Source of the DNA: Parcubacteria group bacterium GW2011_GWA2_40_23
GTDB taxonomy: Bacteria; Patescibacteriota; Patescibacteriia; UBA11705; JABHMO01
NCBI GenBank assembly: GCA_000996245.1
Contig: LBYP01000004.1
Location: forward strand, 10,860-74,859
DNA length: 64,000 bases
Direction of reading: 5' to 3'
Shown: positions 1 to 64,000 of the stretch, piece after piece
Position numbering within the stretch: the first letter of the stretch is position 1
How the letters are laid out: each line of letters opens with the position of its first letter
Position numbers and translations under genes: made by a program
The notes under the pieces: model-generated
What the model saw: only the letters and a program-made list of their open reading frames with translations
What the model was told of the DNA's origin: nothing
Databases searched by the model: none

Positions 1-313
1 TTTGTAATTCTGGGATGTCTGATTCTGTATAAACGAAGTCAGCTCCAGCTTCTTTGGCTTCTTTAGCTTTGTCTTCTGTGACAAAGGCAGCCACGATTTT
101 TGATTTACCAAAACTATGTGGCAAAACAACAGTACTACGAACTTGTTGGTCTCCTTTTTTAGGATCAATACCAAGTTTTAAATGAAGCTCAACTGTTTCA
201 TCAAACTTTTTTGATGCCAAAGTTCGAGCTAAAGTAAGAGCTTCAGCAATAGGGTAGAGTTTCTTAGCGTCAATCTTGGCAGATTGTTTTTTAATTCTTT
301 TTGATTGTGCCAT
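1..313 (-). CDS. rplA: 50S ribosomal protein L1 (5' part of gene; N-terminal ~104 aa, runs off window)
   Basis: Manual reverse translation from the ATG at 313..311 gives MAQSKRIKKQSAKIDAKKLYPIAEALTLARTLASKKFDETVELHLKLGIDPKKGDQQVRSTVVLPHSFGK..., typical of L1. It lies downstream of rplK as in the conserved rplKA arrangement. Confidence 0.85.
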   Translation of the reverse strand, partial: MAQSKRIKKQSAKIDAKKLYPIAEALTLARTLASKKFDETVELHLKLGIDPKKGDQQVRSTVVLPHSFGKSKIVAAFVTEDKAKEAKEAGADFVYTESDIPELQ

Positions 314-441
314 ATAAAAATAAAGGGTACACGACCCTTTGTTTATCCTAAATAACTTAGGAGAAACATAAGCCGTGGTGGTAACGTCTGTTCGCCAAAG
401 GCGAACTGGACTCCCACAACATTATGAATAATAATTTTGAA

Positions 442-864
442 TTACTTTACTTCTACGCCCATTTGTCTGGCCGTTCCAGCAATAGTCTTCATGGCTTGTT
501 CAATATTTGTTGTATTTAAGTCAGGAAGTTTAGTTTCAGCGATTTGGCGTAATTGATCTTTTGTTATTGAACCAACTTTTTCTGTTAAAGGATTTTTAGC
601 ACCGGCTTTGATGCCAGCAGCTTTTTTGATGAGCTCAGAAGCTGGAGCTGTCTTCATGATGAAGTCGAAACTGCGATCTTCGTAAACAGTAATAACTACT
701 GGAACAATGTCGCCACCTTTGTCTTTGGTAGCTTCGTTAAAACGATTGCAGAAATCTTGAATTGCGACACCATGTTGACCTAGGGCAGGTCCAATAGGTG
801 GAGCTGGGGTAGCTTTGCCACCAGCAATTTGGAGCTTAATCTGGACTTTAATTTTCTTAGCCAT
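442..864 (-). CDS. rplK: 50S ribosomal protein L11
   Basis: ORF 442..876 translates [48 protein letters not shown]..., a canonical L11 N-terminus. The likely start is the internal ATG at 864 (MAKK). Confidence 0.9.
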
Positions 865-936
865 ACTTCTTAACAAGCGCCCGGGTATCTAATCGAATAA
901 ATTTATTTGATTAAAATCTGAGCAACTTAAGTTATA

Positions 937-1482
937 TTATAATTTGGTAACTTGTAAATAATCTAATTCAATAGGGGTCTCACGACCAAACATGGAAACA
1001 AGAACTTTAACTTTTCCACGTTCTTCGTCAATGGCCGAAATTTTTCCTTCAAAGTTTTTGAAAGGGCCATCCACAATTTTAACTGGTGCGTCAACTGTAA
1101 CATCAATAGTATATTTAGGTTCATCAACGCCCATGCGTTTTTGTAAATCTTTCATTTCTTTTTCAGAAATTGGAGTTGGGACTGTGCCTGTGCCAATAAA
1201 ACCAGTAACGTTTGGTGTGTTGCGAACAACATACCAAGAATCATCAGTCACTAACATTTCAATAAAGACATAGCCAGGAAATATCTTTTCTGTGATGACT
1301 TTTCTTTTGCCGTTCTTAATCTTAATTTTTTTCTCCGTAGGAATCAAAATGTTATAGATTTTATCTTCCATATCCATAGATTCGATACGTTGCTTTAAAT
1401 TCTCGGCTACGTTTTCTTCATAGCCAGAATAGGTATGAATGACATACCAGCGACGTCCACGGTTCGCTACTTGTTTTGGCAT
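937..1482 (-). CDS. nusG: transcription termination/antitermination factor NusG
   Basis: 181 aa. Contains an NGN domain (WYVIHTYSGYEENVAENL) and a KOW region (FEGKISAIDEERGKVKVLVSMFGRETPIELD). Position between secE and rplK matches the conserved order. Confidence 0.9.
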   Translation of the reverse strand: MPKQVANRGRRWYVIHTYSGYEENVAENLKQRIESMDMEDKIYNILIPTEKKIKIKNGKRKVITEKIFPGYVFIEMLVTDDSWYVVRNTPNVTGFIGTGTVPTPISEKEMKDLQKRMGVDEPKYTIDVTVDAPVKIVDGPFKNFEGKISAIDEERGKVKVLVSMFGRETPIELDYLQVTKL

Positions 1483-1491
1483 ATTTTTATT

Positions 1492-1683
1492 TTATATAAA
1501 TAGTCCTAATACCTTTGAAAAGACAAAATCCAAAACACCTAAAAAAGCAGCTGTAAACAAACTAATACCGATAACAATCAAGGTGTGTTTAGTTGTTTCT
1601 TTTCTGGTTGGCCAGGTAACTTTTTTTAATTCAGCCTTAGAAGAGATAATGTACTGAATTAAGCGCATTTCTTTGAAACTCAT
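1492..1683 (-). CDS. secE: preprotein translocase subunit SecE
   Basis: 63 aa with a single C-terminal TM helix (TLIVIGISLFTAAFLGVLDFVF). Sits immediately upstream of nusG as in the secE-nusG-rplKA cluster. Confidence 0.75.
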   Translation of the reverse strand: MSFKEMRLIQYIISSKAELKKVTWPTRKETTKHTLIVIGISLFTAAFLGVLDFVFSKVLGLFI

Positions 1684-1790
1684 ATTTATTAAGTTATAAG
1701 CTAGTAAGCAAGGTAAGTTGTAAGCAAATCTTAGACTGGCTTGTCTCGCTTATCTCGCTTAAAACTTGTTACTAGTTCTATTTGTATTTT

Positions 1791-1813
1791 AAAAAGGCCC
1801 TGTGGCCTATTTA
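1791..1813 (-). terminator. rho-independent terminator downstream of gyrB
   Basis: Minus strand reads GGCCACAGGGCC followed by TTTTT (plus strand aaaaaggccctgtggcctattt). Confidence 0.6.
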
Positions 1814-1883
1814 TGCTAAAATTATAATACAAAAATGCTCAGTTGGCAAGTTTTGCTTAATTTCATCTAAAATAAGCCAAAAT

Positions 1884-3959
1884 TTAAATATCTAAATTCT
1901 TAACATTCTTAGCATGTGCTTGGATAAAGCGTTTACGTGGAACTACGTCCGAGCCCATCAAAATATCGAAAACTTCATCAGCCTTTTCAGCATCTTCAAT
2001 ATTAATTTGTTTCAAGACACGATTGGCTGGATCCATAGTTGTGTCCCAAAGTTGTTCTGGGTTCATTTCTCCCAAACCTTTGTAACGTTGAACATTGAAG
2101 CCTCTAGCTTGAACTTCTGATGTTGTATCTGTGGCTTCTTCCTCGTTTGCTACAGAGTCATCTGTTTCTACGTTGACGATTGGAATTGATGAAAGTTTAT
2201 TGGCTTTGGCATAATCATCAAGTTCTGTTTCGCTGTATAAATATTTTACTTCTTTACCTTTTTGAACGCGGTAAAGGGGTGGTTGAGCTAAATATAAGTG
2301 ACCGTTTTGAATCAATGGTAAAAAATGTCGGTAAAAGAAAGTTAAAAGCAAAGTACTAATATGAGCACCATCAACATCAGCATCAGTCATGATGATGATT
2401 TTATTGTAACGCAATTTTTCGAGTTCAAATTGTTCAGCAAAATTAGTACCAAGTGCAATGATTAATGATTTAACTTCGTTATTGCCTAACATTTTATCGA
2501 ATCGTGCTTTTTCAACGTTAATAATTTTTCCGCGCAAAGGAAGTATGGCTTGGAATTCGCGGTTGCGTCCTTGTTTGGCCGAACCACCAGCAGAGTCTCC
2601 CTCAACAATGTAGAGTTCGCATTTTTCTGCTTCACGAGAAGAACAGTCAGCTAATTTGCCAGGTAAACTTAAACTGTCGAGTACGCCTTTTCGTAAAACA
2701 GTATCGCGAGCAGCCTTAGAAGCCATACGAGCACGAGCAGCAAGGAGAGATTTCCCAATTATATTTTCAGCATCTTTTGGATGTTCTTCTAAATAGATTC
2801 CTAAAGCTTCGGAAAGAACGGCGTCAACAACTGGTTTAACCTCAGCGTTGCCAAGTTTGGCTTTTGTTTGTCCTTCGAATTGTGGATCTTGAACTTTGAT
2901 GCTAATGACAGCAGTTAAGCCTTCGCGGACATCATCGCCACTTAAATTTTCTTCTTTTTCTTTGATTAAATTATTTTTGCGAGCATAACTATTCAAGGTG
3001 CGAGTGAGGGCGGTTCTAAAACCAGCTACATGCATGCCGCCTTCAGGATTGATAATGTTGTTGGTAAAGGCGAGCAAAGTCTCGTCATATTCTTCGACAT
3101 ATTTAATGCCAATTTCGACATTGATATCATTAAGGTTTTTATCAACGTAAAAAATATTGTTGTGGATCATTTTTTGACTTCGGTTTAAGTGGCGAACATA
3201 AGAAGCGATGCCACCTTCAAAATAAAAACCATATTGTTTTGGTTTTTTGTCATTGCGTAAATCAAGGGCAATTAAACGAATTCCTTTTGTGAGATAAGCT
3301 TGTTGTCGTAAGCGAGTTAAAACTTTATCCCAATGATAATCTAAAACAGTAAAGATAGAAGCATCTGGTTGAAAGGTAATAGTCGTGCCGGTTTTGTAAG
3401 CTTCTTCGGGTTTTAAAGGATCTATTTTTTTAGGGCGAACAATATTGCCGAGCTCTTTTACTTTTTTTAAAGGGTTACCACAACTATATTCTTGCATGTA
3501 CTTTTTGCCATCACGACGGACATCAGCGCGAAGATAGCTCGATAATGCATTTACCACGGAAACACCCACGCCATGCAAACCACCGGAAACTTTATAGCCG
3601 CCTTCACCGAATTTACCACCAGCATGAAGTTTTGTTAAAACAGTTTCCAAGGCTGAGACCTTAGTGGTTTTGTGCATATCAACTGGGATGCCGCGACCAT
3701 TATCACAAACTTGAATAACATTGTCTGGTAAAATTTTTACGATAATTTCATTACAGTGTCCGGCCATGGCTTCGTCGATGGAGTTGTCAACCACTTCCCA
3801 AAGTAAATGATGCAAACCTTCGCTAGCAGTATTACCAATGTACATGCCAGGTCGTTTTCTAACAGGAGCTAAGCCTTCCAAAACAGTTATTTGTTCGGCG
3901 CCATAAGCGTTAGGATCCTTAGCTTTTGGAGACTTGCTTTTCGATTCAGAATTTTTCAT
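1884..3959 (-). CDS. gyrB: DNA gyrase subunit B (type IIA topoisomerase ATPase subunit)
   Basis: 691 aa. GHKL ATPase motifs (EVVDNSIDEAMAG, GLHGVGVSVVNALS), a Toprim domain (YIVEGDSAGGSAKQGR) and a C-terminal GyrB tail. ParE cannot be fully excluded. Confidence 0.85.
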   Translation of the reverse strand: MKNSESKSKSPKAKDPNAYGAEQITVLEGLAPVRKRPGMYIGNTASEGLHHLLWEVVDNSIDEAMAGHCNEIIVKILPDNVIQVCDNGRGIPVDMHKTTKVSALETVLTKLHAGGKFGEGGYKVSGGLHGVGVSVVNALSSYLRADVRRDGKKYMQEYSCGNPLKKVKELGNIVRPKKIDPLKPEEAYKTGTTITFQPDASIFTVLDYHWDKVLTRLRQQAYLTKGIRLIALDLRNDKKPKQYGFYFEGGIASYVRHLNRSQKMIHNNIFYVDKNLNDINVEIGIKYVEEYDETLLAFTNNIINPEGGMHVAGFRTALTRTLNSYARKNNLIKEKEENLSGDDVREGLTAVISIKVQDPQFEGQTKAKLGNAEVKPVVDAVLSEALGIYLEEHPKDAENIIGKSLLAARARMASKAARDTVLRKGVLDSLSLPGKLADCSSREAEKCELYIVEGDSAGGSAKQGRNREFQAILPLRGKIINVEKARFDKMLGNNEVKSLIIALGTNFAEQFELEKLRYNKIIIMTDADVDGAHISTLLLTFFYRHFLPLIQNGHLYLAQPPLYRVQKGKEVKYLYSETELDDYAKANKLSSIPIVNVETDDSVANEEEATDTTSEVQARGFNVQRYKGLGEMNPEQLWDTTMDPANRVLKQINIEDAEKADEVFDILMGSDVVPRKRFIQAHAKNVKNLDI

Positions 3960-4239
3960 AATAAAAATATTTTTAATACAAGTCTATTTTAGCACGAAAA
4001 AATAAGAAAGTGAAGGGTTTTTGGGTATAAGATTTAGGCAAAGTTTACAGAATGTGGTATAGTAAACAAGTAAACAATCAATCAACCCAGTACTATAAAG
4101 TGTGCCCTTTAAGTGCTGGGCAAGTAAAACAAAAAAACAAGAAAACAAAAGAGCAATTTACTCGGGGTAAGTATAATGGGTTAAGGTATAAGGGTTCTCC
4201 TTCCCTTAATACTTATCCCTTTGCCCTTGATACAAAAAT

Positions 4240-5124
4240 ATGCCTAACAACATTTACAACAATTTAAGTGAAAAGGAACTGAAATATAGTTATTGGTATG
4301 TGACTCATCGTGTCTTATTAAGAAAACTAGGAATTTTAACATTGGCGGTTCTGGTTGGTGCTCTCTTGGTTTACGGCGTGGTTTTGATTTCTGGTTATTA
4401 TATAAAGGATACAGGAGACACTCAGGCCCTGGCGAACCGGTTGTCGCAAGATAAATTGAATTTAGCTCTTTTAGCTGAGTCTAATAAACCACAAGATTTG
4501 TCGCTTGGAGAAACAAGGGTTTTGCGTGGGAACAAGGGTGCCGTAGATTTTATCACTGAAATTGTTAACCCTAATGTCCAGTGGGCGGTAGAGTCATTAG
4601 AATATTATTATTTGATTGGAGAAGAAAAAACAGAATTAGAACAAGGGTATATTTTACCTGGACAAACAAAATATTTATTACATTTTAATTATCCTTCAGC
4701 AAGCACTAGTGTTTCTGTACGTTTAGTCTTGGAAAAGATTAATTGGAAAAAAGTAGTTGATTTTGTGTCCATGCAAGAAAAAACTATTGATTTTGAAATT
4801 AAGAATGCGAAGATAACGACAGTTGTTAAGCCAAGCGCCGAAGCCCCCGAGAGCGTCACTAATCTTTCATTTGATGTCTTCAATAAATCACCTTATAGTT
4901 TTTGGGAACCACGGTTTGTAATTCTTTTGGAGCGTAGTGGTCAGCTAGTTGCTGTGGCCGAAACGCAACTCAGCTCCTTGGCTTCTAATGAAAAGAAAAC
5001 AGAAAGCCTCAATTTATTCCAAAATTTGTCAGTTTCAACTCAGATAACGATAATCCCAGATATCAATATTTTGGATCCAGGTGTTTTTAAAGGGTTTGAT
5101 GCTGGCTCAGGAGAAATTAAATAG
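4240..5124 (+). CDS. hypothetical membrane-anchored protein
   Basis: 294 aa ORF with an N-terminal TM helix (ILTLAVLVGALLVYGVVLISGYY). No recognisable family. Confidence 0.5.
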   Translation: MPNNIYNNLSEKELKYSYWYVTHRVLLRKLGILTLAVLVGALLVYGVVLISGYYIKDTGDTQALANRLSQDKLNLALLAESNKPQDLSLGETRVLRGNKGAVDFITEIVNPNVQWAVESLEYYYLIGEEKTELEQGYILPGQTKYLLHFNYPSASTSVSVRLVLEKINWKKVVDFVSMQEKTIDFEIKNAKITTVVKPSAEAPESVTNLSFDVFNKSPYSFWEPRFVILLERSGQLVAVAETQLSSLASNEKKTESLNLFQNLSVSTQITIIPDINILDPGVFKGFDAGSGEIK

Positions 5125-5174
5125 CTATACAATTTTGGAAAAATAATTTAAGATAGAGCTAATCTCTATCTTTT

Positions 5175-6263
5175 ATGTTAAGAAACATTGTTAATAATTT
5201 TAGACGGCTTGATTGGGTGCTCATTGCAGCCGCCTTTTTATTGTTTTGTTTAGGCTTGGCGGCAATTTACAGTGTTGATTTGGGTAAGGAACAAGGCGGC
5301 AATTTTGAGAAACAAATTCTTTTTGGAGTAATTGGTTTTTTACTGATGTTCATCTTTGCTTCAATTAATTATTCTGGTTGGCGTGTTTCTGGGCGATCGT
5401 TGTATGTGGGAACCCTCACCCTTTTATTTGCGGTTTTGTTTTTTGGTTCAACCATTCGCGGAACACGCGGTTGGTTTAATTTTTTCGGTTTAGGCATTCA
5501 ACCAGCAGAATTGGCTAAAGTGGTTTTGATTATTTTATTGGCTAAATTTTTTAGCAATCGTTTGCAACAATTCCGTGTTGGAAAGCATATTATATTTAGT
5601 TTTATATTAACTTTAATATTTGTTATCCCCGTTTTTTTGCAACCAGATTTGGGTTCAGCAGCTATATTACTGGGGATCTGGTTTATTCTATTATTGATTA
5701 CAGGAGTCCCTAAAAAATATTTAATTGTTCTTGTTTTAATATTTGTAATGGTCGCTTGCGTGGCCTGGGTCTTCTTTTTAGCTGATTATCAAAAAGAACG
5801 TATCGGCACTTTTTTAAATCCAACAGCTGACCCGTTAGGCAGTGGTTATAATGTTTCTCAATCAATAATTGGTATTGGTTCGGGGTATTTTTGGGGTAGA
5901 GGTTTGGGGTTTGGGTCTCAAAGTCAATTGAAATTCATTCCAGAAAGTCAGACTGATTTTATTTTTGCAGTAATTGCTGAAGAGCTTGGGTTTTTGGGTG
6001 TAGTGATGGTGTTAGGGCTCTTTGCAATCATATTTTATCGTTTAGTTGTGATTGCGCGAAAGGCCCATGATGATTTTGGCCTCTATCTGGTTTTAGGCAT
6101 CGTGGCAGTCATTTTTTTGCATATGTTTATTAACATTGGTATGAATATGGGGATCATGCCTGTTACGGGTATTTCGCTGCCTTTTTTGAGCTATGGTGGT
6201 AGCTTCCTGCTTATTTGTTTAATTATGATTGGGGTGGCAGAAAGTGTGGCTGTACGGCGGTAA
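5175..6263 (+). CDS. SEDS-family peptidoglycan glycosyltransferase (FtsW/RodA)
   Basis: 362 aa polytopic membrane protein with a SEDS-like conserved block (GSGYNVSQSIIGIGSGYFWGRGLGFGSQSQLKFIPESQTDFIFAVIAEELGFLG). Confidence 0.85.
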   Translation: MLRNIVNNFRRLDWVLIAAAFLLFCLGLAAIYSVDLGKEQGGNFEKQILFGVIGFLLMFIFASINYSGWRVSGRSLYVGTLTLLFAVLFFGSTIRGTRGWFNFFGLGIQPAELAKVVLIILLAKFFSNRLQQFRVGKHIIFSFILTLIFVIPVFLQPDLGSAAILLGIWFILLLITGVPKKYLIVLVLIFVMVACVAWVFFLADYQKERIGTFLNPTADPLGSGYNVSQSIIGIGSGYFWGRGLGFGSQSQLKFIPESQTDFIFAVIAEELGFLGVVMVLGLFAIIFYRLVVIARKAHDDFGLYLVLGIVAVIFLHMFINIGMNMGIMPVTGISLPFLSYGGSFLLICLIMIGVAESVAVRR

Positions 6264-6271
6264 TATATGGG

Positions 6272-6308
6272 GCTTGCCCCGAACCTGAGAGTAACGAATG
6301 GTTCGGGG
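6272..6308. repeat. GC-rich hairpin element GCTTGCCCCGAAC..GTTCGGGG (copy 1 of 2)
   Basis: ccccgaacc(6277-6285) pairs with ggttcgggg(6300-6308). It shares the prefix ggcttgccccgaac with the copy at 14579-14618. Likely the ftsW terminator. Confidence 0.5.
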
Positions 6309-6337
6309 TTGACTAAAATTGCATCTTTTGTTATAAT
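6309..6337 (+). promoter_or_regulatory. sigma70-type promoter upstream of rplY (TTGACT-17-TATAAT)
   Basis: TTGACT at 6309-6314, a 17-nt spacer, then TATAAT at 6332-6337; about 35 nt upstream of the rplY ATG. Confidence 0.55.
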
Positions 6338-6370
6338 CTCATTCGAAATAAGAAACTAATATTTTCGTAT

Positions 6371-7039
6371 ATGATTTACGACTTTCAGGCAACAATTAGA
6401 AAAGAATTAAAAAAGAATGTTCAAGCCTTACGCGATCAGGGAATTGTCCCTGGTGTTGTCTATGGCCCAGAGTTAAAAGAGAACATTAATGTGGCTTTAG
6501 ACTTAGTTAAACTTGAAAAAATATTTAATGAAGCCGGAGAAAACTCACTAATCAATCTTCAGTTAGAAGGTGAAAAAGAAACACGCGAAGTTTTGATTAA
6601 AGACATTAATTTTGAACCAGTTACACACCGAATTGCGCACGTTGATTTTTATCAGATTAAGAAGGGCGAAAAATTGGAAATTGAACCAGAGTTGTCCTTT
6701 GTAGGTATAGCGCCAGCCGTAAAAGAACTTGGCGGTATCTTGATCAAGAGTTTAGCTAAGATTGAAATTCGTTGTTTACCAAAAGATATGATTTCACATA
6801 TCGAAGTGGACTTAACAACTTTAAAGAATTTTGGAGATAAGATTTTAGTTCGTGACTTAAAAGTTCCAGCAGATGTTGAGGTATTAACTGATTTAGAAGA
6901 AACGGTCGTTGTTATCGCGGCGCCAAGAGAAGAAGAAGTAGCTGCTCCAGTAGCTGAAGTAAAAGAACCTGAGGTTGTTGGTAAGAAAGAAGCTCCAGCC
7001 GATGCTCCAGCCGAAGGCGACAAAGCTGCCAAAAAATAA
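6371..7039 (+). CDS. rplY: 50S ribosomal protein L25 / general stress protein Ctc
   Basis: 222 aa. N-terminus MIYDFQATIRKELKKNVQALRDQGIVPGVVYG is typical of L25/Ctc. Has a C-terminal Ala/Pro/Glu/Lys-rich low-complexity tail. Confidence 0.85.
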   Translation: MIYDFQATIRKELKKNVQALRDQGIVPGVVYGPELKENINVALDLVKLEKIFNEAGENSLINLQLEGEKETREVLIKDINFEPVTHRIAHVDFYQIKKGEKLEIEPELSFVGIAPAVKELGGILIKSLAKIEIRCLPKDMISHIEVDLTTLKNFGDKILVRDLKVPADVEVLTDLEETVVVIAAPREEEVAAPVAEVKEPEVVGKKEAPADAPAEGDKAAKK

Positions 7040-7100
7040 TAATTTGCTTTCCCTTAAAAAGTGCCCTATATTGATAAAGTATTAAGGGCACTTTTCTTTT

Positions 7101-8141
7101 ATGCTGAAAATTAAAAAACAAAGAATTAACTTTATCGTTTTAATAATTGTTCTTGCGTTTTTATTAATGGGGACGATTGTTATTGTTATTAGAAATGAAC
7201 GAACTTTAAACATCCCTGTTAAAAATTCTGACACGGTTGAGCTAGAAATACCGAAAGTTTGCGAGAAAATTAGAAAAATTGATGGGCGTTGCATCACTCA
7301 AGATGAGGTTGGTGTTGTTGGTGTGATGATAGATAATCATGTCGGCGCGCGACCACCAGCTGGTTTAAGCCAGGCGAGCTTGGTTTATGAAACAATCGTT
7401 GAAAGCCCCATTACGCGTTTCCTGGCTATTTTTTCTTTGGATGAAAATGTGGAAAAAATTGGGCCAGTGCGTTCAGCACGACCTTTTTATGTTGATTGGG
7501 TTAAAGAGTTTAATGGTGTTTATGCACATGTAGGCGGAAGTAATGCGGCCATAGAGAATTTGAATGCTACTTATGATTTTAATTTCGACGAATTTTACAA
7601 TGGTGCATATTTTTATCGTGATAATTATCGCAGCACTCCACACAATGTTTTTACTTCAAGCGAGTTAATTAAGAAGGCGATTGAGGATAAAAAGTGGGAT
7701 GTGAAAAGTTCTTTTGAAAGCTGGAAGTTCCATCCAGATTCATTGGTAGACGGGAATGTTCTTGGAATTGAAGTGGATTTTAAAACGTACGACTTTTTAG
7801 TCCGATGGGAATATGATGTTACTCAGAAAAACTATGTTCGGTATGAGGGACATGAAATTCATTCTGAAAAAGATGGTACAGAAATTCGTGCCTCAAATGT
7901 AGTAATTATGTATACAGAAAGCTCTATCATCGATAATTATGGTCGTCGGGATACTCGCACTCTGGGTTCAGGCCAAGCACTAGTTTTTCAAAACGGACAG
8001 GTTATTGAAGGTTTGTGGAAGAGAGAGAAGCTAATAGATCGTACAAAATTTTATAATCAAGCAGGCGAGGAAATTTCCTTTTATGTCGGCACGACATGGA
8101 TTGAGGTTGTTACTGCGGAAACAGCTAAGGTAAAATATTAA
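7101..8141 (+). CDS. membrane-anchored protein resembling the DUF3048 (YerB-like) family
   Basis: 346 aa with an N-terminal TM helix. The block VMIDNHVGARPPAGLSQASLVYETIVESPITRFLAIFS resembles the DUF3048 conserved core; the family assignment is from memory. Confidence 0.45.
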   Translation: MLKIKKQRINFIVLIIVLAFLLMGTIVIVIRNERTLNIPVKNSDTVELEIPKVCEKIRKIDGRCITQDEVGVVGVMIDNHVGARPPAGLSQASLVYETIVESPITRFLAIFSLDENVEKIGPVRSARPFYVDWVKEFNGVYAHVGGSNAAIENLNATYDFNFDEFYNGAYFYRDNYRSTPHNVFTSSELIKKAIEDKKWDVKSSFESWKFHPDSLVDGNVLGIEVDFKTYDFLVRWEYDVTQKNYVRYEGHEIHSEKDGTEIRASNVVIMYTESSIIDNYGRRDTRTLGSGQALVFQNGQVIEGLWKREKLIDRTKFYNQAGEEISFYVGTTWIEVVTAETAKVKY

Positions 8142-8142
8142 T

Positions 8143-8862
8143 ATGCAAATCAACAAACAAACAATATTTACTTTTCTGATCATTCTGGTTTTTGGTTCCG
8201 GTTTATCTATTTATGTTTGGAACAAAATTCAGGGGCGTGATTTGGCGCAACCACCGAACTTTGATCTTTCGGCGTATAACAATTTTGAATTAAATGCAGA
8301 AATAGATAAAAGAGCCAATAAAGAATTACAAAAGCTACTGGCTGCTAAAGCGCAACCGGAAGTTGTTCAGCCTGAGATCGCAGTGGTCGAGACTCAAAAG
8401 CTGGAAACTGATTTTGAGCCAGGCTATATTTATTTTAGAAATTCTTTTGGTTCAACTAGTGTTACAGAAACAAACAGTTTAATAAAAAGTTTCCTCAAAG
8501 ATTTCCCTGAATTAAAAGACGCTATCATCGATAATTTTGAAACTCAGTTGAAGACGAAGGTTGAAATACCCGCGTTGGGACGAGAAGATTTGTTAAAAAA
8601 TATTAAGATTGAGTCAGAGGTGTTGAACGTCGAGGTTGTTGAAGCCCCAATATGGCAGGTTGTATTTAAAGAAGGCAAAATTGAAAGCGAAATAGCTGAG
8701 TTTTTCAAAAGATTTCCAGATATTAAAATTCAGCCAGCCGAACCTAAAATCACAATTGAAAATTATGTTGCCCGAATAAAAATTTCTGATTTGAAGTTAG
8801 AACAAGTTTTACTTGATAAACTACAAAAAGAATATTCAGATGTTTTAAAAGTATCTCTTTAA
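8143..8862 (+). CDS. hypothetical membrane-anchored protein
   Basis: 239 aa with an N-terminal TM helix (IFTFLIILVFGSGLSIYVW). Tightly follows the upstream gene. Confidence 0.45.
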   Translation: MQINKQTIFTFLIILVFGSGLSIYVWNKIQGRDLAQPPNFDLSAYNNFELNAEIDKRANKELQKLLAAKAQPEVVQPEIAVVETQKLETDFEPGYIYFRNSFGSTSVTETNSLIKSFLKDFPELKDAIIDNFETQLKTKVEIPALGREDLLKNIKIESEVLNVEVVEAPIWQVVFKEGKIESEIAEFFKRFPDIKIQPAEPKITIENYVARIKISDLKLEQVLLDKLQKEYSDVLKVSL

Positions 8863-8863
8863 T

Positions 8864-9440
8864 ATGCAAATAGGTTTTTCAACAGCAGACTTGTATGAAC
8901 ATCCCAATCAATTGTCTCTGGATATTTTAGACAAGCAAATTAGTTTAGGGGCTTCAGTCATCGATTGATAAAGCTATTCTGGCTGAGTTGATTGCCATCC
9001 AAAAGAAGTTCAACTTTGAATACATTAATTTCCATCCTGATAAAATTACGGACTTCAATGTTTTAGTCGAATCTGGTTTGCCGGTTTGTATGGAGAATAT
9101 GGACAGCCGCAAGTTGGCTTTTCGTTCTGTCGAAGATATGCAGAAAATTTTAGATCAATATCCTTTTGGTATGGTTTTAGATCTTAATCACTGCTATTCG
9201 AATGGGGGGAATATGGATTTGGTAAATGAATTCTGGAATAAGTTTGAAAAGAGAATCAAGTATTTTCATCTAAGTGGTTTTACAACTTTGCACGACCCGC
9301 TTTATAAAACAAAACAAAATCAATTGGTTGATTTTGTGGAGAGTAAAAGTGTGCCTGTAATTATTGAGAGTATGTTAGAGAATGTAGTAGAGATGGAAAC
9401 AGAGTGGCATTATATCATGGATAATTTGACGGATGTTTAA
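8864..9440 (+). pseudogene. possible frameshifted gene: 34-codon ORF (8864..8968) plus a +1-frame ORF (open from 8949, TTG 8988..9440); TIM-barrel-like hypothetical
   Basis: MQIGFSTADLYEHPNQLSLDILDKQISLGASVID stops at TGA 8966-8968. A different frame is open from 8949 and continues for 150 aa (…IAIQKKFNFEYINFHPDKI…YFHLSGFTTLHDPL). The N-terminus resembles sugar-phosphate isomerase/epimerase TIM-barrel starts. The two frames overlap at 8949-8968. Confidence 0.35.
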
Positions 9441-9470
9441 AGCGATATTATCGTTAAGCGTGGATAGCTT
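9436..9470 (+). repeat. direct repeat flanking the R-M cassette (left copy; duplicate of the prmC 3' end)
   Basis: tttaaagcgatattatcgttaagcgtggatagctt matches 11605-11640 (tttaaagggatattatcgtcaggcgtggatgacta) at about 85% over roughly 35 bp. Confidence 0.6.
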
Positions 9471-9532
9471 GTTCCTTTTCTTTTTTCGACTGAGGGGGTA
9501 CACTTTTCTATATATACAAATATAAAGTTAAT

Positions 9533-10240
9533 ATGGCATATTTAAAATTTATTTCCGATAAAGATTTTTTTGCTGCTGTTGGCAAGGTTGTTAGAATAAT
9601 AGAATCAGCAGAACATGATGCAATTATTAATCTTCACAAAAATGTGATCGATCCGTTTTCTGCAATTTTCCATGGTGTAACCCACTCAATTACTTATAAA
9701 GAATGGATTGAACAGGAAAAAGCTCGACAATCGCAAAAAACAATGCAGAATGCGATTGGTGTTTTTCACCAAGAAATACTGGGGGCAGTCACCGGTTGGG
9801 AAAATATGGGTGCAGGAGGCGGGTTGGATGTTGTAAATAGAGAGATGATGATGATTGCAGAAATAAAAAATAAATTTAATACAACAAAAGGAAATCATAA
9901 GGTGGAAGTATATGATGCTATAAAATCAATGCTTAAAACCAAGGAATATGAAATGTTTACGGGGTATTATGTAGAAATAATTTCACAAGGTAAAAATAAA
10001 TACGATAAACCGTTTATTCCACCTGATAATAAAACAAAGAAAAGACGGCCAGTTAACAAAAAGATCAGAGTTATTGATGGGCTAAGCTTTTATGCTTTAG
10101 CCACGGGTAGAAAGCAGGCCTTGCAGGAGTTGTTTGAAGCTCTTTCTCATGTTTTAGTGGATAACTATAAGTTTAAATTAGGTAAAAGGGAGGCGCTTCA
10201 GTACTTCGAATTATTTAGGTTAGCTTTTTCCACAGAGTAA
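9533..10240 (+). CDS. putative type II restriction endonuclease (PD-(D/E)xK-like), partner of the adjacent Dcm-type methyltransferase
   Basis: 235 aa ORF immediately upstream of and co-directional with a C5-MTase. Contains a D..E.K-like block (LDVVNREMMMIAEIKNK). No housekeeping homology. The REase call is inferred mainly from gene context. Confidence 0.4.
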   Translation: MAYLKFISDKDFFAAVGKVVRIIESAEHDAIINLHKNVIDPFSAIFHGVTHSITYKEWIEQEKARQSQKTMQNAIGVFHQEILGAVTGWENMGAGGGLDVVNREMMMIAEIKNKFNTTKGNHKVEVYDAIKSMLKTKEYEMFTGYYVEIISQGKNKYDKPFIPPDNKTKKRRPVNKKIRVIDGLSFYALATGRKQALQELFEALSHVLVDNYKFKLGKREALQYFELFRLAFSTE

Positions 10241-10263
10241 CCTTTGCCTATGCAATGGTTATT

Positions 10264-10296
10264 TGGTATAATTATGATAGATTAAATATCTATCAT
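10264..10296 (+). promoter_or_regulatory. extended -10 promoter (TGGTATAAT) followed by a perfect 9-5-9 palindrome ATGATAGAT-TAAAT-ATCTATCAT, a putative operator for the HTH-MTase
   Basis: tggtataat at 10264-10272. The palindrome at 10274-10296 ends 8 nt before the MTase ATG (10304). Confidence 0.5.
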
Positions 10297-10303
10297 TTTT
10301 TAT

Positions 10304-11554
10304 ATGAGGGAAGAACAATTTATTACTGCAGGAGAAGCGGCGTTTAAATTAGGCATTTCTATAGATACTATTAGGAGATGGGATAAAAAGGGATTGATCA
10401 AATCTTTCAGGGACGAAAGGAATGATCGTATGTTTAGTTTAGAGGAGATAAAGAGAATTCAAAATAAAACTCAAGGAGACAAAAAAAGTAAATTTAAAAT
10501 ATTAAAAAATAAAGAAACATCAAAATATACAGCAATTGAATTGTTCGCAGGAGCGGGAGGGACGGCTTTAGGGATGGAAAATGCTGGGATTCAACACATC
10601 TTGCTCAATGAGTATGACAAGCACGCTTGTGAAACACTCAGAATCAACAAACCAAACTGGAATGTTGTTGAACAAGATGTTCGAGAGCTAAAATTTTTTG
10701 AAGGACAAGCAGATATTGTTCAGGGTGGTTTCCCTTGCCAGACATTTTCGTGCGCTGGGAACAAAAGGGGATTTGAAGATATACGGGGCACATTATTTTT
10801 TGAATTCGCAAGATGTGTCAAAGAAGTTAGACCAAAAATAGCGATCGGGGAAAATGTAAAAGGATTATTAAATCATGATGATGGCCAAACAATTAAAACC
10901 ATGGTTGGTGTTTTGGAGGAAATAGGATATAGAGTTAAGTATAAAGTTTTAAGATCTCAATATTTGGATATTCCACAAAAAAGAGAAAGATTAATAATTA
11001 TTGGTGTAAGAAATGATTTGAATATATCGATTGCGTTTCCGAAAGAGAAGGATTATATAATACCTTTGCGAGAAGCACTGCACAAATGTCCCAAATCAGC
11101 TGGACAAGAATATCCAGAAACAAAAAAAAGGATAATGAAATTAATTTCTCCTGGTGGATATTGGAGAGATCTCCCTGAGAAATTGCAAAAAGAATATATG
11201 GGAGCAAGTTATTTTATGGGTGGGGGAAAAACGGGAATGGCACGACGTTTATCGTGGGATGAACCATCACTTACTTTGACTTGTAGCCCAGCACAAAAAC
11301 AAACTGAACGTTGCCATCCAGAAGAAACACGTCCTCTTTCTGTTCGTGAATATGCACGAATTCAGACATTTCCGGACAGTTGGCAGTTTTCTGGTTCTGT
11401 CGCACAACAATATAAACAAATTGGGAACGCTGTACCTGTAAATCTTGGTTATTATATTGGTGACACGATTATAAAGATGCTCGAGGGAGAGATTGAAGAA
11501 GATGTTGTAGAACCAGTTAGAATACAGCAACAATTATTTGGATTTGCTACATAA
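10304..11554 (+). CDS. DNA (cytosine-5)-methyltransferase with an N-terminal MerR-like HTH domain
   Basis: 416 aa. N-terminal HTH (ITAGEAAFKLGISIDTIRRWDKKGLI). C5-MTase motif I (ELFAGAGGTALG), motif IV PCQ (GGFPCQTFSCAGNKRGFED), motif VI ENV (GENVKGLL) and the conserved C-terminal QIGNAVPV. Confidence 0.9.
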   Translation: MREEQFITAGEAAFKLGISIDTIRRWDKKGLIKSFRDERNDRMFSLEEIKRIQNKTQGDKKSKFKILKNKETSKYTAIELFAGAGGTALGMENAGIQHILLNEYDKHACETLRINKPNWNVVEQDVRELKFFEGQADIVQGGFPCQTFSCAGNKRGFEDIRGTLFFEFARCVKEVRPKIAIGENVKGLLNHDDGQTIKTMVGVLEEIGYRVKYKVLRSQYLDIPQKRERLIIIGVRNDLNISIAFPKEKDYIIPLREALHKCPKSAGQEYPETKKRIMKLISPGGYWRDLPEKLQKEYMGASYFMGGGKTGMARRLSWDEPSLTLTCSPAQKQTERCHPEETRPLSVREYARIQTFPDSWQFSGSVAQQYKQIGNAVPVNLGYYIGDTIIKMLEGEIEEDVVEPVRIQQQLFGFAT

Positions 11555-11604
11555 AATTTAAACCAGACAAATTCAATGGAACTATATTTTTTGTTTGCCT
11601 GACA

Positions 11605-11640
11605 TTTAAAGGGATATTATCGTCAGGCGTGGATGACTAG
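11605..11640 (+). repeat. direct repeat flanking the R-M cassette (right copy; lies within the 3' end of prmC)
   Basis: See 9436-9470. This copy encodes the PrmC C-terminus (…[10 protein letters not shown]) on the minus strand. Confidence 0.6.
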
Positions 11641-12460
11641 CTAAATCTCTAATCACTTGCGTTTTGGCTTTAGCCAAAGCGTTTTTTATTATCTTTCTTA
11701 GTTTAGTCGCTTGTTTGTTCCCGTGTTCGATAATAATAAAGTGGGGGAGTCGCTTCATTTTTTTTATTTGCTGAAAAAACTTTCGGTAAGCGTCGAGTCC
11801 ATCAACGCCGGAATAAAGAGCTAGACTCGGTTCGAACTTTAAGCCTTGAGTTTCAGATGAATTTAAATGATTTTTTAAGTCAGTTTCTAAGTAGGGAAGA
11901 TTGGTGACGACGATATCAATCTGTTCGTTTTTTATCGAAGTTAATAAGTTGCCTTGAGCGAATTTTATTTTGATTCGATGACGACGAGCGTTCTGCTTAG
12001 CAATTAATAATGCCTTTCTTGACTTGTCTGTTGCAAAAAGTTTTGCTTTCGGTAACTTTTTCGCAAGTGAAATCGCAATCGCTCCGGATCCTGTTCCAAT
12101 GTCAGCGATAGTAATGGCTGATTTATAATTAACTTTGACGAGTTCAATTGTTTTTTCGACGAGAAGTTCAGTCTCAGGGCGGGGGACTAAAACGTCTTTT
12201 GTGACCTTGAAACTCAATCCGAAAAAATCTTTGTATCCAGTAATCTGCGCGACCGGAACATGTTTGGCTCGAGTGTTAATTTGTTTTAAGAAAAGACGTT
12301 CTTGATTTGATGTAAGTTTTTTTTCTGAATGTGTATAAATAAATTCTTTCGATTTTTTTAGCGTCTGCATTAAAATAACCTCGGCATCAAGATTGGCCGA
12401 AGTTACTTTTGCTGTTTTTAATATTTCTCGAGCTTGTATTAAAGCTTCTTTGATTATCAT
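11606..12460 (-). CDS. prmC: release factor glutamine N5-methyltransferase PrmC (HemK)
   Basis: 284 aa. SAM-binding [14 protein letters not shown] and the NPPY-type motif (VVTNLPYL). Overlaps the prfA stop, as in the usual prfA-prmC operon. Confidence 0.85.
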
Positions 12461-13515
12461 TTGTTTTGTAGTTTGAAGTCTGCTTCTTTCAAGGCTTCGA
12501 TAATTGGCGCGATGTTTCCATCTAAAAGAGTTGTAATATTATTCCAGTTTTCTTTAATGCGATGGTCGGTAATCCGATCTTGTGGATAATTATAAGTACG
12601 AATTTTTTCACTGCGATCGCCAGTACCGATTTGGGCGCGACGTTGGCTGCCGAGAGCATTTTCACGTTTAGTCATTTCTAGTTCGTATAAACGAGAACGC
12701 ATCACGCGCATAGCTTTTTCTTTGTTCTGCGCTTGTGAGCGTTCGTCTTGGCAAGAAACAATTGTATTAGTTGGCAAATGAGTCAATCGAACGGCTGACT
12801 TTGTTGTGTTGACACTCTGTCCACCGGCACCACCAGAACAAAAAGTATCTATTTTAATTTCATTAGGGTCAATTTTTATATCAAGTTCTTCTGCTTCTGG
12901 TAATACGGCGACTGTAATGGCTGAAGTGTGAATACGTCCTTGTTTTTCAGTTTCTGGAACGCGCTGTACTCGGTGTGTGCCGCTTTCATATTTAAGGAAG
13001 CCATAAACACCAGTGCCATTAACTTCAAAAACAACTTCCTTAAAGCCTCCGAGTTCACTTAAACTGCTAGAGACAATATGTGTTTTCCAACCTTGTCTTT
13101 CTGCAAAGCGAGAGTACATTCTGAATAGTTCAGCTGCAAAAAGCGCTGATTCGTCACCGCCGGTGCCGGCACGTATTTCCATAATGACATTCTTTTTGTC
13201 TCGTGGATCTTGTGGTGTTAGGGCAAATTTAACTTGTTTTTCTAGCTCTGCAATCTCTGGTTCTAGTATAGCTATTTCTTGCGCGGCGAGCTCATGCATT
13301 TCAGTTTCATTTTCATTGAGAAGAGTTTCTTGAGCTTCTTTCAGGTGAGCCAGTTTTTTTTCATAGTTATTAAAGAGCGCGATCATGGGTACGAGTTCAG
13401 AGTGCTCGCTAGAAAGGGTCTTTAATTTTTCTTGATTATTGATAATAGAAGAGTCCTGGAGTTGTTGCTCCAGTTCTTGAAAACGTTGTTTAAGTTTGTT
13501 GATTTGATCTTGCAT
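12457..13515 (-). CDS. prfA: peptide chain release factor 1
   Basis: 352 aa. GGQ motif ([22 protein letters not shown]) and an RF1-type tripeptide region (RVQRVPETE, PxT class rather than the SPF of RF2). Confidence 0.9.
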
Positions 13516-13581
13516 ATCGTTCTGGCTCTATTATATCAAAAAACCGTCCGAATAGATAAAACAGGGACGGTTTTGAAGTAG

Positions 13582-13866
13582 TTATTTATTGACTTTGCTG
13601 GTTTTCTTTTCTGCCTTGGCAATGAGTTTTGCTTTTTTACCCTTGCTAGCAGTTGCAGTAGTGTCTTTTTTAGATAATCTTTCTTGGAATTTTTCTACAC
13701 GGCGTGCAGTGTCAACCAATCTTTGTTTACCAGTATAAAAAGGGTGGCAAAGATGGCAAATTTCAACTTTAATTTCAGGCATTGTTGAGCCTGTAGTGAT
13801 TTCATTGCCGCAAACACAGATTATTTTTGCAGCTTTGTGATACTTTGGATGAATATCTTTTTTCAT
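13582..13866 (-). CDS. rpmE: 50S ribosomal protein L31
   Basis: 94 aa. [48 protein letters not shown] carries the CxxC…CxxC zinc ribbon typical of L31. Confidence 0.9.
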
Positions 13867-13871
13867 ATGAG

Positions 13872-13962
13872 GTAGCTTATAGCTAGTTAGCTTATAGCTT
13901 TTAGGTGCTGAGGATTTTAGTGTCAGACACCTAGAAGCTAGCTCCTATAAGCTAAAAGCTTC
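13872..13962. repeat. ~90 bp imperfect palindromic intergenic element rich in AGCTTATAGCT units (copy 1 of 2)
   Basis: agcttatagctagttagcttatagcttttaggtgctgaggattttagtgtcagacacctagaagctagctcctataagctaaaagct. The central hairpin is aggtgctga/tcagacacct. Related to 26634-26724. Confidence 0.55.
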
Positions 13963-14112
13963 ATGGTTTGTAATTAAGTAATCAGATGATATCATATTGT
14001 AATAATTTTGGCAAGGTTGAGCTGTTTTTAGCTAAAAATGGGGCATGTGGATAACGGAGGACAGGCGGCAAAAAAAATGCTATAATCATTTTAGTAAATA
14101 ACAAACAAAATT

Positions 14113-14454
14113 ATGAAAACTAAGAAGTTTTTAGGCGGTTTAGCGTTAGGCGCACTTATCGGTGGTGCTTTAGGACTTTTTTTAAGTCCAGGCAAGGGTA
14201 AGGAAAATCGCGAACAATTTAAAAAGATCAGTAAGCAGTTGAGTGAGAAGCTAGTGACAGATGTGACAAAATTGAAAAAAGTCGGGAAAGAAGAATACGA
14301 ACAAATAGTGGAAAATTTGATCAAGAAATACTCAAAATCAGATTTATTGACTGTTGAAGCTTGGTCAGAAATTGCACAGGAATTAAAGCTTCGCTGGAAA
14401 GATATTCAGAAGGAAATGGGTGCTAAGCCAGTTAAGAAGAGCAGTAAAAAGTAG
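14113..14454 (+). CDS. YtxH-like small membrane-associated protein
   Basis: 113 aa. N-terminus KKFLGGLALGALIGGALGLFLSPGKGKENREQF matches the YtxH/DUF948 glycine-zipper pattern. Confidence 0.6.
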   Translation: MKTKKFLGGLALGALIGGALGLFLSPGKGKENREQFKKISKQLSEKLVTDVTKLKKVGKEEYEQIVENLIKKYSKSDLLTVEAWSEIAQELKLRWKDIQKEMGAKPVKKSSKK

Positions 14455-14578
14455 TTAATTAGCCGGCGGCGTTTAGCCAATGGATTGATTATAAGTTGCA
14501 AAATTAGCAACTCAAAACCTAGAGAGAGAGAGTAAGACCTTCGCCTTTGTGCGGAGGTTTTATTTTTTCACATAGAGC

Positions 14579-14618
14579 GGCTTGCCCCGAACTTGTGTGA
14601 TTAGCACATAGTTCGGGG
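14579..14618. repeat. GC-rich hairpin element GCTTGCCCCGAAC..GTTCGGGG (copy 2 of 2)
   Basis: ggcttgccccgaact…agttcgggg. The same prefix occurs at 6272. It is preceded by another hairpin plus T-run (14538-14570) that likely terminates the ytxH-like gene. Confidence 0.5.
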
Positions 14619-14654
14619 AGGTTATATTTTTACTCTTTTTTATTTGTAAATAAT

Positions 14655-14691
14655 AATTCGTAACATCAAATTAGAAAGTTCTATTCGTAAC
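14655..14691 (+). promoter_or_regulatory. direct-repeat motif AATTCGTAAC-N17-TATTCGTAAC (site A of 3)
   Basis: aattcgtaac at 14655-14664 and tattcgtaac at 14682-14691, 27 bp start-to-start. Ends 5 nt upstream of the -35 box at 14697. The same architecture occurs at 22380-22415 and 29634-29669. Confidence 0.5.
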
Positions 14692-14696
14692 TCTGT

Positions 14697-14724
14697 TTGA
14701 CAAAACATAGCAAATCATTATAAT
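14697..14724 (+). promoter_or_regulatory. consensus sigma70 promoter TTGACA-16-TATAAT
   Basis: TTGACA at 14697-14702 and TATAAT at 14719-14724; it drives the GC-rich ORF downstream. Confidence 0.6.
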
Positions 14725-14781
14725 AAATTTTGCTTCTGAGTGAAGCATGGTTCTGGCTCCAAACCTTTGTGGAGGGTTCCA

Positions 14782-15264
14782 ATGACTCAAAAAATGACCT
14801 GCGATCAAATCGCGAACGCGATTCGTGATGGCTTGCCCGAGGGCTATGCCAAAGCGGCGCGTTTCCAAGTCCGCAAGGTTCATTCGGGGTTCTTGGTGAT
14901 CGTACCGACGCATCAGGTCGGTGGTAAGCGCGTGCTCAAAACGCACTTCGATAACAGCGATTCCCAGACCCTCGTCGCTCATATCATCGCGCACTTCAAG
15001 TCGTCCGTTCCCGAAGATACCGTTGCCTCCCTGCCCAGAGAGTTCCTTTGTGCCAAGGTGAGCACAGCGATTCGTCAGGCCTTGAAGGGCCTCGATGGAA
15101 TCCGTTTCAACGTGCGTCCGGTTCGTGATGGCCTGTGCGTGATCATCCCGTTCCACCGGACCAAGGGTGTCGAGATTCCCAGAGCGCACATCGGTCCGAA
15201 CTTGGACGAGTCCTACCTCGTGACTCGCGCTGTCGAGCACTTCCAGCAGCACCTCGCCGCCTAG
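14782..15264 (+). CDS. GC-rich hypothetical protein with an internal tandem duplication
   Basis: About 160 aa (ORF track starts at 14740; ATG 14782 gives MTQKMTCDQ…). Two similar ~70-aa halves (CDQIANAIRDGLPEGYAKAARFQVRKVHSGFLVIVPTH and CAKVSTAIRQALKGLDGIRFNVRPVRDGLCVIIPFH). GC-rich codons unlike neighbouring genes. The opposite-strand ORF 14671..15348 is judged spurious. Confidence 0.45.
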   Translation: MTQKMTCDQIANAIRDGLPEGYAKAARFQVRKVHSGFLVIVPTHQVGGKRVLKTHFDNSDSQTLVAHIIAHFKSSVPEDTVASLPREFLCAKVSTAIRQALKGLDGIRFNVRPVRDGLCVIIPFHRTKGVEIPRAHIGPNLDESYLVTRAVEHFQQHLAA

Positions 15265-15326
15265 CAGCTTCCGTTCGCCCGGCCAATCAGATTGGTCGGG
15301 CGTAATTTTTTTGCTATAATTAGCAC

Positions 15327-16142
15327 ATGATAAATTTTCTACATACATTTCAACCTCAACCGATTATTTTGAAACTCGGTCCTTTTGCAATCCACTGGTA
15401 TGGGTTCCTTATGATAGTCGGTGGTTTACTTGGTTTTAGTTTGATTCTTTGGTTAATTAAAAAATATAAGTTGGAGAAAAAGTTTTTTGAAGACCTTTTG
15501 TTTTGGTGGGTTGTAGGTGCGATAATTGGCGCCAGAATATATTATGTGATTTATGCTTGGGAAATGTATAAAGATAATTGGCTCGATGTTTTTAAAATTT
15601 GGCAGGGCGGATTGGCGGTCCACGGGATTATGCTTGGCGGATTAATCACAACATTCATCTATTGTCGTTTAAAGAAAAAAGAATTTTTACTCACAGCCGA
15701 TTTAGTTGTTACTGGTTTAGTCACTGCACAGATTGTCGGTCGCATTGGTAATTATTTTAATCAAGAAATTTTTGGTTTGCCAACTAATCTGTCGTGGGGG
15801 ATTCCAATTGACCTTTCTTTCCGTCCGGAACAATTTATGAACTCAAGTTTTTTCCATCCAACTTTTATTTACGAGTCGCTCGGCAACATCTTAATTCTTT
15901 GCCTTCTTCTTTTTCTTCACCTTCGTCGATTTAAGAAAAAAGAATTTCAGCCAGGACAAATATTTTTCTCTTATTTAATCTTGTATTCAATTCTACGATT
16001 CAGTCTAGAGCTTTTAAGAGTCGATTACAGTCCAATCGTTTTTGGTGTGCGTTGGGCGCAGTTGCTGTCAGGTATTATTATCTTAACTTCTATTATATTG
16101 ATTTCCATCCGATTTGCGAGGCACCGCCCTTTGTCATCCTGA
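15327..16142 (+). CDS. lgt: prolipoprotein diacylglyceryl transferase
   Basis: 271 aa polytopic membrane protein. N-terminal Lgt signature (LKLGPFAIHWYGFLMIVGGLLGF) and conserved GRIGNYFNQE. Confidence 0.85.
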   Translation: MINFLHTFQPQPIILKLGPFAIHWYGFLMIVGGLLGFSLILWLIKKYKLEKKFFEDLLFWWVVGAIIGARIYYVIYAWEMYKDNWLDVFKIWQGGLAVHGIMLGGLITTFIYCRLKKKEFLLTADLVVTGLVTAQIVGRIGNYFNQEIFGLPTNLSWGIPIDLSFRPEQFMNSSFFHPTFIYESLGNILILCLLLFLHLRRFKKKEFQPGQIFFSYLILYSILRFSLELLRVDYSPIVFGVRWAQLLSGIIILTSIILISIRFARHRPLSS

Positions 16143-16376
16143 GGCACTCGAAGGAGACAAAGCAATTGTTTGATTGATTGTTAATGTTTTCTCTCAACCC
16201 AATGACTTACTTGACAAAAAGCATTTTTTTTGATATACTATTTTGTTAAACTAAGGGGAAAGATCATTGATTGTTAATTTTGGCTTAATTTAGTAATTAT
16301 TGACTTTTTCCCTTGGTTGGGAAAGGGGCTCCTGCTTGTACCGGGGGCGTGCTGGATCTTTTTTTAGGAGGAAGCG

Positions 16377-17150
16377 ATGAGTAATCGCGACGAGGACACT
16401 GTCGAGGTCGTGGAACAAGAGAAAATGACCGCGTTCGAGAGGGTGGTCTGGCTCTGGGCCAAGATCATCGGGTACATCCTGACCGGCAAGCGCAAGGCCG
16501 AAGAAGTGGCTGAGTGGCTGCAGATCGTGGTGTCGGAACCTCAGTTCTCCCTGCGTCTCAAGGCCCCACGCGACTCCACCATGGACACCGAAGAGCCTCG
16601 CGAAGGCTGGGCCAAGATCTGGGAGCGATTCTACCTCGAGGTCTTTGGGCTGACGGTAGACCTCTCGGGCGTGGCTGTGTCGTCGTACAAACCCGGTCTT
16701 GGCTGGGTGGTGTATGTGCTGAAAGAGCTTTCTCTTAACCAGCTCTTCGCCAAGTCCCGTGACCTGTTCCCGAGTCGCTCGGATTACGGCGACGACCTGG
16801 ATCGCAAGATTCCGACCGAAGATCGCGACCCGCGTCAACTGGGCAACTACGTGCGTCGGTTCCGGAATCGCGTAGAGGCGGATGAAGAACTCAAAGAAAA
16901 GTCCGCCAACGTTCTGCGCGATGAAGGTATCGCAGGCAACACTCTCCGTGAAGCCTTGATCCTAGAGCTCTTCTACTTCTGGCGCACAGGTGGCGGGCAT
17001 CTGAACTTGCGTTACTGGAATCTCTGTGCGGGCTCGCGCGGTTACCTTGGCTACGTTCCGCGCGTCTTATGGAGCATTGGTTGCTTCCGCGTCAGCGACT
17101 ACGATCCGAGCGGTTCCGGCGAGGATGTGCGCGCGCGCTCCGCAGTTTAA
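16377..17150 (+). CDS. DGR target (variable) protein; GC-rich, C-terminal CLec-like variable region
   Basis: 257 aa. AGGAGG sits 7 nt upstream of the ATG. C-terminal …RYWNLCAGSRGYLGYVPRVLWSIGCFRVSDYDPSGSGEDVRARSAV corresponds codon-for-codon to the Asn-codon-rich TR. No obvious signal peptide. Confidence 0.7.
   Translation: MSNRDEDTVEVVEQEKMTAFERVVWLWAKIIGYILTGKRKAEEVAEWLQIVVSEPQFSLRLKAPRDSTMDTEEPREGWAKIWERFYLEVFGLTVDLSGVAVSSYKPGLGWVVYVLKELSLNQLFAKSRDLFPSRSDYGDDLDRKIPTEDRDPRQLGNYVRRFRNRVEADEELKEKSANVLRDEGIAGNTLREALILELFYFWRTGGGHLNLRYWNLCAGSRGYLGYVPRVLWSIGCFRVSDYDPSGSGEDVRARSAV
17025..17147 (+). repeat. DGR variable region (VR)
   Basis: 3' end of the target gene. Differs from the TR almost only where the TR has A (e.g. 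AGC/GAC/GGT/GGC versus AAC/AAT). The 3'-terminal block gtgcgcgcgcgctccgcagtt is a putative IMH. Confidence 0.75.
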
Positions 17151-17157
17151 CCCTTTT

Positions 17158-17192
17158 CCCTTGTCCCTTTAACCCTTGCGTTAGGGACAGGG
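17158..17192 (+). promoter_or_regulatory. GC-rich hairpin immediately downstream of the VR (candidate DGR homing-enhancing stem-loop)
   Basis: cccttgtccct … agggacaggg is an inverted repeat 8-40 nt after the target-gene stop. A second hairpin, ccagcgttcgctgg, lies at about 17234-17249. Confidence 0.45.
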
Positions 17193-17304
17193 TAAACAAC
17201 CAACATCTGGCACTTCGTACATACGGGGTGCCAGTGCCAGCGTTCGCTGGACAACACAGGGCGTCTTGAAAAAGATCCGCGGTGATTATGGATGGAAATG
17301 ACCA

Positions 17305-17427
17305 ATATGCGGGCTCGCGCGATAACAATGGCAACGTTCCGAACGTCAAATGGAACAATGGTAACTTCCACGTCAACAACTACAATCCGAACAATTCCAA
17401 CGAAAATGTGCGCGCTCGCTCCGAAGT
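17305..17427 (+). repeat. DGR template region (TR)
   Basis: tatgcgggctcgcgcgataacaatggcaacgttccgaacgtcaaatggaacaatggtaacttccacgtcaacaactacaatccgaacaattccaacgaaaatgtgcgcgctcgctccgaagtt. Adenine-rich with many AAC/AAT codons. Lies in a non-coding GC-rich spacer. Confidence 0.75.
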
Positions 17428-17444
17428 TTCAAGTCAAAAGGGGT

Positions 17445-17828
17445 TTATTGATTAAGCTCCTTTTGTTGTAAATATTCAATCCAACCAGAAGTCATTTTTG
17501 AGATTTCTTGTAATTTCTCTTGAAAAACGCCATAGTTTTTTTCTTTGAGTGTTGATAGTTCTAATTCAAGTCTAATGAATTGTTTAAGAGTTTCAATTTC
17601 AATCTTTAACTCTTTAACTACAGGGAGCTTTTCGAGTTTTTGCATTAACGCTGCTTTAATTGCCAGGCGTAGACAAGCTAGAATTACGGATTCTGTTTTT
17701 GATCTTATTCCGTATTTATCGACTTTTGGCAGACCCTTGGTGTTTTGATAGAGCATTTTAAATAAGTCGGAAATTTTATGAACAATCGAAGCGTGAATGA
17801 CATCGGAGGCAATGAATTTGTTGGTCAT
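17445..17828 (-). CDS. avd: Avd-like accessory variability determinant (four-helix-bundle protein)
   Basis: 127 aa. LYQNTKGLPKVDKYGIRSKTESVILACLRLAIKAAL fits the Avd / 23S-rRNA-IVS four-helix-bundle pattern (fPK..KYGL.SQ…). Located between TR and RT but on the opposite strand; its 5' end overlaps the RT ORF by 51 nt. Confidence 0.55.
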   Translation of the reverse strand: MTNKFIASDVIHASIVHKISDLFKMLYQNTKGLPKVDKYGIRSKTESVILACLRLAIKAALMQKLEKLPVVKELKIEIETLKQFIRLELELSTLKEKNYGVFQEKLQEISKMTSGWIEYLQQKELNQ

Positions 17829-18860
17829 AGTGTTTTTGATAAAATTATTTCTATTGAAAATTTATATGGCGCTTGGCGAGAATTTAAACGAGGCAAGACC
17901 AGCAAAAAAGATGTTCTTTGTTTTGAATTTAACTTGGAGGATAATTTGTTCAATTTAGCTGAAGAATTGAAATTAGGCAATTATTTAGTTGAAAAGTATG
18001 ATTTTTTCTATGTGCGTGATCCTAAATTACGGCCGATTCACAAAGCTTCAGTGCGAGATAGAGTCGTTTTTCAAGCTGTCTTTCGGGTACTTTACCCTGT
18101 TTTTGATAAGCAGTTTATTCACGACTCCTGTTCATGTCGTTATAAGAAGGGAATACATTTTGCCGTCGCTCGATTGCGTCGATTTTGTGCCAAAGTAAGT
18201 AATAATTACCATCAGCAAGCATTTGCTTTAAAATGCGATGTCAAAAAGTTTTTCTATTCCATTGATCATGTTATTTTGAAAAAACTCATTAAAAGAAACA
18301 TCGAGGACACGCGTCTGTTGCACCTGATAGATATTATCGTTGATAGTTTTTCTGTAGCTCCAGAAAAGGGTTTGCCGCTGGGAAATGTTACTAGCCAGTT
18401 ATTCGCCAACATCTATTTGAACGAGTTGGATATATTTATCAAACATGAATTACATGAAAAATTTTATCTTCGTTATTGCGATGATTTTATTATTTTGAGC
18501 GAAAGTCAAAGTCATTTATTTGATTTGATACCAATTATAAGTGAGTTTCTCTCATCAGAGTTAAAATTAAAGCTGCATCCGGGTAAAGTTCAACTTAAAA
18601 AAATGACTCAAGGGATTGATTTTTTAGGATATGTAACATTGCCATATTATGGTGTTCTTCGAACGAAAACAAAACAAAGGATGTTTAGGAAGGTTATTGC
18701 AGCCTCGGAAAAGCTGGATGCTGATTTGATTGATAAGATTGGTTTTAACCAAGTGCTGCAATCATATTTGGGAATACTGCAACATTGCCAGAGCTTTTGG
18801 TTACAGCAGGAGCTATTGTTTCTTTGCGGAGAATGCCTTGCTGAAACACAAAAATCGTGA
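17778..18860 (+). CDS. DGR-type reverse transcriptase
   Basis: 360 aa. RT domains are present. LPLGNVTSQLFANIYLNELD carries the DGR-specific (I/L)GxxxSQ motif. The YxDD box reads RYCDDFIILS. No in-frame alternative start lies before the conserved RT region. Confidence 0.85.
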   Translation: MNNRSVNDIGGNEFVGHSVFDKIISIENLYGAWREFKRGKTSKKDVLCFEFNLEDNLFNLAEELKLGNYLVEKYDFFYVRDPKLRPIHKASVRDRVVFQAVFRVLYPVFDKQFIHDSCSCRYKKGIHFAVARLRRFCAKVSNNYHQQAFALKCDVKKFFYSIDHVILKKLIKRNIEDTRLLHLIDIIVDSFSVAPEKGLPLGNVTSQLFANIYLNELDIFIKHELHEKFYLRYCDDFIILSESQSHLFDLIPIISEFLSSELKLKLHPGKVQLKKMTQGIDFLGYVTLPYYGVLRTKTKQRMFRKVIAASEKLDADLIDKIGFNQVLQSYLGILQHCQSFWLQQELLFLCGECLAETQKS

Positions 18861-19010
18861 TATCATAGCACTTGTAACAATTATTTAACAAAACACATAC
18901 TTTTCTTAGCTTATTTTAGCTAAAAGCATTAGACCTGCTGATAAACTCAGCCCTGATGTCTTGAAAAGTAGAGGATCCTGCCTCGGCGGGATAAAGAAAG
19001 GAAATTTACT

Positions 19011-19700
19011 ATGGCAAACGTACCAAGTTTACAAGACTTGATGAAGGCTGGCGTGCATTTTGGTCATCAAAAATCAAAATGGTACCCAAAAATGAAACCT
19101 TATATCTTCATCGAGAAGAACGGGATCCACATTATTAATTTAGAAGAAACTCAAAAGGCTTTAGAAAAAGCTTTGAATTTCATTACTGAGACTGTTGCCG
19201 GTGGCGGAACAGTTCTTTTTGTCGGCACTAAAAAGCAAGCACGTGACATTGTTAAAGACGCTGCACTTTCTTGCAACATGCCGTATGTGACTAATCGTTG
19301 GCTCGGTGGTACTTTAACTAATGCTCCAACCGTTTTAGGCTTAGTTAAAAAGTTCCGAAAATTAAAGGAAGAAAAAGCTTCTGGTAAATTAGAAAAATAT
19401 ACTAAGAAAGAACAATTAGAAATAGCTCGTGAAATTGAACGCTTAGAAACCATTGTTGGTGGTATTGAAAAATTAGAACGCATTCCAGATATACTTTTCA
19501 TGGTTGATATTAAAACCGACAAAACAGCTGTGAAAGAAGCAACACGTCGTCATGTGCCAGTTGTGGCTTTGTGCGATACAAACTCAAATCCAGAATTGGT
19601 TAAATATCCAATTCCATCTAATGACGATGCTGTTAAAGCATTGCAATTAATGGCTACTTTAGTTGCAGAAACAATTAAAGAAGTTAAGGAGAAGGTTTAA
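19011..19700 (+). CDS. rpsB: 30S ribosomal protein S2
   Basis: 229 aa. MANVPSLQDLMKAGVHFGHQKSKWYPKMKPYIF is the canonical S2 start. Confidence 0.92.
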   Translation: MANVPSLQDLMKAGVHFGHQKSKWYPKMKPYIFIEKNGIHIINLEETQKALEKALNFITETVAGGGTVLFVGTKKQARDIVKDAALSCNMPYVTNRWLGGTLTNAPTVLGLVKKFRKLKEEKASGKLEKYTKKEQLEIAREIERLETIVGGIEKLERIPDILFMVDIKTDKTAVKEATRRHVPVVALCDTNSNPELVKYPIPSNDDAVKALQLMATLVAETIKEVKEKV

Positions 19701-19752
19701 AGATCTAAATAATTACTCGTTATTCGTTTCGCGTCATTAAAAATTAAGAATT

Positions 19753-19783
19753 ACTGGTTACTGGTCACTGGTGACTGGTTACT
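19753..19783. repeat. tandem heptamer repeat (TGGTNAC)x4 in the rpsB-tsf spacer
   Basis: actggttactggtcactggtgactggttact. Confidence 0.4.
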
Positions 19784-19803
19784 AATTATAAAGAAACAAA
19801 AAT

Positions 19804-20391
19804 ATGGCAGACACACAAGCTGTTGTTAAATTACGCAATCAAACTGGTGCTGGTATGCAGGATTGCAAAAAGGCTTTAGATGAAGCCAACGGTGATTATG
19901 AAAAAGCGATTGATGTTTTACGCCAAAAGGGTGAACTCAAAGCGGCTAAGAAAATCGAAGAACGTGTAGCCAAAGAAGGCATTGTTTATTCTTATATCCA
20001 TTCCAATAATAAAACTGGAGCCATGATTGCTTTGGCATGTGAAACAGATTTTGTGGCGCGCACGGAAGATTTCAAAAATTTAGCGCACGAAATTTCTTTG
20101 CAAGTAGTGGCTATGATGCCAGATTATTTGAATCCAGAAGATGTTCCAGCTGATATCATTGAAAGAGAAAAGAATGTTTACATGGAGCAATTGAAGGGTG
20201 AGGGGAAGCCGGCCAATATTATTGAAAAAATAATGACTGGTAAATTAGAGAAATTTTACGCGGATGTTTGCTTGGTTAAGCAACAATATATCAAAGACGA
20301 CTCAATCACCATCGAAGGATTGATCAATCAATTTATTGCCAAAACTGGTGAAAAAGTCCAAATTACTCGTTTCGTTCGTTTCCAAATTTAA
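19804..20391 (+). CDS. tsf: elongation factor Ts (short form)
   Basis: 195 aa. MADTQAVVKLRNQTGAGMQDCKKALDEANGDYEKAIDVLRQKG is the EF-Ts UBA-like N-terminus. Follows rpsB as in the rpsB-tsf operon. Confidence 0.9.
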   Translation: MADTQAVVKLRNQTGAGMQDCKKALDEANGDYEKAIDVLRQKGELKAAKKIEERVAKEGIVYSYIHSNNKTGAMIALACETDFVARTEDFKNLAHEISLQVVAMMPDYLNPEDVPADIIEREKNVYMEQLKGEGKPANIIEKIMTGKLEKFYADVCLVKQQYIKDDSITIEGLINQFIAKTGEKVQITRFVRFQI

Positions 20392-20401
20392 TTTAACATC
20401 A

Positions 20402-21193
20402 ATGAAAATTGTTAAAGTACAATTTGCGCCTTGGGACAAGTCTTATAACTTTAGCTATGAGAATGAAGATATTAAAGTTGGAGATTATGTTGTGGTAGAA
20501 ACAAAGTTGGGCATCGAATTGGCTAAGGTGATTGCCTTTGATGAAATGAATGATACCTTGGCACCCGGAGCTGACCCTATTAAACCGATTTCACATAAAG
20601 CGAGTAAAGAAGATTTAGATTGCGTTTTAGAACAAAACCGTCAAAAGGATCGTGTTTTTAAAAAATGCGTGGGTTTAATCAAAAAGAATGAATTGCCGAT
20701 TAAACTAGTTGATGTTCATTGTTCTCTTGATGATACTCGTTTGACCTTTGCTTTCATTGCTGATGGTCGTGTCGACTTCCGCGAATTATTGAAAGATTTG
20801 AATAAAGAATTTAAAAAGAGTATTCGTTTACAACAAATTGGTATTCGTGATGAAATAAAAATCAATGGTGATATTGGTTGTTGCGGCATGAATTTATGTT
20901 GCCAGGGATTTTATAAAGAATTGGGCAATGTAACTTCTGAACTTGCTGCATTGCAACAAGTGGCTCATCGTGGTTCAGAACGTCTCTCAGGTGTCTGCGG
21001 ACGCTTGAAGTGCTGTTTAACCTTCGAAGAAAAACTTTACAATGAATTGGCAGATAATTTACCGATGATTGGAGAAAAAGTAAAGACTGCACATGGGGCT
21101 GGTGAAGTTATCGGTTGGCATGTTTTGAAACAGACAGTTGATGTACTTCTTGAGGATAATACCACGATCGTAGAAATGCCTATAGTTAAATAG
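20402..21193 (+). CDS. PSP1 C-terminal domain protein (RicT/YaaT-like)
   Basis: Start moved to ATG 20402 to avoid overlap with tsf. Cys-rich conserved region GDIGCCGMNLCCQGF … SGVCGRLKCCLTFEE matches the PSP1/RicT pattern (CGRLmCCL). Confidence 0.6.
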   Translation: MKIVKVQFAPWDKSYNFSYENEDIKVGDYVVVETKLGIELAKVIAFDEMNDTLAPGADPIKPISHKASKEDLDCVLEQNRQKDRVFKKCVGLIKKNELPIKLVDVHCSLDDTRLTFAFIADGRVDFRELLKDLNKEFKKSIRLQQIGIRDEIKINGDIGCCGMNLCCQGFYKELGNVTSELAALQQVAHRGSERLSGVCGRLKCCLTFEEKLYNELADNLPMIGEKVKTAHGAGEVIGWHVLKQTVDVLLEDNTTIVEMPIVK

Positions 21194-21322
21194 GCATTTT
21201 TTTGATATAATTGGGGAAAGGTAAAAGAATAAAGAATAAGGAATAAAGAAGTTGAAAAGACTCATACATTCGACTTTTGATTTATTCGTTATTCGCTATT
21301 CTTTATTCATAATTCTTGCTAT

Positions 21323-22360
21323 ATGAAAAACAATTTGCTTCAACTTCGAGAAACAGCCCGCCAAGAGATTTCAGCGACAAAAAATTTAACTGAATTAGAA
21401 AATATTCAAATCAAATACTTTGGTCGCAAGGATGGCGTGCTAAATGTTTTATTAAAAAGCTTAAAAGATCTTTCTCCTGAAGCCAAAAAAGAGGTTGGAC
21501 AACTCGCTAATCAAGTAAAAGTAGAATTAGAAGAATCTTTGGCAAAACAGAAAACTATTTTAGAGAAAGAAGACATTGCTTCAACCTTGGAACAAGATAG
21601 AATTGATGTTACTTTACCAGCAATTGCTCCTAAGAAGGGAAGTTTAAATCCCACTACACTAGTCCAAAATGAATTAGAAGATATTTTTAAGTCTTTGGGT
21701 TTTATGGTTCTAGATGGCCCTGAATTAGAATCAGATTATTATAATTTTGAAGCTTTAAATATTCCAGAACATCATCCGGCGCGCGACATGCAAGACACTT
21801 TTTATATTAAAGGTTTAGCCAAAAATGAAAAACGTGTTTTGCGCACACACACTTCTCCGGTTCAAGTTCGTGCTATGCAAAAATATGGTGCGCCGCTGCG
21901 AGCCGTGGCTCCAGGGCGTGTTTTTCGTTATGAAGCTTCGGATGTTTCGCATGATCATACTTTTTATCAATTAGAAGGTATTATGATCGATGAAAATATT
22001 TCCATTACCAATCTAATCGCGGTCATGAAAACCTTACTCCGTGGAATTTTAAAACGCGACGTTAAGGTTCGTTTGCGTCCAGGATTTTTTCCATTCGTCG
22101 AACCTGGGTTTGAACTTGATATTAATTGTTTAATTTGCGGCGGAACTGGTTGCTCTGTTTGTAAACAATCTGGTTGGGTAGAGCTTTTACCTTGCGGTAT
22201 GATGCATCCAAGCGTTCTACGTGCTGGCAACATTGATCCAGAAAAATATTCTGGTTTTGCTTTTGGTTTGGGTTTAACTCGATTAGTTATGATGAAATAT
22301 GGTATTGATGATATACGTTTGTTGAATTCCGGTGATTTACGATTCCTGAAGCAGTTTTAA
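21323..22360 (+). CDS. pheS: phenylalanine--tRNA ligase alpha subunit
   Basis: 345 aa. Class II aaRS motifs (FRYEASDVSHDHTFYQLEGIMID; GFFPFVEPGFELDI; GFAFGLGLTRLVM). Confidence 0.92.
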   Translation: MKNNLLQLRETARQEISATKNLTELENIQIKYFGRKDGVLNVLLKSLKDLSPEAKKEVGQLANQVKVELEESLAKQKTILEKEDIASTLEQDRIDVTLPAIAPKKGSLNPTTLVQNELEDIFKSLGFMVLDGPELESDYYNFEALNIPEHHPARDMQDTFYIKGLAKNEKRVLRTHTSPVQVRAMQKYGAPLRAVAPGRVFRYEASDVSHDHTFYQLEGIMIDENISITNLIAVMKTLLRGILKRDVKVRLRPGFFPFVEPGFELDINCLICGGTGCSVCKQSGWVELLPCGMMHPSVLRAGNIDPEKYSGFAFGLGLTRLVMMKYGIDDIRLLNSGDLRFLKQF

Positions 22361-22379
22361 ATCTTCCAGTGTATCAAGT

Positions 22380-22415
22380 AATTCGTAACATCAATATAAA
22401 TGTATTATTCGTAAC
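22380..22415 (+). promoter_or_regulatory. direct-repeat motif AATTCGTAAC-N16-TATTCGTAAC (site B of 3)
   Basis: aattcgtaac at 22380-22389 and tattcgtaac at 22406-22415; ends 9 nt before the ATG at 22425. Confidence 0.5.
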
Positions 22416-22424
22416 TCAAATAGT

Positions 22425-23312
22425 ATGTCTACAAAAACAAAAACTAAAACGTCAAAATCTCCCGTGAAGTCCACTCCATCAAACCCAGTTGGGGAAAAGC
22501 ATAAAACCAAATGGGGTTTTGTCATCTTGTTTGCAGTTTGCTCTGTTTTAGTGCTTATAACCGTTCTCACAATTTTGTGTGATGGTATGATGAATGTTTT
22601 TGTTCGAGTACCGAGTCAGACAAGTAATGTTATCAGGATTTTTGACCCAAAAGCAGTTGAAGCTCAGGCTGTTACTCAATCATTCAGTAGGGATCAGGGT
22701 ATCGATGGCTACACACTTTATGAAGTTAAACATAATAAAATAGTTTTAACAAAAGCAGGGACAAACGAAATTATTTGGGAAAAGAATTGGCCGGGCGGTG
22801 AGCCAGCCTTGGCACTAATTACAGGGGACAGAGTTTATTTGGCTCGTTACGAACAAATGTATTCTGATGCTGATGGTTTGATCGGATCTATTTATAACTT
22901 TGACTTGCAAACAGGTGAACTTATCTGGCCAATTACAAGTATCAATGGTCAATTCGTCAAACTTTTTTTACAAGATAATGTTTTGGTTCTTGCTACTAAA
23001 AGATCAATAGAACCTGGTTGGGGATGTGGAGAAGGTATGAGCGAGGCTGAAGCGGAAGCCGATTGCTCACGTCCACGTCGTACTTATATTACTGGATCAG
23101 ATAAAATTTTTGCATTTGATGCGAAAACTGGCGATCAGCTTTGGGAGAGAGAAATTTTTGGATATCAACAAGTCACTTTGCCAGATAATAGCCAGTTTTT
23201 AGAAGTTACTTATGATCAGAATAAAAAAGAATATTATTTTATTGAAGATGGTACTGTCCCTCCTGAAACAACCATGATCGAAAGCGATAATACTATTAAA
23301 AAAGATGAATAA
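22425..23312 (+). CDS. membrane-anchored protein with PQQ-like beta-propeller repeats
   Basis: 295 aa. Lys/Thr-rich N-terminus, a TM helix (FVILFAVCSVLVLITVLTIL), and repeated …G(E/D)(L/Q)(I/L)W… blades (GELIWPITS; TGDQLWEREI). Confidence 0.45.
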   Translation: MSTKTKTKTSKSPVKSTPSNPVGEKHKTKWGFVILFAVCSVLVLITVLTILCDGMMNVFVRVPSQTSNVIRIFDPKAVEAQAVTQSFSRDQGIDGYTLYEVKHNKIVLTKAGTNEIIWEKNWPGGEPALALITGDRVYLARYEQMYSDADGLIGSIYNFDLQTGELIWPITSINGQFVKLFLQDNVLVLATKRSIEPGWGCGEGMSEAEAEADCSRPRRTYITGSDKIFAFDAKTGDQLWEREIFGYQQVTLPDNSQFLEVTYDQNKKEYYFIEDGTVPPETTMIESDNTIKKDE

Positions 23313-23314
23313 AT

Positions 23315-24079
23315 ATGACTGTTTCTCGCGACAAAATAGTTTCATTCTGCTCCGATTACTTGAAAGCTGAGAATTTTCAGGATTATTGTCATAATGGTCT
23401 GCAGATTTGTGGTACTGATAAAGTAGGGAAGATAGTCATAGGCGTTACGCTCTCGAAAAGATTGATCGAATCAGCCATTCAAAAAAAAGCCGATATGATT
23501 ATTGTTCATCATGGACTGTTTATGAAACATTTCGGAGAGTTTCCCGTGATTGAAGGTGTTTGGTGCGAAAGATTGAAGCTTTTATTGAATAATGATATTA
23601 ATCTTTGCGGTTTTCATCTACCTTTAGACGCACATCCTTTAATCGGAAATAATATTAGTATTATAAACGCATTAGGTCTTCAGAAAGTTTGTGGGCTCGT
23701 CGAAGACGGGCAGAGTATCGGTTATGTCGGAGCGTATAAAAAGGCAGTCGATAGAGATAAATTTGTTGAATTAGTGAATAAAAAGCTAGAAACCAAGTCA
23801 GTTGTTCTGTCGTTCGGTGCTAGTCAAGTTAAAAGGGTAGGGATTGTGTCTGGTGGGGCTTCTCCAACCTGGGTTACCGCTCAGAAGTTAGGTTGTGATA
23901 CATTTATTACTGGTGATTTGAGAGAAAGTGTGGTTCGTCCAGCCGAGGAAGCCAAAATGAATGTAATCAATGCCGGTCATTATAATTCAGAACGATTTGG
24001 CATAATGAATCTTGGCAAATTAATTCAGAAAAAGTTTAAAGTTCCAGTTGAATTTGTGGAGATTCCATGTAACATTTAA
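23315..24079 (+). CDS. Nif3-family dinuclear metal centre protein (YqfO/NGG1p-interacting factor 3-like)
   Basis: 254 aa. NGLQICG…ADMIIVHHGLF and C-terminal …INAGHYNSERFG match the Nif3 family pattern. Confidence 0.75.
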   Translation: MTVSRDKIVSFCSDYLKAENFQDYCHNGLQICGTDKVGKIVIGVTLSKRLIESAIQKKADMIIVHHGLFMKHFGEFPVIEGVWCERLKLLLNNDINLCGFHLPLDAHPLIGNNISIINALGLQKVCGLVEDGQSIGYVGAYKKAVDRDKFVELVNKKLETKSVVLSFGASQVKRVGIVSGGASPTWVTAQKLGCDTFITGDLRESVVRPAEEAKMNVINAGHYNSERFGIMNLGKLIQKKFKVPVEFVEIPCNI

Positions 24080-24189
24080 AATAATAATAATTGTCATGCT
24101 GAACTTGTTTCAGCATCTGCAAAGATTGTTTGCGATAAATTTTCCGGATCCTGAATCAAGTTCAGGATGACATAAGGAATCATATAAGT

Positions 24190-26628
24190 ATGAATATTTC
24201 ATTGAATTGGTTAAAACAATACATCGACTTACCAAAAACAGTTAAGCCCGAAGAATTAGGTTTAAAATTAACCATGGCGACAGTGGAAGTGGAAGAGGTA
24301 ACTGATTTAGCGGCCAGTTTGGAAAATGTTGTTGTTGGTAAAATAACGAAAATTTCTACACATCCAAATGCAGATCGTTTGCGTTTAACAGAAGTTGATG
24401 TTGGTTCCAGAAAAGTCAAAGTTGTTTGCGGTGGAATTAATTTAACCGAAGGTATGCTAGTGGCTCAAGCTATGCCTGGCGCTAGGGTTCGTTGGCATGG
24501 AGAAGGGGAGCCAATTGTTCTTGAAATTGCGAAAGTTAGAGGCGAAGAAAGTGAAGGCATGATTTGTACCAGCGCCGAAATTGGTTTGGCTTCTATGTTT
24601 CCAACCAAAGAAGATGCTGAAATAGTTGATTTATCCAACCTTAAATGTAAGGTTGGAACAAATTTAGCTGAAGCGCTTGGACTTGATGATGTAATTTACG
24701 AAATTGATAATAAATCTGTCACTAACCGTCCAGATCTTTGGGGGCAATATGGCATGGCTAGGGAAGTAGCAGCAATTTATGATTTGAAATTAAAAAAGTA
24801 CCCAGTTGAAAAAATAGAAGAAGGCAAAGGCATAGAATTAAGAATTAAGGTGGAGAATAAATCGGCTTGCCCACGATACATGGCCGTCGCACTAAGTGGA
24901 ATTAAGATTGGTCCGTCCCCTGAATGGTTGCAACAAAGATTGTTAGCCATTGGCCAAAAGCCAATCAATAATGTTGTCGACGTTACTAACTATGTTATGT
25001 ACGATTTAGGACAACCCATGCACGCTTTTTCGGCTGATAAAATTGTAAATCACGAAATTATAGTTCGTTCGGCGCATGATGGTGAGAAAATAACCACACT
25101 GGATGGAATCGAAAGGGAATTACGTTCAGAAGATCTAGTTATTGCCACTAAAGATAAAGCAGTGGCCTTGGCAGGTATTATGGGGAATGAAAATTCTCAA
25201 ATTAATGATAATTCGGAGACGATCATTTTAGAATCAGCGACATTTGATCCTGTGACAATCCGTCGGACTTCAAGTCGACTTGGTTTACGTACAGAAGCAT
25301 CAATCCGTTTTGAAAAAAGTTTAGATCCTAATATCGCTGAGTTGGCTATTTTAAAGGCAGTCAATTTAATTCAAGACATGATGCCTGAGGTTAAAGTTGT
25401 CAGTTCGTTGATTGACATAAACAACTATAAAAATGAATTAAAACCGATTGAAATTGACTTTGATTTTATCAATCGTCGTATTGGTGCTGATTTGGGACAA
25501 GAAAAAATAATTAAAATTTTAACTAATTTGGGTTTTGGCGTCAAAGTAACTAAGAAAAGTTTAAAAGTTGTTATACCATCTTGGCGCGCCACGAAAGATG
25601 TTAATATTAAAGAAGATCTAATTGAAGAAATTACCCGCATTTATGGTTATGACAATTTAACACCAGAAATGCCTCCAGTAAAAATTGAATATAAAGAGCC
25701 AAACGAATTACGTAACCTAGAACGTCAAATTAAAAATATTTTAGCTTTGCAGTTTGGCGCGAATGAGGTTTATAATTATTCTTTTGTAGATCGTACCTGG
25801 CTAGCTAAAATTGGTTTTACCTCTGAACACATAGAATTGCAAAATCCTTGGTCCGAAAATGTAAATTTGATGCGTCGCAGTTTAGTTCCAAATTTATTAG
25901 AAAATGCCATCAACAATTTTCGTTTCTTTGATGAAATAAATATTTTTGAAATCGGCAAGACTTTTATAGAAAATCAGAAGGGGCCAATTGCTCGACCAGG
26001 AGTAGAAGCTAGTTTGCCAACTCAAGATTTGTTTGCTGGTGGTCTTGTTTCTGGGGCTACCCCAGAAGAAGCTTTTTTGAAGGCGAAGGGGATGGTGGAG
26101 GCATTGTTAAATAAAGCACAAATTAAAGCTTCATATAATACTCAGAATGCCGTGAACCCATGGTGTCATCCAAATCAATTTATGGAAGTATTGGTTGGTA
26201 AGGATAGCCTTGGTTATTTTTCTGTAGTACATCCAGAGGTCGCTCAAAACATAGAATTGAATAAGCCCGTGGCTGTTTGGGAAATTAATTTAAATTTAGT
26301 TCTTAAATACTTTGAAGATAAACTCAAGTATAAAACCTTGGCTAAATATCCGGGCATCGAATTGGATCTTTCAATTCTTGTGGCTGAAAAAACAGCTTGG
26401 CAAGACATCCAAAAGTTGGTTTTGGCTGTTGAACCAAAAATTATTAAGGAGGTACATTTGTTAGATGTCTTTAAAAATGATAAAATTGAAACAGGGAAGA
26501 AGAGTGTAACCTTCCGTATTGTTTATCAATCAGAAGAAAGAACGCTTGAAATGGAAACAGTTTTAATATTACAGAAAAAAATAGTAGAGCAGTTGAGTAA
26601 GGCGGTCGGTGCAGAGGTACGTCAATAA
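24190..26628 (+). CDS. pheT: phenylalanine--tRNA ligase beta subunit
   Basis: 812 aa. MNISLNWLKQYIDL is the canonical PheT start. tRNA-binding, B3/4, B5 and FDX-ACB domain order is recognisable. Confidence 0.92.
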   Translation: MNISLNWLKQYIDLPKTVKPEELGLKLTMATVEVEEVTDLAASLENVVVGKITKISTHPNADRLRLTEVDVGSRKVKVVCGGINLTEGMLVAQAMPGARVRWHGEGEPIVLEIAKVRGEESEGMICTSAEIGLASMFPTKEDAEIVDLSNLKCKVGTNLAEALGLDDVIYEIDNKSVTNRPDLWGQYGMAREVAAIYDLKLKKYPVEKIEEGKGIELRIKVENKSACPRYMAVALSGIKIGPSPEWLQQRLLAIGQKPINNVVDVTNYVMYDLGQPMHAFSADKIVNHEIIVRSAHDGEKITTLDGIERELRSEDLVIATKDKAVALAGIMGNENSQINDNSETIILESATFDPVTIRRTSSRLGLRTEASIRFEKSLDPNIAELAILKAVNLIQDMMPEVKVVSSLIDINNYKNELKPIEIDFDFINRRIGADLGQEKIIKILTNLGFGVKVTKKSLKVVIPSWRATKDVNIKEDLIEEITRIYGYDNLTPEMPPVKIEYKEPNELRNLERQIKNILALQFGANEVYNYSFVDRTWLAKIGFTSEHIELQNPWSENVNLMRRSLVPNLLENAINNFRFFDEINIFEIGKTFIENQKGPIARPGVEASLPTQDLFAGGLVSGATPEEAFLKAKGMVEALLNKAQIKASYNTQNAVNPWCHPNQFMEVLVGKDSLGYFSVVHPEVAQNIELNKPVAVWEINLNLVLKYFEDKLKYKTLAKYPGIELDLSILVAEKTAWQDIQKLVLAVEPKIIKEVHLLDVFKNDKIETGKKSVTFRIVYQSEERTLEMETVLILQKKIVEQLSKAVGAEVRQ

Positions 26629-26633
26629 AATAA

Positions 26634-26724
26634 AAAGCTTATAGCTTATAGGAATTAGCTTCTAGGTGCTGTGATTTTAAGTCATAAGCGCCTAAAAGCT
26701 AGAAGCTAAATTGCTAGAAGCTAA
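26634..26724. repeat. ~90 bp imperfect palindromic intergenic element rich in AGCTTATAGCT units (copy 2 of 2)
   Basis: agcttatagcttataggaattagcttctaggtgctgtgattttaagtcataagcgcctaaaagctagaagctaaattgctagaagct. Shares TAGGTGCTG.GATTTTA.GT……CCTA.AAGCTAG with copy 1 (13872-13962). Confidence 0.55.
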
Positions 26725-26730
26725 ATATGT

Positions 26731-26997
26731 ATGATCGAAAACTCAAAAGACATCTTTTACATTGTTTTGTCGTTTTGTATCTTTTGGTTAACAGTTTTTT
26801 TGTGCTGGGGTTTGTATTATTTAGCTCAAACCCTTAGACAAACGAATGAAGTAATTTCATCCATGCGGGAGCGTGTCGCGCATTTAACTGATATTGTTGA
26901 TTTAATAAAAAGTAAAGCGCTTGGTTTTGTAACAAAAAAAGCTTTCGGTTTTATGACTGGGGCGGGCAAAGACGCTAAAAACAAAAAGAAAAAATAA
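26731..26997 (+). CDS. small membrane protein (hypothetical)
   Basis: 88 aa with one TM helix (IFYIVLSFCIFWLTVFLCWGLYYL). Start codon abuts the next gene. Confidence 0.4.
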   Translation: MIENSKDIFYIVLSFCIFWLTVFLCWGLYYLAQTLRQTNEVISSMRERVAHLTDIVDLIKSKALGFVTKKAFGFMTGAGKDAKNKKKK

Positions 26998-26999
26998 GT

Positions 27000-29567
27000 A
27001 TGCCAGAATTGGAGTTGGATTTATCGATTGGGAGTTCAATTACAGACAACCCTATGTTTTTACCAGGATTAGGAATTTTGTTTCTAATCTTTTTGTTTAT
27101 TATTATACTCTATATTATTAGATATTTTTCTCTTCATCGCGGACGAGTAGCAGTATCTTTCCAAAAGAAAATTATGCTAATCACTATGCCGAAAGCTGCT
27201 CCCAAGGAGGGCGGAGGTACAGAACCACCCGCCTGGCAGCAGGTACAAGAGAAAATCGCGGTGATGGAAACATTTTTTTCAACTATTGCGGGACTTAAGG
27301 CTGAAAAGGGTATTAAGACTTGGTTTTTTGGCCATCGTGATGTTTTTTCTTTAGAAATTGTGGCCGATAAGGAGGGGAAGATTAATTTTTTTATGGCTAT
27401 TCCTGCACATTGGCAGCAATATGTAGAAGAACAGCTGCAAGCGCAGTTTCCTCAAGCTTTTTTGGAAGAAGTCCCAGATTATAATATTTTTTCACCGACC
27501 GCAGTTATTGGTGGTCGCATGTTTACTTTTAAACGGGAGTACATTTTTCCCATAAAAACATTTAAGAAGTTTGATTCTGATCCATTAAATGGAATTACGA
27601 ATGCCTTGAGTAAAATGGACATAGGGGACGGTGCGGCCATCCAGATTGTCATTAAATCAGCCAGAGGCAGTTGGCACGATTTCGGCGTTAAATTAGCTTC
27701 TAAAATGCAGCAGGGTAAAAGTCTAAAGGATGCCATGCGTGAAGTAAAAGGTGGCATCTGGGGCTTTATTAGTGGGATAGCTAAAGCAGCCAAACCAAAA
27801 TCGGCCGAACCACAACAGCAGGAACAATATAAGTTATCACCCATGGAAGAAGAGGTTGTTAAGGGTCTGGAAGAAAAAGCTAGCAAGGCTGGAGTTGACG
27901 CTAATATTAGAATAGTTGTTTCTTGTGAACGGCCGGAAAAAACAGAAATGCAATTAACAAGTTTAGTTAATGCGTTTGCACAATACAGCATTTATCAATT
28001 CGGGAATGGTTTACAACCAGAAGAACCTTCTTTGAAAAAAATGATCCCTGATTTTATTTATAGAAATTTTGATTCTAAACGCAAGATGCTTTTCAACACT
28101 GAAGAGCTAGCTAGTTTGTATCATTTTCCAATTCCACTTATCAATGAAACTCCAAGTATCCGTTGGTTAGATGCCAAGAAAGCACAAGCACCGCTTAATG
28201 TACCGAAGGAAGGTATTATTTTGGGTAAAAATTTATATCGTGGTCGCGAAACTTTAATCCGCATCAAACGTGAAGATAGACGACGCCATCAATATATTAT
28301 TGGTATGACGGGTACTGGTAAATCGTGGTATCAAGAAGGTTTGATCATGCAAGATATTGTTAATGGTGAGGGTTGTTGTTTTATCGATCCGCATGGTGAT
28401 GCCATTCAACATATTTTGGAACATATTCCACAAGAACGCGCTGAGGATGTGGTCATTTTAGATCCAAGCGATGTTAGACGTCCCATGGGTTTGAATTTAT
28501 TGGAATATAAAACACAAGAAGAAAAAACTTTTGCGATTAATGAAATCATGGCCATTTTTGATAAGTTGTATGATTTGAAGGCAACAGGCGGTCCTATGTT
28601 TGAACAATACTTCAAAAATGCAGCGGCTTTGATTATGGCTGATCCTGAGTCTGGTTCAACACTTTTAGAAATTTCACGCGTGTTAGCTGATGATGATTTT
28701 AGAAAATACAAACTTTCAATGTGTAAGGATCAATTGGTTAAAGATTTTTGGGAAAAGGAAGCTCAAAAAGCCGGTGGGGAAGCCTCTTTGGCCAACATGG
28801 TGCCTTACATTACCAGTAAAATGTCGCCCTTTATTTCGAATGATTTTGTGCGTCCGATTATTTCGCAGCAAAATAGCACTATCGACTTTAAGGAAATCAT
28901 GAATACCAAAAAGATTCTGTTAGTCCAATTATCTAAGGGTAAAATTGGTGGGATTAATGCCAACCTCCTCGGTATGTTGATTATTGGTAAATTGCTCATG
29001 GCTGCCTTAGGACGATCTGACATGGCAGAAGAAGATCGTAAAGATTTTTATCTATATGTGGATGAGTTTCAAAACTTTTTGACTGACAGTATGGAAATTA
29101 TCTTGTCTGAAGCCCGAAAATATCGTTTATGTTTAACAATTGGACACCAATACGTTGGGCAGCTGGTCAAGGGCGGGGACACAAAATTCAAAGATGCTAT
29201 TTTTGGTAACGTCGGTACAAAAGTTGTTTTCCGTATTGGCGTAGATGATGCTGAGGCGCTAACAAAGGAATTTGCACCTATTTTTAATGAATATGATTTC
29301 TTGAATGTTCCAAAATACAATTGCTATGTCAAGCTACTTATAGATAATGCAAATCCACCCGGATTTAATATGGCTTCTATCCCTTTTGACAAAATACCTG
29401 GTGTCCCACCCGCTAATAAAGACTTGGCTGAGGCTATCCGAGAACTCTCACGCTTGAAATATGGTAAAGATCCAGATATAATTGAGATGGAAGTCAAAGA
29501 ACGGCAACAAAAGATCTTGTGCAAAACAGCGCCACCGCTTGCCCCGAATTTACCGCCAGCAATTTAA
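27000..29567 (+). CDS. VirD4/TraG-like coupling-protein-family ATPase (DUF87/TraD-type DNA-transfer ATPase), membrane-anchored
   Basis: 855 aa. N-terminal TM helix. Walker A (IIGMTGTGKSWYQ). Walker B-like (FYLYVDEFQNFLTD). The segment CCFIDPHGD…VVILDPSD…RPMGLNLLE is typical of T4SS coupling / conjugal-transfer ATPases. Confidence 0.55.
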   Translation: MPELELDLSIGSSITDNPMFLPGLGILFLIFLFIIILYIIRYFSLHRGRVAVSFQKKIMLITMPKAAPKEGGGTEPPAWQQVQEKIAVMETFFSTIAGLKAEKGIKTWFFGHRDVFSLEIVADKEGKINFFMAIPAHWQQYVEEQLQAQFPQAFLEEVPDYNIFSPTAVIGGRMFTFKREYIFPIKTFKKFDSDPLNGITNALSKMDIGDGAAIQIVIKSARGSWHDFGVKLASKMQQGKSLKDAMREVKGGIWGFISGIAKAAKPKSAEPQQQEQYKLSPMEEEVVKGLEEKASKAGVDANIRIVVSCERPEKTEMQLTSLVNAFAQYSIYQFGNGLQPEEPSLKKMIPDFIYRNFDSKRKMLFNTEELASLYHFPIPLINETPSIRWLDAKKAQAPLNVPKEGIILGKNLYRGRETLIRIKREDRRRHQYIIGMTGTGKSWYQEGLIMQDIVNGEGCCFIDPHGDAIQHILEHIPQERAEDVVILDPSDVRRPMGLNLLEYKTQEEKTFAINEIMAIFDKLYDLKATGGPMFEQYFKNAAALIMADPESGSTLLEISRVLADDDFRKYKLSMCKDQLVKDFWEKEAQKAGGEASLANMVPYITSKMSPFISNDFVRPIISQQNSTIDFKEIMNTKKILLVQLSKGKIGGINANLLGMLIIGKLLMAALGRSDMAEEDRKDFYLYVDEFQNFLTDSMEIILSEARKYRLCLTIGHQYVGQLVKGGDTKFKDAIFGNVGTKVVFRIGVDDAEALTKEFAPIFNEYDFLNVPKYNCYVKLLIDNANPPGFNMASIPFDKIPGVPPANKDLAEAIRELSRLKYGKDPDIIEMEVKERQQKILCKTAPPLAPNLPPAI

Positions 29568-29584
29568 AAAACAAAAACAAAAAG

Positions 29585-29669
29585 TTACGAATAGCTACTT
29601 AAAAATGATGTTACGAATTATTGCCTAAACAGTAATTCGCAACTTCAGAAAGGATGTGTTATTCGTAAA
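29585..29669 (+). promoter_or_regulatory. direct-repeat motif site C (AATTCGCAAC-N16-TATTCGTAAA) plus two upstream inverted copies (GTTACGAAT)
   Basis: gttacgaata at 29585-29594; gttacgaatta at 29610-29620; aattcgcaac at 29634-29643; tattcgtaaa at 29660-29669. The site ends 7 nt before the ATG at 29677. Confidence 0.5.
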
Positions 29670-29676
29670 TCAAAAT

Positions 29677-30300
29677 ATGATTAGTTTTTTTCGTCGTAAA
29701 AAAGAAACCGTTCAAACAGCTGAAACAAGAACAACTCCAACTGACATTCCCTTAACTCAACGCGAAATTATCCAAACCATCACGCGTATGCAGCGTGAGT
29801 TGGATCGTTTAAAATCTGTTATTACAAATGGTAAAATGGATGCCGCGGCTGAACCGAACAAAGTTTTAGAAGAGGCTTTGCTTTCAATTCAGCAAAGAAC
29901 GGACGAAGATACTCAACGAAATGAATCAGAAAAAGTTATCGAAGGTGTTTTTGATGGTGAGGGGATGATTGGTGCTGATGGTGGACGTTATGATGTCCCG
30001 GCCAATTATGCGTCAAAATCAAAATTAGTTGAGGGTGATATTTTGAAGCTGACTATCAATAATATGGGTGCTTTTGTTTATAAACAAATAAAACCAATAG
30101 AGCGAGCACGTTTAGTCGGAACTTTGGAGCAAGATGAACATAGTTTACAGTATTCTGTTGAATCAGAAGGGAAAAAATGGAAATTATTAACAGCTAGCGT
30201 CACTTATTTCAAGGGAGATGTTGGGGATGAAGTAGTTTTCTTAATCCCAGCTGAAGGTGGCAGTCGCTCAGCGGCAGTCGAAAATATTATCAAGCGTTAA
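29677..30300 (+). CDS. hypothetical protein
   Basis: The ORF track starts at GTG 29656, but that overlaps the conserved motif; ATG 29677 (MISFFRRKKE…) is the more likely start. No recognisable family. Confidence 0.4.
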   Translation: MISFFRRKKETVQTAETRTTPTDIPLTQREIIQTITRMQRELDRLKSVITNGKMDAAAEPNKVLEEALLSIQQRTDEDTQRNESEKVIEGVFDGEGMIGADGGRYDVPANYASKSKLVEGDILKLTINNMGAFVYKQIKPIERARLVGTLEQDEHSLQYSVESEGKKWKLLTASVTYFKGDVGDEVVFLIPAEGGSRSAAVENIIKR

Positions 30301-30499
30301 AATAAAGAGAGCGGTTTTTGAACTGCTCTTTTTTGCTTGCTCCAGAAGTACAAATTCTATTTGACTTCTGGATAAACCAGCACTCAAACGGAGTTTGTAG
30401 TACTGGGTTTTGTGTCTAATTTTGGCAAAAAAGATCATTTTGGCAACCATTGATTTTAGCTCATGAATCTGTTAGAATAAGGACACAAGATAAAAAAAT

Positions 30500-32146
30500 A
30501 TGTCTGTCGCGCTATACCGAAAATATCGTCCTAAAAACTTTTCTGATGTTACCAATCAGAACCATATTAAGATTACTTTGCAACATGAAATTGAAAGTAA
30601 TCATTTGGGACATGCCTATTTGTTCTGCGGACCTCGAGGAACAGGTAAAACCACTTTGGCACGTTTGCTAGCCAAGGCTGTTAACTGTTTAGATTTGAAA
30701 AATAATTATGAACCTTGCAATGAATGTGATAGTTGTAAGGAAATCCTAGAGCATCGTTCACTTGATATTATTGAAATTGATGCAGCCTCACATACTGGTG
30801 TTGATAATGTCCGAGAAAACATTATCAACAATGCTCGTTTTACTCCAGCCAAGAGTAAATATAAAGTTTTTATTATCGATGAAGTGCACATGCTTTCGAT
30901 TTCGGCTTTTAACGCCTTACTCAAAGTTCTCGAGGAACCACCAAAACATGTCATCTTTATTCTTGCTACGACTGAGGCACATAAGATTCCAGCGACTATT
31001 ATTTCCCGTTGCCAACGATTTGATTTTAAAAAAATATTTGCGAAAGATTTGGTTACCCGTTTGCGTTGGATAGTGAGTCAAGAGGGAATGGAAGTCGAAG
31101 AAAGCGTTCTTGAACAAATCGCAAAACACGCTGGTGGTTGTGTGCGTGATGCTGAAAGTCTTTTAGAACAAGTGCTTTCTCTTGGTGGACAAAAAATAAC
31201 AGCCGAACAAGCGACCTTGATATTACCACGTTCGGATCATAACTTGTTTTATGAATTATTCTCTTTGATATTAAATAAACAGAAAGCTGAAGCCCTTGGT
31301 TTTGTGAATAAGTTATTGGAAGATGGGATTGATTTAAATCAATTTACAGATAATTTCATTGAGTTCTTGCGTCAGTTGTTGATTTATAAGGTGACTAATA
31401 ATCCTCATGATTTAGCGCGTGATTTTGATGATAATTTAGTAACACGTTGTATAGCGGTACTTGCAAAAGCAGAAGAAACCCAAATTATTAACATTATTAG
31501 CAAATTATTGGCCAACAAAGATCTTTTTAAACAAAATTACTTGGTCCAATTGCCTTTAGAAATTACCTTAATTGAACTCTGTAGTCTTAAAATAGCTGTT
31601 TTGACCTCAGTAAAGCCTGTTACAGCGCTCCCTTCTATTAAACCTCCAATTAATCCTGTTTCTGTTAGTACTCAGAAAGATGAAGCGATCGTTTTTGCGC
31701 CTGTTCATGAAATTAATGAAGTTCCTATTGCTGAAAAGCAAGTTGTTGAAGAAATTGTGATTCGAGAGGTAGGCGATTTAATTGGTTTTTTAAATTTTTG
31801 GCACGTAGTGCTGAAGGAAATAAAGGAACAAAACTATTCTTTGTTTATGTCATTGCATATGAGCAAGCCACTTAGTTTTGTTGATGATAAGTTGGTGTTG
31901 GGATTTTTATTTGAGTTACAGAGGACTCGGGTTGACGATTTGAAATCAATGAATATAATTAAAGAAGCTTTATTAAAACATTTGGGGAGAAAAATTGTTG
32001 TCGAAACAATAATTGATTCAAAATTAACCTTAGCCGATTTGCCTAAAAGTACAAACTTTGATAATCAAGTCGCCGCTCTTCCAAAAACACCTGAAGAAGC
32101 GGTGAGCGATGTGGCTAGTGAGTTTGGTGGTCAAGTTGTTGGCTAG
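30500..32146 (+). CDS. dnaX: DNA polymerase III subunit gamma/tau
   Basis: 548 aa. MSVALYRKYRPKNFSDVTNQNHI…LFCGPRGTGKTTLARLLAKAVNC. AAA+ Walker A, a zinc module (CNECDSC), a sensor region and a C-terminal tau-like extension. Confidence 0.9.
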   Translation: MSVALYRKYRPKNFSDVTNQNHIKITLQHEIESNHLGHAYLFCGPRGTGKTTLARLLAKAVNCLDLKNNYEPCNECDSCKEILEHRSLDIIEIDAASHTGVDNVRENIINNARFTPAKSKYKVFIIDEVHMLSISAFNALLKVLEEPPKHVIFILATTEAHKIPATIISRCQRFDFKKIFAKDLVTRLRWIVSQEGMEVEESVLEQIAKHAGGCVRDAESLLEQVLSLGGQKITAEQATLILPRSDHNLFYELFSLILNKQKAEALGFVNKLLEDGIDLNQFTDNFIEFLRQLLIYKVTNNPHDLARDFDDNLVTRCIAVLAKAEETQIINIISKLLANKDLFKQNYLVQLPLEITLIELCSLKIAVLTSVKPVTALPSIKPPINPVSVSTQKDEAIVFAPVHEINEVPIAEKQVVEEIVIREVGDLIGFLNFWHVVLKEIKEQNYSLFMSLHMSKPLSFVDDKLVLGFLFELQRTRVDDLKSMNIIKEALLKHLGRKIVVETIIDSKLTLADLPKSTNFDNQVAALPKTPEEAVSDVASEFGGQVVG

Positions 32147-32178
32147 TTAATTTTATATATTTGCATAGAATGCGTAGC

Positions 32179-32252
32179 TCGGGGATCGTCTAATGGTAGG
32201 ACAGCAGGTTCTGGCCCTGCTAATCTTGGTTCGATTCCAGGTCCCCGAGCCA
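32179..32252 (+). tRNA. tRNA-Gln (anticodon CTG), CCA encoded
   Basis: Manual fold. Acceptor TCGGGGA/TCCCCGA. D-arm GTCT…GGAC. Anticodon stem GCAGG/CCTGC with loop TTCTGGC (CTG at 34-36). T-arm CTTGG-TTCGATT-CCAGG. Discriminator G + CCA. 74 nt. Confidence 0.8.
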
Positions 32253-32308
32253 CGCATTTTATTTTATTCTGGTTTTAGCTTCATGAAATGTGATATACTT
32301 TTTAACAT

Positions 32309-33208
32309 ATGATGAAAAAGCTTTCTGTTGATGAATTTAATAAGTATCTTTCGAAAAACAAGAAAGGCACTTATGATGCAATTAGTCCAACTGCTTGGAC
32401 GGTTGCTTATTGTCGTACTTTTTCAGATATTCCATATTCTAAAGAAATTTATGATGAACTGGAGAAAAACAGAATAAAAAGTAATGCACCAGATTTACCC
32501 GATGAATATAAATTTTTAGATATGGCTCCTTTGTTTGAGGCACGACACAAATTAATTAATAAGTTAGTTTTAGAGCAGGGTTATTCTCAAATACTCGATA
32601 TTGCTGCAGGGCTCACTCTGCGCGGATTAGAAATGACTCGGAATGAAGATATTGAGTATGTGGAAGTCGATTTACCTGAAATAATAAAGCAAAAGCGTTC
32701 AATAGTACGAGCTATTTTGAAAAAAGAAAAAATAACAAGCAGAAAAAATTTACATTTAGAAATTGGTAATGCTTTAAGTATAAAAGATTTGAAAAAAGCA
32801 GCCAAGCTTTTTGATAAAGATAAGCCAATTATTATAATCACCGAAGGACTGTTACGCTACCTTGATTTCCCAGAGAAAACAATTGTGGCCAATAATGTAA
32901 AAGCATTACTCAAAACTTTCGGTGGTGTCTGGATTACTCCAGATATTATTTATAAACGTAATTTGAGTCCTGCTTTTGTAGCTAATAATGAAAGAGTCTC
33001 TAAATTAACAGGCATCAATATAGAGGCAAATAAGTTTTCCAGCATTGATGCGGCCCAGACATTCTTTAAGGATTTGGGTTTTAAAATACAATTTTATGGT
33101 TTTTTAGAAGTTTTATCGGACTTGGTTTCTCCCGCAAGATTAAAAATGTCACAAAAAGATGTTAAGGAAATCATTGGCCCTCGAATTATTTTTGTTATGA
33201 AGCTTTAA
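32309..33208 (+). CDS. class I SAM-dependent methyltransferase (LCM/TIGR00027-like O-methyltransferase family)
   Basis: 299 aa. ILDIAAGLTLRGLEM resembles the vvnLGAGlDTRafRL motif of leucine-carboxyl-methyltransferase-like enzymes. Confidence 0.45.
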   Translation: MMKKLSVDEFNKYLSKNKKGTYDAISPTAWTVAYCRTFSDIPYSKEIYDELEKNRIKSNAPDLPDEYKFLDMAPLFEARHKLINKLVLEQGYSQILDIAAGLTLRGLEMTRNEDIEYVEVDLPEIIKQKRSIVRAILKKEKITSRKNLHLEIGNALSIKDLKKAAKLFDKDKPIIIITEGLLRYLDFPEKTIVANNVKALLKTFGGVWITPDIIYKRNLSPAFVANNERVSKLTGINIEANKFSSIDAAQTFFKDLGFKIQFYGFLEVLSDLVSPARLKMSQKDVKEIIGPRIIFVMKL

Positions 33209-33213
33209 TATAT

Positions 33214-33711
33214 ATGGATATTATCTCGCATGGCCTTTGGGGCGGGTTAGCCTTCGGCCGAAAAAACAAATTAAATTACTTTGCATCCTTCCTTTTTGGC
33301 ATTATGCCAGATATGTTTTCTTTTGGGATTCTGTCCATTGCCGCTGTCTTGGGTTTAGTAAAAGGTCCAAATTGGGGACAAGGGATTCCTAGCCCAGATG
33401 CTATTCCCGCATTCGTTCATACTCTTTATAACCTGACTCATAGTCTTATTACTTTTATACTTTTGTTTGGTATCGTCTGGGTTATTCGCAGAAAGCCATA
33501 TTTACCGATGTTGGCTTGGGGCTTACACATTTTAGTTGACATCCCTACGCATTCATTCGATTTTTTCCCAACACCTTTCTTAGAACCACTTTCAAGCTTT
33601 ATGCTTAATGGCATCAGTTGGGGCCATCCGATTATCTTTTATCCTAATGTGATTTTGTTGATTGCCGGTTATGTGGTTTGGTGGACAGGCAAAAGGAAGA
33701 AGATTCCCTGA
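33214..33711 (+). CDS. membrane-bound metal-dependent hydrolase-like protein (DUF457/YdjM-like)
   Basis: 165 aa. Polytopic, with a His-rich N-terminus (MDIISHGLWGG) and conserved His residues in loops (HSLITF; HILVDIPTHSFD). Confidence 0.4.
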   Translation: MDIISHGLWGGLAFGRKNKLNYFASFLFGIMPDMFSFGILSIAAVLGLVKGPNWGQGIPSPDAIPAFVHTLYNLTHSLITFILLFGIVWVIRRKPYLPMLAWGLHILVDIPTHSFDFFPTPFLEPLSSFMLNGISWGHPIIFYPNVILLIAGYVVWWTGKRKKIP

Positions 33712-33853
33712 TTTTAGCCTTCATTTGACATTTTAGATTTTCTACGTCATATTGTAATTGTGCTTGTGGGCGAAAGCCCCGTTTCAGCTAAAGGATTTCC
33801 GAAGCTGAAGACAAGCACATATAAAAATACCGCTTTACAAAGCGGCATTTTTT

Positions 33854-34328
33854 TTACTCATTTTCTATATCATCTGTATATAATTTTTGCACTGTATTAG
33901 TTTTTATTTTTGAGTATGGCATAACACTCCAGACGAGTGTATTCCCATCTCCAATTTTTTTTAGGATGGCTTTAATTTTAATTTGTTTTATTCCAACAAT
34001 GGCTACAAATCCAAAATACTCAACAGTTTTTGTGTGACTTAAACCATCGTTTTTTTTCTCCAAACTCCATCAAACATTTTCTGTATTCTTGAAGGGTTCC
34101 TGCCTTACGAATCACATCAAGGGCTAGTGGTAGGAGGTTGAATTTTAATAACTGTTCTCGTTTGTTCCGGGGTCTCCTCGCCGAAAATTGAAGATGATGA
34201 AAACCATCTGAGTTTAAAATAATTTTACTTTCTAAGAAAGGATTATAGACAGGTGATTGTGCTTGGTATAATTTCAAAACCTTTTCTTTTCGTTTATAAA
34301 ATTGTTTTAAAAAAATTTCATTTTCCAT
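33854..34328 (-). pseudogene. hypothetical gene split by a frameshift at an A8 homopolymer
   Basis: ORFs 34020..34328 (102 aa) and 33854..34063 (69 aa) overlap in different frames across the T8 run at 34049-34056 (A8 on the coding strand). A 1-nt slip would fuse them into a protein of about 165 aa. Confidence 0.4.
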
Positions 34329-34445
34329 AATTAAAGTTTAAATGGATGAGAAAATAAGTGCAAGTTTAGGGGTAAGCTAGAGTTTGTGTAGATATTTCGC
34401 TTGTGCTATACTTGACATGTCAAGTATACTAATAACAATAAATTT

Positions 34446-34880
34446 ATGCACAAAGTAAGTGTTGGAGTTCAATTTTTTCTTAATTTAAGTAAAACAGAGA
34501 CAATTTTATCACATCGTCTTGATCGTGGTTTAGGCGGTCTTGGTTGGAACGAATTTCTGATTCTTTTTCAACTAGATCAATCCAAGGACCAATCATTAAG
34601 CCGAATCGAATTAGCGGGGAAAGTAGGCTTAACTGCCTCTGGGATCACACGCATTTTATTACCGATGGAAAAGGTGCATTTAATCACTAGTGGCCCAGTG
34701 GAAGCCGATGCAAGAGTTCGTGCTGTTATGATTGCTGAAGGAGGAAAGACAAGATTGTCAGAAGCAATTTCGCGTATAGAAGAATTTTCTGAAGAGCTTT
34801 TTACTGCCAATGAAACAAAAGAAGCTGAAAAGATTTCTGAATTTTTGCGTCTAATCTCAGGAAAGATATTAATGAGTTAA
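34446..34880 (+). CDS. MarR-family transcriptional regulator
   Basis: 144 aa. Winged-helix region LSRIELAGKVGLTASGITRILLPMEKVHLI. Confidence 0.55.
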   Translation: MHKVSVGVQFFLNLSKTETILSHRLDRGLGGLGWNEFLILFQLDQSKDQSLSRIELAGKVGLTASGITRILLPMEKVHLITSGPVEADARVRAVMIAEGGKTRLSEAISRIEEFSEELFTANETKEAEKISEFLRLISGKILMS

Positions 34881-34922
34881 TAGTTTACATTGTGAGTACA
34901 TCGAGGTATTATTAATTTCATT

Positions 34923-35495
34923 ATGAGCAATAAGACACCGACGCAACTTATTTCTGATTATTTAAAAGGCGATAATGAAGCCTTTGATATTTTGATTGCA
35001 GAGACATTACCTTATGTCTATTGTTATTTGTTCCGTTATGTTTACAATGAAGAAGATGCCCAGGAATTAGCACAAGATACATTCGTAAAGGTGTGGAAAA
35101 AAATAAAACATTTTGATGCCAAGAAAAATTTTAATACTTGGCTTTTAACGATTGCACGCAACACCGCAATTGATTTTTTACGTAAGAAAAAAGAAATAGT
35201 TTTTTCTGATTTAGTGAGTGATGATAATTTAGAACAGAACGATTTTGAGGACTCTCTTGTCGACGATGAATTGATTCCCTCAGAAGTTTATGAAAAGCAG
35301 GAAACAACTGAGGTTGTTGAAAAATCGATCAAAGAACTGCCTTTGAAGTACCGAGAAATTTTAATTTTGCATTATCTGGAGGGCTTTTCCTTATCTGAGG
35401 TGGCGGAGATGTTGAAGCTGCCCCCAAACACCGTTAAAACACGTAAATTGAGAGGAATTCGTCTGTTACGAGAACAATGGATTGATACAAAATGA
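34923..35495 (+). CDS. ECF-type RNA polymerase sigma factor (sigma-70 family)
   Basis: 190 aa. Region 2 (DAQELAQDTFVKVWKK…LLTIARNTAIDFLRKKK) and region 4 HTH (LSEVAEMLKLPPNTVKTRKLRGIRLLRE). Confidence 0.85.
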   Translation: MSNKTPTQLISDYLKGDNEAFDILIAETLPYVYCYLFRYVYNEEDAQELAQDTFVKVWKKIKHFDAKKNFNTWLLTIARNTAIDFLRKKKEIVFSDLVSDDNLEQNDFEDSLVDDELIPSEVYEKQETTEVVEKSIKELPLKYREILILHYLEGFSLSEVAEMLKLPPNTVKTRKLRGIRLLREQWIDTK

Positions 35496-35528
35496 ATCTA
35501 TTTTTAACTTACTTACGTATATACTAAT

Positions 35529-35936
35529 ATGCCAGACAATTTCAAAAAATTATTTTCTCAACTAAGTGAAATTCATATCCCTGATGGCTTAGCTGATAAA
35601 ATCGCGAAAGAAATTAATCACAGACAACGTAGGATGATTTTTATTAAGTCATCTTTATTTGTTTTCACGGCTTTGTTTTCAGGTGTCCTCTTATTTCTTG
35701 CCACAGCCTCAACTCGAGTTGCCTTTGTGGAGAGTGGTTTTGTTCAATATTTTTCATTATTGTTTTCTGATGCTTCCGCGGTTTTCGAATCAAGCGGAAG
35801 TTTTATGTATGTTTTGATTCAGACTTTACCAGCATTTAAGATAGCTATAACGACTGGTGTTTTGATCATTTTTCTGTTAACAATTAGATGGACTTTAAAT
35901 AATTTACGAAAAATTAATTTATTAAATAATCTATAA
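35529..35936 (+). CDS. putative anti-sigma factor (membrane protein)
   Basis: 135 aa with TM helices, immediately downstream of the ECF sigma gene. Confidence 0.4.
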   Translation: MPDNFKKLFSQLSEIHIPDGLADKIAKEINHRQRRMIFIKSSLFVFTALFSGVLLFLATASTRVAFVESGFVQYFSLLFSDASAVFESSGSFMYVLIQTLPAFKIAITTGVLIIFLLTIRWTLNNLRKINLLNNL

Positions 35937-35940
35937 TAAT

Positions 35941-36423
35941 ATGAATGAATTATTGAAAAATAAAGTTTTTCAAGTTGCTATTGCTTCTCTTTGTGTTTTA
36001 TTAGTGTTTCTTTTAGGCTTGTCAGTCGGATTAAGCGTCGGGAAACACGAACGAGGTTTTGCCAATGATTGGAGCGATAATTATCATAAAAACTTTGCTG
36101 GACCACGTGGTGGCTTTATGCAAGAAATGATGAAGGATCAAGAAATTATAAATGCTAATGGGGTTTTTGGGCAAATTATTAAAATAGAAGGCAATGATCT
36201 CGTTGTCAAGGGAGATAAAGATATTGAGAAGCTGATTGTTGTTGGTGCAAAGACAATTATCAATCGCGGACGAGAGACAGTTACTCAAGCAGACTTAAAG
36301 GTTACAGACAATATCGTTGTAATCGGTGAACCAAACGCCGAAGGGAAAATTGAGGCCAAATTAATTCGCGTTATGCCAGCGTTTGGTGGACAACCAGTAT
36401 TGCCACCAGCACAGATAAAATAA
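35941..36423 (+). CDS. hypothetical membrane-anchored protein
   Basis: 160 aa with an N-terminal TM helix; lies within the operon. Confidence 0.4.
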   Translation: MNELLKNKVFQVAIASLCVLLVFLLGLSVGLSVGKHERGFANDWSDNYHKNFAGPRGGFMQEMMKDQEIINANGVFGQIIKIEGNDLVVKGDKDIEKLIVVGAKTIINRGRETVTQADLKVTDNIVVIGEPNAEGKIEAKLIRVMPAFGGQPVLPPAQIK

Positions 36424-36449
36424 TAAATTGAGAAAGATTTAGAATTAAT

Positions 36450-38375
36450 ATGATAGAAAAGTCAAAAATTTTAATTAAGTGGCACAAGATAATTTCAATT
36501 GTGATTGTTTTGATTGTCCTTGTCTCTGGTTATTATCTGTATAAACATTTTTCGACTGCTTCAGTCGAGACGAGATATCAATTTGCTACAGTTGAAAAAG
36601 GAACTATCATTAAAACCATTTCCGGTAGCGGTCAGGTTGTGGCCACAAATCAAGTAGACATAAAACCAAAAGCATCTGGTGAAGTCATTCGAGTCGCAGT
36701 AAAAAAAGGTCAGGAAGTTAAGGCTGGTGCTATCTTGGTCCAATTAGACGCAGGGGATGCCTGGCGAACCGTGCGTGATGCTCAGCTTAGTCTTAAGAGT
36801 GCTCAATTGGCGTATGATGAAGTTAAAAATGGTGCGACCGAAGCAGAATTAACACAATCAGAAAATTCGTTGACAGCCGCAAAAACAACAGTCGAGAAAT
36901 TAAAACTTTCTCAACAAAACGGTTATCAAGATGCTCTTGAAGCTGAGCAAAAGCTCAGGGACAGTGTAACAAAGTCATATGAAGACATGTTTAATTCCAT
37001 CACTGATGCATTTTTAGATTTCCCAGACGTGATTTCTGGCTTGAATGAAGTTTTATACAGTAAGGGGATTGCCAGTTCCGAGGGTTCAATTGACGCTGGG
37101 ACTTTAAATACAGATGCTCTTATTAATACGATCACAAAGGACACAGATAAGGGCGGTATTGTTAGTTCCCAAATTCTGGCTGAAAATAACTATGATCAAA
37201 CACGACCTTATTTTGACTCAGCCTTTATTGATTATCGAAGCATTACACGTTATTCTGATCAAACAACATTAAAAACATTCTTGGATAGAACGATTGAATT
37301 AACAAGAAAATTATTTGAAACAGCTAAGAGTGAAAGCAATTTTATTGATTCTTGGGTTGATTTGAGAACTCAGGAGGATCAACAGATTTTTTCGAAAGTG
37401 ACATCATATCAAAGTGACTTAAGTGGCTACTTAAGTACAATCAACAGCGACTTATCTAGTCTATTAGCTGTAAAAAGTACTTTAGATACAAATATTTCTT
37501 TATTGGCACAAAAGCAACGAGATATTGAAACGTCAATAAAAAATAATCCCTTGGATTTAGCTGCGGCGGAAGCGTCTTTGAAAGAAAAACAAATCGCTTA
37601 CAATGAGTTAAAGGCAGGAGCAACGGAAAGTGATCTTCTATCTCAGGAAATATCTTTAGGGCAACGACGGAACTCTTTATATGATGCGCAAGAAACTTAT
37701 GCAGATTATACTGTTCGAGCACCTTTTGATGGTGTGGTCGCGGTCTGCGATTTGGTGAAAGGGGATATGGCTTCTTCTGGAACTGCGGCCGTTACTCTTA
37801 TGACAAAACAACAAACTGCAGTAATTTCCTTAAATGAAGTTGATGTGGCTCAAGTCGCTGTGGGGCAAAAATCAAATATTACTTTTGATGCTTTACCCGA
37901 CTTAAATATTACAGGACAAGTTGCGGAGCTTGATTCTTTAGGGACGACTTCGCAGGGTGTTGTCTCGTATGAAGTTAAAATATTATTTGATGTTCAAGAT
38001 GAACGTATTAAACCCGGCATGAGTGTTTCTGTAACTATTACGACCGATTTGAAACAAGATATCTTGCTTGTACCAAACGCAGCCATCAAATCTTCTGGTG
38101 ATACTAATTATGTCGAAACGCCAGCACAAAAACTAACAGATGAGAATGCTTTTTCTTCCACTGGCATCATTTTGTCAGATACATTGAATCAACAGAATGT
38201 CGAGGTTGGGATTTCTAATGACTCGGATACAGAAATTGTTTCTGGATTAAAAGAGGGTGATCAAGTTCTTATTAAAACAATCAACGCAACAAGTACAACA
38301 ACGCAAACCAAGAGTATATTGCAGGCTGCAACAGGCAGTCGAAGCGGTCTTGGAGTCGGCATGCGCCCAGATTAA
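36450..38375 (+). CDS. HlyD/MacA-family efflux periplasmic adaptor subunit
   Basis: 641 aa. N-terminal TM helix. Biotin-lipoyl-like hairpin motifs (GQVVATNQVDIKPKASGEVIRVAVKKGQEVKAGAILVQLD), a long coiled-coil insert and a C-terminal beta-barrel (YTVRAPFDGVV). Confidence 0.8.
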   Translation: MIEKSKILIKWHKIISIVIVLIVLVSGYYLYKHFSTASVETRYQFATVEKGTIIKTISGSGQVVATNQVDIKPKASGEVIRVAVKKGQEVKAGAILVQLDAGDAWRTVRDAQLSLKSAQLAYDEVKNGATEAELTQSENSLTAAKTTVEKLKLSQQNGYQDALEAEQKLRDSVTKSYEDMFNSITDAFLDFPDVISGLNEVLYSKGIASSEGSIDAGTLNTDALINTITKDTDKGGIVSSQILAENNYDQTRPYFDSAFIDYRSITRYSDQTTLKTFLDRTIELTRKLFETAKSESNFIDSWVDLRTQEDQQIFSKVTSYQSDLSGYLSTINSDLSSLLAVKSTLDTNISLLAQKQRDIETSIKNNPLDLAAAEASLKEKQIAYNELKAGATESDLLSQEISLGQRRNSLYDAQETYADYTVRAPFDGVVAVCDLVKGDMASSGTAAVTLMTKQQTAVISLNEVDVAQVAVGQKSNITFDALPDLNITGQVAELDSLGTTSQGVVSYEVKILFDVQDERIKPGMSVSVTITTDLKQDILLVPNAAIKSSGDTNYVETPAQKLTDENAFSSTGIILSDTLNQQNVEVGISNDSDTEIVSGLKEGDQVLIKTINATSTTTQTKSILQAATGSRSGLGVGMRPD

Positions 38376-38378
38376 AAT

Positions 38379-39059
38379 ATGATTGAATGTCAAAACATAA
38401 CAAAGGTTTATAAAACAGGTGATCAAGAAGTTGAAGTCTTGAAGGGTTTATCTTTCAAAATTCAAGACGGTGAGTTTGTGGCTATTATTGGGCCATCGGG
38501 CTCTGGGAAATCAACCTTGATGCATATACTTGGAGCGCTTGATACACCTACCGCCGGGAAATACATAATCGATGGCGAAGACGTGTCAAAACTTGATGAT
38601 GATGAATTGGCCACAATACGCCAAACTAGAATTGGTTTTGTTTTCCAATCATTTAATTTGTTATCGAGGTCAACGGTATTGCGCAATGTAATGTTGCCAC
38701 TAGTTTATGCCAATGTGCCTCGTGCACAGCGGGAACAGAAAGCGCACACAGTTTTAACTAATGTCGGGCTTGAGTCAGATCTATTCTTACATCTTTCTAA
38801 TCAACTCTCCGGCGGCCAAATGCAACGAGTGGCTATTGCTAGAGCTTTAATTAATGATCCAGTTTTAATTTTAGCTGATGAACCGACTGGTAATTTAGAC
38901 ACAAAAACAGGCGCACTAGTCCTAGAGATATTTAAAAAGTTAAATCGAGAAAAGAATAGAACTATTGTTTTAATTACCCATGACCATGATGTCGCTCAAG
39001 CGGCTGATCGAATCATTTCTATTAAAGATGGTGTTATTGTCTCGGACAGTACAAAATAA
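38379..39059 (+). CDS. ABC transporter ATP-binding protein (MacB/LolD-type)
   Basis: 226 aa. Walker A GPSGSGKSTL, signature LSGGQMQRVAIARAL, Walker B ILADEPTGNLD. Confidence 0.9.
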   Translation: MIECQNITKVYKTGDQEVEVLKGLSFKIQDGEFVAIIGPSGSGKSTLMHILGALDTPTAGKYIIDGEDVSKLDDDELATIRQTRIGFVFQSFNLLSRSTVLRNVMLPLVYANVPRAQREQKAHTVLTNVGLESDLFLHLSNQLSGGQMQRVAIARALINDPVLILADEPTGNLDTKTGALVLEIFKKLNREKNRTIVLITHDHDVAQAADRIISIKDGVIVSDSTK

Positions 39060-39065
39060 GTTTAT

Positions 39066-40289
39066 ATGCTAAAAAGGGATCTTGTTGAAGAAACATACCT
39101 GGCTCTAATTGCAAATAAAGTGCGTTCTTTTTTGACTGTCTTGGGAATTGTTATTGGAATTGGTTCCGTAATTGCCATGATTGCTATCGGTCAAGGGTCT
39201 CAATCGTCGATTCAATCAAATATTCAGTCACTCGGTTCAAATTTGATTATGGTGACGCCTGGGGCTCCTCGTGGAGTTGGAACTCAAGTAAGCCAGGGGC
39301 GTGGCAGTGCAACTACTTTGGTCATGAAAGATATTTCAGCTATTAAAGCGGAAAGTCAGCAATATGCCGCAATAGCACCAGAATTATCTAGTCGATATCA
39401 AGTAACTGCTAAAGGGACGAATACAAACACCTCTATTGTTGGTGTTACCTCAGATTATCCTGAAGTCAAAAATATTCAGGTTGCTTCTGGTGTTTTTATT
39501 TCCGATAAAAATAATTCTAATAGAGCCAAGGTAGCTGTCGTCGGTCCAACTGTTGTAACTGATTTGTTTGGTGACGGTGTTGATCCAGTAGGGCAAACTA
39601 TTCGGATAAAAAGCATTAGTTTTCAAATTGTGGGAGTAACATTGGCTAAGGGTGGTTCTGGGTTTGGAAGCCAGGATGATATGATTTTTATTCCACTGAC
39701 CACGGCACAACAATATTTGGCTGGGAGTGATCGTTTGAGTACGCTCAGTATTCAAGCGATTGATGCCAATGGAATGTCTGAGTTACAAACAGAGATCACA
39801 GACATTTTATTAAAAAGTCATAATATTTCTGATCCACAAGCAGCTGATTTCCAGGTCTTGAATCAAGCTGATATTGTGAGTGCTGCTTCTTCTGTGACAC
39901 AAACATTTACTATGCTTTTGGGTTCAGTAGCTGCGATTTCACTTTTAGTTGGTGGTATTGGCATTATGAATATGATGCTTACGAATGTGACGGAACGAAC
40001 AAAAGAGATTGGTTTACGCAAAGCGATCGGGGCCACTCGAGCAGAAATTAGTTCACAATTTTTAATTGAAGCAGCCATGCTAACATTTTTGGGTGGGATA
40101 TTTGGAGTTATCCTGGGCTGGTTAGTGGCACTCTTGGTTCAGAAGTTCGGCGGCATAACAACAGAGATTACAACTTCATCCGTATTATTAGCTTTTGGTG
40201 TTTCAGCTGCTATTGGAATTGTTTTTGGATATTATCCAGCACTACGAGCATCAAAGTTAAATCCAATTGAAGCTTTGCGTCACGAATAA
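39066..40289 (+). CDS. ABC transporter permease (MacB/FtsX-like)
   Basis: 407 aa. N-terminal TM, a large periplasmic domain, and C-terminal FtsX-like TM helices (…ERTKEIGLRKAIGATRAEI…). Confidence 0.85.
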   Translation: MLKRDLVEETYLALIANKVRSFLTVLGIVIGIGSVIAMIAIGQGSQSSIQSNIQSLGSNLIMVTPGAPRGVGTQVSQGRGSATTLVMKDISAIKAESQQYAAIAPELSSRYQVTAKGTNTNTSIVGVTSDYPEVKNIQVASGVFISDKNNSNRAKVAVVGPTVVTDLFGDGVDPVGQTIRIKSISFQIVGVTLAKGGSGFGSQDDMIFIPLTTAQQYLAGSDRLSTLSIQAIDANGMSELQTEITDILLKSHNISDPQAADFQVLNQADIVSAASSVTQTFTMLLGSVAAISLLVGGIGIMNMMLTNVTERTKEIGLRKAIGATRAEISSQFLIEAAMLTFLGGIFGVILGWLVALLVQKFGGITTEITTSSVLLAFGVSAAIGIVFGYYPALRASKLNPIEALRHE

Positions 40290-40310
40290 TTAAATTAATA
40301 AATAAAATTT

Positions 40311-40772
40311 ATGGACAAAAAAACTATTATTAAGCATGTTGTTGGTGTAATTATAATCGTTGGAATTTCATTTGCAGGAGGTTTGTTTGGTGCGAAACTA
40401 ATGCAAAAGGGGAATAATAAAAATCAAGCTGCGTTTTTCAAGACGGGAAACTGGCAGGGTGGCGCTCCTGACGGTCAAAAAGGTGGTATGCGTAATCTTG
40501 GGGGTGGCCTCGCAAACGGTGAAGTCATATCTAAAGATGCACAAAGTGTTACTATAAAAATGCGAGATGGCGGCTCAAAAAACGTTTTATTTTCAACTTC
40601 AACCAAGATATTAAAATCAACGGCAGGCATCATCGATGATCTTAAGGTAGGGGATACTGTAATGGTTGTTGGAAAAACGAATACTGATGGAAGTGTGAAT
40701 GCGGAAAGTATCCAAATTCAGTCTGCAGAATTAGCTCTAATTTCACCTGTAAAACTAGAACAAAAACAATAA
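40311..40772 (+). CDS. hypothetical membrane-anchored protein
   Basis: 153 aa with an N-terminal TM helix; last gene of the operon. Confidence 0.4.
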   Translation: MDKKTIIKHVVGVIIIVGISFAGGLFGAKLMQKGNNKNQAAFFKTGNWQGGAPDGQKGGMRNLGGGLANGEVISKDAQSVTIKMRDGGSKNVLFSTSTKILKSTAGIIDDLKVGDTVMVVGKTNTDGSVNAESIQIQSAELALISPVKLEQKQ

Positions 40773-40832
40773 TTTTAGAGCATTTTGGGTCTTTCATAGA
40801 AGTCTGAGTTTCACCTAAATTTACACCTTATA

Positions 40833-40861
40833 TTGACATTTCGCAGGATCTTTGCTATAAT
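40833..40861 (+). promoter_or_regulatory. consensus sigma70 promoter TTGACA-17-TATAAT with a ~120 nt 5' UTR
   Basis: TTGACA at 40833-40838 and TATAAT at 40856-40861, upstream of the RRM gene (ATG 40987). Confidence 0.6.
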
Positions 40862-40986
40862 GTATATGTTTGTAAGGTGCTCAAAGAGTTTCCAAGTCCA
40901 AAGATCATTTAGTCTTTTGTGCGGAAAGTTATTTGAGGTAAAGTGTCGACCTTCAACATTTTATTAAAAAGACTAAGAAATGTACT

Positions 40987-41244
40987 ATGGCAAAGAAACT
41001 ATTTGTAGGAAGTATTTCCTTCAATACAACTGATGAAAGCTTGCGCGCTTTTTTCGAGCAAGTTGGAACAGTTGAAACAGCTACTATCATCAAAGATAGA
41101 ATGACTGGTCGTTCAAAAGGCTTTGGCTTCGTTGAAATGTCAAATGACGATGAAGCTACAGCTGCTGTTGCTCAACTTAATGGCAAAGAATTAGACGGTA
41201 GAGCAATCGTAGTTAATGAAGCACGTCCTCGCGAAGACAAATAA
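40987..41244 (+). CDS. RRM-type RNA-binding protein
   Basis: 85 aa. RNP2 (LFVGSISF) and RNP1 (KGFGFVEM) motifs. Confidence 0.85.
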   Translation: MAKKLFVGSISFNTTDESLRAFFEQVGTVETATIIKDRMTGRSKGFGFVEMSNDDEATAAVAQLNGKELDGRAIVVNEARPREDK

Positions 41245-41255
41245 TCTCTTCCGAT

Positions 41256-41287
41256 AAAAAAAATTCCCCGTAAGGGGAATTTTTTTA
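41256..41287. terminator. bidirectional rho-independent terminator
   Basis: aaaaaaaattccccgtaaggggaattttttt: stem TTCCCC/GGGGAA flanked by an A-run and a T-run. Sits between convergent genes. Confidence 0.7.
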
Positions 41288-41296
41288 TTGATTTAT

Positions 41297-42046
41297 TTAG
41301 AAGTATAATCCTCCAGCATGACGCATATCCTCTTGAAATTGCGCTTGTCTTTCGCGATAACTAGCTAAAGCTGAGCTAGCACCTTTGCCAGTACCCATAT
41401 AATGTTTATCGTACATGGGTTCAGCCGCCTTTTTGGCTGTTTTTACCCTGGCTGCAGCCTCTTTTTGCTCCTTAGTCTTGAAGCCGAACAAATAACGCGC
41501 ACCCTTTAAGAAACCAGCTCGTTGTGCTTCAAGCGCCAATTCTGCTTCATCTAACTCTTTATAAGCAGCTCGGGCTTCGGCGAAGCCAGCTTCTCTTTCT
41601 TTTTGTTTGGCAATGTCAGCGTCTTCAACTGCCACTTTAGCATCGAATTCCTCCATGTTAAGTTGATGTTCTGCAAAGCTTATTTGTAAAGTTTCAATAA
41701 TGTTTTTTTGAATTATGATACTGCCAGCGATGTCATATTTTTTATTGATCGCTTTTAAAAGATCAGCTGTTGTTGAACCAGGGACGTTTGGCACAATGTC
41801 TAATTTAGAAGTAAGCTCATTTAATCTAGAATATTCTGTTTTAAGACGTTCAGCTATTGAAACCTGAGCTGTTGCTTCCATCCAGGCCAAGTAACGAGCA
41901 CTTTCTTTATCCCATTTTGCAGAATCCATTTTTCCTTCTGCTGTTAATGTGCGGAAGTACTTATTGGTAGCTTCAAATCTTTTCACTGCGTCTTTGGCTG
42001 CTTCATCAGATTTCACTAACCAGAATTTTGAGTCACGCATTGTCAA
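41297..42046 (-). CDS. hypothetical Ala/Glu/Lys-rich coiled-coil protein (paralog of 42352..43323)
   Basis: 249 aa from TTG 42046 (ATG 42040). The frame stays open for about 55 more codons upstream (…IGWFTNKDAAPQEATPEAAPKEVLETRRSEPETPELSVIKGEKE…) without a canonical start. That region is homologous to the N-terminus of the downstream paralog. Confidence 0.45.
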   Translation of the reverse strand: MTMRDSKFWLVKSDEAAKDAVKRFEATNKYFRTLTAEGKMDSAKWDKESARYLAWMEATAQVSIAERLKTEYSRLNELTSKLDIVPNVPGSTTADLLKAINKKYDIAGSIIIQKNIIETLQISFAEHQLNMEEFDAKVAVEDADIAKQKEREAGFAEARAAYKELDEAELALEAQRAGFLKGARYLFGFKTKEQKEAAARVKTAKKAAEPMYDKHYMGTGKGASSALASYRERQAQFQEDMRHAGGLYF

Positions 42047-42308
42047 TTCAGCTTCAGCATCAGTAACTTCTTTTTCTCCTTTGATGACAGACAGTTCTGG
42101 GGTTTCCGGTTCAGAACGTCTGGTTTCTAGTACTTCTTTTGGTGCTGCTTCGGGAGTTGCTTCCTGTGGTGCAGCATCTTTGTTTGTAAACCATCCTATA
42201 GTGTTTAAGTTAATTATAATTATTTAATACGCTATAAGTATACCATAGAGAAACTATTTACATCAAGAACATTCTCTAATTTTAGTGACAAAAGGGGCTG
42301 TTCAAGTT

Positions 42309-42345
42309 AAAAAAATAACCCCGCATTTTGCGAGGTTATTTTTTA
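42309..42345 (-). terminator. rho-independent terminator after the 42352 gene
   Basis: Minus strand reads AACCTCGCA-aaa-TGCGGGGTT followed by T7. Confidence 0.55.
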
Positions 42346-42351
42346 TACATA

Positions 42352-43323
42352 TTATTGCATTTTTGGTGAAAGAGCTTCCATTGTACCAGGTAATCTGCGA
42401 GTAAAGGATTTGCTGTTTGTTGCAGAAGATCCTGCTAATCCAGATTTCTGCATTCGGGCATCAATTTCTTTAACGGCTGCTTCTGCTTCAGCTAATTCTT
42501 TTTCAGCGGCGTTTACAGAAACATTAGCGCCACGCATGAAGAAACCACCAAGCTTTTTTAAGAAACCACCTTTAAGTTCCTTAATTTTATCTTCTGCTTG
42601 GACTAAACGATCATAGGCCTTGGTAGCAATGTTATAAAGATTCTGTTCTTTACCGCCCATGCGACCGTCCATTTCTGCTTCAAGAGCAGCAATATCAAGG
42701 TTTGTTTCGTTGTAGGCTTGTTCAAGACTATCTACGCAAGCTTTTTCAAAAGCGACTAATTCTCGAGCCTTAGCAATGCCAGTCTGATATTCTTTAAGTG
42801 CTTTTTCATAGCTAGCATTTGCTTCAAGATTAGCTTCTCGTTTAGCGAATGATTCGCCGGAGCTTGCAAGTACTTTTTCAGCACCTGCAGGTAATGGCAT
42901 TGGAGGTGGTACAGATAAAACTTCGTCCAATGCAGCGACGGCTGAATCATAAGCTCTAGAATGTGCCACTAACAATTCGCATCTTGGAATCTGGCTGCAA
43001 CCTGCTTCCCAAGCTTTCTTTTGTGCACTTTCGGCCCATGTGCCGCTACCTTTTGATTCTTTTTGTTGTCTAAAATATTTATTAGAACGATCAAATAAAG
43101 AGCTAGCTTTTTTCTCAGCTGCAGTTGCTAATTCTGCCCATTTTAATCCAGCAGAAACTGGTTTAACTTCAGCTTTTTTTCCTTCTTTAGCTACTTTTAG
43201 TTCAGGTTTTGTAGGTTCATCACGTCTAGTTTCAAGAATTTAAGCTTCTGGAGCTGCTTCTGGAGCTTCTGACTTTTTTGCGGCAGAACCGCCAAACCAC
43301 TTGTCGAAATTACCAAATACCAT
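42352..43323 (-). pseudogene. coiled-coil protein paralog with an in-frame TAA (plus 43240-43242) in its conserved N-terminal region
   Basis: ATG at 43323 gives MVFGNFDKWFGGSAAKKSEAPEAAPEA-TAA-ILETRRDEPTKPELKVAKEGKK… in the same frame as ORF 42352..42975. The region after the stop is conserved with the 41297 paralog (LETRR.EP..PEL.V.K; NKYFR). Confidence 0.45.
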
Positions 43324-43466
43324 AGTTTTTAAGTTAATTTAATTTTTTATGATAAATTATTTAATACAAATTAATTATAGCATACTTCCTAGCTTTTGTC
43401 AACCTTTTGGCTAAATTTAGTAGAAATTTTGATATTTTTTAATTTCTCGCTATAATAGAGCTAAAT

Positions 43467-44621
43467 ATGAATACTATTTTTAATGCCATTATTGTGCATT
43501 TTGATGAAATTGGTCTTAAAGGCAAGAACCAAAAATTTTTTGTGCGTAGATTGGTGGAAAATGTCAGCCAGAAGCTTAAAACTGATGTTAAAATCGGAGC
43601 CAAGAAATTGGTCGTGTCCTGGCCAAAAAACAAATCGTGGGATCAGATTGCTAGTCTCTTAAATATTATACCAGGAATTGCTTTTTTTGCGCCAGCCACA
43701 ATCTGTGCATCAAAGCTAGAAGATATTAAAATAAATTCCAAAAAAGTAATTGAATTTTATAAGCCACAATCGTTTAGGTTTACCGCGCGACGAGCGGACA
43801 AAAGCTTTGAAATGGATTCATTAGAGCTTAGCCGAGAATTGGGATCAGTTGTACTGGATGCTTTTCCGGATCTCAAGGTGAATTTAAAAACTGCAGATAT
43901 AGATGTCCGCGTTGAAGTCGACAAAGAGAGCACAGCCATCTTAGGGCAACAAGAACAGGGAATTGGTGGTTTACCAGTCGGTACCACTGGAGAAGTTCTT
44001 TGTTTGTTGTCAGGAGGCTTTGATAGTCCAGTCGCTGCTTATTTAATGATGAAGCGCGGAGCACATGTTAATTTTATTCATTTTCAAAATCAAACAATTA
44101 ATAAAAGTGGAGTTGAAGATAAAATAAAAGATTTAGTAAAAATACTTTCTCTTGTTCAGGGCGAATCGAAATTACTTATTGTCCCTTTCGCTGATTTACA
44201 AAAAGAGGTTATTAAAAGTGTTGATTCCAAAGTGAGGATGATCGTTTACCGTCGTTTAATGTATAAAATTGCAGAGAGAGTTGCGAAACAAAACAAAGCT
44301 TTAGCTTTAGTTACTGGCGATAGTTTAGGTCAGGTTGCTTCGCAAACTCTCGAGAATATGAGTGTTATTGCGTCAGCGACTTCAATGCTAAAGTTGGCGC
44401 CACTTTCAGGAACTAATAAAATAGAAATAATAAATCTGGCTCAAAAGATTGGCACCTATGACATTTCAGTCCGTCCGTATGGAGATTGCTGCAACTTGTT
44501 GGTCGCTCTACACCCTGAAACCAGTGCACGAATCCAAGACATTGAACGAGCGGAGTCAAAGATTGATTTTCAACCATTAATTGAATCAGCCATAAATAAA
44601 ATTCAAACATTTACTTTTTAA
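43467..44621 (+). CDS. thiI: tRNA 4-thiouridine(8) synthase ThiI
   Basis: 384 aa. THUMP N-domain and PP-loop SGGFDSPVAAYLMMKRG. Confidence 0.9.
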   Translation: MNTIFNAIIVHFDEIGLKGKNQKFFVRRLVENVSQKLKTDVKIGAKKLVVSWPKNKSWDQIASLLNIIPGIAFFAPATICASKLEDIKINSKKVIEFYKPQSFRFTARRADKSFEMDSLELSRELGSVVLDAFPDLKVNLKTADIDVRVEVDKESTAILGQQEQGIGGLPVGTTGEVLCLLSGGFDSPVAAYLMMKRGAHVNFIHFQNQTINKSGVEDKIKDLVKILSLVQGESKLLIVPFADLQKEVIKSVDSKVRMIVYRRLMYKIAERVAKQNKALALVTGDSLGQVASQTLENMSVIASATSMLKLAPLSGTNKIEIINLAQKIGTYDISVRPYGDCCNLLVALHPETSARIQDIERAESKIDFQPLIESAINKIQTFTF

Positions 44622-44623
44622 TT

Positions 44624-45127
44624 ATGAAACTACTAAAAACAATCAGGGATAATGATTTCGGACTCGAAGAAAAAAGTGAGAAGCTTCAATTAAGAGAAGC
44701 CTCTCGTGCTATTGTTATTAATGATAAGAATGAATTAGCCATATTGTATGTTTCAAAAAAGGATTTTTATAAAATCCCAGGCGGTGGGATTGAAACGGGT
44801 TAAGATAAAATTACAGCATTAAGGCGTGAAGTATTAGAAGAGGCTGGGTGCGAAATTGAGATTATTGAAGAATTGGGTGAAATTATAGAATACCGAACGC
44901 ATTTTCGTGTTTTGCAAAAATCATATTGTTATTTGGCACGTGTTGTGGGTACTATTGGAAAACCAAATTTCGATGAGGGGGAACTGGCAGATGGGTTTGA
45001 GGTTCGATGGATGAGTTTGGTTCAAGCAGAAGAGTGTATCCGTTCGGTGGCTACTAATGATTATTTGGGGCGTTTTGTAACAGATAGGGAATTGACGATT
45101 TTAGAAGAAGCAAAGAAATATTTATAA
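44624..45127 (+). pseudogene. NUDIX hydrolase gene with an in-frame TAA (44801-44803) at the conserved Nudix-box Glu
   Basis: MKLLKTIRDNDFGLEEK…IPGGGIETG-TAA-DKITALRREVLEEAGCEI…. The stop occupies the position of the E in the GGG.E.GE…REVLEEAG Nudix box. The frame continues 108 codons to 45127 (the ORF track keeps only 44873..45127). Confidence 0.5.
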
Positions 45128-45189
45128 AACATAAATGGGATTGATTCCCATTTTTTGTTTAAGGGCAGGGGAGTAAAAAAGGGGGGAAA

Positions 45190-45241
45190 GGGGTAAGTAT
45201 TAAGGGGTTTTGCTTAACCCTTATCCCATAATCCTTATCCC
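45190..45241. repeat. GGGRTAAGTATTAAGGG / CCTTATCCC motif cluster (related to 4164-4219)
   Basis: ggggtaagtattaagggg at 45190-45207; cccttatccc at 45218-45227; ccttatccc at 45233-45241. The 17-mer recurs in inverted orientation at 4203-4219, and ggggtaagtataatggg occurs at 4164-4180. Confidence 0.4.
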
Positions 45242-45330
45242 TAATCACTTGCTTAATTATTATGGGGCTGTGGATAACTTTTGCATTACTCTCCTATCAG
45301 GAATATAATTTAAATAGGAATTATTCTTAA

Positions 45331-45747
45331 TTGTATTTATGTAAAATGGCTGCAGAAAAACTTGTTCCAATTCGTAATACCAATCAGCGTCAACTGATTT
45401 TTGAATATTTAGAACACACACTCACCCACCCCACGGCTGAACAAATTTTTCAGAATATGCGCCAAGAACTTCCGCGGATCAGTTTTGGGACGGTTTATCG
45501 TAACTTAGACATTCTCGAGAAACAGGGTTTGATTTCAACTGTAATTTATTCTAAGGAACACGTTCGTTATCAGGTCGGGTCGATGAATCATTCTCATTTT
45601 GTTTGTTCTAATTGCGATAAGGTTAAAAATGTTGTTATTGATGATTTAACTGACTTAAACAATCAAGTTTCCCGTCGTCATAAAGTAATGGTGCAAAAGT
45701 ATAATTTAATTTTTTACGGACAATGCGCGAATTGTCAAAAAATGTAA
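45331..45747 (+). CDS. Fur-family metalloregulator (Fur/Zur/PerR)
   Basis: 138 aa (the likelier start is ATG 45346, MAAEK…). DNA-binding helix FGTVYRNLDILEKQGLI and C-terminal metal sites HSHFVCSNCDKV…CANCQK. Confidence 0.8.
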   Translation: MYLCKMAAEKLVPIRNTNQRQLIFEYLEHTLTHPTAEQIFQNMRQELPRISFGTVYRNLDILEKQGLISTVIYSKEHVRYQVGSMNHSHFVCSNCDKVKNVVIDDLTDLNNQVSRRHKVMVQKYNLIFYGQCANCQKM

Positions 45748-45750
45748 AAA

Positions 45751-45779
45751 GGTAGGGACAAAAATTTTTGTTCCCTACC
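45751..45779. repeat. REP-like palindrome GGTAGGGA(A)CAAAAATTTTTGTTCCCTACC (copy 1 of 3)
   Basis: Near-perfect inverted repeat between the convergent fur-like and VIT1-like genes. A partial extra half (gtccctac) follows. Confidence 0.6.
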
Positions 45780-45810
45780 TTTTTTGTCCCTACGTTTTTT
45801 TGATGGTTGT

Positions 45811-46668
45811 TTATACAGAGACACCAAGAACTTCGCGAATAATATAACCGATGATAAATGATATTAAGGCAACGCTTAAACTTAAGATTACCATTTCCCA
45901 AAATTTTCTTTTAAAGGGGACTTCTTTCACAACTGAAATATAATAGTTGAACAGAAAGATTATCAGAATGGCAAGTAGAATTGTAGCACCAAGCGCGAGA
46001 TATGGGTTTGTAAATATGAAAAATGGAAGAGTTAATATAACTGCAGTTATTATGTAAGTTATGCCCGTATAAATTCCAGATCTTAATGCAGTTCTTGATT
46101 TTTGTTCTGCTTTTTGTGAAAGATATTCCGAAGCAGCCAGAGAAAATGTTGCTGAAAATCCAGTCACTAATCCGGCCAAGGCAATTAAATTTGTTTGCTG
46201 AAAAGCAAGAGTAAAACCAGCTAAGGCGCCAGTAAGTTCAACAAGTGAATCATTAAGACTTAAAACAATGGCACCAATAAAATGTATTTTTGTTTCTTTT
46301 AGAAGGTGCATTAACTTTTTTTCATGTTCTTGTTCTTCTTTTATTATTTTTTCGATCTCAGTATTGTCCTTGGCGTATTCTTTATATAAATGTTGTGATC
46401 TGCGTTCTTCATTTTCCATGGATTTTATGGCGAATGATAAGCCTAGGATGTGAGAAAGAAAAAGAACCCAAAATGTTTCCCAGTTATTTGCCACAACCTT
46501 TGTTTTTGAGAGACTCGCCCAAAAATCATGATGTTTTTGTTCATCAGTGGCTATCTTTTCTAGTGCATCTCGACGTTCAGCAGTTTTTGCTTGACGTGCA
46601 AGTTTTAGATATAGTTTGTACCCAGTCAGTTCTTTCTTTTGAAAATTTAGAATAAGGCTTTGTTCCAT
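45811..46668 (-). CDS. ferritin-like domain + VIT1/CCC1-family iron/manganese transporter
   Basis: 285 aa. N-terminal rubrerythrin/ferritin-like helices (ELTGYKLYLKLARQAKT…EQKHHDFW…EERRSQHLYKEYA) and a C-terminal 5-TM VIT1 domain (GAIVLSLNDSLVELTGALAGF…). Confidence 0.75.
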   Translation of the reverse strand: MEQSLILNFQKKELTGYKLYLKLARQAKTAERRDALEKIATDEQKHHDFWASLSKTKVVANNWETFWVLFLSHILGLSFAIKSMENEERRSQHLYKEYAKDNTEIEKIIKEEQEHEKKLMHLLKETKIHFIGAIVLSLNDSLVELTGALAGFTLAFQQTNLIALAGLVTGFSATFSLAASEYLSQKAEQKSRTALRSGIYTGITYIITAVILTLPFFIFTNPYLALGATILLAILIIFLFNYYISVVKEVPFKRKFWEMVILSLSVALISFIIGYIIREVLGVSV

Positions 46669-46819
46669 ATTTTTGTAGAGTTTTAGGACTATATTATAAA
46701 CTTATTATAGCATTTATGGACATAAATATACACTATTTTAGCTAAATTTATTGCCAAATTGGGGATAATTCAATGGCTTGGTTTGACTTTTGGATTGTAT
46801 TGTGCTATAATAAAAGGGT

Positions 46820-47983
46820 ATGAAAATTGCTTTCATTGGTCAAAAAGGTATCCCTATGAAATTCGGTGGTGTTGAAAAACACGTCGAAAGTCTCGCTGTT
46901 GGTTTAGCTGAACGTGGGCATGATGTCTATGCTTATACCCGTCCTTGGTATACACCTAAAAAATTAAAAATTTATAAAGGCGTGCATTTGATTTCTTTGG
47001 GTTCTTTTAAGACCAAACATTTAGATGCTATTAGTCATTCTTTTAAGGCTAGCATTGATGTTTTGCGTCGTAATTTTGATGTCGTACATTATCATGGAGT
47101 TGGTCCAGCATTAATGGCTTGGATTCCGAAATTATTTAAGCCTAGCTGTAAGGTTGTCATTACCTTTCACTGTATTGATCGCTACCATCAAAAATGGGGT
47201 TTGCTCGCTCGCCTAGCGCTTTATTTGGGTGAATGGGCGGCTGTTCATTTTGCAGATGACACCATTACAGTTTCAAAAACATTACAAAATTATTGCGCTG
47301 ATACTTATAGTGCCGATACCATTTATATTCCTAATGGGGTTGATATTGTTAAAGATACTTCAGCCGAAATTATTAAAAAGAAATATGGTTTAACAAAGGG
47401 AAGTTATATTCTTTTCTTATCTCGATTAGTTAAGCATAAAGGCGCTCACTACCTTATTGAAGCCTATAATCAACTTCATACAGATAAGAAATTGGTGATT
47501 GCCGGTGGTTCTGCTTTTACAGATGATTATGTTAAATTTTTAAAAAAACAAGCACAATACAATCCTAATATAATTTTTACTGGTAATGTGGAGGGTGGTA
47601 GTCGTGAATGGAAAGAATTATATTCAAATGCTTACCTCTTTGTGCATCCATCTGAAAGTGAAGGCTTGCCGATTGTTGTTTTAGAAGCCATGAGTTTCGG
47701 TTTGCCGGTGCTGGCTTCAAATATCCGTGAGAACATGGAAGCCATTGCCGGTGGTCATGGATTTAGTTTTAAGAATAAAAATGTTAATGATTTGAAAAAG
47801 AAATTAGAGCATTTAATTAATTCTCCGAAATTAGTTAATGAGGTTGGGCTTGATGCCAAAAAATATGTTCTTGAAAACTACAGTTGGGTTGATATTGTTA
47901 ATTCAGTTGAACATGTGTATCAGGAACTTTTGAGTTTTAATGTTGTAAATAGTTTTTCGGGGAAAGCAATTCATATCAGATAA
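46820..47983 (+). CDS. GT4-family glycosyltransferase
   Basis: 387 aa. MKIAFIGQKGIPMKFGGVEKHVESLAVGLAERGHDVYAYT, then a C-terminal GT-B motif (FVHPSESEGLPIVVLEAMSFGLPVLAS). Confidence 0.8.
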   Translation: MKIAFIGQKGIPMKFGGVEKHVESLAVGLAERGHDVYAYTRPWYTPKKLKIYKGVHLISLGSFKTKHLDAISHSFKASIDVLRRNFDVVHYHGVGPALMAWIPKLFKPSCKVVITFHCIDRYHQKWGLLARLALYLGEWAAVHFADDTITVSKTLQNYCADTYSADTIYIPNGVDIVKDTSAEIIKKKYGLTKGSYILFLSRLVKHKGAHYLIEAYNQLHTDKKLVIAGGSAFTDDYVKFLKKQAQYNPNIIFTGNVEGGSREWKELYSNAYLFVHPSESEGLPIVVLEAMSFGLPVLASNIRENMEAIAGGHGFSFKNKNVNDLKKKLEHLINSPKLVNEVGLDAKKYVLENYSWVDIVNSVEHVYQELLSFNVVNSFSGKAIHIR

Positions 47984-48003
47984 AATATAAACATGTACCG
48001 CAT

Positions 48004-48035
48004 CGGTAGGGAACAAAAATTTTTGTTCCCTACCG
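48004..48035. repeat. REP-like palindrome CGGTAGGGAACAAAAATTTTTGTTCCCTACCG (copy 2 of 3)
   Basis: Perfect 16+16 palindrome. The outer arms gtaccg…cggtac extend the hairpin to about 47994-48048. Lies between convergent genes. Confidence 0.65.
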
Positions 48036-48053
48036 AACAATACGGTACATTTT

Positions 48054-48341
48054 TTATTTTATCGGTGTAATAATTTTAGGGTCTGGACTATATTTTTTGT
48101 TCTTGATCTTCCATTGTTCTACGTACTGTCCCAGACCCTTTTGGTTGAATTTGTTCTTGACCGAAGTTCTGTTTTGTGACCAGCTTAAGAGGCTTTCGAA
48201 GTTTATTTTGTAACGTCCTTGAACCACAATATATCTTAGTTCTTCGCGACTAAGGGCTCGGCGGACAGTGTGTGGATCCACTCCAAAAAGGCGGGCAGCC
48301 TCTGATACAGAGACTCTAATTGGATGTTTCTCTTGTTCCAT
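48054..48341 (-). CDS. small HTH DNA-binding protein (excisionase/MerR-like)
   Basis: 95 aa. VSEAARLFGVDPHTVRRALSREELRYIVVQGRYKI is a helix-turn-helix plus wing. A perfect palindrome TACACTAGTGTA (48360-48371) lies about 20 nt upstream of its start. Confidence 0.5.
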   Translation of the reverse strand: MEQEKHPIRVSVSEAARLFGVDPHTVRRALSREELRYIVVQGRYKINFESLLSWSQNRTSVKNKFNQKGLGQYVEQWKIKNKKYSPDPKIITPIK

Positions 48342-48546
48342 AAATAGGCGTATTTGTCTACACTAGTGTATACAATTTAGGCATTTTTAGCATACTCTCC
48401 TGGTTGTATTTCGTCAAGTGGGGAAGCAAAATAAAGTTCAATTTTAGAGGTTTTCCCCATTTACTTTTTGATAGTTATCCTGTATAGTGTGCTACATCAG
48501 CCTGAACAAATTTTGTAACAAAATTAACCCTTTAACGTCATATTAG

Positions 48547-49098
48547 ATGAGTGCAAATTCTTTGCAAGAAAAATTCCTGATATACAAGGTACGGCAAAAC
48601 AAAGATGCAGAAGCATACGGAAAACTTTATGATTGCTATATCGATCGAATTTACCGGTTTGTCTACTTTAAAGTGAGTGTGCGCGAGGACGCAGAGGACA
48701 TCACCTCAGAAGTGTTTTTGAAGGCCTGGGAGTACATAAATACTACGACCAGGAAAATAGAAAACTTTAATGCGCTTATTTACCGGGTAGCTAGAAATTC
48801 AGTCATTGATTATTATCGTAACAAAAGAATCAATGTTAGTACTGATGATGAAGATAACATGATTCAAATCCAGGATAAAGAAAATATAGTTGCAAAAATG
48901 GATGTCGTAATAGATCGCGGAAATATAGAAAAACTGTTGAGTCATTTAAAAGAAGTCTATCGCGACGTTATACTGCTAAAATACATTGAAGAATATAGTA
49001 TCAGTGAAATAGCCGACATTACCGGGAAATCAAAAGCGAATGTGCGTGTGCTCTTGCACCGAGGCATTCAAGCTCTAAAAGAAATAAGCGAAGGTTAA
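48547..49098 (+). CDS. ECF-type RNA polymerase sigma factor
   Basis: 183 aa. Region 2 (DAEDITSEVFLKAWEYI…LIYRVARNSVIDYYRNKR) and region 4 (YSISEIADITGKSKANVRVLLHRGIQALKE). Confidence 0.8.
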   Translation: MSANSLQEKFLIYKVRQNKDAEAYGKLYDCYIDRIYRFVYFKVSVREDAEDITSEVFLKAWEYINTTTRKIENFNALIYRVARNSVIDYYRNKRINVSTDDEDNMIQIQDKENIVAKMDVVIDRGNIEKLLSHLKEVYRDVILLKYIEEYSISEIADITGKSKANVRVLLHRGIQALKEISEG

Positions 49099-49102
49099 AA
49101 CA

Positions 49103-50233
49103 ATGGACAACATTGTCGAACAACTTAAGACTTTGAAAGAGATTAAACCGCGCGCAGAATGGGTAAATTCTTCACGCGAACTTTTGTTATCTCAAATTAG
49201 CGCGCAAGCTGAAAATTCCAAAACATTAGTTGGTGCCAATGTTTGGTTCTTTTTTAAATCAGCAATGCCAAGCGGGGTGCTACGTTTTGTCGCGCAGCCA
49301 ATTGGAGTTTTGAGTGTTATTCTTCTCTTTATTGCTGGAACAGGAATTTTGGGTGTAAATGCTTCAAAAACAAGTTTGCCGGGCGATTTACTTTATCCAG
49401 TAAAATTAACCTCAGAAAAAGTTTCGCTTTCTTTAATTATAAATGACAGTAAAAAAGCCGAAAAACATCTTGAATATGCAGAAGAACGAGTCAAAGAAAT
49501 GGAGGCTGTTTCAGCTCAACCATTAGAAACTCAAGACAAGAAAGATAAGATTAAGCAAGCTGTTTCTGGATTAATGGATCAAATGGAAGGCGCACAAAAT
49601 CAATTAGATAAAGTTAAAGATGCGAATGAATTGGGACAGACTGAAAATAAAGTTATTGTAGAAGTTGCTCTTGGCGTTGATAAGAAAGCAGAAGAACTAA
49701 GTCAGAAAATTGCCATTCAAAAAGAAGAATATAAAGAAGATAAAGAACTCGAAACAGCTTTTGGAGCCGCACAAGCATCAACCAATCAAACTGGCGTGAA
49801 GGCTGTAGAGGTAGTTATTAACGGCGTTGAAAATTCAAAACTAGAAATGCCGACCAAGGAAATCATGAACGTTATTCAAAAGAAAATAGAAAACACAGCG
49901 GTGACAGTTGAAGAAATGAAAAAGTCTATTGAACAGGCTGGCGCAGTTGAAAATCAGGTTGATGTGATTCTCGAAATGAAAGATAGACCAACAACCGCAA
50001 CATCAACACTTTCTGAAGCTCAGGAATTTTTAAACCAAGGCGATTTAACAGGCGCAATTGAAAGAATAAAAACAACAGTTGGAATCACTAACGAAGTTAA
50101 AGATACTGTTAGTCATGTTGAAGCGACTATTGTTTCCCCTGCTCCGGTTGTTAATAGTACTGTGGTCGTTCCAGAGCCAGCGGCTGTGGATGTTAAAGTG
50201 AATACGGATGTGATTATTAAACCTACTAATTAA
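49103..50233 (+). CDS. putative anti-sigma factor / coiled-coil membrane protein
   Basis: 376 aa. Start codon is 4 nt after the sigma-factor stop. One TM helix (VAQPIGVLSVILLFIAGTGIL) and a long Glu/Lys-rich coiled-coil ectodomain. Confidence 0.4.
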   Translation: MDNIVEQLKTLKEIKPRAEWVNSSRELLLSQISAQAENSKTLVGANVWFFFKSAMPSGVLRFVAQPIGVLSVILLFIAGTGILGVNASKTSLPGDLLYPVKLTSEKVSLSLIINDSKKAEKHLEYAEERVKEMEAVSAQPLETQDKKDKIKQAVSGLMDQMEGAQNQLDKVKDANELGQTENKVIVEVALGVDKKAEELSQKIAIQKEEYKEDKELETAFGAAQASTNQTGVKAVEVVINGVENSKLEMPTKEIMNVIQKKIENTAVTVEEMKKSIEQAGAVENQVDVILEMKDRPTTATSTLSEAQEFLNQGDLTGAIERIKTTVGITNEVKDTVSHVEATIVSPAPVVNSTVVVPEPAAVDVKVNTDVIIKPTN

Positions 50234-50401
50234 GTAATTATTATAAAATCCTAAAGAACTCTCTTTGGGTTGTGGTGGCCAGCAGGTCGAGGGGTGTCAA
50301 AACCTCGGTTGCTACATAACTAAAATTAAAAGGTGGTATGTGATTATTTCTAGCTATAGAGGAAATAATTCGTACTGCCGATAAGAAAGATTAAATTAAG
50401 T

Positions 50402-53400
50402 ATGAAAAAAGTTCTAGTCATGAGCGTGGTGTTAGCCACACTTGTATGGACAATGGGACTAGCTACATTTATTCCTGCCGTTTCAGCTGCTACTTTAACA
50501 GCTGGCGACTTGATTAAGGGTAGTGGTTCAGCTGTGTATTTTTACGCTGCTGATGGAAAACGTTATACTTTTCCAACATTGTCAACATACATGACCTGGT
50601 ATGCTGATTTTTCAACAGTGAAAACAATCACTGACAGCGAAATGGCAGCTATTTCTTTAGCTGGTAATGTAGTTGTTAGACCAGGTACAAAGTTGATCAA
50701 GATCGACACAGTTCCAAAAGTTTTTGCAGTCGAACCTAAGGGTAAATTAGTTTGGGTAGCTTCTGAAGCTGTTGCAAACACTCTTTATGGTGCTGATTGG
50801 GCAAAAAAGATTGTCACAATTCCAGATGGATTTTGGACAAACTATACAGACTCAGGTTTATCTTTAAGTGGTACTACATATCCAGAAGGACAGCTTGTTA
50901 AATGGGCTGGCTCAACAAACGTATATTATGTAACAGGCGGTAAGAAGGCTTTAGTGTCTTCAGATGCTGTTCTTGCTGCTAATATGTGGAAAGCTGGTGA
51001 TGTAGTTACTGCTCCTGCATCAATTATAATGGTAGATGGCACAGCTATTACAGCTGCAGTCGCTACTCTTGTTGATGTCTCACAGGGCGGGGGCGCTGGT
51101 TCAGTTGTTGTCCCAACGGGTGCTGGCACTTTGACAGTTGCTTTGGCTGGTGACACTCCAGCTGCATCTCCAGTTGCTGTTTCAGGTACTGCAAATTTTG
51201 TTAAATTTGGTTTAACAGCTAACGGCGCTGCCATGACTGTTTCAAAGATTCTCATCACTAAAGGTGGGTATTCAGGAACAGGTGATGTTGAAAATATCAA
51301 GATTACAGATTTAAGCGGTGTTGGTTTGACAAATTCAACAAGCTTGAACACAAACGGAACAGCTAACTTAACATTTTCTCCAGCTCTTTCATTGGCCGCT
51401 GGTGAAACAAGATATTTCTATGTTAAGTCAGGTATCGTTGCAGGTGTTAGTTCTGGTGTAACAGTCTCATTTGCTATTGCCGCTTCTTCTGATGTTACTT
51501 CATCAGCTGCAACAGTAGCTGGTAATTTCCCTGTTTTGGGAAATGCTATGAGCGTTGTTGCTGTCACTATTGGTACTGCTAAGGTTTATACTGATGGTAC
51601 TGTAACTGACACAACTCCAGATTCTGGCGATAATAACGTTATTATCAACAAATTCAGAGTCGAAGCTGGTACTACAGAAGCTATTACCATTGAATCTATT
51701 ACTTTAATGGAAGCTGGTACTGCTGGCTTATCTGATGTTAAAAATCTAGAATTATGGAGCGTTACTCAAAATAAATCTTTGGGTGAAGTCGCTGCCTATG
51801 ATTCTAATGGTAAGGTTAGCTTTACAAACTTGAACATTGTTGTTGGTAAAGGTGAAATCCATCGCTTTTCTGTTCGCGAGGACATTGTAAGCGGTGCTGG
51901 TTTAACAACCAATACTGACCTCGTAGATGGAACAGAAGTTTTAATGTCAGTTAAAGGAAATGCTTATGGTTTCTATATAACTGCTACTGATCCAAATACC
52001 TGGGGTGGTAAAGGGGCTTCTGACCAAACCATCAACACTGGTGCCTTGAGCATTTCAAAGTCAACTACAACTCCTGCTACAGGCAAGATTGCAGAAGCTG
52101 CTGATCAATTATTAGCAGTATTTGATGTTGAAGCTAAGGGTGAAGATGTAAGAGTTTCAGCGTTCAAAGTTACATTTACATTAGGTGGCACAGGTGATGG
52201 TGCTGACTTAATTTCATGTAAATTGACAGATAAAGATGGTCTTTTGGTAGCTGGCCCAGCTGATGGAACAGATGCTTTAGACTATGTTAACTTCACTGAT
52301 ACTTTTGTTGTTCCGGTTGGAATCAACAAATATTCATTGAAGTGTCGTGTCTTTGATAGCGATTCAAATGACTTCACTGGTGGTGCAACTTACCAAATGG
52401 TAGCAACAGCTGCTACTGGTATTACAGCTAAGGGTGTTTCAACTAACGATTCAATTACTGCATCTGGAACAGCTACTGCCAATGTTATGACAGTTGCTAC
52501 GGTTGCGTTAACTGCAACTACTCTTGGTACACCTGCAGCGCAAAGTGTTGCTGCTGGTACAGCTAACATGATTTGGTCTACATTTACATTAGATGCTGCT
52601 AATTCCGGCGAAAATGTTAATGTTACTAACGTAGTGTTAGAAGATACTGTTACTGTTGCTGGTAATGCAGAAGATATTGATAACGTTGAAGTTTGGTGCG
52701 ATCAATCGAGCGCATCTAGCGAACGTGGTGATATCTACGAAAAGAAGGTTTCTGATACAGAGTCTTGGGAAGGAACTGGTAATGGAGATGATCTATTATC
52801 AGTTAACTTTGTTGAAACTGTAACAGTGACTAAGAATTCATTTGTTAAGTGCGCGGTTGTTGCTGACCTAGGTTCTGGTGCTGGCGCTGGTGAAAAACAC
52901 ACAATCAGTTTAGATACTGATTCCGGTGATGTCACAGCTACTGGTGCTGACACTGGCGCAACAGCAACTGTTACTCCTACAGGAGCTGGTCAAACAATGA
53001 CTGTAGCTGCTAACGGCACATTAACAGTTTCTGTTGATGCAACTTCTCCAAAAGCTGCTATCTTCGTTTCAAGCGAAGCTAAGCAAACGGTTGCAGTCTT
53101 TAAATTGGCTGCTAACTCTGTTGAAGCATTGGATCTTGATGAATTAACTTTGACTGATGATGGTTCTGATACTGGTGTTGCTACATATTATATCTACAGT
53201 AGCAGACGCGCTGATGGCGTCGCTGTTACTGAACCTATTGCAAGCACTCCAGGTCAAGCTGCAGTTACTGCAGTTATAACTGATGGAACAGTTTCTGTTC
53301 CTGCAGGTAGCTATGTATTAATTACTGTTAAGGCTGACATCAATTACATTGATGGTACAACTATCGACAATGGTGCTACTCTTGAAGTCACTGTTGCTGA

Positions 53401-54022
53401 TGGAAGCACAGATGTTTTGACAACAGGTCTTTCTTCTGGTGCTGCAGTAGTTGGTACTGCTACAAACTATGACGCTGCTACTCATCAATTGTATGAGGCT
53501 CGTCCAGTTGTAACTAAGGATAGCAGTTCTCCAAGTGGCACTATCGGTACTGGTGCTAGCACTTTGGTTGCAGTTTTTAAGATTGACAATGCAAGTGGTA
53601 CTCAGGATATCGTGATGTCAGCTGCTAATGACGATGACATGGTATTCAACTTGTCAGGTTCTGCTACTGGAGTTTCTTGTGCTGGTGGTTGCGCTGTAGT
53701 CTTTAAGGATAAGAATGGCAATTTATTGTCAGATTCACAAACAGCTATTAACCTTGGTGGTGGCATTGCTGTTACTAATCTTAACCTAGACTTTACAGAT
53801 GGCACATTAACTGTTCCTGTTGGTGATTACGAGTTGGTCAAGGTCTATGCTAATACCACAGACTTTACAACAGCTGGTAATTCATTACAGGTTTGGTTGG
53901 ATGATGCTGCTGCAGCTAACTTCTCTTGGGGTATCGACAGCTCTGCTGGTGGTGCTCAAGTTATGGAAACTGCAGACATCTCATGGCGCGGTGATATCTA
54001 TGGTAATACACTTGGTAAATAA
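50402..54022 (+). CDS. very large secreted Thr/Ala/Gly/Val-rich repetitive surface protein (S-layer/adhesin-like)
   Basis: 1206 aa. Signal peptide MKKVLVMSVVLATLVWTMGLATFIPAVSA. N-terminal ~100-aa domain (YFYAADGKRYTFP…YGADWAKKIVTIPDGFWTNY) shared with the C-terminus of the next gene. The remainder is low-complexity beta-rich repeats. Confidence 0.6.
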   Translation: MKKVLVMSVVLATLVWTMGLATFIPAVSAATLTAGDLIKGSGSAVYFYAADGKRYTFPTLSTYMTWYADFSTVKTITDSEMAAISLAGNVVVRPGTKLIKIDTVPKVFAVEPKGKLVWVASEAVANTLYGADWAKKIVTIPDGFWTNYTDSGLSLSGTTYPEGQLVKWAGSTNVYYVTGGKKALVSSDAVLAANMWKAGDVVTAPASIIMVDGTAITAAVATLVDVSQGGGAGSVVVPTGAGTLTVALAGDTPAASPVAVSGTANFVKFGLTANGAAMTVSKILITKGGYSGTGDVENIKITDLSGVGLTNSTSLNTNGTANLTFSPALSLAAGETRYFYVKSGIVAGVSSGVTVSFAIAASSDVTSSAATVAGNFPVLGNAMSVVAVTIGTAKVYTDGTVTDTTPDSGDNNVIINKFRVEAGTTEAITIESITLMEAGTAGLSDVKNLELWSVTQNKSLGEVAAYDSNGKVSFTNLNIVVGKGEIHRFSVREDIVSGAGLTTNTDLVDGTEVLMSVKGNAYGFYITATDPNTWGGKGASDQTINTGALSISKSTTTPATGKIAEAADQLLAVFDVEAKGEDVRVSAFKVTFTLGGTGDGADLISCKLTDKDGLLVAGPADGTDALDYVNFTDTFVVPVGINKYSLKCRVFDSDSNDFTGGATYQMVATAATGITAKGVSTNDSITASGTATANVMTVATVALTATTLGTPAAQSVAAGTANMIWSTFTLDAANSGENVNVTNVVLEDTVTVAGNAEDIDNVEVWCDQSSASSERGDIYEKKVSDTESWEGTGNGDDLLSVNFVETVTVTKNSFVKCAVVADLGSGAGAGEKHTISLDTDSGDVTATGADTGATATVTPTGAGQTMTVAANGTLTVSVDATSPKAAIFVSSEAKQTVAVFKLAANSVEALDLDELTLTDDGSDTGVATYYIYSSRRADGVAVTEPIASTPGQAAVTAVITDGTVSVPAGSYVLITVKADINYIDGTTIDNGATLEVTVADGSTDVLTTGLSSGAAVVGTATNYDAATHQLYEARPVVTKDSSSPSGTIGTGASTLVAVFKIDNASGTQDIVMSAANDDDMVFNLSGSATGVSCAGGCAVVFKDKNGNLLSDSQTAINLGGGIAVTNLNLDFTDGTLTVPVGDYELVKVYANTTDFTTAGNSLQVWLDDAAAANFSWGIDSSAGGAQVMETADISWRGDIYGNTLGK

Positions 54023-54045
54023 TCAAGTTCGTATATCGTAAAAAA

Positions 54046-54080
54046 GAGTTCCCCCGTTTTAACGGGGGTCTCTTTTTTTT
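54046..54080 (+). terminator. rho-independent terminator
   Basis: gagttcccccgttttaacgggggtctc followed by T9. Confidence 0.7.
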
Positions 54081-54126
54081 CTTTAAAATCTGCTATAATA
54101 TAGAAAAGAATAAAATTTACTAGAAT

Positions 54127-55737
54127 ATGAAAAGATTAATGATTCCTTTATTATTATTTTTTGTTTTAGCAGTACCTGCTTTGGCCATGGATGATTCTTT
54201 GTTTGAAAAGAATGATGTGCCCACTGCAACGTGGTATGTCGGGCAGTTCGATAAATTAGCATTAGAGGTAACGATACCTTCTGGAAATGGCGGAGTAGAT
54301 AGTTTGAATGCACTAACCGTTGTAAATGCGGGAAATGCCTACTATGCTCATGGTTTACAAAATTTACGTTTATGGGCTGATGCAGGTTCCCCTGGTTTTC
54401 AGGGCTGGGGAGTTGACACTGATTTTGGTCCTGGGAGTTCTTCCGGTTTACAAAATTCCTGGGTTTGGAATAATTTAGATGTGAGTATCGGAGCAGAGGG
54501 AAAAAGATTTTTTGTCAGCACTGAAATGTGGACTACGGTGCCATTAACATCAGTTAACTATACAGTACAATTAAAAATTCCAGAGTTATTAGATGTTAAT
54601 AATAATGGTTTTTACGATGCGGATGACCAGGGTGTTTTCATGGAATCAAAGAACAATGGTCCGTTGACTGATTCAGTTATGAACGGGCCAAGTCAAATTA
54701 TCAGTTATGCTAATAGCGATGTTGAAGGGCCAAAAGTAATTTTGAATAATATTAGTAATAATCAGGTTTTAACTTCAAGTTCTTATGTGATTCAAGGGCA
54801 GGCACGCGATCAGGGAAAATCCTCTACTGAGTTTGTGAAGATAAAGATTTCAAAAGTTGGAGGAACGGCTGGAGAGTTGGTTTTAACTGATTCCTTGACT
54901 GATAATTATTCATCTTGGAGATACGTCTGGACTGGCATAGAAGATGGTACTTACAAGATTCAAACACAGTCGCAGGATTTCATGGGGTATTTGTCTTCAA
55001 CCACAGCTATTACAGTGGTTGTTAACAAGGGCGGCGAATTAGCTCAGCAATATTCATCAGTTTCTCTCGATAAAAACACTGCAGTTGCCAATGGAAGTGA
55101 CACTATTAATGTTAATGTCATACTTCGAAATGGAGATGATTATCCATTAAAAGACAAAACAGTTTATTTAAAAGAAGTTCGTGATAGTGGAGATGTAATT
55201 GTTAAAACATCTGGTTCTGGCGCTTTGGGTAAAGTTGTTTTTGCTTTACGCGCCTATGATCCTTCAGTCGGTACTTATAAAATAACAATGGATGATGAAC
55301 AAATAGGCCAAAACTTCACTCTTTCTTTTGTAGAAAAGAAAGCAGATGATTCTAGCGACTATACCGAGGGTCGTTGGATAAGAATAGATGGTCACCCAGC
55401 AGTATATTTTCTTGATGCTAATAATGTAAGACATGCGTATCCAACACAATCAGTTTGGGAAAGTTATTTCGGTACTGATTTTTCTAAGGTTGAAAAAGTT
55501 ACAGCGACTGAAATGGCTAATTACACCCTAGGTAAAAATGTGACTTTCAAAATTGGTACTTTAATGAAATTGCCAACAGTTACAAAAGTTTATAAGGTTG
55601 AAAGCGAAGGTGTTATCCGTTGGGTCACAAATGAATTTGTGGCGCGCGCTTATTTCGGCGTTGATTGGGCAGATAAGATAAGAACTATTCCTGATTCTTT
55701 CTTTACAGATTATAAGGAAGGCGCTGATATTTACTAA
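54127..55737 (+). CDS. secreted protein with Ig-like repeats and a C-terminal domain shared with the 50402 protein
   Basis: 536 aa. Signal peptide MKRLMIPLLLFFVLAVPALA. C-terminal …YFLDANNVRHAYPTQSVWESYFG…FGVDWADKIRTIPDSFFTDY parallels the N-terminal domain of the upstream giant protein. Confidence 0.5.
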   Translation: MKRLMIPLLLFFVLAVPALAMDDSLFEKNDVPTATWYVGQFDKLALEVTIPSGNGGVDSLNALTVVNAGNAYYAHGLQNLRLWADAGSPGFQGWGVDTDFGPGSSSGLQNSWVWNNLDVSIGAEGKRFFVSTEMWTTVPLTSVNYTVQLKIPELLDVNNNGFYDADDQGVFMESKNNGPLTDSVMNGPSQIISYANSDVEGPKVILNNISNNQVLTSSSYVIQGQARDQGKSSTEFVKIKISKVGGTAGELVLTDSLTDNYSSWRYVWTGIEDGTYKIQTQSQDFMGYLSSTTAITVVVNKGGELAQQYSSVSLDKNTAVANGSDTINVNVILRNGDDYPLKDKTVYLKEVRDSGDVIVKTSGSGALGKVVFALRAYDPSVGTYKITMDDEQIGQNFTLSFVEKKADDSSDYTEGRWIRIDGHPAVYFLDANNVRHAYPTQSVWESYFGTDFSKVEKVTATEMANYTLGKNVTFKIGTLMKLPTVTKVYKVESEGVIRWVTNEFVARAYFGVDWADKIRTIPDSFFTDYKEGADIY

Positions 55738-55767
55738 AAAGTTATCCACAGCTAAATAGAGGATGTC

Positions 55768-55804
55768 GATCTAGGTCGACATCTTTTTTTATTTTCCAAA
55801 TTCT
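55768..55804 (+). terminator. rho-independent terminator
   Basis: gatgtcga-tctagg-tcgacatc followed by T7. Confidence 0.65.
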
Positions 55805-55914
55805 CGATAGTCTGCCTTGTCGAATCAGTCAGTCAAAAACACCTCTCGGTTACAGAAAAATAATGAAACAATGTTAGTAGACATAGCTAGGTCTACTAAT
55901 TAATTAAAAAATGT

Positions 55915-56619
55915 ATGGAAAAAAAAGAAGAAGTCCTCAGCACCAATCAGTGCGGGGAAAGTAAAAAAGTTCGAACTCCGTTCACACGCCCCTTGCGTCA
56001 AAAAGGTGGAATTTATTTTTACGCTGGTTCAATTACCAATCGTAAAAATGTGTTTGTAACGTCAGAGTACATCAATCTACTGGTGAATGCGTTTAAGTAT
56101 TCAGAATTAAAGAAAGACATTAAAAATTTGGCTTATGTTGTGATGCCTAATTTTTTCTATTGGATTTTTAAGTTGAGCGAAACGCAAGATGACCCAGTAA
56201 GTGTTTTTGGTGAATTAAAGCGTGATGTGGCACGAGAAATTATCCAAAATTTAAACATGGAAATCAAAGATGCTAATTTCCAAGTGGATCCAATTATGAG
56301 TGGCAATGAACGTGTCGCCAGATCTTCTCCACAAAGAATTTTGGCAACTTTTGCAGAAGAAGCGAAGAAGTATGAAAATAAGCGCTATCGCGTTTGGACT
56401 CCTAAAACTGAATTGCGTTTAGTCGACACCCCAGAGTTATTGCAAGAGAAATTAGCGGCCATTAAAAAGGCTCCTTCAAACGATCGTTGGCAATTAGTTA
56501 AAGATTCCAAGAAATATCCTTATCTGTATTTGGCCGAAGATTTAGCAGAGTTAAGTCAAGAGGAACTGAAAGAATTTAGTCTTAATCTAGTCTCACAAGT
56601 CGCTTACACCACGTCCTAG
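55915..56619 (+). CDS. IS200/IS605-like (RAYT-like) transposase-fold protein with a degenerate HuH motif
   Basis: 234 aa. …RPLRQKGGIYFYAGSITNRKNVFVTSEYINLLVNAFKYS…NLAYVVMPNFFYWIFKL parallels the IS200/RAYT core (RpHR…YHV…R…iF…l.aYvvMPNHvHll), but YHV is YFY and HxH is FFY. Confidence 0.45.
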   Translation: MEKKEEVLSTNQCGESKKVRTPFTRPLRQKGGIYFYAGSITNRKNVFVTSEYINLLVNAFKYSELKKDIKNLAYVVMPNFFYWIFKLSETQDDPVSVFGELKRDVAREIIQNLNMEIKDANFQVDPIMSGNERVARSSPQRILATFAEEAKKYENKRYRVWTPKTELRLVDTPELLQEKLAAIKKAPSNDRWQLVKDSKKYPYLYLAEDLAELSQEELKEFSLNLVSQVAYTTS

Positions 56620-56682
56620 CTTTTGTCGATAGTTAATTCATAATGGGGTTGGTAGCAACCTATCAACCCCTTTCAAGGAGCT

Positions 56683-58824
56683 ATGCAAAGAAGATTCGGA
56701 GTTTTAGTAGTTTGTCTTATGTTAATAATGTCATGTATGAATGCACAAGAAACCATAGCGGCCGTAGTGGATAATAATATTTCCGGCAGTAACGTTAAAC
56801 AATATTATTTCTTTGATTGCGATAAGACGGATTGTCAGGTTTTGTTTAAAGAAATCAGTGAGGACGCGACTGTTGTTCCAGTCGAGGAACCAGCAGAGCT
56901 TCCGGTTATTGGAAGCTCGGACTCAGGAGTTGTCGATGCTGAAACTGTGGATGTCCCAGAAATAGTTATAGAAGTTGTCGACGACACAAACCAAGTTGAA
57001 GACTCTTCCGTGACCGAAGTAACTGATCAAGTCGAAACGTCTGATATTGTCGCACCATTAACAACATATTCTTTCCAATCTGTACGTATAAACGAAGTTG
57101 TCTCTGCCGCTGAAACAGGAGAAAAAGAATGGGTTGAATTGTATAATCCAACAACAGAAACGATTGATCTTCAAAATTGGATAATCGAAGAAGGTTCTGG
57201 CACAAAAACGATTCTGACTGGTCAAATTGAAGCAAAAGGTTATCTTGTGTTCGAAACTAAGAACCTAAACAACAGCGGCGATTTGGTTCTTCTCAAAGAC
57301 GCTACGGGCAAGGTAATTGATCAAGTCGTTTACGGCGATTGGGACGATGGGGATAAGTCTGATAACTGGCCAGCTAGTGACAAAGGCGAAGCCTTATCAT
57401 TATATGAAGGGGAATACGTGGTTAACCCTCAAACAACGCAAGGAGAAATTAATATTTATGACAGATTAGAAACAGTTGTTGAAACTCAAACTGAGACAAC
57501 AGTGCAAACAGAAGTTGAGGTTAGTCCCCAACCGGTCGAAGTGGTTGTGCCAGAAGTAGTGGAGACCGCCGGCGCCGCGACGACTGAACCTTCAGCATCA
57601 ACTATCGCCTACCAGTACTCGGACGTTGTCAGGATCAATGAGCTCCTTCCGGCGCCGGCCACCGGTAGCGAAGAATGGATAGAACTCTACAATTCCGGTT
57701 CAACGGATGTCGACCTTCGCGGTTGGTCCATTGATGACGCCGAAGGTGGCAGTACTCCGTATATTATTTCAGAATCTTTGATTATCAGGGCTCAAGGTTA
57801 TTTAGTTCTGCCTCAATTAAAAACGAAGGTTCAACTTAATAATTCGTCAGATGAAGTTCGGCTAATAGATCCAGACCAAAAAGTTATTGATTCAGTTTCT
57901 TACGCAGCAACGCATTCGAATGTTAGTTGGTCAAAGATTGATACTAATTGGGTCGAAACAGAGCTTTTAACGCCGGAATTGGTGAATGCTTTAGCGGAGG
58001 TTGATCCATTAGTGATAAGCTCGTCCATCGAAGAAACAGAAACCTTGACTGCAGATCCGGCATTTCAAGGTCTTGGAATTAGTGAGGCCGCGGCCTTGGA
58101 CTTAAGAACTCAGGTAATGGTCGAGGCCGCCGTGACAGTTCTCCCGGGAACTTTCAGTAAAAATTTAATTTATGTTCAGGATGAAACTGGTGGTATACAA
58201 GTTTATTTTGATGCAGCCACTTGGCCACAACTTTCACTCGGACAAGAAGTTGTAATTGCTGGTACAATTTCGCAAAGTTTGGGTGAAAAAAGAATTTTGA
58301 TTAAGAATGCGACTGATGTATTTGTCAAAGAAACGACTCGTGCAGTTCTGCCATTCAAAATAAATACAGAGATGTTGAGTCCCACACTAGTCGGATCTTT
58401 GGTTGAGCTGGAAGCAACTTTGTTTAAAAAAGATGGGAGTACTTGGTTTATGACTGATTCTGTTGGCGGAGTGAAAGTGTATTTGAAAAAAGGTTCTCAA
58501 ATCCCAAGTACCTTATTCAATGTTAATGACAAACTCAAAATCACGGGTGTTCTCGTTCAAAATAATGGAGAATTCATGATTCAACCACGTAATGATCAGG
58601 ATATTGTTAATCTTTCATTGACTGAAGATGGTGGAGCGGGCGCAAGCATTGAAACACAAGAAACAATCCCTCCTGGTTCAACACAAAAGAATGTACTCGT
58701 AGGTTTGGGTGTAGGTGCTGGTGTTCTGGGCGCAATTAATTTGTTCTTAGCTCTAAAAAAATATTTACCCAAGCGTAAAATTCGGGGTTATTGGTATCGT
58801 TTGAAAACTAGCCTTCAGGGTTAA
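56683..58824 (+). CDS. surface protein with two lamin-tail domains (LTD) and a C-terminal membrane anchor
   Basis: 713 aa. Signal peptide. Two LTD units (VRINEVVSAAETGEKEWVELYNPTTETIDLQNWIIEEGSG…; VRINELLPAPATGSEEWIELYNSGSTDVDLRGWSIDDAEGG…). OB-fold-like C-terminal region. TM helix near the C-terminus (VLVGLGVGAGVLGAINLFLAL). AAGGAG RBS present. Confidence 0.6.
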   Translation: MQRRFGVLVVCLMLIMSCMNAQETIAAVVDNNISGSNVKQYYFFDCDKTDCQVLFKEISEDATVVPVEEPAELPVIGSSDSGVVDAETVDVPEIVIEVVDDTNQVEDSSVTEVTDQVETSDIVAPLTTYSFQSVRINEVVSAAETGEKEWVELYNPTTETIDLQNWIIEEGSGTKTILTGQIEAKGYLVFETKNLNNSGDLVLLKDATGKVIDQVVYGDWDDGDKSDNWPASDKGEALSLYEGEYVVNPQTTQGEINIYDRLETVVETQTETTVQTEVEVSPQPVEVVVPEVVETAGAATTEPSASTIAYQYSDVVRINELLPAPATGSEEWIELYNSGSTDVDLRGWSIDDAEGGSTPYIISESLIIRAQGYLVLPQLKTKVQLNNSSDEVRLIDPDQKVIDSVSYAATHSNVSWSKIDTNWVETELLTPELVNALAEVDPLVISSSIEETETLTADPAFQGLGISEAAALDLRTQVMVEAAVTVLPGTFSKNLIYVQDETGGIQVYFDAATWPQLSLGQEVVIAGTISQSLGEKRILIKNATDVFVKETTRAVLPFKINTEMLSPTLVGSLVELEATLFKKDGSTWFMTDSVGGVKVYLKKGSQIPSTLFNVNDKLKITGVLVQNNGEFMIQPRNDQDIVNLSLTEDGGAGASIETQETIPPGSTQKNVLVGLGVGAGVLGAINLFLALKKYLPKRKIRGYWYRLKTSLQG

Positions 58825-58864
58825 CGCTTCAGCTAAGAAAAAATATACGGTTAATGCATTTGTG

Positions 58865-58904
58865 TCGGTCGTAGGGAACAAAATTTTTTGTTCCCTACGA
58901 CCGA
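58865..58904. repeat. REP-like palindrome TCGGTCGTAGGGAACAAAATTTTTTGTTCCCTACGACCGA (copy 3 of 3)
   Basis: Perfect 20+20 palindrome. The outer inverted arms aaaatatacgg…ccgtatatttt extend it to about 58841-58925. Confidence 0.65.
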
Positions 58905-58944
58905 CCGATGCCCGTATATTTTTTATATCGCTTGTGTATAAACT

Positions 58945-61878
58945 TTGTTGGAAGTACCAATTTGTGTTATAATTAACTCAAATAAGATATATTCGATGCG
59001 ATATCGATTATCGAAAATTTTACATTATTTAGGAAGTAAACTTCAATCTTGCTTTGAGTTTATTAAATTTGTTTTTGTTCCAAGGCAGAAATATTTTGTC
59101 ATTGGAACTTTTGTTATTATCGGATTTAGTGTCTTTATTTGTGGTCGAGTGGCTTATGGCGGTTGGCTTGGCCCTAGCTGGGAGGATATAATGCACCTGC
59201 TAAATTCTGTTTTGTTCATGTTTGCCAGTATGCTTGGTTGGGTTGCCATGAAGATTTTTGCCTTAGTGATCATGGTGTGTCAATACAATACTTTCGTAAC
59301 TTCACTAGCAGTAGTTAAAGCCTGGGTCTTGATCCGAGATGTTTGTAATATGGGTTTTGTGGTAATCTTACTGATAATCGCTTTTGCTCAAATTTTAAAT
59401 GTTCAAAAATATAGTATTAAAACATTATTACCGAAGGTTCTAATAACTGCGGTCTTAATAAATTTTAGTAAACTACTCTGTGGTTTAATGATTGATGTTA
59501 GTCAGGTTGTGATGATGACCTTTGTAAATGGATTTCAGGCTACGGCTGGTGCGAATCTAGTTAATGGGTTGGGGCTGGCTAAGTTAATGAAACTAAGCGC
59601 AGAAAACTCTGAAAACGGAGCAGCAAAAGGAAGTGGACCAACTGGTGCCCAAATATTTTTAGCTTTATGTTTGGGGATTTTAATACTTATTGCCATGATT
59701 TGTGTCATGTTTTTTATTGCTTTAATATTGGTAATGAGAATAGTTACTCTGTGGTTATTAGTTATTTTAGCTCCGGCAGCTTGGGCGTTTAGCATGTTTC
59801 CTGGCATGGGTGAAGGTAAGTATAACGATTGGTGGAAAAATTTTGGTTCAACAGTAGCTGTGGGGCCATTCATGGCGTTTTTTTTGTGGATTTCCCTCTT
59901 GGTAATGTCTAATCCAGACCAGATGATAGCGAATATGAATGAAATGAATGCTGGTATCGAAGCCAAGAGTGGCGATAAACCAGCGGTTGGTGCTTTAGAC
60001 AATCTTGCTCAGGCAGCCATGGGTTTGGTTTTGCTTATGGCCAGTTTAATTGCTGCCCAAGAAGGCGGTGGCGCTATTGGTAAGCTAGCTGCCAAGGGGC
60101 AATCTGTTGCCACTGCGGCGGTGCAAAAGACAGCTATGAAGTTTTCTGGTGCGCAAGCTGTGGCTGATAGAGGTAAGGCTGCGTATGCTGGATATAAAGA
60201 ACAAAAAGACGCCAAGCAAGCAGCGAAGCTGGCACCCTGGAAAGAGAAAGGTGCTAAAGTTGCTTCAGCGCAAAACAAAATACAGGCGAACTTAATACAT
60301 CCTGTTTCGGCTGTAAAAGCGGCTGGAGCTGGTATTAAGAAAGGTGCGGAAACTTATTCTAAAACAAGAACAGAGGGGGGCGGTGTTTTAAAAAGTTTGT
60401 CTGCTGCTAAAAAAGCTGCTGCTAAAGAAGGCAAGGCACGTTTTATGAAGGATCAAGGTGGCAAGCTCAATATGCGTATGGCCAATGCGGTTGATTCTAA
60501 TGTTCACAAAGAGGCCATGGAAAAAGGAAAAAAATCACTAGGAGATCGTGGTATTAAATCAGATGCAGATTTAGATGATATAATTTCCGGTAAGATAAAG
60601 GCTAGTGAGGCAGAGAAAAAGACCGCCATGCTTATGAAGGCTGAGCGCGGTAATTTAACGGCTGACCAGGCAAAGCAAGGCAAGGAAATGATGGGTGATG
60701 ATGCGGCCAGTGCTGATGTCTTTGAGGCGAGCATGAAGAAAAAACAAGTTCATTTGGCTTATAATTTTGATGATGCTGGCGAAAGAGCACGGTTTGATAA
60801 AGATGTTAAATCTGGGGATATTGATTTAACTAAACAAGGTGTGGATGCATATAAAGATCAGAAGTTTATGAGTGCTGCCGTTGGATCACTGGGGGCAAAA
60901 GCTTTTGGTGATCAAATGAAGAAGGTTGGTGATAGAAGTGATGAACACAAAGAAGCTGTTAAGAATACAGTGAAGGATCCGGCTTTTGCACCAACAGCGT
61001 TAACTGCATTAAATAATCAGAGAACTGCTGCTGCTACGGAGGTCACAAACAAAACAACGGAGCTTGCAGCTTTGACCGCCGGATCACCAGCGCACACTAA
61101 AAAACAAGAGGAACTAAACAAGGTGATTGCAGTGAAGACAAAAGCAGATGCGGATCACGCAAACACAAAGAAAGCTTTACCTGAAGCAATTGCTAAAGTG
61201 TCTGGTGATCTTGATATGGCGTTCATTAACCGTGATGATAATGGTGTGCCCCACCCAGCAGGTCATCCAGAGGCGGGAATTAACCAGGCAGGGTTAGCTG
61301 GCTATGTTAAGGGATTGGATGCAAAAGGATTAGCTAAGTTAAATCTTTCGGGTTCATCGGATGCTGTAAAACATGGTGTAGCTTCTAATGTTAATGCTAA
61401 TGCATTAAATAATTTGGCCAAGTCTAATGTTGAAGGTTCTAATGAGCAGGTTCAAGAGCTTACTAAAGCCATGGCTGAATTTGTTAATAGTCCTTCACTT
61501 GATCCTGCGACATCGAGTCCTGCGGAAATAGCTGATAATGAAACAAAGAAAGCAGCTTCGCTTAAAGAATTACTAAAAGCAGTAAGTAAGGATGAGACAT
61601 CCGCTGCTTTTGGGGACAAGGAAACAGCAATTTTAACTGCTGTTAACGCTGCTCAAACGGCATTAAATAGTAGACGTGCCGCAGCTGGACAAGCACCGGT
61701 TCAATCAACTCAGCAAGGACAGGCTGCGGCTGACGCCGCTTCTGCTGTTGCGAGGACTGCCGCTGACGCGACTGCCGCTGCTAATGCTGCTACGACTGCT
61801 GCGGCTAGAGACGCGGCGTTGGCGCAAGCTATTGCTGATGCATTGAGACGTGGCGGTCCACTACCACCTACTCCTTAG
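58945..61878 (+). CDS. polytopic membrane protein with a long Ala/Lys-rich tail (TrbL/VirB6-like candidate)
   Basis: 977 aa. At least 7-8 TM helices in the first ~350 aa, followed by a ~600-aa Ala/Lys/Gly-rich low-complexity region ending in QAPVQSTQQGQAAADAASA…PLPPTP. Topology resembles T4SS TrbL/VirB6 proteins; family assignment is weak. Confidence 0.35.
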   Translation: MLEVPICVIINSNKIYSMRYRLSKILHYLGSKLQSCFEFIKFVFVPRQKYFVIGTFVIIGFSVFICGRVAYGGWLGPSWEDIMHLLNSVLFMFASMLGWVAMKIFALVIMVCQYNTFVTSLAVVKAWVLIRDVCNMGFVVILLIIAFAQILNVQKYSIKTLLPKVLITAVLINFSKLLCGLMIDVSQVVMMTFVNGFQATAGANLVNGLGLAKLMKLSAENSENGAAKGSGPTGAQIFLALCLGILILIAMICVMFFIALILVMRIVTLWLLVILAPAAWAFSMFPGMGEGKYNDWWKNFGSTVAVGPFMAFFLWISLLVMSNPDQMIANMNEMNAGIEAKSGDKPAVGALDNLAQAAMGLVLLMASLIAAQEGGGAIGKLAAKGQSVATAAVQKTAMKFSGAQAVADRGKAAYAGYKEQKDAKQAAKLAPWKEKGAKVASAQNKIQANLIHPVSAVKAAGAGIKKGAETYSKTRTEGGGVLKSLSAAKKAAAKEGKARFMKDQGGKLNMRMANAVDSNVHKEAMEKGKKSLGDRGIKSDADLDDIISGKIKASEAEKKTAMLMKAERGNLTADQAKQGKEMMGDDAASADVFEASMKKKQVHLAYNFDDAGERARFDKDVKSGDIDLTKQGVDAYKDQKFMSAAVGSLGAKAFGDQMKKVGDRSDEHKEAVKNTVKDPAFAPTALTALNNQRTAAATEVTNKTTELAALTAGSPAHTKKQEELNKVIAVKTKADADHANTKKALPEAIAKVSGDLDMAFINRDDNGVPHPAGHPEAGINQAGLAGYVKGLDAKGLAKLNLSGSSDAVKHGVASNVNANALNNLAKSNVEGSNEQVQELTKAMAEFVNSPSLDPATSSPAEIADNETKKAASLKELLKAVSKDETSAAFGDKETAILTAVNAAQTALNSRRAAAGQAPVQSTQQGQAAADAASAVARTAADATAAANAATTAAARDAALAQAIADALRRGGPLPPTP

Positions 61879-61965
61879 TTATGAGCGAGGAGTGATAGTT
61901 GCTACGTCAGTAACTGCGAGTATCTAGAAGTTCGCAAGCTGTTAAACAATAATAACAACAAAGAA

Positions 61966-63510
61966 ATGTCAGCCAAACAGACACAATTAAGCACCTTTGG
62001 CCAAGTCATAATTCCTCAAGAAATAAATGATTTACGGAATTCTGATTTTGCTAGCGAGTTAAGCATGGCTATAATAAGTCAGTTTTCTTTTACGGTTTTT
62101 CAGTTGTCTGCCATGACACATTTGGTTCACGATATCTATTATAAAAAAGTTAGCCTTGATGACTTGGAAAGCCAGATTGCTGTTATTTTTGCTCTCGATA
62201 AAAGTAAAAGTTTAGCATTAGCTAAAGAAATTTGTATTAAACGCTTACTTATCGCTGATAAAGAATGGTTCGATGGTGCTGTCTCGCAGAAATTAAAGAA
62301 AATGGGAGTAAACCCAGATGATTTTGCGGCCTTCCTTAGCGAATATCGCCGTTCTTATGAAGAAGAAAAACGAACTGCAAGTGAAATGGAAAAAATCCGA
62401 CAGGAAGAAGAAAAAGCTGAATCAGCAGAAGAGTATGTCAATAAAAAATTGAATGAAGCTCCCCTTGTTGTCACTGACCCGGAAGAAGAAAAAGCATCAG
62501 CTAAACAAGGCTTTTCTAATTACTTGGTTCCAGTGTTAATTGCTGACGATTATGCGTTAAAGATAGATTTGAATGTACGTTTAATTACTTTATTAACCGG
62601 AGACGACTCAAGAACATTTCAAAGAGAGCTTTTGGATGTCTTGTATCAAAATACGGAAAAGATTACGACTAATCCTATTAAGCTAAAAACTGAAATAGTT
62701 GATCCTTCGGTTGGTAATTGGCTTAAAGATTATGTGGCGTTTACTGGGATTGATGAGGTTGTTAGTACCATTAAGAAAGCGCAATATATTACGCAATCAG
62801 AAAATATTAAAGCTTTAACGCCAGAAGACAAAGAAAAATTAGAAAAATTATTTGATTTATACATTAATATCAAGAATTTTTACGATAATGTTACTAAATA
62901 CGATTTAGACGAGGTTTCTATTTTCCCTTTCACAGCCAAAGAACAACAGGATTTTTTGACAGAGCTGGAGTCTTATACAGCCTCTGAAGGAGAAGAAGGA
63001 TCTGAAGCAAAACCAGCGGAACCTAAATCAATTGAAGGATTATTACAAGAAAAAGTTGTTGAAGAAAAGAAAGTCGCGTTGGAAAAAGACGTCATTTCTC
63101 AAAAAACAAGAAATGAATTTGATAAAGTCGCTGACGTTTTTGAAGATTTTCTGTTACGACGCAAACGTTACGAAATTATTGCTTGTCTAGAAATTTTTGC
63201 TGAGACGGGTGCCTTAGCGAACCTAATTTCAAAGGATGCACGTTTCAATTCTTTACTTTTTGGCTATTTTAAACGTAATAACCTCCAAGCCGAAGAAGTG
63301 GCTTTTAAAAAAGAGCCTTACCAGGCGCGCCAGGTCCAACATTTCCTTAAATTTGTTTTTCTGGAACGTTTAGGCCTTTCTGAAAATGACGGTGCTCGCT
63401 GGACCGTGCGTTTATCAAATATATTTAGAACTAAGGGCTTATTAGCTTATGCCCAACTTGCATACTTAGATTTAAGTGATCATAAATTTAAATGGACGGA
63501 GGGACTATGA
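61966..63510 (+). CDS. hypothetical acidic protein
   Basis: 514 aa with a Glu/Lys-rich central region. No recognisable family. Confidence 0.4.
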   Translation: MSAKQTQLSTFGQVIIPQEINDLRNSDFASELSMAIISQFSFTVFQLSAMTHLVHDIYYKKVSLDDLESQIAVIFALDKSKSLALAKEICIKRLLIADKEWFDGAVSQKLKKMGVNPDDFAAFLSEYRRSYEEEKRTASEMEKIRQEEEKAESAEEYVNKKLNEAPLVVTDPEEEKASAKQGFSNYLVPVLIADDYALKIDLNVRLITLLTGDDSRTFQRELLDVLYQNTEKITTNPIKLKTEIVDPSVGNWLKDYVAFTGIDEVVSTIKKAQYITQSENIKALTPEDKEKLEKLFDLYINIKNFYDNVTKYDLDEVSIFPFTAKEQQDFLTELESYTASEGEEGSEAKPAEPKSIEGLLQEKVVEEKKVALEKDVISQKTRNEFDKVADVFEDFLLRRKRYEIIACLEIFAETGALANLISKDARFNSLLFGYFKRNNLQAEEVAFKKEPYQARQVQHFLKFVFLERLGLSENDGARWTVRLSNIFRTKGLLAYAQLAYLDLSDHKFKWTEGL

Positions 63511-64000
63511 CCGACATTGATCTTTCAAGTTACATGTTAGTTAAGGACAAAGATGGCCAACTCAAATATTATAAAGATGGTCAGTTTTTTAGCACCGAGG
63601 AAATGGATGCTTTAATTAAACAAAGTACAGAAAAACAAGACTCTGTTGTTAAAAAAATTGATTTCAAACCAGTTTTAACTTTTACAGAAAAGAAAAAAGA
63701 ATTAACACCAAGAATAGTTACTCCCAAAGCAGAGTCAGAAACGCAGTCGGAGATCCCACGAAATAATACTCTCGACGCTCAACGTTCTGCTGACCAAAAA
63801 GCAATTGAAGCCACAGTCAAAAATATTATTGCCCAACTTAAGATTTCTTTTTCAGATGAAGTTATTGAACGACGTTTTTTGAATATATTAACTACTTATT
63901 TCCGCGGAATTCGTACTCAAAAAGAAATCGAATATGTTTTGGCTTTGCCACGTATCAGTGGTGGTATGGAATTACCAGCTGACAAAGCAAAATTAATTTG
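63508..64000 (+). CDS. hypothetical protein (partial, runs off window)
   Basis: ATG 63508 overlaps the upstream stop (ctATGA). The frame is open to the window end (MTDIDLSSYMLVKDKDGQLKYYKDG…). Confidence 0.35.

Follow-up and report, generated by a model that had tools for sequence, protein, structure and literature searches.

Results

An intact B3-type DGR in a CPR chromosome

The window analyzed here is a stretch of 64,000 nt from contig LBYP01000004.1 of Parcubacteria group bacterium GW2011_GWA2_40_23, and its chromosomal cassette has prfA, rpmE, lgt, rpsB, tsf and pheS/T as neighbors. These genes, together with public copies of the sequence, point to a CPR genome from Rifle groundwater (GCA_000993485.1). 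The features of the cassette, in order of position, are the following.

16211-16239 (+): promoter-like site ahead of the target gene (TTGACA-17-TATACT, TG-extended); 11/12 consensus match, the best in the region
16377-17150 (+): DGR target gene of a CPR-specific family, 257 aa, 58.8% GC, GC3 0.72
17027-17148 (+): VR, at the 3' end of the target ORF and ending at the target stop codon; 79% identical to TR
17159-17192 (+): GC-rich hairpin just 3' of VR, where DGRs have their cruciform-type element (z -4.4 for the fold of L004:6772-7045; L004 is another assembly of this locus)
17206-17234 (+): intrinsic-terminator-like hairpin with a 13-bp stem, whose T-run falls within 111 nt absent from the window
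17234/17235: discontinuity (AATTTTTTTATAAAAACTATGTTATAATACAT...CTGAACTA) where 111 AT-rich nt are absent; four other assemblies, L001-L004, carry them (L004:6859-6969)
17308-17429 (+): TR; 31% A, 49.2% GC
17445-17828 (-): avd, 127 aa, with an N-terminus kept in relatives; matches Pfam bAvd over residues 15-119 and NCBIfam DivGenRetAVD over residues 14-117
17778-17828 (both strands): overlap module formed by N-terminal extensions of both proteins; same geometry in more than 70 related junctions
17778-18860 (+): DGR reverse transcriptase (RT), 360 aa, with LGNVTSQ and YCDD motifs; RVT_1 match and bRT alignment
17805-17810 (+): GGAGGC, an apparent degenerate remnant where relatives have a G8-14 homopolymer; identical in the sister species

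As read from its sequence, the locus carries the features that mark a DGR: an RT of the DGR clade, an adenine-specific TR/VR pair with VR at the 3' end of an ORF, Avd, and a putative GC-rich IMH/IMH* end with an inverted repeat after VR. The RT matches RVT_1 (E 9e-22), and its closest solved homologue is Bordetella bRT (8ub7_A, E 5.4e-37, residues 18-307). Avd scores 50.6 bits against Pfam bAvd (E 3e-13), above the cutoff of 40, and 60.6 bits against NCBIfam DivGenRetAVD, below the cutoff of 80. TR and VR are 122 nt long. Of their 26 mismatches, 25 fall on adenines of TR, which VR replaces by G (15), T (7) or C (3); the repeats end in GCGCGC(G/T)CGCTCCG(C/A)AG, where one non-A position differs between VR and TR. 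The window holds no second TR/VR pair beyond this one. By analogy with other members of the family, RT-Avd would copy TR RNA into cDNA, misincorporating opposite adenines, and this cDNA would replace VR. Five assemblies of the strain show no variation in VR, which as a comparison of consensus sequences is a weak test of ongoing diversification. The target protein has no Pfam or NCBIfam match; its AF2 model (pLDDT 85) gives no significant PDB fold match, and similarity to C-type lectins is weak.

The first-pass annotation of this DNA correctly placed avd in inverted orientation, diverging from the RT, and called the arrangement atypical beside co-directional cassettes. For this lineage it is not atypical, because the B3 architecture, TR-(avd)-RT, accounts for 90% of a CPR DGR set (Wu et al. 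2018, NAR 46:11; PMC5758913), and the core here is TR-(avd)-RT with avd on the reverse strand. Of 80 genome loci that encode homologues of the target, 31 have both avd and RT nearby; all 31 keep the order target(+)-TR-avd(-)-RT(+), and an adenine-specific TR lies directly before the avd stop codon in 25 of 25 testable loci. The layout is thus the usual CPR type and already known. The B3 systems of Wu et al., together with DGR clade 2 (Roux et al. 2021), are the closest known: they arrange target/VR, TR, inverted avd and RT in the same way, live in CPR hosts, and have a small target without a recognized domain.

The DGR of Bordetella phage BPP-1 (mtd-avd-TR-brt) is another point of comparison. 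It has a homologous RT (E 5e-37) and Avd, adenine-specific TR/VR differences, a GC-rich 3' repeat end and a hairpin after VR. In BPP-1, however, all parts are co-directional, avd lies upstream of TR and a spacer separates TR from brt, whereas here avd is inverted between TR and RT, and both proteins have extra N-terminal tails of 13-17 residues. With avd in this place, an RNA element 3' of TR could only be antisense avd.

A 111-nt gap in the VR-TR spacer

The window appears to join two contigs without the sequence that belongs between them. The 111-nt segment absent at 17234/17235 is present in the four other assemblies (ENA, JGI) and in the sister species, and NCBI contig LBWI01000016.1 terminates exactly at 17234. 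With the segment restored, the VR-TR spacer is 291 nt long and 44% GC, within a family range of 256-368 nt and close to the norm of about 300 nt. The apparently high GC of the spacer is therefore partly an artefact of the missing AT-rich sequence: of the earlier observation that both the target gene and the spacer are GC-rich, the part on the target stands (58.8%) and the part on the spacer needs correcting.

The coincidence of a real discontinuity with a contig end might suggest that the step in GC near 17440, or the whole cassette, is an assembly chimera. The gap lies 200 nt from the step, order and orientation on its two sides are right, and the VR/TR pair spans it. The four other assemblies are contiguous and identical through 17235-19500, and thus across the step, and layout and step recur in 25 related loci. 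This refutes a chimera at the step near 17440, and we regard one in the cassette as a whole as barely credible.

The restored segment bears on how the cassette may be transcribed. It begins with the T-run of the terminator and, some 175 nt before TR, has the extended -10 box TGTTATAAT, such that the flaw takes the likely TR promoter out of the window. The full element order is then promoter-like site, target with C-terminal VR, GC hairpin, terminator, AT-rich promoter-like segment (known from the other assemblies and missing from the window), leader of about 170 nt, TR, inverted avd and RT. Among 26 related cassettes, about half have a hairpin and T-run 56-99 nt past VR, and 17 have a TAWAAT box 172-231 nt upstream of TR. 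Since a promoter-like box precedes TR and no terminator lies between TR and RT, co-transcription of TR and RT through antisense avd is possible, and the earlier argument that places any RT promoter within avd does not follow of necessity. A scan for sigma-70 consensus sites around the avd/RT overlap was uninformative, with 10 sites against 5.4 +/- 2.0 in shuffled sequences and none well placed for avd or RT.

The promoter-like site upstream of the target, a consensus match at L004 5835-5863 (window coordinates are those of L004 plus 10376), is also kept in the sister species. The 130-nt 5' leader of the target (16246-16376) is near-identical there, conserved more than coding sequence, and folds as two hairpins before an AGGAGG site (z -2.6). 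A G8 run abuts the -35 box in the sister species (L086 3335-3342), and the window is without it; two further loci (L013, L052) have G8/C8 runs near the starts of their target genes.

Reciprocal start and histidine codons in the avd/RT overlap

The first 17 codons of avd overlap the RT ORF, as had been noticed in the first pass. From ATG to ATG the overlap spans 51 nt (17778-17828), 17 codons of each gene. The accompanying statement that the RT has no in-frame alternative start needs correction: there is an in-frame GTG at 17793, and since it still lies within the overlap, 36 nt would remain shared. The overlap consists of N-terminal extensions of the two proteins, because Avd profiles start at residue 14-15 of Avd and the alignment with bRT starts at RT residue 18 (bRT residue 7).

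The two ends of the overlap mirror each other. The RT ATG (17778-17780) is the reverse complement of the codon for Avd His17, part of an "xVHK" motif, and the Avd ATG (17828-17826) is the reverse complement of the codon for RT His17, which is conserved and sits just before the RT core; the conserved RT His before the core aligns with bRT His5. The conserved cores of RT and Avd are a median of 49 nt apart in related loci. Of 31 loci, 28 have an ATG that pairs exactly with the Avd His codon on the other strand, and in every locus examined the Avd ATG and the RT have one and the same frame offset. The RT-side position is a start codon in 46 of 46 junctions (ATG 37, TTG 5, GTG 3, CTG 1), even where the Avd residue differs. 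With this geometry avd and RT are both in frame only if the span from ATG to CAT is divisible by 3, as the 51 nt of the window are.

Public annotation reads the junction differently. Gene calls in four public assemblies start avd at Met25 (17756), which shortens Avd to 103 aa and leaves a 21-nt divergent intergenic region before the RT start at 17778, so that there would be no true overlap. In keeping with such a start, neither the RT ATG nor the upstream Avd ATG is preceded by an evident Shine-Dalgarno sequence. It would, however, truncate the Avd domain, to which both the Pfam and the NCBIfam profile align from residue 14-15, and remove "SIVHKISDLFK", the best-conserved part of helix 1; most relatives have no Met at this position. 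The recurrence of reciprocal ATG/His pairing and matching frame offsets in more than 70 junctions likewise argues against the shorter protein, and we consider it unlikely. Taken across these junctions, sequence comparison shows the head-to-head overlap to be a module conserved across the clade, with predicted start codons at both ends.

A clade-wide split in GC between target/TR and avd/RT

Against a background of 37.3 +/- 3.6% GC, the target gene (58.8%), VR (64.8%) and TR (49.2%) are GC-rich, and avd (33.1%) and RT (35.0%) are AT-rich, such that the step first judged by eye is borne out by the GC profile. GC3 is 0.72 in the target and 0.31 in the neighboring genes. Relative to background, an anchored profile across related cassettes gives +11 for the target body, +20 to +23 for VR, about 0 for the spacer, +10 for TR, -8 for avd and -6 for RT.

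The split extends far beyond the window. Of 69 related genomes, 67 have a target that is richer in GC than the genome itself (p 8e-18; mean excess 12 points). In 34 cassettes the target lies 18 points above the RT on average, with the RT 6 points below background. In 27 cassettes picked independently by their junction pattern, 15 of which have other target types, the target lies above avd by a mean of 23 points and by at least 14 in each. The sister species has the split too; five phage DGRs, with differences of 1-6 points, lack it.

Two simple causes were considered and set aside. Amino-acid composition accounts for about 4 of the 21 points in the window, the remaining 17 or so (~80%) being synonymous codon choice, and the target coding strand is not specifically depleted of A (A 19.9%, T 21.3%). 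A search of the GC islands for RNA genes with Rfam (gathering thresholds) and ARAGORN gave one tRNA only, at 32 kb.

A second GC-rich island lies 1 kb upstream of the target at 14782-15264 (+), where a 160-aa ORFan with an internal duplication has 57.6% GC and GC3 0.71. Public annotation places a 225-aa ORF on the opposite strand here (14671-15348); the coding-like GC3 pattern belongs to the + ORF, which is kept as a GC-rich 161-aa gene in the sister species. No homologue of it occurs in the 80 related loci, and it has only two database relatives, none near other DGRs. Milder GC-rich patches (47-49%) at 57300-57800, 59800-60200 and 61400-61900, inside two large ORFs (713 and 977 aa), are neither RNA genes by Rfam nor VR copies of this TR.

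From the composition of this locus it had been suggested that the target/TR module and the RT/avd module either have different evolutionary histories or are under different compositional constraint. The first of these would be explained by recent acquisition of the target/TR module from a GC-rich donor and its joining to a native, AT-rich avd/RT. The contrast in GC3 with the neighbors has the classic look of foreign DNA, the second ORFan is GC-rich as well, and the dependence of target GC on genome GC is weak (r 0.39, slope 0.41). Yet the same split recurs in 67 of 69 genomes, at target identities down to about 32%, and target and RT co-diverge, their distances being correlated (Mantel r 0.37, p 0.0015). 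All homologues found (88 + 103) come from CPR, and no host genome among them reaches the GC of the target; the VR-TR spacer is of background composition; and both islands are still GC-rich in the sister species, whose genes nearby have diverged at 43% of 4-fold sites. Because the split is clade-wide, target and RT co-vary and the sister species keeps its islands, a recent local transfer is ruled out, and acquisition from a GC-rich donor as a general account is very unlikely. Different compositional constraint is supported: the clade has kept the GC split over a long time, and most of it is synonymous. Our best guess at its cause is selection at the nucleotide level that favors a GC-rich duplex of TR and VR where the genome is AT-rich, combined with a directional force on the whole target ORF, either synonymous selection or GC-biased conversion.

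Uneven divergence from the sister species

Comparison with the sister species reveals that divergence at 4-fold sites is 43% in neighboring genes, 30% in the target and 18% in avd (17445-17828 compared with L086; 43% in lgt and ytxH, p 0.001). The spacer-TR-avd region as a whole is 90-97% identical. The low divergence of avd is consistent with nucleotide-level constraint on its antisense strand, as a functional antisense RNA 3' of TR might impose, or with recent exchange of the cassette.

The RT ORF of the sister species (L086 5012-5632, L088) stops after 160 aa and is followed by complete divergence from the window. In another group of relatives (L036 and L091-L095) the RT is split into 2-3 ORFs that differ between assemblies. 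Both look like decaying RTs beside intact targets.

A poly-G tract at the avd/RT junction of relatives

In most relatives the overlap contains a feature that the window does not have. A run of G7-14 lies in the overlap in 27 of 31 related genome loci, translated as Gly in the RT and as Pro in Avd, and about 90% of relatives carry a G8-14 homopolymer there. Such runs are concentrated at this position: of the 34 G/C runs of at least 8 nt in 976 kb of related loci, 30 sit at the avd/RT junction, and a metagenome scan for G8...CATAATATTTTTGA returned 50 loci, about 46 of which are avd/RT junctions. The window has no G/C run of 7 nt or more anywhere; both it and the sister species have GGAGGC at the tract position, with both genes in frame. 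One relative (L034) has a GA-repeat at this position instead, and three contigs (L012, L016, L105) stop at the tract. Look-ups of P0067, P0039 and P0069 brought up targets that were orphans or had no tract, and were uninformative on polymorphism of the tract.

Tract length varies between sequences with identical flanks: 11/10 in L010/L097, 12/11/12/11 in L103-L106, 10/11 in L109/L151 and 9/10 in L128/L145. Four of 12 same-flank groups thus differ by 1 nt, and eight other pairs agree. These lengths are those of assembled sequences, and differences among G-runs of 10-12 nt could partly be sequencing or assembly noise. The reading frames of 46 junctions are distributed as 7 in frame, 24 at +1 and 15 at +2, with the in-frame state rarer than one third (p 0.005). 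When the conserved start is out of frame, the ORF ends after about 14-25 codons; when it is in frame, it continues for about 335 aa. Tracts of G9 have equal length in all seven same-flank assembly pairs and are out of frame in 17 of 22 cases. Since these reproducible tracts are also mostly out of frame, sequencing error alone cannot explain the pattern. The idea that the G tract acts as a Shine-Dalgarno sequence for a start just 3' of it does not hold in general, since in several loci no canonical start in frame follows the tract.

Discussion

The locus described here is probably an intact chromosomal CPR (Patescibacteria) DGR of B3 layout, in which two properties, the avd/RT overlap module and the GC split, extend across the clade, and whose relatives carry a putative tract switch. 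The accessible literature on B3/clade-2 DGRs makes no mention of a 5' coding overlap with reciprocal start and His codons, of a poly-G tract or of a GC split between target and enzyme genes. More broadly, the accessible literature draws no link between DGRs and homopolymers, phase variation or target GC; the principal study of DGRs in CPR (Paul et al. 2017, Nat Microbiol 2:17045) was outside the scope of this reading and may describe some of these features.

The geometry of the overlap suggests what the tract in relatives may do. Its length would set the reading frame of avd and RT together, and we infer that it acts as a slippage-driven switch or throttle on DGR activity, either through heritable phase variation or through transcriptional slippage. 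This idea rests on the relatives, because the window itself has no tract; in its lineage the tract was apparently replaced by GGAGGC, which would leave both genes permanently in frame.

If the tract is read as a heritable switch, the parallel is with the poly-G/C contingency loci of Campylobacter, Neisseria and Helicobacter. As in those loci, the G8-14 run of the relatives lies near the 5' end of coding sequence in an AT-rich genome, is length-variable between samples and is out of frame in most of its states. Unlike them, a single tract would here gate two divergent, overlapping genes, the gated function would be a mutator, and the window's own copy has no tract.

Alternatively, the G tract could be a site of transcriptional slippage or programmed frameshifting, yielding a small fraction of in-frame RT and Avd from a tract of any length, with no heritable switch in the DNA. 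The distribution of junction frames, in which the in-frame state is rarer than chance and +1 is commonest (7/24/15), would fit an absence of DNA-level selection for frame, and the eight same-flank pairs of equal length point the same way. Against this account, full-length in-frame versions do exist at seven junctions, and assemblies of one strain can disagree in tract length. Slippage is also better documented on A/T runs than on G/C runs. We judge slippage or frameshifting without a DNA switch to be rather improbable, though the least so of the alternatives weighed here.

We tentatively propose that in clade-2 CPR DGRs the poly-G/C tract may be a contingency switch of avd and RT, such that hypermutation would be turned on and off stochastically and be off in most cells, and that the lineage of the window may have lost the tract and become locked on. 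Separately, and as part of the same tentative proposal, the mostly synonymous GC enrichment of target and TR may reflect nucleotide-level selection tied to retrohoming in AT-rich genomes.

The cassette in the window is itself an ordinary B3 CPR DGR, and the clade-wide synonymous GC split between target/TR and avd/RT provides a clean compositional signal. The proposed switch, if real, bears on how DGR mutagenesis is regulated and how its cost is limited: one slippery tract that controls RT and Avd together would build a stochastic regulator into a mutator. Such a tract would also account for the many CPR DGR RTs annotated as frameshifted or N-terminally truncated, and surveys that drop "broken" RTs may undercount functional CPR DGRs.

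Follow-up and report, generated by a model that had tools for sequence, protein, structure and literature searches.

Double-foot GTAG REPs are short hairpins with a 5' GTAG and a 3' CTAC foot, which are the DNA partners of RAYT (TnpA-REP) tyrosine enzymes of the HuH type belonging to subclass 2.4 (Bertels Group 4). They were described for subclass 2.4 of TnpA-Y1, i.e. RAYT Group 4 (Quentin et al. 2018, PMC6006769), where it was proposed that the double foot could come from a REP dimer via a central deletion. GTAG REPs are also known to occur intragenically in repair and replication genes (Di Nocera 2013, PMC3733652). The dissemination of REPs is called poorly understood in the abstract of PMC8266576.

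The stretch of DNA analysed here (hereafter the window) covers 64 kb of Parcubacteria group bacterium GW2011_GWA2_40_23, a member of the candidate phyla radiation (Patescibacteria). Three palindromes in it are very probably REPs of the double-foot GTAG kind that belongs with RAYT subclass 2.4, with the RAYT-fold protein of 234 aa encoded nearby having been exapted and being neither their mobiliser nor their former transposase.

Three palindromes downstream of genes

Three intergenic sites with a common palindrome core had been reported from the window, and this was borne out. The core GTAGGGAACAAAA/TTTTGTTCCCTAC is common to the three palindromes, and five exact GTAGGGAACAAAA half-sites were found in the window: 45766-78 (-), 48006-18 (+), 48021-33 (-), 58871-83 (+) and 58886-98 (-). 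The sharing of the core is far above chance: at up to 2 mismatches, 11 matches were counted in the window against 2.2 expected, with a maximum of 6 in 100 shuffles. The elements are composed as follows.

45746..45799, no strand: REP site 1, consisting of A-run, left arm, right arm, duplicated right arm and T-run
45752-64: left arm of site 1, GTAGGGACAAAAA, a 1-nt deletion variant
45766-78: right arm of site 1, TTTTGTTCCCTAC
45781-93: second right arm of site 1, TTTTTGTCCCTAC, the exact complement of the left arm GTAGGGACAAAAA
47993..48050: putative host terminator hairpin of site 2, stem ATGTACCG (47993-48000) / CGGTACAT (48043-48050), then a T-run
48003..48036, no strand: REP site 2, TCGGTAGGGAACAAAAA / TTTTTGTTCCCTACCGA, perfectly palindromic over its 34 nt
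48006-48033: double-foot core of site 2, 28 nt, a 28-mer that recurs identically in other genomes, at more than 70 loci
58838..58924: putative host terminator hairpin of site 3, stem AAAAAATATACGG (58838-50) / CCGTATATTTTTT (58912-24)
58864..58905, no strand: REP site 3, perfect 20-nt arms GTCGGTCGTAGGGAACAAAA (58864-83) / TTTTGTTCCCTACGACCGAC (58886-905) with a 2-nt centre

All three sites display a 5' GTAG foot at the hairpin base (45752, 48006, 58871), in agreement with GT[AG]G, and a second foot CTAC at the 3' end (45778 and also 45793, 48033, 58898), in agreement with C[TC]AC. The basal stem has 14 and 13 perfect pairs, with a loop of 0-2 nt when counted on the DNA and of 4 nt when the RNA is folded, which corresponds to the REP pattern of 7-20 fully paired nt and a short loop. 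In GTAGGGAAC, the stem base has three consecutive G-C pairs if the final G of the foot is included and two if it is left out; the value of three is stated for subclass-2.4 REPs of the canonical long type and not for those of the double-foot type. The half-site is not palindromic by itself, each site is a single hairpin, and the palindrome of site 1 is imperfect. The half-sites of the window are always paired, save for one extra arm at site 1. This extra right arm (45781-93) was absent from the original description of the site. The three copies seen all lie inside 13 kb, giving a density of 3 per 64 kb.

The sites had been placed 3' of genes in a terminator-like setting, and the detailed positions agree. 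The start of each site is 0-40 nt away from a stop codon, and the placement is extragenic, 3' of ORFs with convergent or unidirectional neighbours, as is mostly the case for GTAG REPs. Site 1 lies between the convergent genes for FUR (stop 45745-47) and VIT1/rubrerythrin (stop 45811), site 2 between the GT4 gene (stop 47981-83) and the HTH_17 gene (stop 48054-56), which are likewise convergent, and site 3 between unidirectional genes, 3' of the LTD gene (stop 58822-24), with its host hairpin beginning 14 nt past the stop of the LTD protein. Sites 2 and 3 have an extra outer stem with an A-run and a T-run, and the REP of site 2 fills the loop of the host hairpin. The outer arms are unlike between sites, as originally noted. 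The hairpins at the three sites are predicted to be very stable, with RNA fold energies of -22 kcal/mol for site 1 (z -5.0), -34.3 kcal/mol for site 2 (against -11.6 for its counterpart in the relative L114) and -52.2 kcal/mol for site 3 (z -12), the z-scores of the three folds ranging from -5 to -12. Judged by position, stems and T-runs, the REP hairpins may function as terminators. The REPs sit at the apex or within the loop of intrinsic-terminator-like hairpins directly downstream of genes, and would probably be transcribed with the mRNA 3' end, lengthening the terminator or stabiliser stem.

Comparison with relatives showed that the REP was gained or lost at conserved terminators. At the position of site 2, L114 (90% amino-acid identity) keeps the stem and the T-run around a loop of 9 nt, against 42 in the window, and has no REP. 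At the position of site 3 the relatives show other hairpins, in L114 a different REP with a CTAC foot and in L117 and L118 plain terminators. No clean empty/filled pair was obtained at the nucleotide level, the UvrC comparisons being ambiguous, and over 71 distinct sites with A/T-rich flanks no direct-repeat signal clearly above the control pointed to a target-site duplication. The insertion chemistry is therefore taken from the literature: the REPs would be mobilised as single-stranded DNA, the cognate RAYT being encoded outside the window or having formerly been present in the lineage. The palindrome is prolonged by at least 3 bp at 24 of the 71 distinct sites (2.6 expected).

The 28-mer in other genomes and in RAYT genes

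A genome collection was scanned for GGGAACAAAA-N-TTTTGTTCCC, which was detected in at least 107 stretches. In about 85% of the matches listed the flanks are GTA/TAC, i.e. the 28-mer is identical, and this identical 28-mer is present at more than 70 loci in many Patescibacteria and in other phyla. Hosts among the matches listed are Roizman-, Moran-, Falkow-, Uhr-, Kuenen-, Peri- and Peregrinibacteria, Parcubacteria and Saccharibacteria, further Calditrichaeota CLD3 and a Desulfobacterales chromosome. A few unrelated genomes display chance GGGAACAAAA terminators with different flanks and loops. Intragenic copies in frame account for 28 of 74 and code for VGNKNFCSL or GREQKFLFPT; the genes concerned encode UvrA, UvrC, PriA, YchF, a Mur ligase and kinases. 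These copies agree with the intragenic GTAG REPs of repair and replication genes (Di Nocera 2013). The 28-mer is a single exact sequence across many uncultivated phyla, in terminators as well as in essential genes, and is highly conserved while the surrounding proteins diverge.

Seven intact RAYT genes from other genomes were identified among the REP loci, and all seven carry the REP or a degenerate copy of it at one and the same position just past the HuH strand. The motifs NHIH, WQ and YIxNNP of these REP-bearing RAYTs are those of the entry for subclass 2.4 in Table 1 of Quentin et al., the signature of this subclass being NH[IFV]H, WQ, YIxNNP and a REP within its own gene; the sequence of the window is thus found inside subclass-2.4 tnpA-REP genes. 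In two assemblies the RAYT locus is accompanied by a REP locus elsewhere (L016 with L052, L030 with L026). The co-occurrence of RAYT and REP is circular in part, since it was through the REP inside them that the RAYT genes were retrieved. A homologue search with a query lacking its REP segment returned 3088 homologues. Among the best 120 of these, a REP-coded peptide follows HuH in 113 and reads exactly VGNKNFCSL in 22, while the rest of the protein averages only 63% identity. The 28-mer is far more conserved than the transposase carrying it.

The assignment of the window palindromes to the REPs, made at the level of sequence, rests on identity with this widespread family and on the presence of the REP inside subclass-2.4 RAYT genes. 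The REP type originally proposed, from a palindrome 3' of genes in terminator-like hairpins, is upheld, with the GTAG foot in place. The 28-mer is useful for annotation, because VGNKNFCSL, GREQKFLFPT and VETQNFASLQ in CPR proteins are REP-coded, and the family is useful for the study of REP spread.

The RAYT-fold protein of the T4SS-associated cluster

No subclass-2.4 RAYT was found in the 64-kb window by HMM search. The RAYT-fold gene of the window is the following.

55915..56619, + strand: predicted RAYT-fold protein of 234 aa, catalytic residues lost, probably outside the REP system

The IS200/RAYT fold that had been suggested for this ORF was recovered by structure, and in part by profiles. 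Pfam gave no match even at E<=10, Y1_Tnp included. The NCBIfam profile REP_Tyr_transpos (NF047646) matched the N-terminal half only (E=5.7e-15), with 55.5 bits against a cutoff of 80. A sequence match to PDB 4ER8 was obtained at E=7e-4, with HuH opposite F-F-Y. An AF2 model (pLDDT 85, pTM 0.80) used in Foldseek gave 4er8_A as top match (E=4.7e-8), then the TnpA proteins of ISDra2, IS608 and IS200. The protein is predicted to have the Y1 HuH (RAYT) fold.

In the alignment, the HuH position reads F-F-Y, against H-M-H in 4ER8 and H-I-H in L122, and both His are kept by none of the 21 sequences of alignment A1. AIKKAP stands opposite YIHNNP, i.e. the catalytic Tyr and the Asn ligand are both replaced by Ala. 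The guide residues (W94, Q95, E100, H101 and R104 in E. coli) are aligned with W-T....L-R..D in the window, where one of five is kept, and across the dead-RAYT family only the W of the GTAG-recognition residues is invariant. The alignment argues for a catalytically dead protein, as originally predicted from the altered HuH motif, and the losses of Tyr and Asn add to that prediction. A further sign of degeneracy had been seen in YFY in place of YHV; this is withdrawn, since Y-F-x stands there in active RAYTs too.

The closest active relatives of the 234-aa ORF resemble RAYT subclass 2.6 (Bertels Group 5) in NH[LIV]H, WQ and YIH[QN]NP, in the SS tail and in an insertion between the core halves. 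Unlike that subclass, the ORF has all catalytic residues replaced and YPYLY instead of DYxYSS at the C-terminus, and its gene is fixed in a T4SS-associated cluster. It derives from another, subclass-2.6-like RAYT lineage. Active and half-degenerate intermediates are seen, with HuHW and Tyr or with HuH lost and Tyr apparently kept. The immediate flanks of the gene contain unrelated hairpins and not the REPs of a REPtron, and other genes separate it from the nearest REPs, which are 2.2 kb away on the downstream side and 7.9 kb away on the upstream side. A member of the dead-RAYT family and a GNKNFCS-type RAYT occur together in one MAG (locus tag prefix KKC32). The original connection between palindromes and RAYTs holds for the REP family and subclass 2.4, and fails for the nearby ORF, which is of the other lineage; a link between the REPs and this gene is unsupported, because relatives that have the gene lack double-foot REPs at the orthologous terminators.

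The dead RAYT is under strong purifying selection (dN/dS 0.04-0.13). It lies in a sigma/DUF5667/large surface protein/Big_1/LTD/PrgI/TraC/VirB4 cluster, and its slot (Big_1 protein - dead RAYT - LTD protein ... PrgI - TraC - VirB4) is constant until about 40% identity is reached, in all sufficiently long contigs examined. From the dN/dS values and the fixed synteny it follows that the dead RAYT was exapted and is maintained for a function, and is not decaying. It would have become a fixed component of the Patescibacteria T4SS-associated cluster after exaptation. This is the less expected and more novel item, every catalytic residue being gone from a protein that is yet selected and fixed. Most T4SS clusters of the CPR have no relaxase, and what they do is considered an open matter (PMC12102498); an exapted HuH-fold protein in such a cluster is hence a concrete candidate. 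Recruitment of the inactive RAYT as an ssDNA- or hairpin-binding accessory of a relaxase-less T4SS-like apparatus, e.g. in the handling of imported or exported DNA, is a tentative and rather unlikely proposal, with which the intact HuH fold, the strong selection, the constant slot and the intermediates are compatible.

Alternative explanations and comparison with known systems

The palindromes might be host regulatory or binding sites (operators or RNA hairpins, possibly bound by the dead RAYT) kept by selection and not by transposition. Their extreme conservation across phyla amid diverged proteins, their location at gene 3' ends and the nearby RAYT-fold protein, which may still bind hairpins, would be in line with this. 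Relatives, however, do not keep the sites at the orthologous positions, copies occur in frame within unrelated genes, the element is embedded in RAYT genes, and dead-RAYT relatives have no such sites nearby, which makes this explanation improbable. Slightly less probable still is the one put forward originally, which takes the REPs for remains of a former REP/RAYT system and ORF 55915-56619 for the now dead descendant of its transposase. It could draw on the RAYT fold without catalytic residues, on the distance of 2.2 kb to site 3 and on the relative L122, where an intact RAYT lies two genes downstream of the dead one. Against it, the dead family comes from a subclass-2.6-like lineage (YIHNNP...DYxYSS tail), which goes with atypical structures and not with GTAG REPs, and of W, Q, E, H and R only W survives. 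A double-foot REP was found in none of six relatives' loci of 16-21 kb with the dead-RAYT gene, this gene is in none of the at least 107 REP loci listed, and REPs are missing at the relatives' orthologous terminators. The selection and the synteny described above speak for a gene maintained for a function, and the perfect palindromes do not look like eroded remains.

Ordinary intrinsic terminators alike by chance, or a minimal TIR-type MITE (GGGAAC..., TA duplication at GTAC, DDE transposase), are very improbable. The terminator-like context with A- and T-runs, the GTA...TAC flanks compatible with a TA duplication and the chance GGGAACAAAA terminators would fit, but five exact 13-mers in a window where 2.2 are expected even at up to 2 mismatches, and an identical 28-mer at more than 70 loci, do not. 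Moreover, GTAG, which forms the foot, is the canonical guide of REPs, the 71 sites give no direct-repeat signal beyond their A/T-rich flanks, and the element is tied to RAYT genes, no DDE transposase having been noticed in passing. In Neisseria, DUS occur as paired inverted copies within terminators. DUS-like motifs used by competence or T4SS DNA import of the CPR cell would resemble the window in this pairing and in the adjoining T4SS cluster, proposed to import DNA; the low density, the near absence of lone half-sites (one extra arm at site 1), the same sequence in very different phyla and the embedding in RAYT genes leave this explanation hardly credible. The double-foot GTAG REP remains the preferred assignment.

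Among described elements, Rickettsia palindromic elements (RPE) are likewise palindromic repeats tolerated in frame in coding genes. They are 100-150 bp long. They include CGTC-tagged types (PMC3733652), whereas the elements of the window are of 28 bp and GTAG-tagged. REPINs (Bertels & Rainey 2011) are similar in being non-autonomous and associated with single-copy RAYTs, but consist of two inverted REPs and a spacer, while the window units are single hairpins. The REP/BIME of E. coli with TnpA-REP (4ER8; Ton-Hoang 2012, Messing 2012) shares the hairpin and the GTAG guide, and its monomeric Y1 HuH enzyme, which recognises the REP, has the fold predicted for the window ORF. The E. coli REPs are, however, imperfect, bulged and single-footed, and the window ORF is without HuH, Tyr, Asn and the Q/E/H/R guide-recognition residues.

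The GTAG-tagged REPs including SMAG (Di Nocera, De Gregorio, Rocco 2013, PMC3733652) have in common with the window elements the GTAG tag, the position past the 3' end of ORFs with convergent or unidirectional neighbours, and in-frame intragenic copies enriched in uvrA/B/C and replication genes. The classical ones are tagged at one end only and G+C-rich, whereas the window REPs are tagged on both strands. The double-foot REPs of Quentin et al. (PMC6006769) share the 5' foot GT[AG]G and the complementary 3' foot C[TC]AC, a stem that is long, perfectly paired and based on G-C pairs, and a patchy, horizontally spread distribution. They were described mainly in Cyanobacteria and Bacteroidetes, while the host here belongs to the Patescibacteria, the stem in the window is very rich in A/T and the window has no cognate RAYT. 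The three window REPs are additional members of this already described class (Quentin et al. 2018), which is now extended into Patescibacteria.

Palindromic sites of the window and their relatives

Three intergenic palindromes sharing one core had been proposed for the window, each lying 3' of genes and resembling REP elements. The three sites exist as described, all of them directly downstream of genes, and the REP label proved correct: they belong to the GTAG double-foot family, i.e. hairpins with a 5' GTAG foot and a 3' CTAC foot.

Site 1, 45746-45799: imperfect palindrome, the left arm being the 1-nt deletion variant GTAGGGACAAAAA; between the convergent FUR and VIT1/rubrerythrin genes, directly 3'
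Site 2, 48003-48036: perfect 34-nt palindrome; between the convergent GT4 glycosyltransferase and HTH_17 genes, directly 3'
Site 3, 58864-58905: perfect arms of 20 nt each (58864-58883 and 58886-58905); directly 3' of the gene for an LTD/DUF5689 protein

The motif GTAGGGAACAAAA was counted as five exact half-sites in the window, and 11 matches were obtained with up to two mismatches, against 2.2 expected and a maximum of 6 over 100 shuffles. GTAGGG alone shows no enrichment, with 9 occurrences in the window versus 12.6 expected, and there is no broader 'GTAGGG-head' family in it. Predicted RNA folding energies of sites 1, 2 and 3 were -22, -34 and -52 kcal/mol, and the z-scores ranged from -5 to -12. 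Sites 1 and 2 were flagged by a simple terminator scan. The REPs of sites 2 and 3 are each enclosed by a further stem with an A-run and a T-run at its borders. At gathering thresholds, the only Rfam match in the window was a single tRNA gene (32179-32249).

Site 1 displays an extra right arm (45781-45793) which exactly matches the left-arm variant. Tandem duplication of one arm beside a complete palindrome was also seen in REP loci of other genomes (L080, L012, L050, L040, L022, L094), for example with TGTAGGGAACAAT three times over, and RAYT proteins echo it with VGNNIKNVGNNIKNVGNNNYCSL and similar stretches. Two related hairpins of another kind, ATGCTGAAC..GTTTCAGCAT and GGATCCTGAATCAAGTTCAGGAT, are located at 24080-24189 between two genes of the forward strand. 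In a Parcubacteria MAG (L008, L017, L028, L085, L106), GTAG REPs have similar units, GGATCCTGAAAC..GTTCAGG, immediately beside them, and such hairpins may represent a second small palindromic repeat family of CPR genomes.

The gene order is common to relatives with 76-90% identical orthologues. In the 90% relative (locus L114), the outer stem of site 2, ATGTACCG/CGGGACAT, and the T-run are kept around a loop of 9 nt, versus 42 nt with the REP in the window. The position of site 3 (L114 12898-13074) is occupied there by a different CTAC-footed palindrome, GGGGACCCCGCATGCGGGGTCCCTAC, and two small hairpins, while more distant relatives have plain terminators. The REPs are therefore cargo in the loops of pre-existing terminators, turning over between lineages. 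The ortholog of site 2 in another relative (L117 1963-2077) holds GTAGGGATAGGTCG...CGACCTGTCCCTAT; as in L114, the foot-bearing hairpins are nested with small extra hairpins within an outer A-run/T-run stem. Terminator loops appear to be a favoured landing place of several REP types. Even the closest relative shows a synonymous divergence of about 0.9, so that a 'recent' gain is recent only in relative terms, yet the palindromes are uneroded. No clean empty site was obtained at the insertion junction between the window and its relatives, the loops being too diverged beyond site 2, and flank statistics over 71 distinct sites revealed no clear target site duplication.

The 28-mer in other genomes and in RAYT genes

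A collection of species-representative genomes was scanned once for the inner 20 specified bases of the 22-nt palindrome, and at least 107 stretches were matched. About 85% of the listed matches are flanked by GTA/TAC, giving the identical 28-mer GTAGGGAACAAAAATTTTTGTTCCCTAC; those with other flanks and loops of 3-4 nt are ordinary terminators of unrelated bacteria. Among the listed matches, the hosts of the 28-mer include many CPR lineages, a Calditrichaeota MAG (at least nine loci), a Desulfobacterales chromosome and others. The flanks prolong the palindrome by at least 3 bp at 24 of 71 distinct sites (2.6 expected) and by at least 7 bp at 16 of them, which indicates that many copies, like those of the window, form the inner part of longer hairpins.

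Occurrence of an identical 28-mer across phyla raised the question of an adapter or assembly artefact. This explanation was rejected, because the matches span different studies and assemblers, lie mid-contig and in frame, and are accompanied by degenerate copies at orthologous positions. Transport by phages is likewise unsupported, as a scan of viral contigs for the 28-mer gave no match. Nothing relevant to the DNA core or to the peptides that it encodes was found in the searchable literature.

Among the listed matches, 28 of 74 exact copies lie in frame within long ORFs and read VGNKNFCSL(Q/R/H) or (G/C)REQKFLFPT. Host proteins confirmed by Pfam are UvrA, UvrC (several), PriA, YchF, a Mur ligase and Ser/Thr kinases; these UvrC and kinase genes also contain a second palindrome type, which codes for VETQNFASLQ. 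In three related Moranbacteria-type MAGs (L068, L026, L044), uvrC contains up to three REP-coded segments per gene, two of the positions being taken by GREQKFLFPT and the third by VETQNFASLQ/VGTQNFASLE. These orthologues are about 80% identical and differ in presence, absence and degenerate forms (SRDEKFQIT) of the segments, and they would offer a good system for dating in-gene gain and decay of REPs. A comparison of UvrC paralogues for an empty site was ambiguous, the REPs being located within variable linkers.

One REP-bearing ORF, from locus L030 of another genome, encodes an intact RAYT with the HuH motif MPNHIHGII and the tyrosine motif REYIISNP. Using it as phmmer query, seven such genes were found among the listed REP loci, and in all seven a REP or a degenerate copy is located at the same position, just past the HuH strand. 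As these loci had been found via the REP itself (ascertainment bias), the protein database was searched with a query from which the REP segment had been cut. This search returned 3088 homologues at E<=1e-10. A REP-coded peptide was recognisable at the post-HuH position in 113 of the best 120 of these, with variants in the other seven. Among the same best 120, the peptides are GNKNFCS-like (58), ETQNFAS-like (31), GNAHVRS-like (11) or of other types, and frequently form tandem partial copies. Exact VGNKNFCSL was present in 22 of them, in a surrounding catalytic core that is merely 63% identical on average. The motifs of the recovered RAYTs fit the signature of subclass 2.4 (Bertels Group 4). 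The HMM of this subclass identified no member within the 64-kb window.

In L030 (1355-3961), an LTD-domain surface protein lies directly upstream of the subclass-2.4 RAYT and is fused to it within a single stop-to-stop ORF. The LTD protein of the window (56683-58824) follows the inactive RAYT considered below. By impression LTD proteins are frequent in these CPR loci, and their proximity to RAYTs in both places may be a coincidence.

The inactive RAYT and its T4SS-associated cluster

The original prediction included a RAYT-fold gene with the HuH triad replaced by FFY and considered it probably catalytically dead, and both points were corroborated.

Dead RAYT, 55915-56619, forward strand: 234-aa ORF with RAYT fold and lost catalytic residues

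The protein has no Pfam match; its residues 25-113 match NCBIfam REP_Tyr_transpos with E=5.7e-15, which is under the curated cutoff. Alignment to PDB 4ER8 (E=7e-4) places FFY on HMH. An AF2 model built with 21 family members (pLDDT 85, pTM 0.80) was compared by Foldseek, which returned 4er8_A as best match (E=4.7e-8), followed by ISDra2, IS608 and IS200 transposases. Full-length BLASTP against the intact RAYT of a Falkowbacteria-type relative (L122; E=2e-13) aligned HIH with FFY and YIHNNP with AIKKAP, showing that the protein retains neither of the two His, nor the Tyr, nor the Asn ligand. No member of the family alignment has both His. Of the residues recognising GTAG in E. coli (W94, Q95, E100, H101, R104; Quentin et al., 2018, PMC6006769), the Trp alone is conserved.

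The dN/dS values versus orthologues are 0.04-0.13. An identical ORF is present on 18 public contigs, among them GCA_000993485.1, and all homologues bear the name Patescibacteria or Falkowbacteria. The window is accordingly assigned to a CPR bacterium, which, going by these names, may be Falkowbacteria-like. An exhaustive profile search yielded 17 clusters at E<=1e-30 and a gradient from the dead family towards active RAYTs of the YIHNNP...DYxYSS type. Intermediates carry the insertion of the family and a 'HuH-W' motif with intact Tyr; in one member the HuH is lost and the Tyr apparently kept. This gradient and its intermediates place the family next to subclass 2.6 (Bertels Group 5) and not 2.4.

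The gene order was conserved in every sufficiently long contig examined, down to 39-41% identity. It reads ECF-type sigma factor, DUF5667, a 1200-1400-aa protein, (TPR), a Big_1 protein of about 530 aa, dead RAYT, LTD protein, proteins of about 960, 515 and 400 aa, PrgI, TraC-like and VirB4-like. The contigs of the active intermediates (P0190, P0195) were too short for synteny to be judged. A Bacteroidetes SusC/SusD locus was rejected: the 1206- and 536-aa proteins lack such domains and the organism is a member of the Patescibacteria. Small genes for GIY-YIG and 23S_rRNA_IVP (four-helix-bundle) proteins occur at variable positions of the cluster in relatives (L123 9495-9791, L122 17777-18142, L125 7627-8067). 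In L122, the intact RAYT (12661-13212; HIH, YIHNNP; NCBIfam 83.6 bits, above cutoff) belongs to the same cluster, two genes downstream of the dead one. Just behind it, at 13214-13417, a 104-bp unit is repeated in tandem (two copies, 99% identical), each copy having two hairpins and no GTAG foot. According to a survey of Patescibacteria T4SS, a relaxase is missing from most clusters (PMC12102498); neither 'transposase' nor 'HUH' occurs in its text. As a component of the T4SS-associated cluster, the exapted RAYT is more novel than the REPs.

Origin of the palindromes and comparison with published REPs

The palindromes had been interpreted as possible relics of a former RAYT/REP system to which the dead RAYT belonged. 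Neither this connection nor the reading as relics was supported. The dead-RAYT HMM gave no match in the approximately 107 listed REP loci, no double-foot REP was present in the 16-21-kb loci around the dead RAYT of six relatives, and the hairpins in its immediate flanks are unrelated. Two hairpins upstream of the gene, at 55758-55787 (GATGTCGATCTAGGTCGACATC with a T-run) and 55874-55899 (TTAGTAGACATAGCTAGGTCTACTAA), share a CTAGGTC centre, the former probably being the terminator of the Big_1 gene. Most likely, a subclass-2.4 RAYT encoded elsewhere would mobilise the single-stranded DNA hairpin, and the copies would reside in terminator hairpins and reinforce them.

GTAG-tagged REPs have been reported to follow ORFs, in gaps that separate convergent or unidirectional genes, with intragenic copies concentrated in replication and repair genes, uvrA and uvrB included (Di Nocera et al., 2013, PMC3733652). 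For TnpA-Y1 subclass 2.4, REPs with a 'double foot' have been described, GT[AG]G at the 5' end and C[TC]AC at the 3' end, together with in-frame REPs between HuH and Y inside the tnpA-REP genes, a patchy distribution and the signature motifs NH[IFV]H, WQ and YIxNNP (Quentin et al., 2018, PMC6006769). The same double foot, in-gene REP and motifs were encountered here with the recovered RAYTs. At the level of sequence, the assignment of the 28-mer to this family is shown, and the REPs of the window belong to an already described type and are not new in kind.
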